Shown here piece by piece: positions 1-64,000 of a stretch of DNA of 64,000 nt. A program made the position numbers and the translations under genes. The stretch comes from Rebecca billardiae RCC1528 (lineage: Eukaryota; Protista; Haptophyta): the NCBI GenBank assembly GCA_965240325.2, contig OZ251222.1:744001-808000 (forward strand). Direction: 5' to 3'. The notes beneath the pieces were generated by a model, which saw only the letters and a list, made by a program, of their open reading frames with translations, did no database searches and was not told the origin of the DNA. Each line of letters begins with the position of its first letter. Positions within the stretch are counted from its first letter, which is position 1.

Positions 1-964
1 TGTACTCTGCGTTGGGCATCGGGATGCCTGTGATGTCCTCGACCCGCCGAGCGACCTCGATCATGACGCTCGCGTTGGCGCACGCGCCGTCGCACCACGC
101 GTTCTCGGACGTGCGCGTCGAGTCGAAGCTCGCCTTGAACCGGCCGTTCTCGGTCATGCCGCCGACGTTGCTCGAGCGCTCGTACTTGCTCGGCGGCATC
201 AGCGCGACAATCTCATCGCACTCGGCCTCGGTGAGGAAGTGGTCGAAGGTGACGACCCACGGGCTGGTGGAGTGCACGGCCACGGGCCCGTACTGCGCGT
301 CGTATTTGCCCGCCTGCACGGCCCGGAAGATCTCGCCCATCCGGTACGGGCGCAGGCGCTGCGGCTCCTTTGGATCGCGCTTGCACCGGACCTTTGGGTC
401 GCGGAGGTGGCACGTGCGGCACGAGTGCGCGCACTCGACGATCATGTAGCCCGGATTGCTCTCGCACTCGCCAGCGCGCGCCCAGGTCGCGCATGCGTCG
501 TTCAGGTCCTTGCAGCTCGTCTCCGGGCCCTCCTCGACGGGCCCGGCGCACGCGCTGCAGCTCTTTGGGCATGCGCCGCGCATGTACGCTGAATTCTTGG
601 CACACTCGCCGTGCTCGGCCCACGCGGCGCAATTCTCGCTCGTGTCGCGGCAGTCGGGGGAGTCGGCGTGTGTCACCGTTGGCTTTGCCGGCTCTGGGCG
701 CGTGGGTGCGGATGTTGGAACCGCCGCGCCCGCGTCAGCAGCCGCCTCGTGCACGTCCGAGCTCGGCGTCGGCTCCGTGACCGGCTCCGCTCTGCTGGCC
801 GTGCCCACAAGGCCCTGCAGCGCGGGACCGGAGGCGTATGCGGCGACCATGGCGGCCACAGCGAAGCCAACAGCAGCGAACGCCGTCGCGCTGGGGAACC
901 TCTCCTTCGCTCCGGCCGGTGGCTTCTGCTGCTTCTGACCGCGCGCGCGCGCTTGGCCAGCCAT
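1..964 (-). CDS. ShK-domain prolyl 4-hydroxylase alpha-like 2OG-Fe(II) oxygenase (3' end runs off the window)
   Basis: My translation from ATG 964: N-terminal TM anchor (FAAVGFAVAAMVAAYA), two ShKT motifs (CRDTSENCAAWAEHGECAKNSAYMRGACPKSC; CKDLNDACATWARAGECESNPGYMIVECAHSCRTC), then P4H motifs PWVVTFDHFLTEAECDEI...RTSENAWC...RVEDITGIPMPNAEY. Absent from the ORF track because there is no stop in the window. Confidence 0.9.
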   Translation of the reverse strand, partial: MAGQARARGQKQQKPPAGAKERFPSATAFAAVGFAVAAMVAAYASGPALQGLVGTASRAEPVTEPTPSSDVHEAAADAGAAVPTSAPTRPEPAKPTVTHADSPDCRDTSENCAAWAEHGECAKNSAYMRGACPKSCSACAGPVEEGPETSCKDLNDACATWARAGECESNPGYMIVECAHSCRTCHLRDPKVRCKRDPKEPQRLRPYRMGEIFRAVQAGKYDAQYGPVAVHSTSPWVVTFDHFLTEAECDEIVALMPPSKYERSSNVGGMTENGRFKASFDSTRTSENAWCDGACANASVMIEVARRVEDITGIPMPNAEY

Positions 965-1129
965 CGTGGCGTCCCGCGGTCCCAACCACTCCTCCGCTGA
1001 CCAACCCTCCGCAGGACAGGAAGCACTGCTGGAAATCCGGATGAGCAAACAAAATCGCCCCTGACCAGGTTCGCTGCATCAGCGGCCGAGCGGCGTGTCC
1101 TTGGTGTGGCGGTGGTCAGGCCGCCATCG

Positions 1130-1648
1130 ATGCAGCAGGATGACGACGGGGAGGAACGAGTGACAATCTGCGTCGTATGGAAGGGCATCGCCGGCGTTGA
1201 CGATGGCGCGAGCGATCTCTTTACGGTCTCGCCAACCCTGAACGCCGAGCAGATCGCTCTCCTCCCTCCGCCCGTCAGCGTGCGGTACGCGCAGTTCGAC
1301 CTGAGCAAGGGTGCGATTGGCGCCGTTTACGAGGGTGTGCCGCTCGATGGCGGGGTGAGGCTCGCAGAGCTGCTGCGCAAGCGCAATGCTGGGGACGTCA
1401 GAAACACGTCGTACCCCACCTTCGAGCTGAGCCCCCTCCTCTTACTCCGCGAGAAGTATGGCGACCACGTTGCGCAGCCTGCCTCCACACCCACAGCCTC
1501 GCCGGTGAAGACCCGGCACATGACTTCCGTCCAGCTGATTGAGCACTTGCGCGCGAACGGGGTCGAGCCACCGGACGGCCTCGGGACGCCGCGCAGCGTC
1601 CTCCGGCAGCTCGCGGCGGACCTCGAAGGGCCACGCTTTCACGAATGA
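1130..1648 (+). CDS. hypothetical protein (~172 aa)
   Basis: ATG at 1130, protein-like composition, divergent from the P4H gene across 165 bp; no recognisable domain. Confidence 0.55.
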   Translation: MQQDDDGEERVTICVVWKGIAGVDDGASDLFTVSPTLNAEQIALLPPPVSVRYAQFDLSKGAIGAVYEGVPLDGGVRLAELLRKRNAGDVRNTSYPTFELSPLLLLREKYGDHVAQPASTPTASPVKTRHMTSVQLIEHLRANGVEPPDGLGTPRSVLRQLAADLEGPRFHE

Positions 1649-2104
1649 CCTGGGCCGCGGGACGCCCCTGCTGAGGTGGAATAAAGAACGAATACCAGTG
1701 CTGTGCCTGCTGTGGATGGTGGCAAGCTTCAGTCAGGCAGTGGTGGCAGCATCAGTGCAAGGCGTGCTCGAGCGCTCTTGTCGGCATGCCCGTGGGTGCG
1801 CCTGTGCTTTGGCGATGCAGCCCGGTGATGGCGAGGCAGTCGTCCGCCCCGGCCGTGCCCGCTGCGGCCAAGCGGGCAAGTCCGAGGAGCCTAAACAGTT
1901 AAACACTCACTAACACTGACAGGCTGACAATTGACATTCCCCGCATACTATTTTTGTAAACACTGAACTACACTAATTAAGTCGTCTTACTACTACGACG
2001 ACTACTGACGACTTAAATATCGCGGACTTCTATGCTGTGTCTACTACTGGCATAATCGGCCTGGCGTCTGATACTCTGATTCAGTGATTGGCACTACTGT
2101 CAGT

Positions 2105-3822
2105 TAGGGGGGCCAAAGTGGCACTGTAGCGTTACTGACGGCCACGAGCGCGGGTCCTAGCGAGTGTTTAGAGCTGATTTCGGGCTGGATCATTTGCCCG
2201 CTGGAGGGGTCTGGTCCGGCCATGTAAAAAAATCAGGTGCACATACCCTGAATATAGGGCGTAACGGCTAACATATTTACTTATTAGAATGAGCCTGAAC
2301 TTATTGGAAACGGTATGTAACGGTCGTCCTATATGTGACATATAGACCATGTCGACCTCACTTTGATAGAGCATCTCAGCGAGATCGTTCTGAGTCCCCA
2401 GCAGCAGCAGGTCCCAACATGCGATATAGGCTGTGTACTGGCAGGCTGTCAAATATGTAGTTTCCTAGAAGCCACCGATATCGTTACATACCCACTGTGT
2501 ATATAGGCGCCATGCTGATGAATACAGCCTCGTCTGATCTCGAGCTGCGAGATACGTTTTCAGACTGTGTATACGGCCACGCGTACGGCGTATTGCAGAC
2601 ATAGTAGACCCAAAGCACCGGCCCCACGTCCTTAGCCCGGGAGTGCTCTCGGTCATAGTCAAGGTTTAAAGTGACTCGAGCCAACCGTCACCGCTCCCTG
2701 GCCGAGACCTACGAGGCAGGTCAAATCTGTCGTCGTCGCAGTGCGGCACAGTGCCGAGCATGCGATTCGGCAGCAAACGTCTGCTCCAAGCGGTGGCTGG
2801 CGTGTCTGCACCAAACCAGGCTGGATGGGATTGGTCCATATAGGTACGTACTACCCTGTTCCGCGCTATTTCTGGGCTTAGGGGCGGATATTCGGCCTAC
2901 AGAGGCTGATCCGGCGCTGTTCGGCGCTCCTGGCTGGCTGCGCGGAGCCCAACGGCAAGCGCCGGCGTGTGCAAGGTGTCAAGATTGAGACGGTCTCTGA
3001 CGCTCCCGCCGGTCTTGGGCGCACCAGGGTGCATGAGGGCCCATCTGCATCTGCTTCTGCAGGCATGAGCGTCACAGGGGCGCGCTTGCAGGCACGGTCG
3101 AGTGCACGTCGGACCTGTCGAATGAGCCAACCGCTGCCTGCGAGCACGTCCGCGACGTCCTGAGAGGCGAATGGGAGGCGCCCAGACGCCATCAGAGGGC
3201 ACACGTGACCCATACCCAACGTACTGACCATCGCAAGTGCCACGGCAGGTGCAAACACGGGCCCTACAAGCGGAACATGACAGTTGCGAGCTCCGCGGAG
3301 GTGTTGCGCGCGAGCTCGCGCCGGTCTGCTGACGGCGATTCCGGCGCAGCAGGGCAGGTTAGGCGAGCTGGGCATCCACATACATACATGGGCACTTGGT
3401 GCGAGCATCGATCTCAACTGTGCGAGTTGATCATGAGCCACACCGTGCGGTAGCGTGACGCGCGCACGCAGCGCGCCAATTCAAGCCGGCCGACGCGCGC
3501 CGCGCACGGCGCGAGATGGCCAAGAAGCGGGTGGTGAGCCGCTGGTGGCGCAAAGGCACGGGTCAGTAGCGCCCACCAGCGTCACGCGCGCGCGCACCCG
3601 AGACCATCTCGGCGTCTCAAAGGTCGCGAGCGCGCGGCGGTCCACTGCCTCCGGCCGCTCGCGCTGGAGCGGAACCGAGCTCTGAGCGTCCGAAGGCGTG
3701 AAGCTCGATTTTCGAGCGGGGTCCGAGAAAAAGGCTCCGCGCCACCCTAAAAGGCCGAGGGCGGAGCGAAAATGCGACGCGACTTTGCTTTTCATTTTTA
3801 AATGGGCGGTTTGGCCCCCCTA
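2105..3822. mobile_element. non-autonomous TIR DNA transposon (hAT-like TAGGG ends)
   Basis: Perfect 13-bp inverted termini TAGGGGGGCCAAA (2105-2117 / 3810-3822) flanked by direct TGTCAGT (2098-2104 / 3823-3829); no transposase ORF recognised inside. Confidence 0.65.
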
Positions 3823-4189
3823 TGTCAGTACTGATTGATCAGTCATCAGACCTCGGAAGTCCTAGTCCTTCACTCCTACAGGCTACACCTCGTCTGGTCC
3901 GCGTCCGTTTACCGTTCGTTAGTACTGTCAGAGTCCGGCCGCCAGTCAGATTATCCGACAATATAGCAGATATATACTGATTACTGTATATCTAGTTAGC
4001 TTACTACTCAGTTATTATAATTTATAATATATAGTCGTTTATACTCGCGGGAGACGGGCGGCGTCACGGATATTTCTGCCTCACTGCTATCGGCAATAAC
4101 ATTGCATGGTGCGCGCCGCCTTTCCCGCCGCCAACAAGTGAGTGAACAACACGCGCCTTGGAACAACTTGGCGTGATTGACTGACGTAA

Positions 4190-5938
4190 TTATAGCAGCA
4201 TGTCGAGGTGCAGCCTGCGGCGCACGAGGCGCGCAAGCCACCCCAGGCGCCGGCTCTGCGACTCCGACTCGGTCGAAGCCGAAGGCTGAGCGCTGCTCGC
4301 AGGCGCCAGCACCGACTCGTCTCCTGCGCTAGGAGGGTCGTGTGAGGCTCTGAGCCCGACCGTGTCGTCATCGTCAGCGTCGCGGGTGGCGGGCGTGCGC
4401 GTCACTGCAAAGCCAGCGTCGTCCTCGTCCTCGTCACCGGCGGGCGCGGTGAGGGGCACGTGCTCGAGCGGATCCTCCGCATCCGCAGATGGCGATGCGG
4501 CTGTGAGCATCTCGATGTCCACGTCCGCGATCGGCGCGGCGTACGTGTACGTCATGGCCATGGTCACCGGCGGCGATGGGCAGCGCGCGATGGCGCGGTC
4601 GCCGTCTGCTACAGAGGCCGCAGCGGCGGAATCGCGCGAGCCAGCCTCGCGCGAAGCGTCGCCGGCGGCGAAGGAGAGGTAGCACAGCCCGCCGCTCAGC
4701 GCGACGAGCGCGCACGCGTACCCCGAGAGCAGCGCCCCGGCGTCGTCCACGACGAGGAACGCCACCGCCGTCGCCAGCCCGCTCTGCAGCTTGAGGTTGG
4801 CGAAGGCCACCGCCGGCTGGTCATGGAACGCGTCTGCAAAGACGGCCATCGTCGTGCCCTGCCACACGGCGTTGCCGTAGCCGTACGCGAGGAAGAGCAG
4901 GACGATGGCGGGGAGCAGCGGCGCCGAGGACTCGCCGTCCGCGACGCGGGCGCCCGACAGGTGCGCGCAGAGCATCCCGCTGCATGCGAAGGCGAGCGCG
5001 CCTGAGGCCACAGCGCGCGCACGCGCGCGCGTCGTGGAGCTGCGCGCGTGCAGCGCGGCCGCGAGCGCAGAGACCAGGCCGCTCAGCGCGAAGAGCCAGC
5101 CCACGTGCTCCGCGCCGAGGATCCGCGTGACGAGGATCGTGCCGTGGTAAGGCACGTTGCTCGCCGTGAGCCCGAAGGCCACGTTGCTCGGCGCGAGGAG
5201 CAGCATGCGGTGCCGGCCGTTTTGCCGCACGACGGCAGAGACGTGGCGGATGAGCCGCCGCGAGACGTCGGCGACCTGGCGGCCGACGGCCTCGGCGGGC
5301 GGGCCCGGCAGGGCGCCCTCAACATCGCGCACGCAGAAGTACATCCCGAACGCGCTCAGCGCGCCGGCACTCGCGTACATGCCGTACAGCGCGCGCGCGC
5401 CGTTCTCATCGCTCTCGACGGCCATCAGGATCGCCGTCGCGAGCAGCTTGCCCGCGGTGAGGATCGAGGGGAGGATGGTGGCGAAGATGGCGGCCAGGCG
5501 CGACGTCGAGACGGAGAGCTCCCCCGTCGGCGAGAACGTCGCGTGCACGCGCGCGAGCTGCGAGAAGAAGGCGCCCTCCGACGTCCAGAGGAGCGCGCCG
5601 CCCAGCCCGGTCACGATTGCGCATGCCATGTGCAGTTGCACGAGCGGCAGGAGATGCACGGCCGCGTACGCGCTCACCGTCGCCAGGCCGGCAGTCAGAC
5701 CGCGCTTCGCAGATCCCAGCACCTCAAGCAGCGTCGGCGCGAGGAGCGCGCCGGCAGCGAACGCAAAGTAGAGAAGGCCATTCGCGGTCGCCGAGGCGTG
5801 CACATCCGTGCTGATGGCCTGGCCAATCACGATGACGGCGACCAGGCACGCCTCGCCCGTGGAGAAACAGAGCGCCATCACGACCATGCTGCGCTCCGCA
5901 CGCCGAAGCCCCCATCCCCCCAGTGTGTCCGCACTCAT
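4190..5938 (-). CDS. UNC-93-like MFS membrane protein
   Basis: About 11-12 hydrophobic segments; UNC-93-type motifs NGLLYFAFAAGALLAP and GLGGALLWTSEGAFF; first in-frame ATG at 5938. Confidence 0.8.
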   Translation of the reverse strand: MSADTLGGWGLRRAERSMVVMALCFSTGEACLVAVIVIGQAISTDVHASATANGLLYFAFAAGALLAPTLLEVLGSAKRGLTAGLATVSAYAAVHLLPLVQLHMACAIVTGLGGALLWTSEGAFFSQLARVHATFSPTGELSVSTSRLAAIFATILPSILTAGKLLATAILMAVESDENGARALYGMYASAGALSAFGMYFCVRDVEGALPGPPAEAVGRQVADVSRRLIRHVSAVVRQNGRHRMLLLAPSNVAFGLTASNVPYHGTILVTRILGAEHVGWLFALSGLVSALAAALHARSSTTRARARAVASGALAFACSGMLCAHLSGARVADGESSAPLLPAIVLLFLAYGYGNAVWQGTTMAVFADAFHDQPAVAFANLKLQSGLATAVAFLVVDDAGALLSGYACALVALSGGLCYLSFAAGDASREAGSRDSAAAASVADGDRAIARCPSPPVTMAMTYTYAAPIADVDIEMLTAASPSADAEDPLEHVPLTAPAGDEDEDDAGFAVTRTPATRDADDDDTVGLRASHDPPSAGDESVLAPASSAQPSASTESESQSRRLGWLARLVRRRLHLDMLL

Positions 5939-6162
5939 CGCCGCCCCGCCCACAGGGACGGGGAGCGCCCCGCCGGGCCTCTCGATTGGCGCAAAGGCCG
6001 GCGACGACGAGCGCAGCAAAAGTGAGTACAAGTACAGTTTTCTATGATTTTAAAACGTGCACCAGTAGCTTTTCGTCCACCAATCGCCGCAAAGCGCGAG
6101 GAGATTTGGCATTTGCTCGGTCATGCATCGAAAGAAAGTCGATCGAATAAAGTCCTCTCACG

Positions 6163-6594
6163 ATGGCGGACTCGCTCGAACACTGGCTGCGCATTGGCCA
6201 ATGTGTGCTCTTGGCGCCAGCGGCGCTCTTCTTCGCGACCAACGCCATCCACGGTCGCGCGCGTGGATCGCTGCGGCGCTTCGGCTATCCACTCTACATG
6301 GCCAAATACGTTGCGGCGACGCAGGGTACGATCATTCTGCTGAACACGGTCCGCAACGGCAAGTACGCGATGGTCGCGCAGTATGAGCTGATGGTGGTGA
6401 TGGGTGGGGCAGTTCACGCGCACGTCAAGGGCGAGCGCCGCACATTGGCCGCTGCGCCCGCTGTTGCCGTGCTGTGTTCGGCCGTCGCGTGCCTGATACT
6501 TCGGGGCGCATCACCTCCCTTCACGATTGCCATTGCCGCCCTCCTCGCCTTTGCGGGATGGTCTGTGGCTAATGCGGTCCAGGTGAAGAAGTAG
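6163..6594 (+). CDS. DoxX-like small membrane protein
   Basis: 143 aa, several TM segments, RFGYP and MGGAVHAH motifs typical of DoxX-like families. Confidence 0.65.
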   Translation: MADSLEHWLRIGQCVLLAPAALFFATNAIHGRARGSLRRFGYPLYMAKYVAATQGTIILLNTVRNGKYAMVAQYELMVVMGGAVHAHVKGERRTLAAAPAVAVLCSAVACLILRGASPPFTIAIAALLAFAGWSVANAVQVKK

Positions 6595-6771
6595 GGGGCC
6601 CCGCCGCTGAGGTCCCAAGAATATAGACGACGCAGTACTGCGGATGATAGTCGTATAGTAGACGACGGGTTTGGGACTCCGCGATGACAGCGGGGCCCCT
6701 GGATGGCAAACGGGCCTGCGCCAACGGCCTGATGGCACACCGCCGGCTTACACTAGTTGATTACTAGTTGC

Positions 6772-6885
6772 CGATTGGCGCGGACTTTGTTAGTGCCGTG
6801 ACTTATAGAGTAGCGGCGTGGACAGCGGCGATTGGCGCGGACTTAGTTAGTGCCGTGACTGATAGAGTAGCGGCGTGGACAGCGG
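6772..6885. repeat. two-copy 57-bp tandem repeat
   Basis: CGATTGGCGCGGACTT(T/A)GTTAGTGCCGTGACT(T/G)ATAGAGTAGCGGCGTGGACAGCGG at 6772 and 6829, two mismatches. Confidence 0.9.
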
Positions 6886-7423
6886 CCATCCGGCCGCGGG
6901 CCCGCAGCGCGGATCGGCGGCCCTGCGCCAACGGTGCGGCACGCTTTCGGTCCGAAAGGTCCAACGACGACGCCTGGCACGACAGGCTGCCGCACTCGGC
7001 CTCAACCCGTGGCACCGCCCGGGGCTCCGCAGTCATCTCGCGGGCCGATCAAGCGCCCGATCATATTGCGGCTATTTCGGCGACGCCAGTCTCGGCGCGG
7101 CGGTGACGGTGCCACGGCACAGTGCTGAGACAGCCCGGGCACTTGCACCGTTGATGGCAGCTTATGATCGTGCTCGGATTCGAGTCATATTAAAGCTTGC
7201 TGCTCGCTGAGTCGCAGTCCGGCGCCTGAGAGTCTCACTGAGTGAGAGTCGGAGGCTGATTCCAGCGGCAGACTCCGACGACTGTTACGTACGACGACTG
7301 TTACTGTACCGCAGCCTGCCGGCAATCGGCAATCGCCCGTCACTGAAATCTGAATCGGAGCGGCTGAGCCACTAGTGACACCATGCCGCTTCGACCATGA
7401 ATGTACGACGCTCGTAGCTGAGA

Positions 7424-9130
7424 TCAGGCGCCCACCACAAAAACTCGTTCGGTGCTCCTCACGTTGCTCATGCACACGGGGCAACGAACGGTCCCGGCAC
7501 GCCGCAAGCGCTCCGCGCACTGGCTGCACGTGGCGACGTGATTGCAGGGCCGGAGGAGCACCTCGGGTGCGCGGTCCAGGCACACCGAGCAGAGCGCTGC
7601 GACGGCACCCGATGGAGGCAACGCGGGCGCGCCCTCTGTGCCCGCCCGTTGCTGCCCTGCAGGCTCGGCCGGCGCGAGCCGTGCTGCGTCTCGCCGCGTG
7701 GCCGCAGCCCTCTCCTCGGTGTGCCACAGGGCCTGCAGCTCGGTGCGCAGCTAACTGAGCAGCCGCTTGCGAGCGCGCGCGTGCGTGTCCAGGGCGTCAG
7801 CCTGCTCGCCCAGAGCGGCGCGCAGCGCCGAGGCGGCCCGTCGCGCCTTCTTCGACGCCCGGTCCACGCGCTCGGGCGTGGCGCTCGGGCTGTCCCGCAG
7901 CGCGCGCGCCTCCGAGTCGGCGCGCGCCTGCGCTTCGCGCGCCCCGCGAGCGTACTCGTCCGCCTTGCGCAGCTCGGCGCGCTCCTCCGCCTCCCGCGCA
8001 GAGAGCCGGTCCTGCATGTCGACGAGGGCGCGCACGAGGCGCGTGTCGCCGAGCTCCGGGCGCGCGGCGGCGAAGCCGAGCGCCTCGCCGTGGAGCAGCG
8101 CCTCGACCCGGCCCGAGCGGCTCGCAGAGCGCACGTCGCGCGCGAGCAGCTCGCACAGCGAGAGCGCCGTTCGGCCAGACGCGTCCGGTGCTGCGCCCAA
8201 CCTCGCGTGCGCTGCCGCGGCAAGGACCCCGGGGCCGACGGCGGAGAGGGCGCTCTCGAGGCCCAACGGCTCGTCCTGCTCCCCGCCCGCGGCCGCGGCG
8301 GCCTGCGCCTCGACGATAGACGCCACCGACTCCGCCGCCAGCAGGCCGGCGTCAAGCAGCGCGGCCACACCGCCACGACCGCCCGCGGCGTGCGCGAGCG
8401 CTGGCACGGCGCGCGCGGTGCTGGCGGCCTCGCGCACGCGCGAGCGCGCCGCGTCGTGCACGCGCGGGCGTGCGAGTAGAGGCGTGTTCGCGTGGCGAGC
8501 GAGCTCGCTCAGGCGTGCGTCGCAGGCCTTCGCCTCTGCGAGCGACTCCACCGCCAGCTGCAGCCCAAGTGCTGATCCGGCGCGCAGCACTGCGCTCCAC
8601 CCGCGGACGTCGCTCAGCGCGCAGAGGTCGGGCAGACCGAGGGGGGGGCGAAGGCCGCCGTCGAGCTGCGCTTTGAGCAGCTGCGCCAGCGCGCGGGCGG
8701 CCCCGGGCGCGAAGTCGAGGATGGCCTCCAGCCCGCCGCCGCGCGCCTGCCCGCACGCGAGAAGAAGTGCTGCCGCGCCGTGCGCAGTGGCCGTCGTCCT
8801 GAGGTCTGAGAGCAGCACGTCCTCGCGCTTAAACAGGAGGGCTGGAGGGTGTCCGATGAGCACCGCGCGCGGGTCTTGCCTGAACGCCTCGCGCAGCGCG
8901 GCGATCTCGGCCGGTGAGTCGTAGTCGGTCGCGGCGAGGCGCGCACTTGCATACAAGGCGAGCGCAGCGGGCACAGACATGGCCGTGATGGCGCGCAGGT
9001 CCAGCGCCAGGCAGCGCTGACGCATGATGAAGACGCCGATCCCAGCGGCGAGGGTGCTCGAGCAGAGCGTGAGCCATTGCGTAGCGCGCCGCCAGCGCGC
9101 GCGGCGCTCGGCGGCAGCGTCGGACTCCAT
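7424..9130 (-). CDS. membrane-anchored coiled-coil protein with C-terminal C3HC4 RING finger, interrupted by an in-frame TAG at 7753-7751
   Basis: ATG 9130; two N-terminal TM segments and a coiled coil; the frame continues past the TAG (RKRLLS*LRTELQALWH) into CSVCLDRAPEVLLRPCNHVATCSQC...CPVC. Confidence 0.7.
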
Positions 9131-9609
9131 CGTCGCCCGGCGCAGTCGCGCGCCGGGCGGACGTGATGACTGATGGCGACAACGGCAAGAGCGATACTGT
9201 GTCAGTACTGCGGTAAGCATTAAGCAAGTGTCACAGTCGACTGACTCACAATGCCGTGCAAACAAACCGCGCCGTCGCGCGTGACTCACACTGGACTCAG
9301 AGTCGTGGCCATCTGACCCACAGCCATCCGCCGCGAGGCGCCGCGGCCTGATGCCGCGCCGCCGCGGCCGTCGTACCGACGCCTGCACGCGGTGCAAGCC
9401 GCTTTGAGCCTTAGTAGTACTACTAGGCCCGCAAGCCCGAAGCCGGCCAAGGCCAAACGGAATTCGGAACTACGGTAGGCAAAGCGCGCGCGCGGTCGGG
9501 CGGAGGCGCAGCGCCCACACGCTACGGCAGCAGGCAGCGCCGTACGACCGCCAGTCGCCATGATCAGCCGGGCTGAGCCCCTCCTCTTGACCCCAGTCGG
9601 CGCGCGCGA

Positions 9610-10626
9610 TCAGACGTAGGCCGTCGGCGTCAGCCCCGAGGTGCCCAGCTCGAGCAGCTTGGCGAACGTGGCCGAGAAGTCGGCGCGGAACTTTGCGCTG
9701 TCCTTGGCGTACACCTCGACGTACTTCTTGAACTTGGGGTCCTCGATCAGGACGAGGTCACTCGGCAGCATCATCAGCTTGCCGGACGGATCCTCGTACT
9801 GGAACGGGCCGTCCCACTTCTTCGGCGTCCACTTCAGGTTGAGCAGCAGCGCGTAGTACGAGTTGGTGAGCAGCGTGGGCGTCGGCGTCCACGGCCCGTC
9901 GTACCCGCTCGCGTCCGGGTGGCACCTGCCGAGGGCGTGCGCGCCGGAGAGCACGACGATCTCCTCGTCGTTGAAGCCCATCCGGCCGAAGACCTCACGC
10001 AGCCCCGCCGCGGTCGCCTTGGGCGAGCCCTTGTCCGCCGCCGGCAGCCGACCGTCAGGCGTCACCTTGGACTCGTCGCCGTCTGAGCGGCCGGAGGACC
10101 ACGGCACCGTCGGCCCGTTCATCTCCTTGACGGCGACGACGCCGGCGAGGGTGAAGAGGTCGGCGTACGAGATGGCCTTGTACTTCTTCTTCACCGGCGC
10201 CAGCCAGTCGACCGCCTTCGCGAGCCCCGCGTTCGCGCCGTGCGCCAGCTCCTCCTTGAAGCGGATGGATCCGGGCCCTGAGCCGCCGTCCTTCTGCGCC
10301 TTGTCGTACGTGCCCGACGAGTGCCACGCGAGGCGGACGAGGGTGGGGCCCTTGTCTGGATCGCTACGCACGATCTTTGCAATGTCTGCCGCCGCCGCCC
10401 GGTAGTCGACGCCATCGGCAAGGGCCGGTGGGCTCACGCCGAGACCGGACACGAGAGCGAGCGCGCAAGCCGACGAGAGCGCGTGCCGGCGGCCAATCAT
10501 CGACGAGACGGCGTCAGCCTGCGGTGTGCCCGGCATGACTGGGCGTGCGACGGGCTGCACACGCGTCAGCTTCGTCGCGCTGGGCCCCATCAGGGCCACC
10601 GCCGCGCATGTGAGCGTCGCAAGCAT
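9610..10626 (-). CDS. class I heme peroxidase (ascorbate/cytochrome c peroxidase family) with plastid-type presequence
   Basis: [11 protein letters not shown] distal motif, [19 protein letters not shown] proximal His, GPWT, MMLPSD. Confidence 0.95.
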
Positions 10627-10846
10627 GATCGTGACGAGAGATGACGGGGCGGCGGCGCACGCGTCGGCGGCGGTCGAAGTCGGCCGGCGATCGCGCCGAA
10701 AGCGTTGCCGGGCCCAAATGATGGACCACGGAAGGACGCGCGGATTGGCTGTCGATTACGCATCCCGGCCGGGACAATCAGCAGCTCAAATCACCGGATC
10801 CTTACAACGACCGACCCCATCGTGAGCAAAAATTGAATTTCGCACG

Positions 10847-13171
10847 ATGCACGCCCCGCGACGCGCGCCCTCCTCGCGCGCGTCGGCGGGCGTGCCGCTT
10901 TCGCCGCGGCGAGAGGTGGTGCGTCGGGCGCGTGAGGTTGATGGCGAGCGCAAGCTCGCGCTTCAGGTGGCCATGCGTCTCAAGCGCTGCCGCACCCACG
11001 CCGAGTACATTGACACTGTGTCCGACTTGCTGCGCACGGATGCGGCGCAGCTGGCCGTCTGGCGCGCGCGCGCAGAGGTGGCGGAGCAGCAGCTGCTGGA
11101 GCTAGGCGTGCACGGCGAGGGGAGCCACGCCGCTCATCTCACGCCGACGACGATGGGCGCGACGGCGATGCGCCCGCCCCACGGCCTGCGTCACTCGCCC
11201 GCACCGCACCATGCGCACGGCCATGCCGGGCTGGCGCGGGACGAGGGCGAGTTCGTGTGGGAGGACGTCGCGGGTGCGGACGCGCTGCGCGCCGAGCTGC
11301 GCTCCCTCTTCGCCACTCGACACGAGCTCCGCGCCGCCGCCGAGACGAGTGCCTCCCGCGTGCTCGAGCTCGAGGCGCAGCTCAGCGCCGCGCGCGCGCA
11401 GCTCGAGCGCGCCGGCTCGGATGCGCGCGCGCGCGCATCGGAGGCGGAGGACGCCGCGGACAGGGCGGGGCGCGAGTCGGCGCAGCTGCGAGCCGAGCAC
11501 GCCGCTCGCGGCTCGCGCTCGCCAGCCCACGGCGATCCCACCGACGACAGCCCGCGCGGGCGCGCCTCGGCCTCGCGCAGCCCGAGCCGCCGCGCCGGCG
11601 CCGCACCGGCGCCGAGCGCCGAAGCAGCCCTTCGCGCGGCACAAGCGGAGATCGCGCGGCGGGACAGCGTGATCGGCGAGCTCCGCGCGAAGCTGCACGA
11701 GGTGGCGCTGCACGGCGGGCCTCGCGCGGACGCGCTCGGTGGCGCGCTCACGACGCAGCTGCGGCTGGCCCAGAGCGGCGGCCAAGCGGCGGTGCACTCG
11801 CGCGCCGGCGGCGACTCGGGGCGGGTGTCGTGTGCGAGCCCTGGGATGGCGGAGCCCCGCGCCCAGTCGCCGCCTGTGCGCGTGAGCGCGTGGACGCAGA
11901 CGGCGGAGCGCGTCTCGGCGCCGCTCTCGCCGGCGAACCGAGCCACGGGCGCCGAGACGCGCGACGCCCACGCCCTCGAAGCCGGCGGCGGCGCCGGCGT
12001 CGCGCTCGCGAGCGCGCGCGCGGCGGAGGCGAGTGCGCGCGCTGAGCTGCAGCAGCTGCGGCCGCGGCTGCGCGAGGCGACAGCCGCGGCCGAGCGCGCG
12101 GAGGCGGAGGCGCGTGCGCGCGTGCGCGAGGCGTCCGAGCGCGCGCGCGCGGCCGAGGCGCGCGCGGCCGAGGCCGCCGCCGCGCTCGCCTCCGCCGCGC
12201 GCGCGCGCGAGGACGAGACGTCGACGCTGCGCGCGCAGCTCGGCGCCGCCGAGCGCGAAGCGCAGGACGCGCGCGCGGACGCGGAGGCGGCGCGCGCGGC
12301 GCGCGCGGAGCTGGCGCGCGCGCAGGGCTCGTCGGCGGAGGCGATGACGGCGGACGCGCGCGCGCGCATAGACGCGCTCCTGCGCGCGCTGCGCATCGAG
12401 GCGAGCGCCAAGCAGCACGCGCAGGAAGACGCGCGCCGCGCCGCGGCCGAGGCGCGCGCGCTCGCCGAGAGCGCGCGCGCGGCCGCGGCCGCACACGAGG
12501 CGGAGCACGCGCGCGCGCGCGAGCTCGAGCTGCAGCTGGGCGAGGCGGCGGCGTCGGTCGCCGCGCTCAACCGCTCGGCCGCCGAGCGCTCCGCGCGCGC
12601 CGAGCGCGCCGAGGCCGAGCTCGGCCGCGCGCGCGCCGAGCACGACGCGTCGCGCGCGCGCGTCGGCTCCGAGCTCCGCGCGCTGCTGCCGCTGCGCGCG
12701 GAGGTGGAGCGGCTGGGCGAGGAGCTGCGACGCGCGCGCGCGCTGGCGGAGTCGCGCGCGGCCGAGCTGCTCGGCGCGGGCGCGGAGGCGCGTGAGGCGC
12801 GCGCCGTGGCGGTCGAGGCCGCCCGCCGGCTGCGCGACGCGCACGAGCGCGCCGAGCGCGCGCTCCAAGCCGAGCGAGAGCGCCGTCAGAAGCTCGAGCA
12901 AGCGTGGGCGACCGCCGAGCGCGGGCGCGCCGAGCGCGAGTCGGCGCCGCCCGCGCGCGCGCAGGCCGAGCCGCGTGGCTCGGCGGCGGGGAGCGTGGCG
13001 CGTGGCAGCGCCGCGCCGAGCCACGCCGCCGCGCCGCACGCCACGCTCGCTCAGTCGCTGAGCGGCGCCTCCGCCGCCGCGGCCGAGCACGAGCGCAGGC
13101 TGAGGGAGGTGGAGGCACGGCTGCACGCGCACCGCGCCGCACAGCCCGCCACCGCGGTCGCGGCTGTGTAG
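10847..13171 (+). CDS. large Ala/Arg/Glu-rich coiled-coil protein
   Basis: 774-aa ORF with heptad-like helical composition; other frames give Arg-rich shadow sequence; exact start uncertain. Confidence 0.6.
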   Translation: MHAPRRAPSSRASAGVPLSPRREVVRRAREVDGERKLALQVAMRLKRCRTHAEYIDTVSDLLRTDAAQLAVWRARAEVAEQQLLELGVHGEGSHAAHLTPTTMGATAMRPPHGLRHSPAPHHAHGHAGLARDEGEFVWEDVAGADALRAELRSLFATRHELRAAAETSASRVLELEAQLSAARAQLERAGSDARARASEAEDAADRAGRESAQLRAEHAARGSRSPAHGDPTDDSPRGRASASRSPSRRAGAAPAPSAEAALRAAQAEIARRDSVIGELRAKLHEVALHGGPRADALGGALTTQLRLAQSGGQAAVHSRAGGDSGRVSCASPGMAEPRAQSPPVRVSAWTQTAERVSAPLSPANRATGAETRDAHALEAGGGAGVALASARAAEASARAELQQLRPRLREATAAAERAEAEARARVREASERARAAEARAAEAAAALASAARAREDETSTLRAQLGAAEREAQDARADAEAARAARAELARAQGSSAEAMTADARARIDALLRALRIEASAKQHAQEDARRAAAEARALAESARAAAAAHEAEHARARELELQLGEAAASVAALNRSAAERSARAERAEAELGRARAEHDASRARVGSELRALLPLRAEVERLGEELRRARALAESRAAELLGAGAEAREARAVAVEAARRLRDAHERAERALQAERERRQKLEQAWATAERGRAERESAPPARAQAEPRGSAAGSVARGSAAPSHAAAPHATLAQSLSGASAAAAEHERRLREVEARLHAHRAAQPATAVAAV

Positions 13172-13967
13172 CTAGCTTGCTTAGGGCCTACTGCCGGCGT
13201 GGGGCCGGGGCGGTGCGCCGTGGGGCCTGCCCGGCCCCGGGGCGGGTCGAGTCAGCAGCGAGCGCCGCGCATAGTTTATTCTGTTCGATCGGCAGTGTGG
13301 CGTCGGCCATAACTTAATTTACGTTCTTTATATATATAATTTAGCCAAAACATTTTAGCAGTCGATCCAGACCATACATCACCTATCAATATTGAGCAGT
13401 ATATATTAGCAGTGATGATGAGGCGTGACGAATCGTGATGCTCATCGTCAGAGTCATCGTCAGATGATCGGGCGCGCGGGCGGCGGGGCGGTCCGATGGC
13501 GATGCGCCCGCGCCGTCCATCGTCTGCCTCTGGCTCTGAGACTCGGCCGTACGCATGGCGGCCATGCTGACATGCTGATGCGCCGCGCATGCCGATGCTG
13601 CATGATGATGATTATGATCATGATGATGATGACTCTGATGCATTGACTAGTGATGATGACTGCGTCTACCATCTGCCCATCTCAGCCTGTCCACTCGACA
13701 TCGTCTCATCATCCCGCATCCGACGCGCTCTCTGACTTGATAACAGCAGCACGGCGCAGTCGTCGTGATGATGTTTCGACGGCCGACGGGTTACCACGCG
13801 TCAGCGACACGGCGACACGCGGCGCCGGAGCGGCCAGCGGGAGCCCCGTCGAACTCCGAAGGCCGTTTGGCGTGCTCAGCACTAGAGTCGCCGCTAGAGC
13901 TGTGCTCGAGGTCGGACAGGTCGTGCGTGCGCGCGCGCCGCGCGCGCGCGCGCTCTCGACGCGCAGC

Positions 13968-16038
13968 CTACAGGCCCCACACGTACTTGAGGAATGGCGG
14001 GCACGAGAAGAGGAACTCCTGCACGGAGGTCGTCGTGTTGCTCAGCGGGCCGAGGCAGTTGTCCATCAGGCTGGCCAGGATGGGCGGGTTGTGATCCGTG
14101 TCCACGTGCGACGAGTCGACGAGCGGCACCGCGTCCCAGTCGTTGATGCTCTGGTACGCAAGCAGCTGGCGCCCGCCGACGATGGACTCGACACCGGGGT
14201 GCGCGCAGCATGTCAGCTTCCCGTCCCCCAGGATCTCGACCTCCTGCAGCCCGGTCGAGGCCGCCGAGCTTCCCGGCGTGGGGCAGCGGGCACCGCGCGG
14301 GTCGCCCGGCCCGCCCGCCTTGGCGGAGTACCAGTCGGTCAGCTCGGTGTAGGTGTGGCAGTCGCCGTCGACGAGCATGACGCGCACACTCGGCGCCGCG
14401 TCGGTGTACTTCTTGAGGAGCGCGATGGACTGGTTGTAGATGTACTGGCGCCCCTCCAGGGTGAGCGTAGCTGCGCGCGGTGCGCGCGGCAGGGAGCGGG
14501 GCGTGCGCTCGCTCAGGCGCGCACGCGCGCGCGCGTGCCACGCAGCGCGCGCGCCCCCCCCGAGGACTGAGATGCCGGGGCCGGGCCACCGGTGGCGCGA
14601 TCTTGCACGCGCGCAGCGGGCTCGCGCGTTTGCGGCGCACACCGAGGGGCCAGGCGCCGTACTCGATGTACGTGGCGGCGGTGAGGTCGTAGAACAGGCG
14701 CTGCACGAGGTCCTGCTTCGAGTTGACGATCGTGAACGTGGTCTGCCCGGCGCCGTTGCCAAAGCGCTTGAACGTGGGCAGCATGATGGTGTCGATGGTG
14801 AGCTGTGACGCCCAGCACGTGACGCGCTGGTGGGCCAACGGCAGCACCTCCTTCAGCTTGCACACGTTCCAGTCGTTCTTCAGGATCTTGCCCGCCACGT
14901 TGACGAAGGGGTTCTTCGCGAAGACGGCCATGAACGAATCGTACACGGTCGCGGTGCGCTTGGCGCGCGACCCGAGAGTCTCGAGGAAGTGGTACGACCA
15001 GGCCTGCGCGCCGATCGAGCCCGCGGACGCGCCGCTGAGCACGAGCTCGTCCAGCTCGGCGAACTCGGGCTGCTTCTCGATCCAGCCGAGCACCGCCATC
15101 GTGTTCTTGTACCCGCGCTGCTGGCAGCCCTGGTGGGGGAAGTGCCCGCTGCCGTACAGCAGGTGCCCCTTGTCGCCCACGTGGCCGTCGCCCGAGCAGT
15201 AGTTGATCTGCACGATGGTGAAGTCGTTGAAGCGGTTGAGCACATCGGTGCCGTTGAGCACGCCCTCCGGGTCGTTGGGCGCCGAGAACAGGGTACAGAA
15301 CGGCTTGACCATCGTCGTGAGCGCGTCCCAGCACGCGCCGCCGCCTTGCCAGTACACGAGGAGCTTCTTCGGGTTGCGCGGCAGCACGTCAAAGGAAAGC
15401 CGGTTGCTGCCCGTCGTCCCGTTGCACGGGCCGTAGCCCGTGAGGGTGGGCGGGAAGATGCACGCCGTGTCGCCGCCCGGGTACACCATGTACTGCCCCG
15501 GCTCCTCGAGCATCTTGCTCAGCGGGCACGAGGTCGCTCCGCTTTTCGACGTGAGGTCACACCGCCGGTTGACGTCGACGAGGGACTGGCTGACGCACTC
15601 GAGCACGTCGTCCGGAGGGTCGGCGGCGCACTTCCACGACTTGAAGATGAAGAAGCCCGACCGCTTGGGCGACAGACCCGGGCAGCACGGCACGTACGAG
15701 AGCAGGCCTGTCTTCGGCCTGCCGCCCTCGGGCGTGCACGTGTGACGCTGCGTGTTGATGGGCGCCGAGCGCTCGAGAACGGGCTCGTCGGGCACAAAGT
15801 TGCGCGCCGGTAGGGAGGCGTAGAATCCCTCAGACAGCACCTCCGCCACAAGGTCGGGCTCAAGATCGTCGATGTCCGCCTCCGAAACGAGCGCGTGCGG
15901 CGTGCGCTGGGGCGCGCGCTGCCCAGAGCTCAGGAGCGCAACGAGTGCGAGGGCGGACGACACAATCAGCACGAGAGCAACAGTCACGAGCAGGCCGGGA
16001 CGCCCGAAGCGCACGGATGCCGTGCGCGCCGTAGCCAT
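13968..16038 (-). CDS. pectinacetylesterase/Notum-like alpha/beta hydrolase, type II anchored; intron 14471-14642
   Basis: QGGGACWD, YCSGDGHVG and nucleophile GASAGSIG motifs; a GT..CAG intron joins ...AWPL to A-TLTLEGRQY... in frame and brings in the GDCHT His motif; a further 3' intron is possible. Confidence 0.85.
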
Positions 16039-16599
16039 GTTCGGCTGTGCTTGGGGAGTGTGGGGCTCGGGGGGAGCGCGTGGACGGCGGGCAGAATGCG
16101 AGACGTTCGCGCGAAGACAACGATGATGAGTAGCGGGCCCGCGGACGGCTCCCAAGGTCGTTCGTCGAAACGTACTGTACTGGTAGTTCTATGGGGGTAT
16201 TATCAATTGATTCCTTTGGTATTATGGATCCATGGGTACGGCGAAAACGGATCGAAAAGCGCCGCCGAGCCGCCGCCACCCGCCGGCGCTGCGCGTCGAA
16301 TCTCGTCACTACAGTACAATGGCGGATTGCCAGGATCGCTGCAGCCCGAGTAAACCCCCTTGTTCCATCCATCCACAATCCGTGACACAGCTCTCCCGCG
16401 GCACGTCACTGCAGTCTGTCTGTCTGTCTGTGTCGGTTGCTGAGTCCGCGCCTCAGCCACCCGCCACGACCTACTCACATACTGTGAATCGGTTCTCTAG
16501 ATCTGTATAGTTTAAGCTGGACACTCGCGGACCGAGTCACAGAATCGGAGAATCCGCGCCCTCCGATCGCTCCGAGTGCGGGCTCCGCGGCCGATGTGG

Positions 16600-17661
16600 T
16601 CATACGTTGACAAGCGCACTCTCCTCGTCGTCCGAGAAGCTGCGCATCGGTTGCGAGGTGGGGGAGGGAGGCTCTTCCGAGTCGCCATCCGTCATCGGCA
16701 GGGACTGCCCTTCCCCCTGCGCGCTGGCAGGCGCGAGCAGGATGGCGACGATGCGCCTGAACCACATGAACATGAGGCCGCATGCCGCGAGCAGGAGGGA
16801 GACCAAGACGACGCCGGCCCAGACCGGGACCTCCGGAGGAGCGGCGTCCGCGAGCGTGGCCAGGTTGGCCCGTTCCCCTTCCGACCACGGCCCCACGCCG
16901 AAGTTGAGGACCATCTGCAGCGTGGCGGCAGGCAGCAGCACTACTCGGAAGACCGCAAAGAAGAACGCAAAGCTGACAAACGAGCCCTTCACGACGAGAG
17001 CCTCCTTCGTGAGCCCAAACGCCTCCTTGAGCTGGCACACGTTGAGGAAGGGCGTCGACGCCTCCATGCACATGCACACGGCCGCCTGCCAGGGCGCCAT
17101 GTAGTAGCCGCGCATGACGTACGACGCGCCGAGGAAGGCTGCGTGGTGGGCGAGAGTCTCCCACGACCCGAGCACGCTCCACGCGCACACGACGGTGATC
17201 GCGTCGTAGATGAGCCACGCGGTGAAGAGCTCGCCTGAGACGGCCACGTACGCATAGCGGGCGAGCCATTCCACGGGGACCGACTGCGCCCTCGAGCCCA
17301 GCTTGATCGCAGCTGGTGCATCCCACAGCAGGCCCAGGCCGTACAGCCCTGCGGCCGTCACAACGATCGCGTGCCCCATCGAGACGCAGTGGCTCGCGAA
17401 CCAATGTGCTGATGTCTTTTTGGTGTCGCCGTACGACCCGACCTGCCAATGATACGCGTACACGGACAACACGTGCATCGCGCCAAAAAGAGGCGTGAAG
17501 ATGCCGATCGTTCGCAGCCAGTCCGATGCGTCGCGCACGTGCGCAGGGCTCTGCGACGAGTCGGCATGCGACGAGAAGACAACGCTCGTGACGATCGTGT
17601 AGCCGGCGAAGAGGGCTAGTCCCAAGTACCACGCCCGTCGGCGTGCTGCTTTCTCCCACAT
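16600..17661 (-). CDS. TLC (TRAM/LAG1/CLN8) domain membrane protein
   Basis: LAHHAAF, MEASTPFLN and FFFAVFRV TLC motifs; multiple TM segments; start 17661 or 17715. Confidence 0.85.
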   Translation of the reverse strand: MWEKAARRRAWYLGLALFAGYTIVTSVVFSSHADSSQSPAHVRDASDWLRTIGIFTPLFGAMHVLSVYAYHWQVGSYGDTKKTSAHWFASHCVSMGHAIVVTAAGLYGLGLLWDAPAAIKLGSRAQSVPVEWLARYAYVAVSGELFTAWLIYDAITVVCAWSVLGSWETLAHHAAFLGASYVMRGYYMAPWQAAVCMCMEASTPFLNVCQLKEAFGLTKEALVVKGSFVSFAFFFAVFRVVLLPAATLQMVLNFGVGPWSEGERANLATLADAAPPEVPVWAGVVLVSLLLAACGLMFMWFRRIVAILLAPASAQGEGQSLPMTDGDSEEPPSPTSQPMRSFSDDEESALVNV

Positions 17662-17724
17662 CGCGAACTGTGCGAACCCGCCGGCAAATGAGGCGCTCGC
17701 GTCGCACCGATGCACACTGAACTA

Positions 17725-18392
17725 CAGGTGGGTGAGGGCAGAATGAGACAAAATCCCGGATCGTGTTTTGCGCTCCACCACGATGGCGCTCACGCCCTTC
17801 GCGCACGTCGTCGTGGAGGGCATCAGACGAAGAGTTCAAGCTGCGAGTCTCGTGGGCTAACTCCATGCCGTTGAGGAGCACGAGCACCATCAAGTTTGTC
17901 TCACTTTGGGGGGGGGGAGGGCACTTTGAGACAAACCGCGTGCGCACGCCCGACGAGCTCACCAACTGGGGAGAGCAAGCTTCCCATGGGCTCTTGGCGC
18001 GTGTCTGACGTCCCTACTGCCTCCCATTGCATGGCCAGCCGTCAGGTTGGCGTCCCCTTGCAGTAGTAGACTACCTTGCTCACGTCACTGAAGGGCACCG
18101 TGCATCGCGGTTCGCGGCCGTCTCACAGTGGCGGGGCACGTTCGGCGGCTACGTTTGGTGCGTGCAGGCCAGGCATGGGCAGCGGAGCGGCCGGCAAACG
18201 AGCGGAGGTGCCAGGCATGCACCTTGGGCACACATGCGACGCGTCTTGACAGACTTGCGTCCACCTCATCGGGCGCTGTAGCGCGTGCGAGGCGGGCGCC
18301 ATGCACCACGCCCAGTGGGCGCCACTGGCCGCCACTGGGCCGCCGCCTTTGTCTCAAAGTGCCCTCTGTCTCATTCTGCCCTCATCGACCTG
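17725..18392. mobile_element. Tc1/mariner-type MITE (668 bp)
   Basis: 26-bp TIRs CAGGTGGGTGAGGGCAGAATGAGACA / CAGGTCGATGAGGGCAGAATGAGACA (24/26), TA on both sides (17723-24, 18393-94); inner inverted pair GAGGGCACTTTGAGACAAA near 17917-17935 and 18348-18366. Confidence 0.85.
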
Positions 18393-18507
18393 TACTGAAG
18401 AAGCTGCTTGCGAACGATTTGTTGTGGAAGGCGTTGAAGGGTTTCGTCCGTTTCGTCGCCGTTGGCCTTGGTGCAGTCCGGCGCGAGCAAGCCTCTCGGA
18501 CCAGAGC

Positions 18508-19671
18508 ATGGCGCCCGTCACTTTCGCCTTCGCGACGTTGATCGTGAAGGAGGCGTACGTCAGCCTGCTCGTCGCCTGGCTGCACTCCGTGGGCCGCGCC
18601 CAGTTGCATTCCAACGTCACCGCCGACGTGATCCTCGCGCACTGCGAGACGGACGTCAACGTGCTGCAGGCAGTGCGGCGCTGCTCACAGAACCGGCACG
18701 CGGGCACGCAGGTGAAGCTGGTCGAGACATGCGTGCCGCACCCAGGGCTCTTGCACGGCCACTTCGTCCGCGCCGTGGAGATGCACACGATGCACGCGCG
18801 CTTCCTCAACACCATGGGCTGGCTCGCGCTCTTCCGCCGCACCGAGTACGAGGCGATCCTTTTCATGGACGCCGACACGCTCCTCATGCGCCCGGTCGAC
18901 GAGCTCTTCCTCGACCTCGGCAGGACGAGGCGGCCACCGGGGGAGCCCGGCGGGGAGCTCGCGACGGCGATCGGCTGCGTCAAAGTCGAGCCGTCCGAGC
19001 CGTGCAACTCGGGCGTCGTCCTGCTGCAGCCGCGCATGGCGGTGTGGAAGCACGTCGAGGCCGTGCTGCATCGGGTGCGCGACATCGGGGGGTTCGTGCT
19101 CAGCGACCAGGACATGTTCAACGGCCTGTTCAGTGGGTGCCGCACGCCGTTGCCCAGGCTCTTCAACTTCGCCGGCGTGGCGCCGGGCGAGGAAGTCTCC
19201 GCGGCTGTGCGCGTGCTCCATTTCCAGGGCTGGCACGGGCAGAACAAGCCGATCGACTACCTGCACGGTGGCAAGCTGCGGTACGACCGGCGCAAGCCCG
19301 GTTGGCCGGTGTTCCGCCACTTCGAGGAGAACCTGCGGCCCTTGGAGACGTGCTACAACGGCATGCGCACCGCGAAGGGGAACCTGCCGCCGCTCTACCC
19401 ACCGGACGACACGCCCGCTGGCCAGCCGGAGCACGCGATCCAGAGGGCGCCCAACATGGACAAGAAGTCCATCATCATCTTCAGGGCGGCACGCCTCCGC
19501 GCCATCCAGGGCACGCACGAGCGCTCGCTCTGCGCGGTGGACCCGACCGTCGAGCTCCCGATGCCTTACAACGCCGAACTGCACAAGTACACGGAGCAGG
19601 GTGATCTCCGCCCACAATTCCTCCGGGAGAGAGAAGCCGCTCGCAGCGCTCGCAATCGGCCTCCGCAATGA
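18508..19671 (+). CDS. glycosyltransferase family 8 (glycogenin-like) protein
   Basis: FMDADT (DxD), NSGVVLLQP, SDQDMFN and LHFQG motifs; ATG 18508 lies downstream of the MITE. Confidence 0.85.
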   Translation: MAPVTFAFATLIVKEAYVSLLVAWLHSVGRAQLHSNVTADVILAHCETDVNVLQAVRRCSQNRHAGTQVKLVETCVPHPGLLHGHFVRAVEMHTMHARFLNTMGWLALFRRTEYEAILFMDADTLLMRPVDELFLDLGRTRRPPGEPGGELATAIGCVKVEPSEPCNSGVVLLQPRMAVWKHVEAVLHRVRDIGGFVLSDQDMFNGLFSGCRTPLPRLFNFAGVAPGEEVSAAVRVLHFQGWHGQNKPIDYLHGGKLRYDRRKPGWPVFRHFEENLRPLETCYNGMRTAKGNLPPLYPPDDTPAGQPEHAIQRAPNMDKKSIIIFRAARLRAIQGTHERSLCAVDPTVELPMPYNAELHKYTEQGDLRPQFLREREAARSARNRPPQ

Positions 19672-19723
19672 CCGCAATTGTCTCCATAATTCAATTGACG
19701 ACTCATCAGAGTCATGGACTTTT

Positions 19724-19924
19724 TAAATTCCCCTTTATAACGGGCTCCGGGTGATCAGGCTGGCGGCCGAAGCCTCCAGCCCTACCCTGGCCAGCCCCCA
19801 ACCAACCACCACCCTCACCCAACCTGGCAAACCACTGACCGAGACACCTAGTGTCTTGACACCACTCCACTGTGGACAGCCCGCCTCCAGAGGGGGCGGG
19901 GGTATGCCATTGCCAACAGCATAC
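19724..19924 (-). mobile_element. 5'-truncated 3' end of the LINE at 53235-55380
   Basis: Near-identical to 53235-53441 (two small indels, few substitutions), with a shared terminus ...TTATAAAGGGGAATTTA on the minus strand. Confidence 0.85.
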
Positions 19925-20020
19925 GCCAGATGATCCGCTGGCATCATAGCTGCTGGCTGTTGTTAATACAATTTCGACCGCGGACCGTATCAAATCCGTA
20001 ACCTATAGGCTATACTGCAC

Positions 20021-20023
<3 letters not shown>

Positions 20024-20075
<52 letters not shown>
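20024..20075. repeat. (TA)n microsatellite
   Basis: Uninterrupted TA run. Confidence 0.95.
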
Positions 20076-20077
<2 letters not shown>

Positions 20078-20849
20078 GTACCTGATTTCAGTGAAATAAT
20101 AATTTGCTGTAGTTAATAATCCGGCCTGCCCGTGCTGCTAGCAGTGCTGGCCTCGGACTCCGGGAGTTAGAGTCTTTTATAACCGCATCACGCGGCGGCA
20201 CGCGGGCGGACAGAGTAAGCTCGCTAGTCAATCATTGTCGTCCGAGCTGTCGGCGTCAATCTCGTCAATGGTGAGTCATCACTGAATAACATCACGGTGC
20301 CGCCGGAGACGGTTCTCAGACTCCGTCCGCACTCTCGGGACAGACAGGCGCGCGCGGTTACTCTCTCGCGTTCTAATTCAGAGAGTTACTAAGAGTCGGA
20401 CTTCACTCTTCGTCAGCTGATGAGTTCAGCGCCCGTTCAGGAGCGGAGAACAGTGGTCGTCGACGACGGAACCGGGTACGACGTCAAATTATATATGTCA
20501 TCATTCGTCATCCGATCATCACAGCAATGGAGTTGCACGACGCGGCGTCACCGCGTAGTCAGAATATGAGTTATGACATTCTGCACACTAGCTTACACAG
20601 TGGCACGACGGGCTCCTGTCCGTACTGTGTGAGACTCACGGCGCTTCGGGCTTAGTCGCCCAAGTCGGCCGGAGGAGGGCGGCGACGCCAGAATAGATAG
20701 ATAAGACGCGATGACAGTGAGGGGGCACGCCGACTGGTTCGCCGGCGATCGTGACGCCATCGCACACAGCGCGAGGCGGCGCTCCCGTGCCACCAGACTC
20801 GCACCCGCGCCTCCAGACACCAGGGCTGTCGCCACAGGCGTGCCCTCAC

Positions 20850-22045
20850 TCACTTGGCCGCGGCCTGCGAGCCAGCCGCGCCCTGCGCCTGCGGCTGCAC
20901 GGGGAATAGGCTTATCCGCTGGACGCAGTGGTTGGCCTGGTCCGTCACGTAGATGAGGTCGTCGCGCTTGCTGTCCATCGCAATGCACTTGAGACCTGTC
21001 GCGAGCTGCCTGTCACCCATCTTGACGGCATCGCCGCCGCCGCGGCAGACTCGGCGCACGACGCCATCCTTGCTGATGCGCCGGATGTTGAATGTGAAGG
21101 TGTCGGAGACGTAGACGGACCCAGCCGAGTCGACAGTCACGCTGTGCGGCCACTCGAACTGCGACTTGTTCCCCGGACCATCGGCGAAGCCCTGCATGCC
21201 GTTGCCCGCAAACGTTCGCACCGCGCCAAAGCGATCGACCGTGCGCACGCGGTGGTTGGAGCGGTCGGCAACGTACGCCGCGCCCGAGTTGCGGTCGACC
21301 GCGACGGCGACGGGGTAGTTGAAGGCTGCGCGTGAGCCGTTGCCATCCGTGCACCCCTGCACGCACCGCCCCGCCAGCGTCGTCACCATGCCGTCCGCAG
21401 TCACCCTCCGGATGCAGTGGTTGCACGAGTCTGCCACCAGCAGCGTGCCGTCCGCTGCGGCGGCAATCCCGTACGGGTAGCTGAACGCGGCGGCGGAGCC
21501 CTGCCCGTCGGCGTGGCCGGGGCGGCCCGTGCCGGCGATCGTCACGACCTGCCCCTGCGAGTTGACCTTTCGGATCGTGTGGCTCCCTGCGTCACACACG
21601 AAGATGGCGCCGTCCTGCCCGATGCACACGCCCGTCGGGTCGTTGAACGTGGCCGAGTTGCCGTCGGTGCAGCCGAGCGCGCCCGTGCCGGCGATGGTGC
21701 TGACGTGGCCCACCTGCTCGCACAACGCGCGCGGGACGCACGGGTGAGCGGTCAGCGCTCCACCACGGGCCGGAGTGCGGCCTGATGCGACACGAGTTCA
21801 AGCCGCGGCGCGCGCGCGTGGATTTGCGTCCGCACCTTAATCCTCCTGATCCGGCGATTGTCCGAGTCGGCGACATAGAGCAACCCATCATTGTCGCACG
21901 CGACACCCAGAGGGCCGCGGAATGACGCCATCGGCCCAAGCCCATCCGCCCACGCCGGATCACGGCTCCCGGCGATCGTGGAGACGACGCACATGTCCTC
22001 CTCCGAGGCGCCATCGCCCTGCTGCTGCTCTGGTGCTCCGGCCAT
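20850..22045 (-). CDS. NHL-repeat beta-propeller protein; intron 21714-21835
   Basis: Repeated STIAG..G..DG....A.F..P.GVA....G.(L/I)YVAD..NH.IR units; the AAG|GTGCG...CAG|GTG splice keeps frame (RRIK|VGHVSTIAG). Confidence 0.9.
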
Positions 22046-22334
22046 CGCTGCGCTCGGAAGGGCGGCTGGCCCTCTGGTGCACGCAGACGCGTCGCGACGG
22101 CCCGGCGTGCGCCCTCGCCCAGCGCGAGAGGCCAGCCCGCGCGACACAAACAAATCAAGCAGCGGCTTTCGGAGCCGATCTCGCGAGTCGCGACGCGTGC
22201 GCACTGCGCTCAGCCAGCGCACCGGTGGTTCCGCAGCTTCCATCAGGCCTCCCGGACGCACGACAACAGCGCGCGTCTTGAACTGAAGACTGAAGAGGCC
22301 ATCCGGCTGACTCAACGCCGCTGCATTTCCAAGG

Positions 22335-22739
22335 ATGGCGCCCGCGCCAGGGGCGATCCTGGCGCTGTTGGCGGTCTCCTCGCCTTCGTGCGAGGAGCGC
22401 GGGTACCTCCCGACGCTGAGATGCTCTTCGTGAACAGGCATCGAGGCGTTTGTTGGTGCCTCGGAGCTCACCACTGGCTGCCGTGAGTGCTGCACCCTCG
22501 ATCCCGTCGTCAAGCACTCGGCTCTCCTAGACGTGTGCAAGTGACGCTTGACGCCCGAGCTGCGCAAGTTCATCGAGCTGCGCAGCTCGACGTTTGATGA
22601 TCTGACCATTCAGTACACGCAGGGTGCCCCGGCGACGCTCACCCTCACTGACGATGCCGGGAACCGCGTCGTCGAACCGATCCATGGCTGGACGAGCGAC
22701 GAGATCGAGACCTTTGTGGCGTCAAAGCTTCGGCCATGA
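22335..22739 (+). CDS. SELENOF: selenoprotein F (Sep15) with two in-frame UGA codons (22431-33, 22542-44)
   Basis: MAPAPGAILALLAVSSPSCEERGYLPTLRCSS-U-TGIEAFVGASELTTGCRECCTLDPVVKHSALLDVCK-U-RLTPELRKFIE...IQYTQGAPATLTLTDDAGNRVVEPIHGWTSDEIETFVASKLRP; colinear with Sep15 (signal peptide, C..LG/CSSC/CRxCC domain, LEVCxU, W.TD..EEFL); SECIS downstream. Confidence 0.92.
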
Positions 22740-22760
22740 GTGCCCGGACGAACGATCGAC

Positions 22761-22861
22761 GGCAGGCAGTGCGTGCCCCTATGATGCACAGTCTCACAAA
22801 CCTGCCCCGTGTTTCGGGGCCGTGGGCTGATGCGGACCGCGTGCGGACGCATTTGTCTGCC
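22761..22861 (+). promoter_or_regulatory. eukaryotic type II SECIS element
   Basis: Helix I GGCAGGCAGTGCGT/ACGCATTTGTCTGCC; core ATGAT (22781) ... GGAC (22834-37); ~11-bp helix II GCACAGTCTCAC/GTGGGCTGATGC; unpaired AAA 22798-800; apical minihelix GCCCCG-TGTTT-CGGGGC. Confidence 0.88.
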
Positions 22862-23172
22862 GACAGTGCCGTCGTGGCGTCGATCCTGCCATTCAGATTT
22901 CAGGTCGGAGGACCGTCGCGAGACGTGAATTAATCGGATTCACTGATTACTAGCTTACTGGACGGATAAGCGGCGCTTGCACCATCGCCCCCGGTGACTT
23001 ATATTCTGCGATATTTTTACGACGAGAGCTCTGCCACCGTCTGCCAGATTGCACAGTGCCAGTGCCGGCAGTGGTCACGCGGAGAATTCCGCCTTGAATT
23101 CGGAACGGCGCACCTTCATAATTAATCATGAGTCTTATAATCTGCGCCTAGCTTTATAAGCCTTAGTCTTTA

Positions 23173-23174
<2 letters not shown>

Positions 23175-23269
<95 letters not shown>

Positions 23270-23288
23270 TCTCTCTCTCTCTCTCTCT
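23175..23288. repeat. (CT)n microsatellite
   Basis: Long CT run with one interruption. Confidence 0.95.
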
Positions 23289-24026
23289 GACAGACTCTCT
23301 CTATGTCATAACAGTGAATCGCCATTTAACACCTGCTTAGTAGGCTACTACATATAGTCACTATTGTCAGACTCAGTCATTAAGCTAGTTAGTGATACTG
23401 TGACTGTCGTGATGATGTAAGCTACGTTTTCATCAGACTCAGAGATAAAGATTGACCGTTGAGACTCCGAGACTGCTGCAGTGCGGTAATAAGTGCCAGC
23501 TATGCGGAAATAATATCATGCCGCCGCTGCAATATATATCTATTTGGCAATCCATTAATCTCAGTCGACGACAGCGGCCCGGAAGTACTAGCTAAGTTAC
23601 AGCAGGCTGTAGTCACAGTGCCGCGGCCCATCTAAGAGTTCGATCATGGGCATGGCCACCCTGGGCCTGGCCAGCGATGAGGGATTGCGGCGAGCGTCTC
23701 TGTGTTCAGCTGGCCGCTGTAGCCCGTCCAGCCGCTGTGTGCGCCGCGCTTCCAGCTTGCTCCCGCAGTCCTGCGGAGGGCCTTCCTCTGCGTCCGAGTC
23801 GCAGCCCGAGACTGAGACATTGCCGCTCATCACTGCAGCTGCTGCTGTCTGTGCATGCAAACGGCCGCAGCGCTCGGGCCAGATCCAGCGGCGGCGGCAT
23901 CAAAGCTGAAAGCTGAGCATCGCGCTCCGCGAATCTTTTTTTGACGGCGGCCGGCCGTCTCCGTTTTCATCCACATTGCGGCGGCCAACGAGCCGTGAGC
24001 CCGTCGAGCGTGCGCGGTCGCCCAGC

Positions 24027-27000
24027 ATGTCATTCGACAGCCTCGAGGGCTTTAACGAGCTCAAGATGCTTGGGAAGGGCGCGCATGGCTCCGCGCATCT
24101 CGTCGAGAGGCGCTCCGATGGCGAGCGCTTCGTCGTGAAGAAGGTGCGGCTCTCGAGCATGGCCGACCACGAGCTGAATATCGCGCAGCGCGAGGTGCGG
24201 CACCTGATGCAGTGCTCGTCGCCCCACGTGGTCAAGTACTACGGCTCGTTCGCAGATGAGCACACTCTCTACGTCTTCATGGAGAACTGCGAGAGCGGCA
24301 CCCTGGAGCAGGCGATTCGCGCGAAGGAGGCCGTCGGGCACGCGTGCGACACGGAGGTGGCGCTCGACTACTTTGCGCAGATCTGCGTCGGACTGCAGGC
24401 GGTGCACGCCCTGGCCATCGTGCATCGCGACATCAAGCCAGCAAACATCTTCCTGACGCGCCGCAACCTCGTCAAGATCGGCGACTTTGGCGTGTCCTTC
24501 CAGCTGGGCAGCACGCAGCCGATGGCCACGACGTGTGTCGGCACGCCGCTTTTCCTCTCGCCCGAGCAGCTGCAGGGGCAGCCTTACTCGGTGACGGCGG
24601 ACATCTGGGCGCTTGGCGTGCTGCTCTTTCGCATGTGTTTCGGCGCGTACCCGTACAACGCGCCCAACCTGCCCACCCTGGCCATGCGCGTGTGCTGCGG
24701 CGGGCCGCCGCCCATTCCGGAGTCGGCGGAGGTCGAGCTCGCTGCGCTGATCCGGTCGCTCCTGACGGTCGACCCGCTGCACCGCCCGACGATCGAGGCG
24801 GTGATCACGACGCCGCTGGTGCAGCGGCACGTCATGCACCTCTCCTTCGAGCTGCGCCAGCTCGCGTCGAGTACCTCCGAGATCGAGCAGCTCAGCGGGC
24901 AGATGGGCGCGAGTGCGCGCTCGGCTTCCTACAGCTCAGAGCAGCGCACGCTGCAGCCGAGTCAGACGCTGAGCGCGGCCAGCGGCGCGGCACGGGTGCC
25001 GAGGCCCGACGTGATGCCCCCGCACCCGTCGGCGGTGCACCCGACTGTGCCGGCTGCCGACTACAAGCGCGTCGTGCGCTACTGCACCGAGCGGCACGAC
25101 GAGCTGCTGATGGTGTGCGTAGCAGACAAGGTGAGGCAGGTTGCGGTGCGCAGGGGCCGCGGCGCGCTGCTCACGCTGCGGCGCTCCACGCGGATCGTCG
25201 CGGTCACCCGGCAGCGCCTGCTGGTGATGCGCCCTCGCGGCGAGCGCTCGGACTGGGCCCTGCAGCGCCACCGCCCCGCTAGGGACGCGCACTGGCTCGA
25301 CCTCGAGGGCCTGGCCTCTGGCCTTGCGCCCGACGGCTCTCAGCTGGAGCTCAGCTTCAGCCGGCGCCGCTCCGTCGGCGGCGGCGCAAGTGCGGCCGAC
25401 GCGCGCGCGCTGCTGCCGCTGCGCGGGAGCGATGGCGCGGAGGATGCGCTGCAGCACGAGGGAGACGGCCAAGGCGGGGCCGGGGCGCACCCACCCTGGC
25501 GCCTCGTCATCTCGATCCTGCCGCCGGTGACGAGCGCGCTCCTGCGCTCGATTGCGCACGCCGCACACGCAGTGAGGCGCGATCTCGCGGTGATCTCGGC
25601 TTCGCTCGCAACGCCGAGCCTGCTCTCGGCGTGGCAGCTCTCGGTCGAGGACCACGCGCTGATGGCGACGCGCGGCGCGGAGGACGCGCTGCGCGCGCGC
25701 AGGCGGCCCGGCCGCGAGTACAGGGCCGCGCTGCGCACGCTCGGCAGCTGGCACGGCTCGTGCGCTGAGACTCTTGCCTTCGTGACGGCCCGGCTCGAGC
25801 CTCTGCTGGCCGCGCGCGCGCCCTCGCTGCAGCTGGGTGAGGTGGTCGCGAGCGCGGCCGAGGCCGGAGCGCGCCCGTCTCCCGCGCGGCCAACAGAGAC
25901 GCGCGCTGCCGAGCCGCACGCGCCGCATCCGCTCGGAGCGACCTTCGCCGGCGGCACGAGCCTGGGCGCGCGCGCGCAGCCGCGCGCGCTGAGCGCGCCC
26001 GAGCTCAGCGCCCTGCGCGCGGCGCTCGGCGTGCTCGCGGGCTGTGATTGGCTGGAGGAGCTGCACGCCGACTCGCGTGTGCCCGTCGCGGCGCTCGCGA
26101 GCGATCTCGCCGAGCTCGTCCGCGTGCACCCGCCCCAGCTCCGCGTGCTCGGCGTCGCCGCGCCGCCGCCGCGCGCGCTGCAGACGCTCGCGCACGCGAC
26201 GAGCTTGCACGGCGTCGAGCTGCGTGTCTCCCAGCCGCTGCCGATCCGGCGCTCCGCCTCCTCTGTGCTCAGCGCGAGGCTCACGGGCCGATCGACGCCC
26301 GAGTCGATGCCCACCTCGGCGCGGCTGCGCGTCCTGTCGCCGCGTGCCGCCGCATCCACCGCCGACGGCAGCCAATCCACCGACACCAGCCTCGAGCCAA
26401 CCAACTGGTCACCAGCCGCGGACTCGGCGGCGCCAGCGGCGGCGGCGGCGGCGCTGGCCGACCTGGCGGTTGCCACGCCGAGCGCGCGTACGAGCGCCGG
26501 CCACGGCGACACGCGCGGGGATCCGCAGGTGCTGAGCGCTGCAACGTTTGCCCTGGGGCGAGCTCCGCGGCAGCCGGCGCGCTCCTCGCGCGACGTGAGC
26601 ACAGAGGCGTGCCTGCTGTCGGCGTCGTCTGCAGCCCCCTCCGCTGCCTCGCCCTCGCGGTCGCCGCCGCGGCTCGCCCACTTCGAGTCGGCGAGCGCTC
26701 CGGACTTGGCGCCGCTCGACACCGATGACGCGCACGCGGGCGCAGACGTGCCGCCAGATAGGGGCTTCTCGCCGCTCCTCTCGAGCTCGTCGAGCTGGTT
26801 CGAGGCGCCGCAGCTCGAGCAGCACAAGCTGCCCGCGGCCGCGGCCGCCACCGAGCCTCGCAAGCACGCGTGGAGCGTGGCTCGCGACGGCTCTCGCAAA
26901 GCGCTTGGCCTGGCGCTCACCACGCTCGCGGTCTTGGCGCTGCTTGGGGCACGGTGGCTGAGCGCAGGCGACGTTTTCGGGCTGCATGCGGCCGTGGGCC

Positions 27001-27197
27001 CCGAGTTGCAACGTGTCGCATCTTCTGCCAAGCGGTCCACCCCGCACTCGTTCCCGCAGCACGACGGCGGGCTCGGCGCGCTTGACGCAGCCTTTGTGAG
27101 CGCCTTGGCGCATGCGCTCGGCGACCCGTTTACAGATCAGCTCAGGTACCTCGGTGGTGCGCTGCGGACGCGCCTGCATAGTATGCATATGGCGTGA
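24027..27197 (+). CDS. NEK/NIMA-related Ser/Thr kinase with long C-terminal extension
   Basis: LGKGAHG, VVKKV, HRDIKPANIF, KIGDFG, CVGTPLFLSPE, DIWALG; a later PH-like segment and a hydrophobic TM-like stretch. Confidence 0.9.
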   Translation: MSFDSLEGFNELKMLGKGAHGSAHLVERRSDGERFVVKKVRLSSMADHELNIAQREVRHLMQCSSPHVVKYYGSFADEHTLYVFMENCESGTLEQAIRAKEAVGHACDTEVALDYFAQICVGLQAVHALAIVHRDIKPANIFLTRRNLVKIGDFGVSFQLGSTQPMATTCVGTPLFLSPEQLQGQPYSVTADIWALGVLLFRMCFGAYPYNAPNLPTLAMRVCCGGPPPIPESAEVELAALIRSLLTVDPLHRPTIEAVITTPLVQRHVMHLSFELRQLASSTSEIEQLSGQMGASARSASYSSEQRTLQPSQTLSAASGAARVPRPDVMPPHPSAVHPTVPAADYKRVVRYCTERHDELLMVCVADKVRQVAVRRGRGALLTLRRSTRIVAVTRQRLLVMRPRGERSDWALQRHRPARDAHWLDLEGLASGLAPDGSQLELSFSRRRSVGGGASAADARALLPLRGSDGAEDALQHEGDGQGGAGAHPPWRLVISILPPVTSALLRSIAHAAHAVRRDLAVISASLATPSLLSAWQLSVEDHALMATRGAEDALRARRRPGREYRAALRTLGSWHGSCAETLAFVTARLEPLLAARAPSLQLGEVVASAAEAGARPSPARPTETRAAEPHAPHPLGATFAGGTSLGARAQPRALSAPELSALRAALGVLAGCDWLEELHADSRVPVAALASDLAELVRVHPPQLRVLGVAAPPPRALQTLAHATSLHGVELRVSQPLPIRRSASSVLSARLTGRSTPESMPTSARLRVLSPRAAASTADGSQSTDTSLEPTNWSPAADSAAPAAAAAALADLAVATPSARTSAGHGDTRGDPQVLSAATFALGRAPRQPARSSRDVSTEACLLSASSAAPSAASPSRSPPRLAHFESASAPDLAPLDTDDAHAGADVPPDRGFSPLLSSSSSWFEAPQLEQHKLPAAAAATEPRKHAWSVARDGSRKALGLALTTLAVLALLGARWLSAGDVFGLHAAVGPELQRVASSAKRSTPHSFPQHDGGLGALDAAFVSALAHALGDPFTDQLRYLGGALRTRLHSMHMA

Positions 27198-27673
27198 TGA
27201 GAATGCTGCGCGCTGCTGTAGCCTTCGTCATCAGTCATCATCATCGCGATCGTCTGAGACTCTGAGACGACGGGCCGACGAGCTGCCAGTGCACAGTGTC
27301 AGTGACAGACTGCCAAGACAGGTCTACGCAATGAGCATCACCGAGCAGCTCGGCTATATAGCGCTACTGCACGATATCCGCCTGCTCGGCTGAACACGGT
27401 CAATTCTGGTACAGCACTGATGCCAAACGTACAGGTGACGATAACGACGACCTTTAGCGAGGTGCTCGCCACGACTCACGAGGTCGAGTGGTCAGTGGCA
27501 CTCGCCCGGTCACTCGGCCGGCGCCTGCTGTATTATAAACTATATAATTTGTATAATTGCCATCCGAGGCCAGTCGGGCCGGCGGGCAGCCGCCCGAGCC
27601 GGGCGGCCCGCGGCCGGGACGGACGAGAGAGTCTGCTGCGTCGGATCTCATCGATATGACGATATCGGCGGCT

Positions 27674-29647
27674 TCATCGTGATCGGCGCGACGGGGGAGG
27701 CTTGCCCAGCATGACGGGATAGATATTTTTCATCTCCTCGGCCATGCGGACCGGATCGAGGTATCCAGTGAGACTGCTCGCTGATGGGCCGGATGGCGGC
27801 ATGGTGTTAGGGTTGAGCTTGACCATGATTGGTTTGTGATCGCCGCTGCGCAGCTCGGCGACGGGCGGGGCCGTGCCTGCATCGATGGCGCGTGCCAAGG
27901 CAACGAGCGTGTCGTGGAGAGGGTAGGGCCGTGTCTCGGACCGCCCGCCTTCTGGCTCCACGCGGGCGAAGCGATGGCGCCAGATGTCTGTGCCGCCGAT
28001 GTACACGCCTTTCACTGCGGACCCGGCGTGCCCGCCATCGCCTCCGTCGCGATAGAGGCGGACGAACGCGACGAGGACGAGCCGCTTGGACGCCACGTGC
28101 ATCAGTACCACCGCTCGCTGGTCGTCGTCGTCACAGCCGGCGGGCGCGATGGCGAAGTTGACTTCGCACAGGGCGTCCATGCTGGCCGGGCGGATGCCGC
28201 GCGCGGCGGCCAGGTACAGCGCAGGGGCCCAGGGGAGGTCCGTCTTGCGCCGCTCCCCGTGACAGGTCCAGAGCTCGCTCCCAGCCTCGGCGGGGAATGT
28301 GCGCAGCAGCTCCGCGGCCGTCGCCTCGTTGAAGAGGCCGAGCTCGGGGGCGCGGCGCTCGAGGCCGTCTCCGCGCGCGTCGGCGTCCCGTGCGCGCTCC
28401 CGCGCTTTCAGCGCCTCGCGCGCCTCGCGCGCAGCCTTGGCCTTCGCCCTGTGCGCATCGGTGACCGCCTTCCCCTGGATGGTGCGGCACGGGACGGCGT
28501 GCTCCGGCCAGTCCGCGAGCTGGCAGTCGCGCCCACAGTACGACCGATTCCGGCAGCCATTGCACTTGAGCAAGCGGTCCGGCGCCTTGCCGCAAGAGGC
28601 GCACACCACGTCGCGCACGGGCTGCGGAGGCGCCTCCTCCAGGACGCGCGTGGGCCCCAGCCCTTCCTCGTCCGCAGGCGAGCCGCGCGCTGCCGTGAAC
28701 ACGGAGGTAATGGTCGGCGGCACGAGGCCGTGCACACGCGTGGCGTCGCCAAAGAGCAACGTCAGGTCGCTGTCGCGAACCGCGCCCGCGCGGGCGAGGA
28801 TGGCGATGAGCCGGTCGGGCTCCGGAGCCTGCCGCCCGCGCCGCAAGAGCGACGGGGCGCCGTGCCGCGCGAGCAGCTGCTGCGCCTCAGGGCTCGCGCG
28901 CGCCGTCTCGTTGAGGTACTCGCGCGCGCCCTCCAGGTCGTCCAGCCGGCTGAGGTACGCCAGGCCCATCGACTGCAGCAGGCCGCGCAGCATGTACGCC
29001 TCAACGCTCATGGGCGCCTCGACGTCGAGGGTCTTGAGCCGGCTGAAGAGCTCAGTGGCGTTCACGCTCGAGTCGGACTCGAGCACGCTGAGCTCGGCAG
29101 CCACATACAGGTCGCACACGGCACTCACCAGGAGCGAGCACGCGGCGGCCGCGTCGCTCGCCAGCGTCACCGCCTCTCGGAACACGCCCCCGAGCTGCGC
29201 GGGAACGCGCTCGAGGATGCCCGCTGCGACCTCGGCGGACTCGCTCGCCTCCTCGGCCGTTGCTCGCAGCATCTCGGGCGAGTCGAGCGGCATGTGGGGC
29301 GGGTCCGCGTTTCCATCCGCGGTGCACGCCGTGAACACGCGCCTGCAGGCGAGGCGCGCGAGGAGCACGTGCGCCTGCAGAAGCACCAGGTCGGCGATGG
29401 GATCGCCTGCAGAGGCTCGAGATGCGGCTTGCGCCAGCTGCACCATCTGACGACGGTGCGGCATAGCGTCGAGCAGTCGCTCCTTGGTTGCAGCTTCCTC
29501 GCACACTCGCGCGCGCTCGTGCGCCGCGCCCAGCTCCCCAGCAAATTGCTGGTAGACGATGGTGGACATCGCCGGGTGATGTAGCCATTCCGCCCACGCC
29601 CAAGCATACTGCCCAGGTCCTTGGGGCGCCCTTCCTTGGGGAGCCAT
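27674..29647 (-). CDS. MYND zinc-finger protein
   Basis: CASCGKAPDRLLKCNGCRNRSYCGRDCQLADWPEHAVPC fits the zf-MYND consensus; start 29647 inferred. Confidence 0.85.
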   Translation of the reverse strand: MAPQGRAPQGPGQYAWAWAEWLHHPAMSTIVYQQFAGELGAAHERARVCEEAATKERLLDAMPHRRQMVQLAQAASRASAGDPIADLVLLQAHVLLARLACRRVFTACTADGNADPPHMPLDSPEMLRATAEEASESAEVAAGILERVPAQLGGVFREAVTLASDAAAACSLLVSAVCDLYVAAELSVLESDSSVNATELFSRLKTLDVEAPMSVEAYMLRGLLQSMGLAYLSRLDDLEGAREYLNETARASPEAQQLLARHGAPSLLRRGRQAPEPDRLIAILARAGAVRDSDLTLLFGDATRVHGLVPPTITSVFTAARGSPADEEGLGPTRVLEEAPPQPVRDVVCASCGKAPDRLLKCNGCRNRSYCGRDCQLADWPEHAVPCRTIQGKAVTDAHRAKAKAAREAREALKARERARDADARGDGLERRAPELGLFNEATAAELLRTFPAEAGSELWTCHGERRKTDLPWAPALYLAAARGIRPASMDALCEVNFAIAPAGCDDDDQRAVVLMHVASKRLVLVAFVRLYRDGGDGGHAGSAVKGVYIGGTDIWRHRFARVEPEGGRSETRPYPLHDTLVALARAIDAGTAPPVAELRSGDHKPIMVKLNPNTMPPSGPSASSLTGYLDPVRMAEEMKNIYPVMLGKPPPSRRSR

Positions 29648-29799
29648 CGCGCCTCGGCTGGTGATGGCTGGAGTGGTCGGTTCGCCTCGGATGTGGCGGA
29701 AGTGAGCCCGCCTGGTCGGCCGCGGGCGGGTGGGCGTCCAGACCTCAGAGCTGTGATCGCTCCGGACACACTGCGGCAGCCTCCGCCTGCCCGCCATTG

Positions 29800-30516
29800 A
29801 TGTCTGGAGCTGACGCCCAGCCTCCGCCCGCCGGCGGCGGCGATGCAGGTGCCCAGGGGCGCCCAGTCGTGCAGGCGACCCCGGTGAACGCACAACCGCC
29901 GCCGCCACCACACGCGGGCGCGCCGCAGGGGCTGCCGACGGTGACTGCCGTGCCCGCACAGCCGGTGGTTGGCCAGCCGTACCCCGGGTACGGCAACGGG
30001 TACGGCAACGCCGAGTTTGCAACCATCACTGTGGTCGAGCAGCGCGAGCTGACGCCCGACGAGGTGTATGTCCTCGCGCTCGTGCAGTCCGCGCGCATCA
30101 CCAAAATCCTCGCGATCATCGACCTCGTCTTCACCGTGATCACGAGCATCATGCAGGCGCAGCTCTTCATGCTGCTGCTCATCTTTGGACCGCTCGCCGG
30201 CCTGTACGCGGCGCTCAAGCTGAACGCCATCGCCGCGGCCGCGTACGGCGTCTTCGCGGTCGTGAAGGCCATCATCGACGTGGTCGACCTCATCCTGGTC
30301 CTGATGAACCCGGGCCAGTTCGAGTTCCCGGGCTTTGTCATCTTTGTGCTGCTGCTGAGCGCCACGGTGCAGGTGTGGATCGCAAAGATCGTGTTCCGCT
30401 TCCGCACGCTGCTGACGCAGCTCACGCCGGAGCGCATGGACGACGTGCAGCGCGTGATGAGCAATCCGCCGCCGCTGATGATGCGCAACGCCCAGTACCG
30501 CCGAGACCGGGTGTGA
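29800..30516 (+). CDS. four-TM membrane protein with Pro-rich N-terminus
   Basis: Strong coding-like codon pattern; PPPP and PYPGY motifs followed by four hydrophobic helices. Confidence 0.75.
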   Translation: MSGADAQPPPAGGGDAGAQGRPVVQATPVNAQPPPPPHAGAPQGLPTVTAVPAQPVVGQPYPGYGNGYGNAEFATITVVEQRELTPDEVYVLALVQSARITKILAIIDLVFTVITSIMQAQLFMLLLIFGPLAGLYAALKLNAIAAAAYGVFAVVKAIIDVVDLILVLMNPGQFEFPGFVIFVLLLSATVQVWIAKIVFRFRTLLTQLTPERMDDVQRVMSNPPPLMMRNAQYRRDRV

Positions 30517-31107
30517 GAGCTCAATCAATATCTACTCGGACCGTGACCAGTTTCTACTGAGCATACCTGCGGACTACCCGAGCTTGGGACTCCCGGGCTC
30601 AGCGGCCCTTGGGACCCTGATGCTACGCCCGAGGTGGCCGATGTCGGATGCGCGCGCGCAGACCGCAGCCTGGCGGCACCGCCCGAAGCGGCTACCGCCG
30701 CACTCCGTCGCACGGCTGATGCTCCACTCAGTGGCAGCCTGCGCCACTCAGGTTCAGTGACTCGCGGAGCGGTCTCGCGATGTGACCGCAGGACAAAGCC
30801 ATCACTCATCAGCGGTCAGGCGACTCAGGCGTCAGCGCCCAGCGGAATGGCGCCGCAGGCTCCACTGATCCACAATACATTCCCTTCTAGTAGGATCATC
30901 AACGGTATACACACATATATATAGCAGTCGCGGATCCGACGACGGGCGATGACTGATGAGACACTGGCACCATATAAGGCATAACCGCGCCGCGCGCGCT
31001 CCCCGGAATTGGGCGGCGGTTGCGACTGCAAGGCTCAGGCTCAGGCTCAGGCGCGCCGCCGGGGGTTCCCGAGCCGGGCTCCGGCTCCTCCACCCGGCCG
31101 GGCATGG

Positions 31108-32610
31108 CTATAGCCCTTCGCCGCCGTACTCGAGCTCCAGCTCGTCTGTCAGCCCGGCCATGCCCGTGCCGTCCCCGTCGAGCCACGCGCCGCCGCCGCC
31201 GTCGCCGCCGTACGCCGTGGAGCCGTCCTCCTCCTCGCTGTCGAACTCGTCGAGCTCTTCGCGCGCGCCGGGGAGCTTCGTGCGGCCGGTGGTCGCCAGC
31301 GTGAGCCAGCCGCTGTGGTACGAGTCGAAGTCGAGCCCCTCCGACCACTGCAGCAGCTCGTCCACCTCGTCGTCGCCGCCGTGCGCCTCGGCGCCCGCGC
31401 CGCCGCCCTCGGCGCCCTCGCCGCCGCGCGCGTCTCGGTACATCTTTTGCAGCCAGGCGATTTTCTTCTGCCGCTTCTTCTGCTCGATCTCGGCGCGGCG
31501 CTGCGTGCGCGTCGGCGCGAACGGGACGGGCTTCGCCGCGGTGCCCTGCGCGATCTCGTCGATCTCGCGCAGCAGCGACGCCTGCACCGGCCGCCAGCCG
31601 TTGTTCTCGATGCGTCTGTACCAGCCCGCGCGCGCCTCCTCGTCGCGCCGCCGCCTGTCCAGCGCCTCGTCGCCGCGCGCGGAGCGGTTGTTGAGCACGC
31701 GCGGCTCGAGCTGCTTGCGCCGCGTGTAGTCGCGCGGCGCGAACGCGCCGATGTCCGTCACGGCCGCGTGGGTGTAGATCTTGTAGTAGATCTTCGGCGG
31801 CCACTCGAGCCCGCCCAGCCTGAAGCGCACGTGCGGCTGCGACGCCGCGTCCATCAGCCCGGCCTCGCGCGGGTTGATGCTGCGCAGCAGCTGGCGCGGG
31901 TTGCCCTGCTCGCGGAAGCGGATGAGGTCCATGTAGTTGCGCATGATGCGCATGCTCGCGAACGCGCGCCAGCGCCTCTGGATCCGCACCGCCGCGAGGT
32001 GCTGCGGGTCGTGGTCGAGCTCGTCGAGCCTGAGGATGAGCACATCCTCCCACCAGCGCTGCAGGCTGCGCGCGGCGACGTTGAAGGCGGCCCAGCGCCG
32101 CGCGAGCCACGCGCGGCGCCAGGGGGTCATGCGCCACCACGCCTGGACCCGCGCCGCGCACCAGTCGCGGTACGTCAGCGCGTCGCGCCGCGCCGCGTCC
32201 GCGATCGCCAGCTTGGCGTCGAGGAACTTGGAGACGAGGTCGATCTCGACGTTGTTCGGCGCGGACGAGGAGCGCGAGGCGGCGCGGCGCGAGCTGGAGG
32301 AGGCGGTGGGCGCGCGTATGCCCGGGGGTATGCGCACGACGAAGCCGCGCCACAGCCGCTGGATCTCGATCGCCGAGAGGTGCATCCCGGCCGTGCCGAG
32401 CGCGCGGTGCGGGTCCAGCCGGATGGCGCGCTGCATCGCGCGCGAGCGGTCCTGGAAGTGGTGGTTCCAGACGGGCGCCACGCCCTCTGCCGGGGGGAGC
32501 CGCCGCCATACCAGCCGCAGCAGGTACTTGAGCGCATCCGCGCCGCGCAGCGACTCGCCCCCCCGGCGCGCCCTCGAGCGCAGCGCCGGCGAGCGCGGGG
32601 CCGGCGGCAT
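31108..32610 (-). CDS. IQ-motif protein, MFI/C11orf65-like
   Basis: Several IQ motifs (IQRLWRG, IQRRWRA) and the block LLRSINPREAGLMDAA...VRFRLGG..WPPKIYYKIYTH..V.DIGAFAPRDYT...WYRRIENNGWRPV that I recognise from C11orf65 homologues. Confidence 0.8.
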   Translation of the reverse strand: MPPAPRSPALRSRARRGGESLRGADALKYLLRLVWRRLPPAEGVAPVWNHHFQDRSRAMQRAIRLDPHRALGTAGMHLSAIEIQRLWRGFVVRIPPGIRAPTASSSSRRAASRSSSAPNNVEIDLVSKFLDAKLAIADAARRDALTYRDWCAARVQAWWRMTPWRRAWLARRWAAFNVAARSLQRWWEDVLILRLDELDHDPQHLAAVRIQRRWRAFASMRIMRNYMDLIRFREQGNPRQLLRSINPREAGLMDAASQPHVRFRLGGLEWPPKIYYKIYTHAAVTDIGAFAPRDYTRRKQLEPRVLNNRSARGDEALDRRRRDEEARAGWYRRIENNGWRPVQASLLREIDEIAQGTAAKPVPFAPTRTQRRAEIEQKKRQKKIAWLQKMYRDARGGEGAEGGGAGAEAHGGDDEVDELLQWSEGLDFDSYHSGWLTLATTGRTKLPGAREELDEFDSEEEDGSTAYGGDGGGGAWLDGDGTGMAGLTDELELEYGGEGL

Positions 32611-32894
32611 CGTGGAACAATGGCGCAGGTAACAGGCGTGCTGTGGAATTTTCAACTTGGATGATTTTTCGCGCGGCGCGCGGCAGATTTGTTTTTGTTT
32701 TTCGCAGCCGTCCTCTCCGGATGGAATGTGAGTAACGGCCCGGACTCATTTTGCCAACAGACACGTCGAAGGCGGGAAGTTGGGTCCAAACAGGCCCGAA
32801 GTTGGTTGCGTCCGCCAATCGGCACCGCTCTGCCACCGCGAAGTAAAGTTCCTCCGCTGCACACTGCCTGCGTCCCCCGTCCTCCCGCCGCGTG

Positions 32895-34439
32895 ATGAGC
32901 CGGCTCGAGCAATGTAGGCTGTGTGAGGTGCTCGGACGGGGCTCGTTTGGCAAGGTGTTCCGAGGCGAGCTGCGCGACCCATCCACAGGCATCGACGAGT
33001 GCGCCGTCAAGATCTGCGACGTCGACAACGCCCACGACCACGCGGTCGTGCTGCGCGAGGTGGCGCTGCTGCGCCGCGCAAGCGTGCACCCCAACGTCGT
33101 GCGCTTCTTCGGCGTGCTCGGGCTGGGCAGCTCGGTGCAGGTCTACCTCGAGCTCTGTCTGTGCTCGCTCGCCGACCTCGTCCGCGAGCGCGGCGCCCCG
33201 CTCCCCGAGCTGATTATTAGCGCCGCTGTGCACTCCGTGGCCGAAGGGCTGCACTTTCTGCACACGGAGCTGAACACGGTACATCGCGACGTGAAGGGGG
33301 CGAACATCCTCCTCTCCACCTCCGGCGTGATCAAGCTGACCGACTTCAACGTCTCGGCGACGCTCTCGACTAGCCGCCCGGCGTGCGCCTCCGCCACGGG
33401 CACGCCGCAGTGGATGGCGCCCGAGGTCATCATGGGCGAGCAGTATGCTCAGGCGGCAGACATGTGGTCGCTCGGGGTGACGGTGCTCGAGCTCGCGGAC
33501 GGGACGGTGCCGCACTACTGCCTCGATCCGATGGCCGCCATGTTTCGGATCGTCACGCTGCCGCCGCCCTGCCTCCTCTCGCCCCAGCTCCACTCGCTCG
33601 CGTTCGACGCGATGGTGCGCGCGCTGCTCAACAAGAATGCGCGCGAGCGGCCGAGCGCGGCGCAGCTGCTGGGCTGCGAGTGCCTACGCGCGTGCGGCTC
33701 GGCGGACGAGCGCGCGCTCGTCCTCTGCCAGCTGGCCTTCGAGTATCGCCAGCACCAGGCCTTCCTCTCGGCGGCGGCGCGCGTCCCACTCCCGCCGAGC
33801 TCGGCGCTCGCCATCGACTCGAAGCGCGTCAGCGCTCTCTTCAGCCGTGACCCGGGGCTCGACGCCGAGCGCAAGCGGCTCCGCGGTCCGGACGGGCCGG
33901 TCCGCCTCTCTGACGAGCCGCCCGCCCAGCAGCCCGCGAACTTGACGCTTCCCGCCGGCGCGCCAATCGGCTCGGCCGGTGGCTCGGCCGGGCACCCCCT
34001 GCAGCTGCTCGAGGGGCTCAACCCGACAGGGCTGTGCCTCTCCACGCCGCCCTCGCTCGTGGACGTGAGCGGCGCGAGCTGGGACGAGCGTTACAAGACG
34101 TACGCCGAGCGCGGCGTGGCGGAGCTCGAGCAGGCCCACCAGGACGAGTTTGACACCACCGATCCAGGCACGACCCCGCCGCCGTCGTGCGCCCCGGACG
34201 AGGAGGCCTACGGATGCGAGGCCGCGTCCGCGGGCGCGACAGGCGGTCCCCGCCGCCAGCCGATGGAGGCGGACTTCGTCAATAGCGAGGGCCACGCGTT
34301 CGTCGTGATGCCGCCGCTCACGGCGGGCGCTCTCGGCGAAGGGATGGCGCCGCCGCTCACATGCGTGCGCGAGTCCGGCAGCTCGACGGAGCTCTGCTCC
34401 ACGATGGTGGTCGTGGTCGAGGACTATTACATGCGGTGA
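32895..34439 (+). CDS. STE20-family (MST-like) Ser/Thr kinase
   Basis: LGRGSFG, AVKI, HRDVKGANILL, GTPQWMAPEVI, DMWSLG, PMAAMF; DFN instead of DFG. Confidence 0.9.
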   Translation: MSRLEQCRLCEVLGRGSFGKVFRGELRDPSTGIDECAVKICDVDNAHDHAVVLREVALLRRASVHPNVVRFFGVLGLGSSVQVYLELCLCSLADLVRERGAPLPELIISAAVHSVAEGLHFLHTELNTVHRDVKGANILLSTSGVIKLTDFNVSATLSTSRPACASATGTPQWMAPEVIMGEQYAQAADMWSLGVTVLELADGTVPHYCLDPMAAMFRIVTLPPPCLLSPQLHSLAFDAMVRALLNKNARERPSAAQLLGCECLRACGSADERALVLCQLAFEYRQHQAFLSAAARVPLPPSSALAIDSKRVSALFSRDPGLDAERKRLRGPDGPVRLSDEPPAQQPANLTLPAGAPIGSAGGSAGHPLQLLEGLNPTGLCLSTPPSLVDVSGASWDERYKTYAERGVAELEQAHQDEFDTTDPGTTPPPSCAPDEEAYGCEAASAGATGGPRRQPMEADFVNSEGHAFVVMPPLTAGALGEGMAPPLTCVRESGSSTELCSTMVVVVEDYYMR

Positions 34440-34465
34440 CCACAGCGCTGCGGCGATGCCGCCAC

Positions 34466-34478
34466 CAGCAGCAGCAGC

Positions 34479-34513
<35 letters not shown>
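34466..34513. repeat. (CAG)n microsatellite just 3' of the kinase stop
   Basis: About 16 CAG units with one CGG interruption. Confidence 0.9.
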
Positions 34514-34516
<3 letters not shown>

Positions 34517-35136
34517 GCATTTGCTTCGTGCTCATGCAGCACTAAGCTACCGTGTTTGCGCTCGGGCTACTTTGGTGTGCGCGTCGATGGTCATCAACGC
34601 TCGAATGATCGATGACGACGAGCGACCACCGCACGGGTGCGGAGGTATGACTACGGTATGAGGTAATTGGCGCCGTGGCCTGGGACGGCTCGGCGGACCG
34701 TACTCGGACGCCGGGCGACTTGAAATCACACAGCACCCGGACGACGATATCTACGGTAGTAGCTAGGCATGGTGTAAGAAGGCTTTCCAGCAGTACTAAC
34801 GAATAGCTCGTCAGTCGTCACCCGACGCAGTTCTTCAGGGCTCAAACCTCATCATTGCAGCGGCAACGGGCAAGTCGTCCGGTCACGGAGTCCGGGGCTT
34901 GGCCGAAGGCGGTTGGCCAAGCAGACCGACGCCGCCCTCCGCGCGCCTGCTCAAAACCACGCTCGTCTTGCAGGTCCGGCATCCGCGCGCACCTCGCGCG
35001 CGCTGCCCCGCGTTTGCGCCCGTCGATGTTGCTGGCCGTTGCGACTGTAACCAAGCGCTTGAGCGCTTTGCGCTGCTTCCAATCTTCTGCGATCATCACC
35101 GCCCGCCGTGACGCATGCGTGGACACGGCAACAGGT

Positions 35137-36167
35137 ATGATGTTCACGGGGTCGCACGTGCCGAGCGACCTGGACGTAGCCGAGGCTTCGGCGGTTCCTG
35201 AGCACAAGCGTAAGGCGCAGAAGCAGCGGCTGACACATCACGAGCCGCCCGTTGACGAGTCCGCGCAGCCTGTGCTCAGCGAGTACGAGGTGTGGCGGCT
35301 TGCAAACATCGGCGAGAACCGCGCGATGCTGGAGCAGCTCGGCCTGATCAACCAACGGGCCGCAGCGGCGGACAAGGGCGAGAAAGATGGCGCCCGGGGC
35401 GTGACGGCGCGAAAACCCAAGCGCGTGCCTTCGACGCCGACCGAAGCAACGCGCCGCAGCGCGCGCAAGCGCCGCAACATCTCGTACTGCGAGGCCCGCA
35501 TGCGCACGGCGCCCGCACACGAGCTTGCAGCTCGTGTGCCTGCGGATGGGACGCGCCGCAGCGCGCGCAAGCGTCCTGACGTCTCGTACTGCGAGATCCG
35601 CGTCAACGCGCGACTCGCAAAGCCGGTGCGCACGCATGCCCCAGTCAATTTCGCCCACAATCGGCCAGCTCAAGCGCCGATCGCGCGGCCTGCGCCAAAG
35701 GCGGCCGCGCTCATGCAGACCGTCCGCCGCGTGGCCTGCGCGGCCGGGCGAGCGTTCTGCTGCCCGTAGAACGGCTGCAACACCCGCGCATTACATCGTG
35801 GGAACCTCCTGGTGCGTGCCCATCGCGCGGCGAACGCGCAATCGTGTGTTGGCTTCTGACTGACACCAATCCCCACTTGTGTGAATTGTGGCTGATCTGC
35901 TGTGCGCAGAGGCACGTGCGCGCTCACACGGACGAGAAGCTGTACGCATGCGAGCTGTGCGGCCTGGCCTTTACCAAGCGGCTTAGCCTTGAGGTACGGG
36001 CATGCGGCCGGGCCCGTGCGGCTATTCAATAAATCATGAAATAGCTGCTCATGCATTCTGGCTACACAGTACTATGCCGGGCCGCTGCGCACCCGCCGCA
36101 CTGCGGCGTGCAGAAGCACATGATTGACGTGGTCATGATGGGCACCCACAAGGGTAAGCGGCAGTAA
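35137..36167 (+). pseudogene. C2H2 zinc-finger gene, probably pseudogenised; introns 35812-35909 and 35994-36113
   Basis: LSEYE..RLANI..N.AML.QLGL motif; spliced product FCCP*NGCNTRALHRGNLL|RHVRAHTDEKLYACELCGLAFTKRLSLE|KHM(IDVVM)MGTH has a TAG inside finger 1 and an apparent 15-nt insertion in finger 2. Confidence 0.7.
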
Positions 36168-37034
36168 TCGGAGTGCGTGTCGTCACTGTCGTGATCTCGT
36201 CCGCGCCGCGCCGCTCATATGCACCGAGCATCATCAAGTATGTATCATCTTACTCTGCGGTCTGCCTCTGAGAAGATGCTGCGCCGTGACGACGCGATAC
36301 TAGTGGATTACCATTACTGCGGCCTAACTAACTACTAAACTAGGCAGAGCCGTTGCCTGTAACCTCGCCTGATGGTATGAGTGTCATCATCAGTGTGTGG
36401 CGTCTCACAGTACTCACTGCCTCGTCGGAACCGTTCTGCACCAAGCGGGAGTATCAGCCTATGGCAGGCCGTAGTAGTACTACTGCTGTAGCGGAACTCC
36501 GCCGACTGACAGTCTACTGGTTATTCTGGTCTCACGACGTTACTGTCAATGTCATTCAGTCACGTAGGTTTACTAGCAGCTATACAGAAGTAACCGTCAG
36601 ACTGGCGGCCGCTCAGCCGATCCGAACCGCCCGTGCACGGACCGCCGCCCGCCTGGCGGACGGCGAGTCCGGGCGCGGACGAAGCGGCAGAGCAGGCGAA
36701 AGATGCCATATCACGACGGCCAGTCACGGAGCCGTCGCCGCCGAGACACGATTCCACGGTGCCGGCGACAGCTGACTACAGTTTACTCAAGAATAAGAGA
36801 CGCACACAGCTCCTAAGGCACAGTACTGACGGCGGAGGCCCCGAGCCGCTCGCCGCCACTTATTAGCCACTTGCCCGAGTTGATGTCTCGGGCCGGCATC
36901 CGCTCCGCGGAGAGCAAACCGCCCGAGCGCACGGCATATGTGTCGGTCGGCTGTCAGCCCGGGTGCCGATGCGCCGGGTGGGTGGCTCGAGTGCCTCAGT
37001 GGGGCCGAGTCGGTTGCAGCGGCAGCAAGCAAGT

Positions 37035-37763
37035 TCAGCGCAGGCTTGTGAGGTGTGGGATGCAGCTCACATCGCCCATGCAGCCATTGATGACCTGGGC
37101 CATCCGTGTGAGGTGTGACTGCCAGGCACCCAGGCCGGACACGGAGGCTTGCTGCGGCGGGAATGCGCTCGCGCCTTGGCAGAGCTGCGCGGCCATGGCC
37201 CGCTGCACCTCGCGCTCGAGCAGCAGGAGGAAGGGCATGTTGGCCGGCGTTGGCGGCGCGCATGGTGCAGGGAAGTTGTACGTCGGCGCGGTCGCAGGGA
37301 GCCAGGGCATGGCTGGAGCCTGCGGCAGCCCCATGTCGAGGATAGGCAACGATGACGCGTACATGGATGCCGGGTCGGTCGGCGTCGTGGTCTTCGCGGA
37401 GGCCGGCATGCCCTCTGCTCGTGGCTTGAGCTGCTGCTCGAGCGGCAGCGTGGCAGTGAGCATCGCATGCAGCAAGGGCTCGGAGAGCACGTGCTCGGCC
37501 GGGCTGGCGTGCGAAGGCGGGGGCGACGGAGTCGTATCGCCGTTCTTGCGTGCGCGCTGCCGGCGATTTTGGAACCAGATGCGTGCCTGTTGCGGTCGCA
37601 CGCCGAGTGTCCGAGCGATTGCATCGACGGTCGCCGCATTCGGCGTGTCGCACACGTCGAACACGGCCTTGAGCAGCGCCCTCTGCCCGGGGGTCGGCTT
37701 CCACCGCCGGAGAATGTTCGTGTCCCGTTTGGCTGGGGTGTGGATGGACGCCGACGGCGGCAT
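37035..37763 (-). CDS. homeodomain transcription factor
   Basis: RRWKPTPGQRALLKAVF...P......IARTLGV...QARIWFQNRRQRARK. Confidence 0.9.
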   Translation of the reverse strand: MPPSASIHTPAKRDTNILRRWKPTPGQRALLKAVFDVCDTPNAATVDAIARTLGVRPQQARIWFQNRRQRARKNGDTTPSPPPSHASPAEHVLSEPLLHAMLTATLPLEQQLKPRAEGMPASAKTTTPTDPASMYASSLPILDMGLPQAPAMPWLPATAPTYNFPAPCAPPTPANMPFLLLLEREVQRAMAAQLCQGASAFPPQQASVSGLGAWQSHLTRMAQVINGCMGDVSCIPHLTSLR

Positions 37764-38593
37764 CGAGGGCGTGGTGTGCAGCGCCGTGGAGCGGTCGAGC
37801 GGAGCGCTCTCGATGGGTAGCTTACAGTTTACTATGATTTAACGTGCACACAGTGGTAAAAGGGGGATGTGCGTGCGGGCCCGTGCGTGCGCCGGTATGG
37901 AGCGCTCGTTGGAACTTGGCGGGGCTTGGAACTTGACACCGCATTTCCCAGCGAAGTGCCCCATCTCGGCGGGGCTGGCACGGTCGGCACACGCTCCTGA
38001 GCGCTCGCTTCGCGGTGCGGCAGGCCTTGGGCAGCCCAGACAGACATGCCGCGACCGAATTACCGGGCCATGCGCGCACCACACCCGCGCCACATGGCCT
38101 GCGCGCTGGACGACTGAGAGGCAACGCCGAACCACTGCATTCCACTGCCCCGCATGCACCCCAAGTCACCTTCAGAGGGCGTCGACGAGCGCAGAGCGGG
38201 TGCGTGGGAGTTCGACCAGCTCGTGTACCTTCTTGCTAGCACCAGCGGCGAGGTCGCAAGCCGAACCTTGACCAGCCGTGGAACTTGAGCTGGTCGGCAG
38301 CAAAACCACCGTTTAACCCGGATCAAGTTAGCAGCGTGCGAGGAGGAGGCGCGGTGCGCGTCCGCGGCTGGCGAGAGGCGTCCGGACCGTGCCGTTCTCG
38401 GCCGCGCCCGCGCGCTTCCCGCCGCCGCGGGCCCCGTGTACGCCCGTCGTCGCCCTCGCCGCGCGGGCGCCAAACCGGCGTCAAGTTCCAACGAACGCTC
38501 CATACCTGCTGTTTTGGAGGGATGTGGTGCGAATCTCAGATTCAAATCTCCACCCGCGAGAGATTGAACTTGGTTAAAATCAATATCAGTCAG

Positions 38594-38680
38594 ATGATCA
38601 TGTTGATTGTTGAAGGTAGAGCACCCTCGAATGATCATGTTGATTGTAGTTGTCATTTGTTGAAGGTAGAGCACCCTCGA
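38594..38680. repeat. tandem duplication (~37 bp) with an internal insertion in copy 2
   Basis: ATGATCATGTTGATTGT...TGAAGGTAGAGCACCCTCGA occurs twice in succession. Confidence 0.85.
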
Positions 38681-39286
38681 AGCTATAGCAGACGTCATCA
38701 ACTATACTGATCTTCATGTCAAATTCGCACTTTTCGGGTGATCAGATCCAATATTCTCTTGTGATCCCAAAAATGTTCTCCGCCCCATCAAGTAATTATG
38801 GAGTAATGAGCCATGCTAATACAAAAAAGTGCAACCATTTTCAGGGAGCAATCGCGTGTCACGAGTAGCTTGAAACCTGATCGCGTGGTCATCATCAGAA
38901 GAATGGAGATGAACCTGATCTATGGATAAATTCCAGGCAGAACCTGGTTCACCGGACGGTAGTTGGGGTAAGTTCAGACCGGGCAGAATCCAATCCAGCG
39001 ACGCCCTCCAGCGCGAACTGAGTCTGATGGCTCCCTGGACGCCGCGCATCACAGCTACATGCCGGCGCCGCGAGCACTAGCCAGCTCGGGCTCGAGCCGC
39101 GGCATACGCGCGCACGCGGGAATCAAGGGCGCACTGGGCCGGCTGGACCAGCTGCTACCAGCGGCGGGGACAGCCAGCGCTGACATCTGAACCGCTAATG
39201 TCAGCGGTTCAGATGTCAGCGGTGGCGAATGCCCTTCTCTGCGCTGACATCTGATGATCGATTGATGAACCGCTGACATCAATCGA

Positions 39287-42200
39287 TCAGCACGTGCCGA
39301 CCGTGTGCATCCAGTGGACGCAGATGCCGACCGTCGTGGCGAGCAGCTCGTTGATCGCCTCGCCCGTCGCGCCGCCGTTCGCGAGGAGGCGGTCGAAGAG
39401 CACGGGGACGAGGACGACCACGGCGATGACGACGGGCTCCTCGATGCTCAGCGTCTGCCCCTCCGCGAGCGTCCAGCTGAAGAGCAGGTAGCGCGTCTGC
39501 TCGTTGCCAAAGCTGAACGCGTACGCCATCGCGAGCAGGGCGAGCGCGACAAAGATGGCCCACATCGAGAGCCACGCGAGCGCGAGGCGCACGCGCGGCG
39601 GGAGCGCGGTGGCGCGGAGCGCGCGGGTGAGCACCCCGCGCAGCCCGGCCTCCGCGCGCGCCGCCGCCGCCACCTCGTCCTCCACCATCTCGTCGTACCA
39701 GTCGACGAGCTCGGTGAAGGAGATGACGCCGTCGCCGTCCGAGTCGAGCTCCTTGGCGAGCGCGCGCACGCGCCGCTTGCCCAGCCGGAAGCCGAGGTTG
39801 TCGAGCAGCGCGCCAAACTCGGCGAGGTCGACGTGCCCGCTGTCGTCGGCGTCGAAGAGCTTGAACTTGTGCCGCAGCAGCTCGATCGTCACCTCGTCCA
39901 GGTTGTGCCCCGCGCTGGGCTGCATGGTGGCCGACGCACCGTCCGGCGCGGCGGCGGCGGGAGTGGCAGTGTCGGCGGCGGGCGGCGCGGCCGTGTCGGC
40001 GGTGAGAGGATTGGCGCTCGAGTCCGCCGGCGGCGCGCCCGTGCTTGATGGCGGTTGCGGTACAGGCGGGCTCGACGGCGGCGACTGCTCCGGGAGCATG
40101 ACCGGCAGCCTGGTCGCGCCGCTGAGCTCGCCCTCGTCCGCCGTGTCGTCGCCGCCCGCGGTGGGCGCGAGCTCTGGGCCGGCGCGCGGTGAGGCGCGCC
40201 GCAGCGCGTCGGCTTTGCGGCTGTCTCGGCTGCCGGAGCGGCGGCGCGACGAGGGCGTGTCCGGACTCGTGCCTCTATCGCCGTGGCGCCCGGCCGCCGA
40301 CGCGTCCGAGCGGTTGGAGCCCCGCGAGCCCGGGCGGATCGAGCCAGCGATGCCGTGCGGGGTGAGCACCGGCTCCGGCGGCGGCATCGCGGGTGGCGCT
40401 TCCGCGCCGCGAGCTTCGGCGCCGTCCTCGGCCTGCGCACACGCGGCGGCGATGGTGACGCCGCGGATGCCCGGAGAGCCCGCGCTCGAATCGGCGGGGC
40501 CGTCCGAGCCGTCGAGCGCAGGCGGCGAGCGCACGGGGCTGGGCGTCCCGACCGAGCGGCTGCTGTGCGACTGGGAGAAGCGGCGGGCGGAGCTTGCGCC
40601 GCTCGCACCGTCGCCGGCCTCGTCGGCCTGGGGCGAGACGGCGGTGGCGGCGGCGGTATCGAGCGGGCTGACGCGCAGCCGGGGGTTCGCTCGCGGCACG
40701 CCGCCAGCCGGGGGCAAGCCGACCGGCCGCGGCGGCCCTGGGTGCACGCGCGCGTCCGACTCTGCCGAGCTGGCCGTTGACACGCGCTCGATGCGGGCGG
40801 GCATCTCGGAGGCGGTCTCGCGTCGCTCCTGGCTGGCTGGCCCGAAGGACACGGGCGCCGCGTGCTGCGGCGTGCGCCCGCCGCTGCTCCCGGTCGTGGA
40901 GCCAGGCGAGGCGGAGAGACGAGTGTGCTTGGGCGCGCACGCCGAGGGCGGCAGGACTGGCGGCGGACGGCTGGGCGCGTCTGCGGGGCCGCGCGACGCA
41001 GCGTCGATCATGACCGCGGCGAGGCCCGCGGCGCTCCCCGCGGCGGCCTCGGGCGCAGGCGCGGCCGCACGAGCGCCGTTCCCCGCGTGGCGGGACTCAG
41101 GTGGAGCGGGCGGCGCGTTGCGCGGCGGCGGCGGCTTGGGGCGCGCGGCCGGAGCGGTCGCGCGCACGGAGGCCGAGGCGGCGTCGGCGGCGACAGCGCT
41201 CGCGCTCGGCCGTTGCGCCGCGTCGGCCGCGCCCTCGGCCGAGTCCGCGTCGGGGGCAGCGCTCCACGCCGCGCCACCACCCGCGCCCGCCGCGCCCTCG
41301 GCCCCGAGGAGGCCACCGCCGCCGCCGCCGGTGTTCTCCAGCAGCCCGCGCGGCGAGGGCACGGGCGAGGGCTGCGGCGGCGGCGTGGGCGTGGCGGCGG
41401 CGCCGCCCGGCTCGTCGTCGCCAGAGTCGTCGTGCAGGGGGTCGATCAGCGCGAATGGAGCGCCGACGCGGCCGGGCGTGGGCGGCGACAGGCCTGGCCG
41501 CACCTCCGTCGCCGCCTTGGCGGCGGCCGGCGCAGCCATGCTCGGCAGCTCGAACCGAAGCCACGAGCCGCCCGAGCGCCGGTCTGAGAAGCGCCGGCGG
41601 CGACGCCGTCCGAATGACGAGCCGCCGAACGAGCTGCTGAACGAGCCGGAGCGCGAGGTGGAGCGCGAGGTGCTGCGCGACGCCTCGCGCTGCAGCAGCG
41701 CGCTCGCCACGCCCTTGCGCACGCTGAGCGAGAAGGGCGCGCGCTCCGCCTCCCGCTCCTGCAGCTCCGCCCTGAGGAACGCGGCAAACACGCGCTTCGA
41801 CAGAGGCGCGGCGCGCCGCCCGTAGCCCCAGCGGAAGAGCGCGCGGAAGAGGGCGAGCGCGGGCGCGGTGAGCGCGGCGGTGAGCAGCGCGGTGAGCACC
41901 GCGTGCACCACGTTGACCCGCTCGGACGAGCCGCCCGCCTCCGGCGCGTCCGAGCCCGAGTAGAGCATGCACGTGATCACGAGGCCGAGCATCGCAATGT
42001 TCCAAAACGTCTGCGCCAGCTCGGCGCGCTTCGCGTCCTGCGGGTCGGCGAAGAGGATGCCGAGGAGCGAGTGGTCGGACTGGATCTTGATGAGCACGCG
42101 GCGCAGTAGTGCCGTCGCCGCGTGGTCGCGCGTGCGGTCCGCGCCGCGCGGCGCCGCCGGCGGCGCGACCGTCGCGACGGCCGCGCGCGCGCGCCGCCCT

Positions 42201-45200
42201 CTGAACACGCGCTGCATCGACGCCGCCGCCGCGTGCCGCTTCTGAGCGACCAAGTCGTCGAGCGCGTCGAGGCGCGCCTCGAGCCGGTCGGCGATGTCGC
42301 CGCGCGAGTCGGCGCGCGTCTGGCGCACCGCCTCGTGCGGCTCGGCCTCCGCGCCCGTCGACGGGCGCGAGGCGAGCCCGGCCGCGATCGCCTGCGCCAG
42401 CGTCTGCACGGCGGCGCCGTCCGAAGCGACGGCGGTGGCCGCGCCGCCGTCGGCGGGCGGCGGAGGCGGCGGCGGCTTGGCGAAGGAGGCCGGGGCGCTG
42501 CTCGGCGCGCCGGGCGGCGCGCCGCCCGTGCGCCGCGCCTCCCGCGCCGCCGCGCGCTTGAGCTCGCGCTCGGCCGCCTCCTTCCGCGCCAGCCGCTCCA
42601 TCGCGCGGTCCGTCGAGCGCTGCGCCGCGTCCGCCGCCGCGCGCCGCCGCTCGGCGTCCGTGCCGCCGCGGCCGCGCAGCGTGCGCAGCCCTTGGCGCGA
42701 GAAGCTGAAGGAGCCGCCGCGCGTCGTGCGGCTCTCGGAGGAGGCGCCCGAGCGCGCCGACTCGCTCCCCTTCGCCGTCGGGCTGTCGGGCGCCGCGCCC
42801 TTGGGCGGCGGCAGCGCGGGGTGCAGCCGGCTCGTGAGCGCCGCCAGCCGCGCGCGCCGTCGGCGCGCGTCGCGCGCGTCCAGTGCGCCCAGCAGCGCGA
42901 CGCTGAGCGCGCACGCGGCGGAGAGGCCGATCACGGCGCCGTAGATGTACGGGTTGGTCTCGAGCGACGGCGCGGAGGCGAGCGGGCGGCCCAGCTCGTC
43001 CACGCTCAGCGTGTTGATCGTGAAGCTCTCCACGTCCTCGCGCGCGCCGTCCGCGGACGACGGCACGGACACGCCCGCAAAGTCGGTCAGGTGCGTGCAC
43101 GCGCAGTAGCGCGCGGGCGCGCCGTCGTCCGCGCGCGCAACCACCGTCTCGCAGCCGTCGTCGAGCCACGCGCTCGACCCCTCGTCCCACCACACGCAGC
43201 CCCACTCGCCCGCGCCGCCCGCGCCGTCGAGCCCGGGCACCTCGACCAGCACGCGCCCGTCGTCCGGCAGGTCGGAGATGGTGAGCGCCAGCCCGGCCGA
43301 CGCCGAGTAGAGCGTGACGGAGAAGACGGGCGTCACCAGCCCCGACGCGACGGCCGTGCCGTTCGCCTGCGTGGACGGGTCGCCGTGCACGTTGCGCGCG
43401 GAGGACCAGAGCACGACGTCGACGCCGCCCTCGAGCAGCTCGAGCGGCACGCCGCCGAACACGCTCGCCGGCACGCCCACCGAGCCCGCGCTGCCCGGCC
43501 CGGGCAGCGTGATGTTGCTGAGCGCGCCCGCGTCCGCGCGCGCCGCGCTCACGTTGATGGCCTTGCCCACGGCCTCGAAGGGCGCCTCGCCCGGCACGGT
43601 GCCGGCGAGCAGCGCGGTGGCAAGCGCACCCACCGCGCTCGTCGCCGCCGCGCCCACCGCCTCCGCCTCCGCCGCGCTCGGCGGCGCGTCGGCGTCGGCG
43701 TCGGCGGAGAGCGCCGCGTCCGCCGCGCGCAGCAGCGCGGCCGCGGTCGGTCCGTCGACGCCCGACGCGGCCGACTGCGACGCGAGGGCGGCGACCTGCT
43801 CGAGGCCCGCGGCCTGCGCGGAGGCGTCGAACGCGCCGGGCGGCGCGGCCTCGAGCACGGCGGCGAGCGCGGACGCGCTCGCCGCGCGCGCCTCGGCCGT
43901 CGGCGCGGACGCCTCCGCCGCGCCCGCCGTGAGCTCGAGCAGCCGAGCGAGCGTGGCCGAGGCGACGGTGGCGTTGTCGCCGCCCGCGGGCGTCGCGTCG
44001 AGCGCGTCGGCGAGGGCGCTCACGAGCTGCGTGGCGGTCTCGGCCGCGCCCGTCGCGACCGCGGCGTATGCGCGCGTGAGCACCGAGTCGAGCAGCCCCG
44101 CGCCCTCGCCGGGCGGCGCGACGGCCACGGCCGCGTGCGCGTGCGCCGCGCCGCCGAGCGCGTCCGCCACCCTGACGGTGAGCGTGCGGTTGCCCGCGGG
44201 GAGAAGCGCGGCCGCCGAGGCGGAGGCGGAGGCGGCGCCGAGCGCGGCGGCGTCGGCGACGGCGGCGCCTAGCGGCGCCTGCGAGAACGCGTAGCTTAGC
44301 GGCAGGTCCTCCTCGTCGTCCACCGCCCACCCCGCTGCGTACAGCGCAAAGCTCGTCTGCAGCGCCACGCCCGACGCCGGCGCGACCGCGAGCCCTCCGC
44401 CGTACGGCGGCCGATTGATCGTGACGCGCACCTCCGTGTAGGCGGGCTGCGCGCCGCCGAGCACGGCGAGGCGGAACGCGTACGTCGCGCCGGGCGCAAG
44501 CACGCCGCTGCGGAACGCGACCGTGCGCAGCGCCGCGCCCGTCGTGGTCACCCGCTCGCTGTCCGCGAGGTCGAGACCGGCGGGCTCGAGCGCGCCGGCC
44601 GCGCCCACGCGCCGCGCGCTCCACTCGTAGCTGAAGCGCGCCTGCCCCGCCGCCTCGAGCGCGCGCGAGGCGGCGTCGAGGCGCGCGATGATCGTCAGCC
44701 GATCGGGGTTCCGCTCGAACACCGCCGGCCACTTGCGCCGCCCGAGCGGCTCGAAGCCGAGCGTGGGCACCGCGCCCGGCACCGCCTCGAGCGCCACCGA
44801 CGCGGCCGCGGGCGCGCGGCCGGGCGCGGACACGCGCACGGTGAGCGCGTACACGCCGGGTGGTAGCGTGCCGGGCGCGAGCTCGAAGAGCGCGCCGCTC
44901 GTGTTCGCCGCGGACGGCTCGAGAGCCACCGGCTCGAGCGAGCTCGCGTTCGCCACGCTCCACGCGAACGACAGCGGCGGCGTGCCGCCGTCGCCGCCGT
45001 CGGCCGTCGGCGCATCGGGGTCGAATGACGCGGAGGCGTCGACGGCGAGGCGCAGCGAGCTCGGCACGCGGCGGTCGCCGCCGGCGATCACCGCGCGCAG
45101 CGGCTGCCGCGCGACGAGCACGCGCACGCGCGCCGTCGACGCCTGCGCGGGCGCCGCCGCCATGCTCGCCGTGAGCGCCAGGTCGTACGCCCAGCCGGCG

Positions 45201-48200
45201 GCCAGCGAGTGCGGCGGCAGCTGCAGCACCGCGGTGCGCGCGGACGCGAGGCGCGCGAGCAGCACGTCCGTCGCGGCGGCGAGCTCGCCGGCGGAGGCGC
45301 TGCTCGCGTTCGCGCCGCCGCCCGCCTGCGCCGCGCCCTCGAGCGCCCAGCTGAACACCATCCCCGGCTCGAAGCTCGGCGGCCAGCACGGCGCGAGCTG
45401 CGCGCGCCCGCTCAGCAGCGTGGGCTCGGAGGCGCGCGCGCGCAGCTCGGGCGCGCCGTCGATGGCGAGGATCGGGCTGGCGCCGTCGCCGCGCGACACG
45501 GGCCACTCGACGGGCGCGGAGGGCACGCCGAGGAAGGACGTGACGCGCAGCACGAACACGAACGAGCCGCTCACGCCGAGCTCGGTCGGCGAGGCCGCAC
45601 CGGGCCCGCCGAGCGAGAGCTGAGGCGTGCGCGCCGGCAGCGCGCTCAGCCGCGCGTTAAGCGACGCCGCGCGCGCCGAGCGGCTCGGGTCGACGCGCCA
45701 CTCAAAGGTGGCGGGCCCGATGCCGCCGCGCAACGACGAGGAGCCGTCGAGCGCGAGCGACGCGCCCGGGCACGCCGAGAGCACTGCCGGGCCCGACACG
45801 GCCGCGACGGGCGTCGGGCACGGCACGCCCTCGCCGCACGGCGCGTCCGCGTCGATGGCGGCGCGCGAGGCGGCAGAGGCAAGGGCGGCGGCGCACGGCG
45901 TGCCGCACTGCTCGGGGCGCAGTGCGCCCGCGCGCACGCCCACCTCCAAGCCGGCGCGCACGAGCGTCGCCGAGCTCAGCCGCGCGACGAGCGTCGAGTC
46001 GTCCGCCCAGTAGCACTGCGGCGGCGTAGCCACGGCCGCGGCCGCGCCGCCGGCGACCAGCGCGACGGTGTCGTCGTCGAGGACGCGCGAGCACTCGCCC
46101 ATGCCGCTGCCCATGCCCGCGCGGTCGGTCGGCTGCGCGTCGAAGCGCAGCACCATCAGCGTCGCCGCGCCATTGAACGCCACCCCTTCGAGCACGGGCG
46201 CGTGCAGACCGACGAACGTGAACGCGAGCGCGCCCGCGGCCGGCGGCGTCGCGGCGGCCGCGGGCGTGAACTGCTGGCCGTTGAGCGAGACGCGGAGCTG
46301 CGCGCGGCCCGCGGCGCCGTACCGCGTGGAGACGACAACCTCGTCCACTGCGACGCGCGCCGGCGGCTGTGCGGGCGCGTCGCCAAAGCGCACGGCCAGC
46401 AGCGCGCCGCCGGCCAGCGCGTCGAAGCCTGCGCCCCCGATCGTCACCTCCGTGCCGCCGTTCGCGTCGCCGCTCGCCGGGCTGACGGAGCCGAGGGTGG
46501 GCGGGTCGTACGCGAGGAAGGGCAGCGCCGAGGCGGTGGTCGAGTCGGCGCTGCCGCCGCCAAGCGAGAGCTCGAGCGCCACGCTGCCCGCCGCGCCGCC
46601 CAGCGGCGGCGGTAGCACGCAGCGCGCGCGGCTCAGGGTTGGCTCCGCCGCCGACGGCGGCAGCAGCCTCGCCGCCGCCGCGCAGCCGCCGCCGCCGAGC
46701 ACGCAGCACAGCTGGCCCTCGCCGTACTCGGCAAAGCCCGAGCCCACGAGCGTGACCGCCGTGCCGCCGCCCACCGGCCCGCCCGGCGGGCGCAGCTCGA
46801 GCACCGACACGGCCGCCATGTCGTACAGCTCAAACGAGACCGGGCCAAAGAGCCCGGAGACATCCACGTCCGTGGACGCGCCCACGGCACCGAGGGCGAG
46901 GCCGACGGTGTACGCGCCCGCGGCGGAGGGCGCGCCGGACGAGGCGGCGGCGGGCATGGCGCAGCGCACCCGCGCGTCGCTCAGCACCGTCGCGCCTGAG
47001 AGCAGCGGGCCGCCACCGTCCCCGCCGCCGCCGTCGGCGCGCGTGAAGGCGCACTGGACCTCGCCAAACGCGCCGCCGGCCAGGCTGTCAAAGCCCGCAC
47101 CCTCGAGCTCGAGCGCCGCGTCGTCCGAGCCGAGCGGCGCGCCCTCGCGGCTGCCACTGCGCACGCTCACGCGGATCGCGGGCGGCGGCGGCGGGGGCGG
47201 GCTGGGCGGCGGCAGAGGCGGCGGAGAGCTCGGCGGCGGGCCCGGCGGCGGTGATAGCGGCGGTGACGCCGGTGTCGGCGGTGGCGAGCTGGGCGATGGT
47301 GACGGAGGCGGGCTCGGCGGCGGGCTCGGCGGCGCTGGCGGCGGGTATGGCTCTGTGCGCGGCGGCGGCGGCGGTGTCGGCGGCACCGGTGGCGGGCGCG
47401 GCGGCGGGGCGCGCGGCAGCGGCGGTGGCGGCGGCGTGGGCGGCGCGCCCGGCGGCACGCTCGGCGGCGCGCTCGGCGGCGATGGCGGCGGCGATGGCGG
47501 CGGCATGGACGGTGGGAGCGGCGGTGGGGCCAGCTGCGCGACAGGTGGCGGCGCTGGAGGTAGGCTCGGCGGCGACGATGGCGGTGGCGAGCTCGGTGGC
47601 GCGCTCGGCGGCGCATTCGGAGGCAGGCTCGGCGGCGGCCGGCTCGGCGGTGGCGGGCTTGGCGGCGGCCTCGGCGGCGGTGAGGGCGGAGAAGCGGGCG
47701 GCGGGCTCGGTGGTGACGTGGGAGGCGGGCTGGGCGGCGGCAGAGGCGGTGGTGGGCTCGGTGGCGGGCGCGGTGGTGGCTGGTGCGGCGGCGACGGTGG
47801 CAAGCTTGGAGGTGTCGACGGCGGTGGACTCGGCGGCGGCGATGGTGGTGGCAGGCTTGACGGAGGGCTTGGCGGCGGCGTTGGTGGCGGCGCCGGCGGA
47901 GGTGACGGCGGTGGCTTTAGTGGCGGGGACGGCGGCGGGCTTGGTGACGGGCTCGGAGGTGGCGGCACCGGTGGCGGGCGCGGAGGTGGCGATGGCGGTG
48001 GGCGTGGCCGCGGCGACGGCGGCGGCGGGCTCGGCGGTGGGCTCGGTGGCGGGCTTGGTGGCGGCGATGGGGGCGGGCTCGGCGGCGGCGGTGCCGGCGG
48101 CGGGCTCGGCGGTGGCGACGGTGGTGGGCTCGAAGGCGGCGATGGCGGTGGCGGACTTGGCGGCGGGCTGGGAGGCGAGCTCGGCGGTGGCGACAGCGGT

Positions 48201-51200
48201 GGGCTCGGCGGCGGTGGGCTTGGCGGTGGGCTCGGCGGTGGGCTCGGCGGCGGGCTCGGCGGTGGGCTCGGAGGCGGCGGTGCGGGTGGCGGGCTCGGCG
48301 GCGGCGACGGCGGAGGTCTCGGCGGCGGCGACGGCGGCGGCGGGCTCGGCGGTGGGCTCGGTGGTGGGCTCGGCGGTGGCGACGGCGGTGGGCTAGGAGG
48401 CGGTGGGCTCGGCGGCGGGCTCGGCAGCGCGCTCGGAGGCGGGCTCGGCGGTGGGCTCGGCGGCGGTGGGCTCGGCGGCGGGCTGGAAGGCGGGCTCGGC
48501 GGCGGGCTCGGCGGCGGGCTCGGCGGTGGCGGGCTCGGTGGCGGGCTCGGCGGCGGGCTCGGAGGTGGGCTCGGCGGTGGCGATGGCGGTGGCGGGCTGG
48601 GTGGCGGGCTCGGTGGCGCGCTCGGCGGCGGGCTGGGCGGTGGCGACGGTGGCGGTGGGCTTGGGGGCGGGCTGGGGGGTGGGCGTGGCGGCGGCGACGG
48701 CGGTGGGCTCGGAGGCGGCGGGCTTGGGGGCGGGCTTGGGGGAGGCGACGGCGGCGGGATCGGAGGCAGCGACGGCGGTGGCGGGCTCGGCGGCGGGCTC
48801 GGCGGCGGGCTTGGCGGCGGCGACGGCGGTGGACTCGGCGGCGGCGGGCTTGGCGGCGGGCTCGGCGGCGGGCTTGGAGGCGGTGGGCTTGGCGGCGGGC
48901 TCGGCGGCGGGCTTGGAGGCGGGCTCGGCGGCGGCGATGGCGGCGGCGGAGAGGGAGGCGGCGACGGCGGTGGCGATGGCGGTGGCGATGGCGGCGGCGA
49001 TGGCGGCGGCGGGCTCGGCGGCGGGCTCGGTGGCGGCGATGGCGGCGGGCTTGGAGGCGGGCTCGGCGGTGGCGAAGGCGAAGGCGGTGGCGAAGGTGGT
49101 GGTGTCGGCGGCGGGCTCGGAGGCGGCGACGGCGGCGGCGGGCTCGGCGGCGGGCCCGGCGGCGGGCTCGGCGGCTGGCGCGGCGGCGGGCTCGGCGGCG
49201 GGCTCGGCGGCGGCGGGCTCGGCGGCGGGCTCGGCGGCGGGCTCGGCGGCGGGCTCGGCGGCGGGCTCGGCGGCGGTGATGGTGGCGGTGGAGAGGGCGG
49301 CAGGGAGGGCGGTGGAGACAGCGGGGGCGATGGCGGTGGAGATGGCGGCGGCGGCGATGGTGGCGGGCTCGGCGGCTGGCGCGGCGGCGGGCTCGGCGGC
49401 GGGCTCGGCGGCGGCGGGCTCGGCGGCGGGCTCGGCGGCGGGCTCGGCGGCGGGCTCGGCGGCGGTGATGGTGGCGGTGGAGAGGGCGGCGGGGAGGGCG
49501 GTGGAGATGGTGGAGGCGAGGGCGGTGGGGATGGCGGCGGTGGGCTGGGCGGCGGACGCGGTGGCGGCGATGGCGGTGGGCTGGGCGGCGGGCTTGGTGG
49601 CGGTGGCGATGGCGGTGGCGATGGCGGTGGGTTCGGCGGCGGGCCAGGCGGTGGGCTCGGTGGTGGGCTCGGGGGCGGGCTCGGCGGAGGTGACGGCGGT
49701 GGTGACGGCGGTGGTGGACTCGGCGGAGGGGCCGGTGGTGGAAATGGTGGCGGGCTCGGTGGTGGGCTCGGCGGCGGGGATGGTGGCGGGCTCGGTGGAG
49801 GGCTCGGCGGCGGCGATGGTGGCGGCGGCGAAGGCGGTGGCGAAGGTGGTGGTGTGGGCGGCGGGCTCGGAGGCGGGCTCGGCGGCGGCGGGCTGGGCGG
49901 TGGGCTGGGCGGTGGGCTGGGCGGCGGGCTGGGCGGCGGACTCGGTGGCGGGGTGGGTGGCGGGCTGGGCGGTGGCGACGGCGGCGGGCTCGGCGGCGGG
50001 CGTGGAGGCGGGCTCGGTGGCGGCGATGGCGGCGGCGGAGAGGGAGGCGGCGACGGCGGCGGTGATGGCGGGGGCGATGGCGGCGGTGATGGCGGCGGTG
50101 GGCTCGGCGGCGGGCTCGGTGGCGGCGATGGCGGCGGGCCCGGCGGTGGCGATGGCGGCGGGCTCGGCGGCGGCGGGCTCGGCGGCGGCGATGGCGGTGG
50201 CAATGGTGGTGGGCTCGGTGGCGGTGATGGCGGCGGCGGCGATGGTGGCGGGCTCGGCGGTGGGCTCGGTGGTGGGCTCGGCGGCGGGCTTGGAGGCGGT
50301 GGGCTTGGCGGCGGGCTCGGCGGCGGGCTTGGAGGCGGGCTCGGCGGTGGCGATGGCGGCGGCGGAGAGGGTGGCGGCGACGGCGGTGGCGATGGCGGTG
50401 GCGATGGCGGCGGCGATGGCGGCGGCGGGCTCGGCGGCGGGCTCGGTGGCGGCGACGGCGGCGGGCTCGGCGGCGGGCTCGGCGGCGGTGGGCTTGGCGG
50501 CGGGCTCGGCGGCGGGCTTGGAGGCGGGCTCGGTGGCGGCGATGGCGGCGGCGGAGAGGGAGGCGGCGACGGCGGTGGCGATGGCGGTGGCGATGGGGGC
50601 GGCGATGGCGGCGGTGGGCTTGGCGGCGGGCTCGGAGGCGGGCTCGGCGGGGGTGGGCTCGGCGGCGGGCCCGGCGGCGGGCTCGGCGGTGGCGACGGAG
50701 GCGGGCTCGGCGGCGGCGGGCTCGGCGGTGGCGACGGCGGCGGGCTCGGCGGCGGGCGTGGAGGCGGGCTCGGCGGCGGCGATGGCGGCGGCGGAGAGGG
50801 AGGCGGCGACGGCGGCGGGGATGGCGGGGGCGATGGCGGTGGTGATGGCGGCGGTGGGCTCGGCGGCGGGCTCGGTGGCGGCGATGGCGGCGGGCCCGGC
50901 GGTGGCGATGGCGGCGGGCTCGGCGGCGGCGGGCTCGGCGGCGGCGATGGCGGTGGCAATGGTGGTGGGCTCGGTGGCGGTGATGGCGGCGGCGGCGATG
51001 GTGGCGGGCTCGGCGGTGGGCTCGGTGGTGGGCTCGGCGGCGGGCTTGGAGGCGGTGGGCTTGGCGGCGGGCTCGGCGGCGGGCTCGGCGGCGGGCTCGG
51101 CGGTGGCGATGGCGGCGGCGGAGAGGGAGGCGGCGACGGCGGTGGCGATGGCGGTGGCGATGGCGGCGGCGATGGCGGCGGCGGGCTCGGCGGCGGGCTC

Positions 51201-52948
51201 GGTGGCGGCGACGGCGGCGGGCTCGGCGGCGGGCTCGGCGGCGGTGGGCTTGGCGGCGGGCTCGGCGGCGGGCTTGGAGGCGGGCTCGGTGGCGGCGATG
51301 GCGGCGGCGGAGAGGGAGGCGGCGACGGCGGTGGCGATGGCGGTGGCGATGGGGGCGGCGATGGCGGCGGTGGGCTTGGCGGCGGGCTCGGTGGCGGCGA
51401 TGGCGGTGGGCTCGGCGGCGGGGTGGGTGGCGGTGGCGAAGGCGGTGGCGAAGGTGGTGGTGTCGGTGGCGGGCTCGGAGGCGGGCTCGGCGGCGGTGGG
51501 CTCGGCGGCGGGCCCGGCGGCGGGCTCGGCGGTGGCGACGGAGGCGGGCTAGGCGGCGGCGGGCTCGGCGGCGGCGACGGCGGTGGCAATGGTGGCGGGC
51601 TCGGCGGCGGTGATGGCGGCGGCGGCGATGGTGGCGGGCTCGGCGGTGGGCTCGGTGGTGGGCTCGGCGGCGGGCTTGGAGGCGGTGGGCTGGGTGGCGG
51701 GCTCGGCGGCGGGCTTGGAGGCGGGCTCGGCGGCGGCGACGGCGGTGGCGGCGAGGGTGGCGGCGACGGCGGCGGAGATGGCGGGGGCGATGGCGGTGGA
51801 GATGGCGGCGGCGGCGATGGTGGCGGGCTCGGCGGCTGGCGCGGCGGCGGGCTCGGCGGCGGGCTCGGCGGCGGCGGGCTCGGCGGCGGGCTCGGCGGCG
51901 GGCTCGGCGGCGGGCTCGGCGGCGGCGATGGTGGCGGTGGAGAGGGCGGCGGGGAGGGCGGTGGAGATGGCGGAGGCGAGGGCGGTGGGGATGGCGGCGG
52001 TGGGCTGGGCGGCGGGCGCGGTGGCGGCGATGGCGGTGGGCTGGGCGGCGGGCTTGGTGGCGGTGGCGATGGCGGTGGCGATGGCGGTGGGTTCGGCGGC
52101 GGGCCAGGCGGTGGGCTCGGTGGTGGGCTCGGGGGCGGGCTCGGCGGAGGTGACGGCGGTGGTGACGGCGGTGGTGGACTCGGCGGAGGGGCCGGTGGTG
52201 GAAATGGTGGCGGGCTCGGTGGTGGGCTCGGCGGCGGGGATGGTGGCGGGCTCGGTGGAGGGCTCGGTGGCGGCGATGGTGGCGGTGGCGAAGGCGGTGG
52301 CAAAGGTGGTGGTGTGGGCGGCGGGCTCGGAGGCGGGCTCGGCGGCGGCGGGCTGGGCGGTGGGCTGGGCGGTGGGCTGGGCGGCGGGCTGGGCGGCGGA
52401 CTCGGTGGCGGGGTGGGTGGTGGGCTTGGCGGCGGCGACGGTGGTTGCGACGGTGGTGGCGGACTCGGCGGTGGCGATGGCGGTGGCGATGGTGGCGGGC
52501 TTGGCGGCGGGCTCGGTGGCGGAGGCGACGGCGGCGGGCTCGGCGGTGGGCCCGGCGGCGGGCTTGGCGGCGGCGGGCTCGGCGGCGGGCTCGGCGGCGG
52601 GCTCGGCGGCGGGCTCGGCGGCGGCGATGGCGGCGGCGGCGAGCGTGGCGGTGGAGACGGCGGAGGCGACGGCGGCGAACAGTCACCACTGCCCTTGCCC
52701 CCTCCGCCGCAGGGCTCGGTCAGGCGACGGCGGCGAGCAGTCACCAATGCCCTTCTCCATACCCGATGCGCCGCGCGTTTCCAGCCGAGCTCGTCGCCCG
52801 CCGAGACGCCGGAGGCATCGAGCCCGGCAGACGTGGCCGAGATCTTCTGCTCACGTGCGATACTCACGTACTGCACGACCACGGCGCCCGGCGCGACTGC
52901 GAGCAGCAGCACCGCCGCTCGAGTGAGCGCCCTCTTGCGCGGTCGCAT
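39287..52948 (-). CDS. giant polycystin-1/REJ-like receptor: signal peptide, ~1800-aa Ser-Pro repeat, IPT/TIG repeats, PKD/REJ, GAIN/GPS, TM helices, IQ motif, EF-hand pair
   Basis: 4553-aa ORF; P.GGP..GGT.VT..G.GF IPT motifs; LDGSSS and DASASFDPD REJ motifs; NRPPYGG; GPS CVWWD...W..DGC...CACTHLTDF; MQRVFRGRRAR; DADDSGHVDLAEF and DSDGDGVISFTEL. Confidence 0.85.
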   Translation of the reverse strand: MRPRKRALTRAAVLLLAVAPGAVVVQYVSIAREQKISATSAGLDASGVSAGDELGWKRAAHRVWRRALVTARRRRLTEPCGGGGKGSGDCSPPSPPPSPPPRSPPPPSPPPSPPPSPPPSPPPSPPPPSPPPGPPPSPPPSPPPPSPPPSPPPSPPPSPPPSPPPPSQPPSPPPSPPPTPPPSPPPSPPPSPPPSPPPSPPPPSPPPSPPPTPPPLPPPSPPPPSPPPSPPPSPPPSPPPSPPPSPPPFPPPAPPPSPPPPSPPPSPPPSPPPSPPPSPPPGPPPNPPPSPPPSPPPPSPPPSPPPSPPPRPPPSPPPPSPPPSPPPSPPPSPPPSPPPPSPPPSPPPSPPPSPPPSPPPPSPPPSPPPRQPPSPPPSPPPPSPPPSPPPSPPPSPPPSPPPPSPPPSPPPSPPPSPPPSPPPPSPPPSPPPSPPPSPPPSPPPPSPPPSPPPLPPPSPPPSPPPPSPPPSPPPSPPPGPPPSPPPPSPPPSPPPTPPPSPPPSPPPPTPPPSPPPSPPPSPPPSPPPPSPPPSPPPSPPPSPPPSPPPPSPPPSPPPSPPPSPPPSPPPPSPPPSPPPSPPPSPPPSPPPPSPPPSPPPSPPPSPPPSPPPPSPPPSPPPSPPPSPPPSPPPPSPPPSPPPSPPPSPPPSPPPPSPPPSPPPLPPPSPPPSPPPPSPPPSPPPGPPPSPPPSPPPSPPPPSPPPSPPPSPPPSPPPSPPPPSPPPSPPPRPPPSPPPSPPPSPPPPSPPPSPPPSPPPGPPPSPPPPSPPPSPPPSPPPPSPPPSPPPSPPPSPPPSPPPPSPPPSPPPSPPPSPPPSPPPPSPPPSPPPSPPPSPPPSPPPPSPPPSPPPSPPPSPPPSPPPPSPPPSPPPSPPPSPPPSPPPPSPPPSPPPSPPPSPPPSPPPPSPPPSPPPLPPPSPPPSPPPPSPPPSPPPGPPPSPPPSPPPSPPPPSPPPSPPPSPPPSPPPSPPPPSPPPSPPPRPPPSPPPSPPPSPPPTPPPSPPPSPPPSPPPSPPPSPPPPSPPPSPPPTPPPSPPPSPPPPSPPPSPPPSPPPSPPPSPPPSPPPFPPPAPPPSPPPPSPPPSPPPSPPPSPPPSPPPGPPPNPPPSPPPSPPPPSPPPSPPPSPPPRPPPSPPPPSPPPSPPPSPPPSPPPSPPPPSPPPSPPPSPPPSPPPSPPPPSPPPSPPPRQPPSPPPSPPPPSPPPSPPLSPPPSLPPSPPPPSPPPSPPPSPPPSPPPSPPPSPPPPSPPPSPPPRQPPSPPPGPPPSPPPPSPPPSPPPTPPPSPPPSPSPPPSPPPSPPPSPPPSPPPSPPPPSPPPSPPPSPPPSPPPSPPPPSPPPSPPPSPPPSPPPSPPPPSPPPSPPPSPPPPSPPPSPPPSPPPSPPPSPPPPSLPPIPPPSPPPSPPPSPPPPSPPPSPPPRPPPSPPPSPPPPSPPPSPPPSAPPSPPPSPPPPSPPPSPPPSPPPSPPPSPPPPSPPPSPPPSPPSSPPPSPPPPSPPPSPPPSALPSPPPSPPPPSPPPSPPPSPPPSPPPSPPPPSPPPRPPPSPPPSPPPAPPPPSPPPSPPPSPPPSPPPSPPPPSPPLSPPPSSPPSPPPSPPPPSPPSSPPPSPPPSPPPAPPPPSPPPSPPPSPPPSPPPSPPPPSPRPRPPPSPPPRPPPVPPPPSPSPSPPPSPPLKPPPSPPPAPPPTPPPSPPSSLPPPSPPPSPPPSTPPSLPPSPPHQPPPRPPPSPPPPLPPPSPPPTSPPSPPPASPPSPPPRPPPSPPPPSRPPPSLPPNAPPSAPPSSPPPSSPPSLPPAPPPVAQLAPPPLPPSMPPPSPPPSPPSAPPSVPPGAPPTPPPPPLPRAPPPRPPPVPPTPPPPPRTEPYPPPAPPSPPPSPPPSPSPSSPPPTPASPPLSPPPGPPPSSPPPLPPPSPPPPPPPAIRVSVRSGSREGAPLGSDDAALELEGAGFDSLAGGAFGEVQCAFTRADGGGGDGGGPLLSGATVLSDARVRCAMPAAASSGAPSAAGAYTVGLALGAVGASTDVDVSGLFGPVSFELYDMAAVSVLELRPPGGPVGGGTAVTLVGSGFAEYGEGQLCCVLGGGGCAAAARLLPPSAAEPTLSRARCVLPPPLGGAAGSVALELSLGGGSADSTTASALPFLAYDPPTLGSVSPASGDANGGTEVTIGGAGFDALAGGALLAVRFGDAPAQPPARVAVDEVVVSTRYGAAGRAQLRVSLNGQQFTPAAAATPPAAGALAFTFVGLHAPVLEGVAFNGAATLMVLRFDAQPTDRAGMGSGMGECSRVLDDDTVALVAGGAAAAVATPPQCYWADDSTLVARLSSATLVRAGLEVGVRAGALRPEQCGTPCAAALASAASRAAIDADAPCGEGVPCPTPVAAVSGPAVLSACPGASLALDGSSSLRGGIGPATFEWRVDPSRSARAASLNARLSALPARTPQLSLGGPGAASPTELGVSGSFVFVLRVTSFLGVPSAPVEWPVSRGDGASPILAIDGAPELRARASEPTLLSGRAQLAPCWPPSFEPGMVFSWALEGAAQAGGGANASSASAGELAAATDVLLARLASARTAVLQLPPHSLAAGWAYDLALTASMAAAPAQASTARVRVLVARQPLRAVIAGGDRRVPSSLRLAVDASASFDPDAPTADGGDGGTPPLSFAWSVANASSLEPVALEPSAANTSGALFELAPGTLPPGVYALTVRVSAPGRAPAAASVALEAVPGAVPTLGFEPLGRRKWPAVFERNPDRLTIIARLDAASRALEAAGQARFSYEWSARRVGAAGALEPAGLDLADSERVTTTGAALRTVAFRSGVLAPGATYAFRLAVLGGAQPAYTEVRVTINRPPYGGGLAVAPASGVALQTSFALYAAGWAVDDEEDLPLSYAFSQAPLGAAVADAAALGAASASASAAALLPAGNRTLTVRVADALGGAAHAHAAVAVAPPGEGAGLLDSVLTRAYAAVATGAAETATQLVSALADALDATPAGGDNATVASATLARLLELTAGAAEASAPTAEARAASASALAAVLEAAPPGAFDASAQAAGLEQVAALASQSAASGVDGPTAAALLRAADAALSADADADAPPSAAEAEAVGAAATSAVGALATALLAGTVPGEAPFEAVGKAINVSAARADAGALSNITLPGPGSAGSVGVPASVFGGVPLELLEGGVDVVLWSSARNVHGDPSTQANGTAVASGLVTPVFSVTLYSASAGLALTISDLPDDGRVLVEVPGLDGAGGAGEWGCVWWDEGSSAWLDDGCETVVARADDGAPARYCACTHLTDFAGVSVPSSADGAREDVESFTINTLSVDELGRPLASAPSLETNPYIYGAVIGLSAACALSVALLGALDARDARRRRARLAALTSRLHPALPPPKGAAPDSPTAKGSESARSGASSESRTTRGGSFSFSRQGLRTLRGRGGTDAERRRAAADAAQRSTDRAMERLARKEAAERELKRAAAREARRTGGAPPGAPSSAPASFAKPPPPPPPADGGAATAVASDGAAVQTLAQAIAAGLASRPSTGAEAEPHEAVRQTRADSRGDIADRLEARLDALDDLVAQKRHAAAASMQRVFRGRRARAAVATVAPPAAPRGADRTRDHAATALLRRVLIKIQSDHSLLGILFADPQDAKRAELAQTFWNIAMLGLVITCMLYSGSDAPEAGGSSERVNVVHAVLTALLTAALTAPALALFRALFRWGYGRRAAPLSKRVFAAFLRAELQEREAERAPFSLSVRKGVASALLQREASRSTSRSTSRSGSFSSSFGGSSFGRRRRRRFSDRRSGGSWLRFELPSMAAPAAAKAATEVRPGLSPPTPGRVGAPFALIDPLHDDSGDDEPGGAAATPTPPPQPSPVPSPRGLLENTGGGGGGLLGAEGAAGAGGGAAWSAAPDADSAEGAADAAQRPSASAVAADAASASVRATAPAARPKPPPPRNAPPAPPESRHAGNGARAAAPAPEAAAGSAAGLAAVMIDAASRGPADAPSRPPPVLPPSACAPKHTRLSASPGSTTGSSGGRTPQHAAPVSFGPASQERRETASEMPARIERVSTASSAESDARVHPGPPRPVGLPPAGGVPRANPRLRVSPLDTAAATAVSPQADEAGDGASGASSARRFSQSHSSRSVGTPSPVRSPPALDGSDGPADSSAGSPGIRGVTIAAACAQAEDGAEARGAEAPPAMPPPEPVLTPHGIAGSIRPGSRGSNRSDASAAGRHGDRGTSPDTPSSRRRSGSRDSRKADALRRASPRAGPELAPTAGGDDTADEGELSGATRLPVMLPEQSPPSSPPVPQPPSSTGAPPADSSANPLTADTAAPPAADTATPAAAAPDGASATMQPSAGHNLDEVTIELLRHKFKLFDADDSGHVDLAEFGALLDNLGFRLGKRRVRALAKELDSDGDGVISFTELVDWYDEMVEDEVAAAARAEAGLRGVLTRALRATALPPRVRLALAWLSMWAIFVALALLAMAYAFSFGNEQTRYLLFSWTLAEGQTLSIEEPVVIAVVVLVPVLFDRLLANGGATGEAINELLATTVGICVHWMHTVGTC
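47170..52680 (-). repeat. coding SPPP/SPPPP tandem repeat with higher-order duplications
   Basis: 12/15-nt units; diagnostic variants recur at 2460-bp (49741/52201) and 756-bp (50201/50957) spacing. Confidence 0.95.
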
Positions 52949-53234
52949 GCGACCAGGTTCCTCGCAGGCTCGGCGGCCTCGATTCTCGAGTGATGTTCCG
53001 CGGTTGCGAGCTCATCAATCCATTCATTTTAGGCCCTATTCATTACGTTACCCACCATATTCATCGCAGGCAATGCAACTCGCAAGCCGATTGACGTAAC
53101 CATAAAGTCATACACGTAGTCGTATCTGTATGTATTCGTAATACTAATGTCGTTATCCAATGTGGTTTAAGCCCGTTTATTAACCTCTCGTTGTGTCATT
53201 ACATATTAACGACGTGGTATGCAAATGGAATGAA

Positions 53235-55380
53235 TAAATTCCCCTTTATAACGGGCTCCGGGTGATCAGGCTGGCGGCCGAAGCCTCCAGCCCTACCCTG
53301 GCCAGCCCCCAACCAACCAGTGAACCACCACCCTCACCCAACCTCAAACCACTGACCGAGACACCTAGTGTCTTGACACCACTCCACTGTGGACAGCCCG
53401 CCTCCAGAGGGGGCGGGGGTATGCCATTGCCGACAGCATACAAGCCCAACACTGTGGGGAGGTCCCAGGTACAAGCAGTGCACGGCCTTGCAATTCAAGA
53501 TCATCGAGTTTGAGCCGAGTCGGCAGAAGGGGCACCCCGTAGGGTGCCCCAGTGTGGGCAGAGGGCCAGCCACTAGCCGATCCCTGCGCGGGGAAGGGGA
53601 CTGAGGGGACTGTCATCGAGCCCAGTAGCTGGGCAGGGGTCTGGGCCACTGGCCCCGGAAGCGAGGCGCCTGTATTTCACTCGTGCAGCTATGGAGGCAG
53701 AGGGGGTCATGTCAGACATGTGTGCTACATCGGGCATCAAGGCAGGGCGTGGGCCGCTGTAGGAAGCAAGCAAAGTGGTGGCGATGGCTAATACGCCTGG
53801 GGAGGTGTCGTTCGCTCGCCTCTTCCTGCTGCGCTGTGCAGGGGGTAGCGTGCTGCGCTGCGGCACATTTGCCTGGCGGGGTTTGGGCGGGGGGCTGTCT
53901 TGCTGAGCTTGACTAGGAGGAGGCGGCCTGCGCCTGGGGGCTGCCAGTGGCCTGGCAGAGCCAGCAGGCGGCTGTGTGGCCTGCTGTCCAGTGTCTGGCT
54001 GTGTAAGGCTGCTTTGAGCTCCGTTACCAGTGTGACTGCCAGCAGCGGGGTCTGCCGCCATCTCAGGCCCCCCATGTGTCAACACATTGTCCGGCGGACC
54101 CACAACGCTGCGAGCCAGCGGGGTGGCATATTGGAGCGGCCATGCCACAAGAGGTGTGGCAGGCTGCAGGGGCCACACAATCACCATAGGGAGGGGGCGA
54201 GCACGCTGAAGAGGCCATGCCCGCAAGAGTAGCTGGGGGCGCACGTGGTGACCGCGCGCTATGGGCTGGTGCAGGTTGGCCTGCCCCGCGCCCGCCTGCC
54301 AGCCCTGGCCAGCCTGAGCAGGGGGTTGCTGCTGGATGACAGGTGGTCCTTGCAACTGATTATTTAAGGCCATCGCCCCTCCTGGGCCTGCCTGTGCCTG
54401 TGGGGGTGGGGGCTGCCCCCCCCGGGCCTTGCCCAGGCGGCGGCAGAAGCTCCCTGGCATGTCGAAGGAGACGTCCTGCCTTTGACAGCTGGGAGTCCAC
54501 GTCCTTGCGGGCCTGCATGATGCCTAGCCCTGCCTTCAGTAAGGCCACGTGCATGGTCCTGCCTACTAGATGCACGTTGCCCCCCACAGTGGTCTTCAGT
54601 GTGCTGGGCACCCTGCCCATGAGGGCAGCCCCAGAGCATATGTGACGTGCCAAGTTCCACGCTGCAGCCTGTCCCTGCATGAAGGGCTCAATTACATGGG
54701 ATACGCTTCTGGCAGCAGCCATTCGGTAGGCATCGACCTCAGGGCACTCAGAGAAGAGGTGGTGCTCAGTATCTGGCGCTGGGTGTAGCAGTGGAGCATG
54801 ATCGCAGAGGGGGCAGGCATCGCTGAATGCAGCCCCCGACTGGAATCGCACAGAGAGCAACGTCGGGTCTCGCAGGGCAGCCGGCTGCAGGAACTCATAT
54901 CCGTGGTGGAGTATGTAGTAGGCAGGCACAGTGTTGGCCTGCCAGGTCCGTAGTATGCCAGTGGCGGAGGCCTCTGGCCACACACCAGTCCATTCACCCA
55001 CCAAGTCACAGCTGGACTTGGTGGCTTGCAGGTGGGTTGCCCTTTGTGACAGCACACTGTCATACACAAGGGGCTTGATTCGGCCCGCCACTGGCTCTCC
55101 ATTGGCCAGCTGTACCAGCGCATGGGAACCCGCATTTGGGTGGCCACCTCTCTTGTGAGTCACACAGGGGGTTGTGGGGTCAGAGCAGCAGAGCTTGGCC
55201 CCCGCATCGCTGCATGCGTTGAGCAGGGTTTTGGGGTTCAACCCTGCTTGGCGCAAAGCCGCCACACTGTGTTGGCTGACAGTGCAGTGCTGGTCCCCTG
55301 GGGCGTGCGTGAGGCTGAGGTGCCGCGCAGCAGCATCGTCAGCAGAGTGCGCCTTGACATGCTCAAATGAAGTGGTGCTA
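53235..55380 (-). mobile_element. 5'-truncated non-LTR retrotransposon (LINE) retaining the RNase H C-terminus, CCHC finger and long 3' region
   Basis: The frame 55370-54360 encodes FEHVKAHS (RNase H motif) and CPLC-x11-HHLFSEC; composition differs from host genes; the 3' end is duplicated at 19724-19924. Confidence 0.8.
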
Positions 55381-55535
55381 TGAGTATGAGAATATTGTAT
55401 TGATGAATGATGAGTTGATGAATGGTGGGGTGTTGTGCCGTTACGTATTTACGCCCACCGACCGTCGTGACGGTCACCAACCAAACTCAACACCGGCCTC
55501 GCACGTGTCCTTGCGGCGCGAAAGGGCATCCCAGC

Positions 55536-56762
55536 TGTCGAAGGGAATGAAGAGCCCGAAACGACTGAGCTAAATCGGTTCGCGCGAACCGATTTAGCTC
55601 AGTCGTTTCGGGCTCTTCAACTCCTCGGACATAACCGTAAGTCTCCTGTGGGACACCCCGCGAGGGGCTGTAGTCCCGTCCAGTGTTCTGACGGATTTGT
55701 TGTCGAGGTTTTTCTCTCCCCGCCTGGTCTTTCCCAGGTGTTCCACCCTGCGTGCTCGTCTGCTCTGTGGCTTCGTAGAGACTCCGTCTTTTGTGGGCGG
55801 TGAGCCCTTCTTTGCTGCTGTGGCTTTGTGGGGCTCTTTTTGTGTCTTTGTTGTTGACCCGGGCGACTGTACCCGGAGGTTGCGCGTCGCGTACCGTGCT
55901 CGTTTTTCTGTCGTCTTTCTTTGTCGGTCATCTTCTTCGTGCTCCCCTCTTTCGTTCGTCTTTTTTGCCGACTCCTCGCTTTTCATTCCCCCCCGGAGCC
56001 GCGAGGCTCTCGCGAGGTCGAAAGCGCTTCGCGTGAAAGGCCAAGAGTTGCCCGCGTCGGTCGGTCGCTGGATTCGAACAGATGACTTTACGGTTGTGTC
56101 GAAGGGAATGAAGAGCCCGAAACGACTGAGCTAAATCGGTTCGCGCGAACCGATTTAGCTCAGTCGTTTCGGGCTCTTCAACTCCTCGGACACAACCGTA
56201 AAGTCACCTGTTCGAATCCAGCGACCGACACGCAGGCATAAGAACTCTTGGCCCTTCACGCGAAGCGCTTTCGACCTTCACCTCGCGAGAGCCTCGCGGC
56301 TCCGGGGGGGAATGAAAAGCGAGGGAGTCGGCAAAAAGACGAACGAAAGAGGGGAGCACGAAGAAGATGACCGACAAAGAAAGACGACAAAAAAACGAGC
56401 ACGGTACGCGACGCGCAACCTCCGGGTACAGTCGCCCGGGTCAACAACAAAGACACAAAAAGAGCCTCACAAAGCCACAGCAGCAAAGAAGGGCTCACCG
56501 CCCACAAAAGACGGAGTCTCTACGAAGCCACAGAGCAGACGAGCACGCAGGGTGGAACACCTGGGAAAGACCAGGCGGGGAGAGAAAAACCTCGACAACA
56601 AATCCGTCAGAACACTGGACGGGACTACAGCCCCTCGCGGGGTGTCCCACAGGAGACTTACGGTTATGTCGAAGGGAATGAAGAGCCCGAAACGACTGAG
56701 CTAAATCGGTTCGCGCGAACCGATTTAGCTCAGTCGTTTCGGGCTCTTCAACTCCTCGGACA
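55536..56762. mobile_element. TG...CA element with 5-bp TSD: three direct 96-bp palindromic terminal repeats and two inverted internal segments (TRIM/Ginger-like, unclassified)
   Basis: Repeats at 55536-55631, 56097-56192 and 56667-56762 are identical; CCAGC at 55531-35 and 56763-67; 55632-56096 is the reverse complement of 56193-56666 with few differences. Confidence 0.85.
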
Positions 56763-57842
56763 CCAGCCACTTGTGCGTCGGTAGCCGTGTACCAGCTATC
56801 CACAGAGCACGCGCCGAGAGCAGCATGGCGCGCGCACACGTCGCCCGTCGCACCGGCTGAGAGTGCGCCGAAAGCGGCAGTAGCGAGAGTGGCCCCCGAT
56901 CCGACTGAGGGTAAGGCGGGTCTGACGGTCTCGGCGGGGGCCCTCCGCAAGCGCATGATTTCTGCAGCCTGGGTCATCGGCGTCTGTCCAGCTGGTGCAA
57001 CGCTCCGCCAGCGGCGGAGAGTGCCAGCTGACATCCGGACCTGCACCTTCGCCCTCGACCGGGCACAGCATATTCTAGCTAGCTACTGCCGTAACTACTA
57101 CACTCTACAGTAACGTCACAGCATGAGCATGTGATCGGCAGCCGCATGGGACTGCGTGAGCGCGCCTCGGTCTCGCGGTGATCGGCCGCCACTCGCCAGG
57201 CTCTGCTCGGACTGAATCGCGGGCCGCAGGCAGCCGACCGGCGCCGGAACGGCATGTAAATCCCGGACTGAGCATCATCTGATCATCACTCGTCAGACTG
57301 AGTGCATCCGTGCTACTCGCTCCGAAAGCGTCAGTATCGACTATCGAGACTATATCGAGTAGACTGCCCATGCACAGACGACCGGCGGAAGCTGGATATA
57401 GAATGGTCGTACCCTGAACTGCGTCTACGACTCATTGGCCGGACGTACAGTCCGCGTCGCGGTCGCCGCATGACGCGACTGGCGCTTGGCCTTTAGATGA
57501 GCCCACTGAGTATCAGTCTGAGTACTGTCTGTATGAGCGGTGATGATGCCTAACTGCTATCTGCGCCTCGTCGGATGATATACTCATCGGTATCGTCGTC
57601 TCAGCTAATTAATATATCAGCAACCATCTGCTGTTATCATATCGCGTCAGAATGGTCCGCGTCAATTAACGGTTCGGATATGTAGCGTCATCTCACAAGT
57701 CACGCAGCCACAGAGTGATCGGAATCCGCGCCGCCGATAGTGAATCTGAATCATGGTAACCGGCGCCGGCCGATCCGATATATATATATCAGGTTCAGTC
57801 GTTGATCACTGTGCGGCACTGTCCTATGGCCGTTAGTACTCC

Positions 57843-57948
<106 letters not shown>

Positions 57949-58154
57949 ATATATATTGTTATAGCGGGCAGCAGTCGGTCATTTAGCCCCGCCGCCTCGG
58001 ATTCCGCTGTCGCGGGTCCGTGACTGTACGGTGGCATGCTCACAATTCGGAGGTACTGATTTATTAAGACCATCACATGGCATATATAATAAGTGTGTTC
58101 ACGACTCATCAGCGCATTATGTTAATAATAATATTGTCTGAGTCCGTGGCGGCA

Positions 58155-59669
58155 TCAGGCGAGGTCAAGAGCGTCCGGAACCTGCAACGCCTCTGCGTGC
58201 GCGTAAGCGTGCGCGAGCAGCCGGAGGACCCGCGCGCGCAGTGCGCGAGCGGTGACACCCGCCATGCCAGGGTCCTCGACCTCATCGTCGGCGGTGGCGT
58301 CCAACTTCATGGCGTCCAACGCGCCAGCATTGCCGGCCACCGCCGCTGCTGCAGTCTGACTCTGCGTCCCCGGTGTGCTGCCCTCAGAGCCAGGGTCCGG
58401 CGTGAGCGGCACCGTGATGCCTGGCTTCAACGCGACCACGTGCGTCGCTGTCGACGATGGAAGAAAGAGCTGCACGTGCGGCACGCCGTGCTCGAGCGCT
58501 CCGAGGTGGCGCGCTGCGTCCATCCCTCCGGCTGTCGACACGTCGACAGTGGCAAAGCGCACAGCATGCGCACTGCCAGGAGGCTGCACGCCCGTCGCGA
58601 GCAGCTCCTTCCAGACGGGGCTGAACGCCCGGCACGCGCCGCAGCGCGGGTCAAAGAACTCGACGAGCCACGGCTCGCCGCTCGTCGCCACCGCGTGTGC
58701 GAGGGCGTCGAGCGACGTCACGCGTAGCGCCCCACGGCGGGCCTCTGGCGCGTTAGCGCGGCTCGTGGGCTCGGGGGCGGCCGGCGTTGGCGCGGGGTGC
58801 GCGGCCTGTGCGGCAGGGCCAGGCGGCTCGGGCTGTGCACGCGCCACGCCTGTGAGGGACATGACGACCCAGCTCGGCCCCACTGGCAGCCCGAGGACGC
58901 GCATGCGCACGCCCCGGAGGTGGCGGAAGCTCTCGCGCCCAGCAACCCGCGCGAGCTCAAACCCGGCGCTGCGCACGAGGGCCTCGGCGCGCGCGAGCGT
59001 GAGCACGTCGCCATCCTCGCGAGGGTAGCCTGCAAGGTGAAGATACGCGCCGAGCAGCCGGACGGCGAGGTAGTCCCCCGCCCAGTCGAGCAGGAAGATG
59101 CGGCCGCCCGGCGCGAGTACGCGGCGCGCCTCGCGCAGCGCGGCGGCGCGGTCGTGCCAGAAGTGGAAGCTCGACGCCGAGACGACGAGGTGGACGGTCG
59201 CATCCGCGAGAGGGAGGTGCTCCGCGTACGCGTACGTCGTCGAGAGCCCCTTCAGACGCGCCTGCATGAGCATCAGCTTGCACGAGTCAGCGCAGATCAC
59301 GTTCCAGGTCGGGTGCTCCTTTGCGAGCGCGCTCGCGAGCGCGCCGGTGCCGCAGCCGACGTCGAGGACGGTGCACCTCTCGCCGCACGTCAGGGCTTCA
59401 ATATCAGGCTGTAAGCGCTCGAGCGCGTACGCGACGGAGGTGTTGAGGTATGCCGCCCACCGCGTGTCATACGTCGCGGCGGCCGCGTCGTACTCGGCCA
59501 CAACCGACGGCCGGCGCGCCGCCGCACTGAGCAGCACGATGCCGCCGACAAGGGCGGCAAGGGCGAGAAAGAGGGCAACGCGTGGGCGGGGGACATGCCG
59601 GGCCGGCATTGAGCGCGCGTAGTCCTCAGCGGGGCTGCGCTCCACGCGCAGCAACGGGCAGCTCTCCAT
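58155..59669 (-). CDS. membrane-anchored class I SAM methyltransferase fused to a thioredoxin-like domain
   Basis: TM anchor; VLDVGCGTG, AEHLPLAD, SFHFW, RVLAPGG; then PWLVEFFDPRCGACRAFSPVW...FATVDV...GVPHVQLF; start 59669 or 59609. Confidence 0.85.
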   Translation of the reverse strand: MESCPLLRVERSPAEDYARSMPARHVPRPRVALFLALAALVGGIVLLSAAARRPSVVAEYDAAAATYDTRWAAYLNTSVAYALERLQPDIEALTCGERCTVLDVGCGTGALASALAKEHPTWNVICADSCKLMLMQARLKGLSTTYAYAEHLPLADATVHLVVSASSFHFWHDRAAALREARRVLAPGGRIFLLDWAGDYLAVRLLGAYLHLAGYPREDGDVLTLARAEALVRSAGFELARVAGRESFRHLRGVRMRVLGLPVGPSWVVMSLTGVARAQPEPPGPAAQAAHPAPTPAAPEPTSRANAPEARRGALRVTSLDALAHAVATSGEPWLVEFFDPRCGACRAFSPVWKELLATGVQPPGSAHAVRFATVDVSTAGGMDAARHLGALEHGVPHVQLFLPSSTATHVVALKPGITVPLTPDPGSEGSTPGTQSQTAAAAVAGNAGALDAMKLDATADDEVEDPGMAGVTARALRARVLRLLAHAYAHAEALQVPDALDLA

Positions 59670-59943
59670 CCTTTTGCCTTTGGGGCGGGTCTCTGGACAC
59701 GCCTGGACGAGTGGACGGCGTGCTCTCCCCCGGGCCAGGCCTCCCCGGGCCGAACATCCCGCCCGGGCTGCGGAATATTCTGCTCTTGTCAGAGGGGTCC
59801 GAGCGACCGTCCAAGTTCCAACCGAAGAGCGCAAACCTACGACGGGCCTTCTGGCGAGCTACCACTCCGATGCCCGGCCGGCGGCGGCCGACAACGACGA
59901 AGCCGCCGCGCGGACGGAGCAGCAGCTCGCCGCGCAGAGCAAG

Positions 59944-60480
59944 ATGCGCGCGGCGGCGCGGCGCGAGTCGCTGGAGCGCCCGCGCAAGCGGCCGGAGCGC
60001 TTCACGGAGGAGTGGGGGTTCTCGAGCTCCTCGCGTCACTTCGTCCGCCCGTCGCCCATGTTCACGCCGGTGACGGGCAGGCGCCTTGTGGAGATGGACC
60101 TGCTGCAGAGGTCGATGGAGCCGTTCATCTGCCCCAAGTGCCACAAGCACAGGGGCTTCATGTTGGCCAAGGAGGACGAGCGGATGTGCGGGCTGGGCGG
60201 GAAGGAGTGCTGGCGGTGCAAGTCGTGTGTGGCAAGGCAATCGGCGAGCTCCAGCTGAGCAAGCCGGTGGCGCGCGCGCCCGGGAAGCGCGGGCAGCTGC
60301 CCAACCAGTCGAACGTGGCGTGGGTGCTCGGGTGCAACTCGGTCGGCCTCGGCGAGGCGGCGAGCACGCGGCTGCTCAGCGCGCTGAGCGTGCCACCTGT
60401 CACCTCCAACACGTGGGCGCGGGCGGAGAAGCGCAGTGTCGCGCCGGTGGCGGCTGCGGCGCGGGCCAGCTGCCAGGAGA
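59944..60480 (+). pseudogene. frameshifted N-terminal relic of a Kolobok/Mutator-like transposase
   Basis: GRRLVEMDLL...CPKC...GLGG..CWRCKSC, then after removing a duplicated TG at ~60226-31: GKAIG...SNVAWVLGCNSVGLGEAASTRLLSALSVPP; no catalytic domain follows. Confidence 0.65.
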
Positions 60481-61118
60481 AGCCAGATATGACTGATAAC
60501 GGGCGCAGCTCGGCGCGGGCATCATTGCTGCGTTCGAGCGCGGCGAGCAGCCGACCGAGGACGGACGATAATCGATATGGCGTGCCTGATGAGTGATGCT
60601 GGTGGCGACGATTAATGATCAGACGGTTGCGCCTGATCCGGGGAGAGTAGAGTAGTAGAGACTCTACGAGACTCGAGACTCACGAGAGGGCCACATCCGC
60701 CAATGAAGAATGATCGGACAATCTGGGACGCGGATCGCCGCCGCGGATCGGTCATCGGACGACTGGGCGCTGGCTGATGAATAAGCCTGACGAGCGCCTT
60801 AGTTATACCAGTAGGCTACCGCTCCGTAATATAAATACGCCGGAGCCAGCATGTGAGTCGTCACTCGTAGTATAACGTGACGATGATGATCAGTGATGAG
60901 CACTCTCTATATACGCTGGCCACTACTCAGTCAGTGTATGAGTGATGATCCGTCACTTCTCAGTTCTGATTCTGAATCTGACGACTGACTCGTCTCGGAC
61001 TCTCACTCTGTCTCTGAGACTTGGCTCTGAGACGACGAGAAACCGGAGACTGAGATCGAAGAGAGACTCCGGCGGACGCCGATGATAGCAGCAGCGCGCG
61101 GTTGATGAACACTTGGAG

Positions 61119-61781
61119 CTATCGCCTCACCTGGCGGTGGTACCCATACTCCTTCTCACTCAGCCACGCTGCCTCTTCGCGCGTGCACTCGCGCCCCAGC
61201 AGCTGGTTGCGGTGTGGGTAGCGCCCAAACCTGCGGATCTCGTCGGCATGCACCTTGGCCATGTGCGCGTGGCCTTCGAAATCTCGGAGCTGCTCCCGTG
61301 GGAAGTGCGACGCGCTGGTGAGCTCGGGCAGCAGCTTGTGCAGGTTGAGAGTGTGGTCGTCGATCAGCTCCGAGTGCGAGAGGCAGATCGAGACATGCGC
61401 CAACTCCGGGGCAGCCAATGTGCCATCGAGGTGCCGGCCCTCTCCAACGAGGCGCCGTGCGTGCTCCAGGCAGACTGGGTCGTGCGCAAACATGCGAGCC
61501 GTTCCTCGGTGGACATTGCGGTTGAGCTGATCCAGAAGAACGATCATAGCGACCGTGCCTCGTGGCGTCGCGCACCAGCGGTCGCGCTCACTCGGCGATT
61601 CGGCCAGCAGCTGCAGTAGCGGGCCGAAGCGCGAGCAGATCTCCTCGTCGGCAGAGCGCCCGAACCACAGGTCGTATCGGTGCGCGTAGCCGGGCCGCAG
61701 CCGCTCCTCAAGCGACCCGTACCAGAAGTCCAGGACGTCCGTCGCCGCCGGCGGCAGCTCGGCCTCGGTCGGAGCAGCCAT
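61119..61781 (-). CDS. DUF924 family protein
   Basis: VLDFWYG, WFG, IVLLDQLNRNVHRGT..MFAHD, HSE, IRRFGRYPHRN.LLGR..T.EE..WL. Confidence 0.92.
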   Translation of the reverse strand: MAAPTEAELPPAATDVLDFWYGSLEERLRPGYAHRYDLWFGRSADEEICSRFGPLLQLLAESPSERDRWCATPRGTVAMIVLLDQLNRNVHRGTARMFAHDPVCLEHARRLVGEGRHLDGTLAAPELAHVSICLSHSELIDDHTLNLHKLLPELTSASHFPREQLRDFEGHAHMAKVHADEIRRFGRYPHRNQLLGRECTREEAAWLSEKEYGYHRQVRR

Positions 61782-61955
61782 GAGCCCCTGACGATGCTGG
61801 GTGTCTCTCAGACGAAGATTCTCATCAGAACATCGTCATCTGTCGTCCACTAGTCTATGATAGTAGTAGTAGTACTAGGTCTATAGTATCATCTAGTAGT
61901 CAGTCAGTAGGAGTACTACTAAGACTACGTTAGTAGCTGAACTCGAAGCGTTTGA

Positions 61956-64000
61956 CTATTCTTTGCTGGGCCTCGCAGACGCCGCCGCCGGCTTTGCGCC
62001 GCCATCGGACGCCGCGCGATCGTCCGCGTTGCCAGCAGCCGTCGCGGCGCTGACGTCCACCGCAAGCCGCAGCAGCCCGAAGAGCGGACGCGCATCTGCC
62101 GTCGAGTCGCCGCCGTCCCTGGCGACGACGGGCGCGGCGCGCGCGCTGCCCAGCCCGAGCGGGTCAGCCGGCGTCGGCTCGCCCAGCGTCGCGCGCAGCA
62201 GCGCGGTGGTCGCCACCGACGGCGTGAGCAGCCTCGCCGTGCCCAGCGCCCACACCAGCCGCCCCGCCTCGGCCGGAGCCAGCGCGCCCTCGGCGGCCGC
62301 GGCCGAGGCGCGGTCGGGCGCCGCGCCGAGCCCGTATTCAAGACTCTCTTGCACGAGGCCGAGGAGCTCTGCGCCACGCGGGAAGCCGCCGCGCGGCGCC
62401 GCGCGCGGGTCCGCGCTCACGGTGGCGACGGCCCATGCCAGGTGCGCCAGCTCTGACGGCGCGCACCGCGCCCGCAGCGCGCCGGCGGATGCGTCCGCGA
62501 TCTGGCCAAGCAATTTGAAGTCGTGATACCGGGCATGCGCGAACGCGGCGGCGAGCAGCCCGAGCGAGCCCACGCCAAAGGCGCTGAGCTGCCGCGCGCG
62601 CACGGCGGCCGCGAGCTCGTCGAGCAGCCGCGCGTGCGGCTCGCGCGCCGCGCTGCACAGCGACCACGCGAGCTTCGCGAGGTCGACGTCGTCCGCGTCG
62701 GCGAGGTGCGGGACCATCCGAAGTCCGAGCTCGGGCAGCAGTCGCCGGGTCGACTCGGGCAGCGGGCTGAAGCCGTCCACCGACGCGTACGCCTGGTGGC
62801 GCGCGGCGCAGGCACGCGCGTGGGCGGCCGCGCGGTCGGTCGGGCACGGGGGCGAGCGCCGCGCCGCGCACGCGCGCGCAGCCGGCCGCGCGCACGCACG
62901 CGCACAGCGCGTGGCATGAAGCCTACCGCGCGCGCGGCGCGCGGCCGCATCGGCGCACACACGCGTCGCGCGGCGCGCGTCGCGCGCGGCTGCGCGCGGC
63001 TGCGCACCCAGAGAAGCTTGCTCAGGGAGCGGGTGGTGCGCCAGTCGAGCCGCGTGCTCTCCGCCTCAGCGGCGGCGGCGCCCGGCGCTGAGCCGGCGCC
63101 GCCCGGCCCGGCGCCGTGCAGCGCGGAGAGCGTGTGCACTGCCACGCGCTCCATCAGAGCGCCGTGGCGCACGCACGCCTGCGCGTCGTGACACGGCCGT
63201 GGTGCCGCGCAAGGGCGGGCGGGGGCGCTGGGCGCGCGGCTGAGAGGGCGCGCGCGGGGCGGGGTGCGCGCGTGCGCGGCGCGGCGCGCGCCGAGGCGCT
63301 CTCGCGCGCGCGGCGGCGCGTGCCTGCGCCATCGCCCACGAGAGCAACGCGGCATCGTGAACGCTGAGCGCGCGCTCGTGCGTCGCGGCCGCGTCTGCCA
63401 CCCTGCCCACCAGCGCGCGCGTCTCCGCGGAGTTCGGGTCTGCCGTGGCGTACGCGGCGGCGAGGTGCGCGATGGCCGCGGGCTCGAAGCCGCGCAGCCG
63501 CGCGGCCGACGTCGGGCTCGTGTCCCCCGCCTCGTCGGCACCCGGCTGCGCCCCAGGCCGGCCGGCGCGAGCGCGCGCGCCAGCGGCCGCGCACCCAGGC
63601 GCCCCCGTCGATCGATCGGCGCGCGCGTCTGCCGGGGCCCCCTCGCCCTCCGCCGGCGCGCTCGGCGGCGGCAGCGGCGCGAGCTCGCGGAAGAGCGCCG
63701 GCTCGGCGACCCCGGCGCTCGCGAGCGCGTACAGCACGACCGAGAGCTGGTGCGGCCGCATCCGCGCCGCGTGCGCGCGCACCGCCGGCACGGCGCGGTC
63801 GAGGAACGTCGCTGCGCGCGCGTGGCCGGACGCTCTGAAGGCCCACACGAGCTCAGCGAGCTGCGCGCGCGAGCACGCGTGCGGGTCGACGCCGTCGGCG
63901 AGGGCGTCGAAGACGGGGCTCTCGCGCACGAGCGCGCGGAGGGACGGCTCGGCCGACGCTGACCCCGCCGACCCCGCCGCCGACGACGCCGCGCTCGCGC
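61956..64000 (-). CDS. OPR/RAP(FASTK)-like helical-repeat RNA-binding protein, 3' part; introns 63179-63323 (GC-AG) and 62793-63007 (GT-AG)
   Basis: Repeats QLAELVWAF, QLSVVLYALA, DAALLSWAMA, SLSKLLWAYA, DLAKLAWSL, ELAHLAWAVA; both introns restore the frame and complete repeat units. Confidence 0.75.

Follow-up and report, generated by a model that had tools for sequence, protein, structure and literature searches.

The locus described here lies in the nuclear genome of a Pavlovales haptophyte, within a 64-kb stretch of DNA (hereafter the window, meaning the whole stretch that was analysed) that ranges from 57 to 83% GC and carries long single-exon genes and microsatellites. The genes of the window stand in mixed orientations and include NEK-like kinases, MYND finger, UNC-93, pectinacetylesterase-like, peroxidase, TLC, NHL and homeodomain genes, together with a methyltransferase-thioredoxin fusion and a giant polycystin-like receptor. 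The best named relatives of the peroxidase come from Pavlovales haptophytes, at 80% and 70% identity. In the related alga Diacronema lutheri, the genome has a GC content of 73%, 45% of the genes consist of a single exon, and LTR elements make up the main annotated repeats (PMC8379373). Contigs of the same strain in the Logan collection match the window at 100% identity over 6.1 and 4.3 kb, and proteins identical to those of the window occur in two Logan runs only.

Between two genes of the window we found an insertion-like, non-coding locus of approximately 1.2 kb (1227 nt), in which three copies of a short repeat, P, alternate with two longer segments, A and A', to give the order P-A-P-A'-P, and in which the pentanucleotide CCAGC stands outside each end (Table 1). 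Codon periodicity is absent from about 54900 to 58100, a stretch of 50-65% GC that encloses the element; a weakly periodic region adjoins on the left, and a methyltransferase gene (58155-59669, minus strand) follows on the right. Because this stretch lacks codon periodicity, and because the open reading frames (ORFs) inside A gave no Pfam match and no homologue, we consider the element to be non-coding and to occupy an intergenic spacer, bordered by genes that end at about 54.5 and 58.2 kb. The layout was checked to the single base by direct reading of 55300-57000, by repeat finding, by a mismatch-tolerant pattern search and by script. At that resolution it bears out the preliminary description of the locus, which had proposed the architecture CCAGC-P-A'-P-A-P-CCAGC with all P modules facing one way and the internal segments inverted; the perfect 72-bp palindrome that had been placed at 55548-55619, centred between TTCGC and GCGAA, was recovered in P1 and again in P2 and P3. 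The flanking CCAGC repeat was found around the whole array only, not around P2, and two 5-mers drawn from the local sequence would agree by chance with a probability of 0.0016-0.0029.

Table 1. Features of the P-A-P-A'-P locus, in positions of the window
Feature	Position	Strand	Remarks
CCAGC, left copy of the 5-bp direct repeat	55531-55535	no strand	Candidate target-site duplication
P1, 96-bp near-palindromic repeat, TGTC...GACA	55536-55631	+	Perfect 72-bp core at 55548-55619
A, 465-bp non-coding segment	55632-56096	+	T-rich, A-poor; imperfect inverted ends
P2, same sequence and orientation as P1	56097-56192	+	Core at 56109-56180; forms the tip when the whole element folds as a hairpin
A', 474 bp, reverse complement of A	56193-56666	-	10 differences from A
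P3, same sequence and orientation as P1 and P2	56667-56762	+	Core at 56679-56750; not the reverse complement of P1
CCAGC, right copy of the 5-bp direct repeat	56763-56767	no strand	Candidate target-site duplication

The three P modules are 100% identical over their 96 bp. Each starts with TGTC and ends with GACA, and positions 13-84 form the perfect 72-bp palindrome. When P is compared with its own reverse complement, mismatches occur at 10 positions (5-6, 10-12 and their mirrors), and the sharing of these same asymmetric positions by every copy places all three in one orientation. Repeat finding showed the 48-nt arms of P to be 90% complementary, as are the left arm of P1 and the right arm of P3, and the mismatch-tolerant pattern search with a 32-nt P arm returned six matches where 0.00 were expected. 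The predicted P hairpin has a folding energy of -47.3 kcal/mol (z = -14.6), and none of 200 shuffled sequences folded as well. Taken alone, P has the traits of a miniature inverted-repeat element, being short and non-coding with inverted ends, and the flanking duplication is present only around the array. The left terminus, TGTCG, matches the pattern TGTNR, and the right terminus, which reads TGTCC inward, matches TGT only.

The A segment has a marked strand bias, with 9.7% A versus 32.9% T on the plus strand and G equal to C; its reverse complement is accordingly A-rich (33% A, 10% T). It carries imperfect inverted ends of its own, approximately 32 bp in length (55632-55663 and 56064-56096), and the palindrome around P2 therefore runs on into A on either side. 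All four P/A junctions fall at the identical nucleotide in either orientation of A, and the ends of A and the termini of P share 17-20 nt of inverted microhomology exactly at these junctions. The entire 1227 nt are predicted to fold as a single hairpin of -812.6 kcal/mol, in which P2 forms the tip and P1 pairs with P3; the arms of this hairpin measure about 560 nt, with no loop, in the fold, and 483 nt at 96% by repeat finding. Inspection by eye also picked out one motif resembling box A (56156-56166) and another resembling box B (56210-56219), the latter mirrored at 56070-56079.

A and A' are separated by 10 events, namely five substitutions and five indels (1, 1, 2, 5 and 6 bp). All 10 are confined to the 266 bp closest to P2 (under uniform placement, p is about 0.004), and the outer 199 bp of A contain no difference. 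The presence of 5- and 6-bp indels among these events indicates that the two copies are real, separate DNA, and the differences speak, as had been argued before, against a fold-back of the assembly.

A search for relatives returned no further copy of P or A in the 64-kb window besides the three P modules, A and A'. Patterns built on P and A had no match in viral contigs or in the metagenome contigs scanned, and neither blastn nor the patterns found a match in prokaryotic genomes, plasmids or phages, a result on which a vector, plasmid, phage or bacterial source was set aside. Seven ORFs from the element and its surroundings were looked up as exact sequences and led to no other contig; when ORFs taken from A', from across the right junction and from the left flank were used in homology searches, no contig with a second copy or an empty site was found. 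No gene for an integrase, a reverse transcriptase or a matching transposase lies in the window. A Mutator-like fragment near 60.3 kb is the only trace of a transposase there, and a longer target duplication is expected of elements of that type (PMC11899658). Neither a replication initiator nor a telomere-resolving enzyme domain was detected in or around the element. Further candidates were set aside on the sequence itself: a tRNA-derived SINE head (ARAGORN returned 0, and Rfam gave no tRNA match even at E <= 10), a hammerhead-bearing retrozyme or Penelope-like repeat (no hammerhead match in Rfam even at E <= 10), and a herpesvirus-type origin palindrome, given a window of ordinary eukaryotic genes with a peroxidase nearest to those of Pavlovales. 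A kinetoplastid origin was dismissed on the same grounds, and also because genes of the window stand in mixed orientations. The locus is a real and unusual structure, known from a single site, and is best seen as a non-autonomous terminal-repeat element.

Two simple routes to such a structure make predictions that the locus contradicts. A single fold-back copy about P2, whether it arose by hairpin priming or by replication of a hairpin-capped break, should leave P3 as the mirror image of P1 and the right flank as that of the left. P3 instead agrees with P1 at every base and departs from its mirror image at 10 positions, and the left and right flanks are complementary at 26 of 100 positions. 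Had A been inverted by homologous exchange within the palindromic core, two chimeric and fully symmetric variants of P should be present, and each P is five mismatches away from these. As both models fail, whatever inverted A must have worked precisely at the ends of P, within or beside TGTC/GACA, and have left P untouched.

Our data are consistent with a model, plausible but tentative, and one that could well prove wrong, in which P-A-P-A'-P is a non-autonomous DNA element whose P modules serve as both ends for an integrase-type DDE enzyme and whose A segment is orientation-free cargo. P would be a minimal 96-bp foldback module, with arms that differ slightly in their subterminal positions behind a common TGTC terminus, and each P would combine a left and a right end in back-to-back arrangement. 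An integrase-like DDE enzyme, its gene located elsewhere in the genome, would cut at the P termini and join them to a target with a 5-bp stagger, giving rise to the CCAGC duplication. Because all P copies share one orientation, any left end could combine with any right end further along to make a valid unit, whether a lone P, a P-A-P or the whole array, and such units would be nested within each other. The A segment would be passive cargo, tolerated in either orientation, and would have been flipped relative to P exactly at the P termini. Three candidate routes could accomplish this flip: the inner P ends may have been cut and then rejoined in the opposite sense, the template may have been switched twice via the TGTC terminus and the inverted ends of A, or the segment may have been copied through hairpin ends. 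The array would have moved, or might still move, as one unit, and the flanking repeat is equally explained by the insertion of one P or one P-A-P followed by rearrangement in place.

We infer the class of enzyme from the termini and the flanking repeat. The preliminary description had associated TG...CA ends and a 5-bp direct repeat with integrase-type DDE insertion, and the TGTCG left end, together with the duplications reported for TDD-4/5, proved compatible with that view (PMC2836005). The termini of Gypsy and Ginger elements follow TGTNR, the inverted ends of Ginger1 span 40-270 bp, and the duplications of TDD-4/5 are 5 bp long (PMC2836005). Among LTR retrotransposons, 5 nt is the canonical duplication, and LTR-I-LTR-I-LTR tandems with one duplication have been recorded in plants as the outcome of one insertion (PMC11899658). 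The dominance of LTR elements among the annotated repeats of D. lutheri (PMC8379373) implies that integrases are present too, and was counted in favour of the DDE model. Several observations weigh against it. One locus is known, the window contains no partner gene, and the right terminus matches TGT only; the inverted ends of A (~32 bp) are unaccounted for if A is random cargo. The absence of any difference among the P copies, versus 10 between A and A', means that the DDE model needs either homogenisation of P or two source copies of A.

The element resembles the Ginger/TDD group in having inverted ends in the 40-270 bp range, a TGTNR-type left terminus and a duplication within 4-5 bp, and departs from it in lacking a linked transposase gene in the window and in a right terminus that matches TGT only (PMC2836005). 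The target here, CCAGC, fits neither CCGG/CCGT, the preference of Ginger1, nor RTATAY, and Ginger2 favours AT-rich targets; its length of 5 bp is that of TDD, the Ginger duplication being 4 bp (PMC2836005). Families of the Ginger/TDD type have no haptophyte case in the literature cited here. The locus also has features in common with bacterial composite transposons, including self-sufficient end modules around passive cargo and several nested valid units; unlike these, it is eukaryotic and nuclear, its 96-bp module encodes nothing, and the cargo is present twice in opposite orientations. As in foldback and long-palindrome miniature elements, the inverted arms make up most of the element and are non-coding. 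In classical foldback families the arms consist of short subrepeats in tandem, and the duplications are longer. Here, in contrast to foldback elements, the arms are modular (P plus A), and the P modules are direct rather than mirrored, with 10 mismatches to the mirror.

A local rearrangement is the next explanation to be weighed, and we regard it as possible, if rather unlikely. According to this explanation, either a single P, be it a palindromic miniature element or just a palindrome, or a P-A-P was resident at CCAGC, replication stalled at the hairpin, and two template switches, guided by the TGTC terminus and the inverted ends of A, added an inverted A and a further P, so that the CCAGC repeat would date from the first insertion only. 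The great stability of the P hairpin, the folding of the whole region back on itself and the inverted microhomology of 17-20 nt exactly at the junctions all point in this direction, as does the lack of a second composite in the window or in the collections scanned. However, the exclusion of a single fold-back copy means that two precise switches are needed. A fresh copy should also match its template, yet A and A' are 10 events apart and the P copies show none.

An improbable origin is that of a tandem TRIM-like miniature LTR retroelement, in which an LTR-I-LTR-I-LTR array was copied from RNA and inserted by a retroviral-type integrase, with one internal segment flipped. The locus has direct, identical terminal repeats, TG...CA ends and a 5-bp duplication, which is within the 4-6-bp range, and its alternation of three identical repeats with two internal segments inside one 5-nt duplication is that of the tandem LTR/TRIM insertions documented in plants (PMC11899658). 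The likeness ends with the mutually inverted internal segments, the 96-bp palindromic repeat and the lack of a primer-binding site, a polypurine tract and coding capacity. A-richness is usual in the sense strand of retroelements, and the reverse complement of A is A-rich. No primer-binding site was recognized: on neither strand does a TGG occur in the first 17 nt after a P. In place of a polypurine tract each P is preceded by the sequence ...GACTT(T)ACGGTTR. P itself, at 96 bp and with 75% of its length in a perfect palindrome, has no room for separate U3, R and U5 regions, and no tRNA-like or ribozyme match was obtained. Reverse transcription, moreover, fixes the orientation of the internal segment relative to the LTR, and cannot give both P-A-P and P-A'-P with P unchanged. 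For these reasons, namely the missing TGG and purine tract, the palindromic rather than U3-R-U5 character of P and the inverted internals, the comparison with LTR elements and TRIMs made in the preliminary description was not upheld.

We attach a similarly low probability to the integration of a stretch of concatemer from a hairpin-ended linear replicon, with units joined head-to-head and tail-to-tail. The single strand of such a replicon forms the circle A-P-A'-P, and copying of this circle would make A alternate in orientation while P reads one way at every junction. This is the sole simple model that yields the four junctions and the three P modules facing the same way without extra steps. 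With its perfect core and, close to the base, a small asymmetric bubble, P has the shape of a hairpin-end junction, and the ends of A extend the palindrome around P2. Poxvirus-type telomere junctions and parvovirus dimer junctions likewise consist of alternating units joined at an imperfect palindrome with an asymmetric bubble; unlike them, the haptophyte locus has no replication genes, a unit of 465 bp that is non-coding, a chromosomal position, a 5-bp flanking repeat and no sequence relative that we could find. The element and its surroundings contain no gene for replication or resolution, the collections searched yielded no relative among viruses or plasmids, and the complete P at both outer ends and the 5-bp flanking repeat are unexplained by the replicon model itself. 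To our knowledge, nothing of this type is described among the cellular elements of eukaryotes. A combined version, in which P-A-P-A'-P would be the chromosomal imprint of a cellular hairpin-ended linear DNA, inserted as a stretch of array by an integrase-type enzyme that cut at the base of the P hairpin, has in our judgement only a slim chance of being correct.

Palindromes are hot spots for inverted chimeras, and the same-strain short-read Logan contigs offer no independent confirmation, since they end before the element is reached, in a (TCTC)n microsatellite at about 57920, 1.1 kb to its right; an artefact of assembly or library, in which amplification or sequencing produced a fold-back chimera at the P hairpin that was kept in the consensus, is nevertheless very unlikely, because the differences between A and A' comprise five substitutions and five indels, among them those of 5 and 6 bp, P3 does not mirror P1, the DNA of the right flank is ordinary, unique and runs into the next gene, and other parts of the window are 100% identical to independent contigs over the 6.1 and 4.3 kb noted above.

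The significance of the locus depends on which of these origins is correct. As a rearrangement at a single site, it would represent a neat but minor case of palindrome-driven inverted duplication. If it derives from a hairpin-ended replicon, it would point to a mode of transposon replication that has not been described in eukaryotic cells. The locus is in any case a natural hairpin of 1.2 kb in a very GC-rich, compact genome, and as such bears on the stability of palindromes and possibly on the production of hairpin RNA. If a family of these elements exists, a self-contained foldback of only 96 bp would be able to provide a transposon with its two ends and to accept cargo in both orientations, and the haptophytes, in which mobile DNA has hardly been described, would gain an unclassified type of element.

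The plus strand of segment A, the non-coding segment that recurs in reverse complement as A' within the array of three 96-bp near-palindromic P repeats, contains 9.7% A residues as against 32.9% T, with G equal to C. This extreme strand skew is absent from the 500 bp flanking on each side, and it hints that the segment may be RNA-copied or transcribed in origin. By eye, each P arm contains a box-A-like RNA polymerase III motif, and a box-B-like motif lies at the end of both A and A' proximal to P2, the middle P copy. The two motifs are approximately 54 nt apart and directed outward from P2, and the box-B-like motif has a mirror counterpart on the minus strand. A search for a tRNA-like fold with ARAGORN and Rfam found none.

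Features of the element and of the surrounding window
Feature	Position	Strand	Remarks
57-bp tandem duplication	6772-6886		two copies
(TA)26	20024-20075		long perfect microsatellite
(CT)57	23175-23288		long perfect microsatellite
(CAG)16	34466-34515		long perfect microsatellite
4553-aa ORF	39287-52948	-	
Imperfect tandem array	~47142-52700		5.5 kb
Segment A	55632-56096		skewed
Mirror counterpart of box-B-like motif	56070-56079	-	
Box-A-like motif	56156-56166	+	by eye
Segment A'	56193-56666		skewed
Box-B-like motif	56210-56219	+	
(TCTC)26	57844-57948		long perfect microsatellite
Mutator-like transposase fragment	60012-60596	+	match ~60264-60482; Pfam PF20700, E = 3e-7
70-nt inverted repeat	62824-62893 / 63250-63319		spacing 356 nt

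On the right-hand side, 3.4 kb from the element, lies a Mutator-like transposase fragment that matches profile positions 57-129 of 357 and is also called as a gene in the same-strain Logan contigs; no sign of a link to the element was found. Two such short-read contigs (L001 and L002) stop short of the element because both terminate within the (TCTC)26 tract. The weak inverted repeat beyond the fragment (71% complementary) lies in a very GC-rich stretch and is probably a composition effect. The tandem duplication, exact-looking at 96% match, is in a non-coding stretch.

The imperfect tandem array (GC 0.83, GC skew +0.43) encodes the N-terminal part of the 4553-aa ORF and translates as (SPPP)n. 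The C-terminal 2570 aa contain TIG, REJ, GPS and EF-hand domains, which identify the product as a polycystin-1-like receptor.
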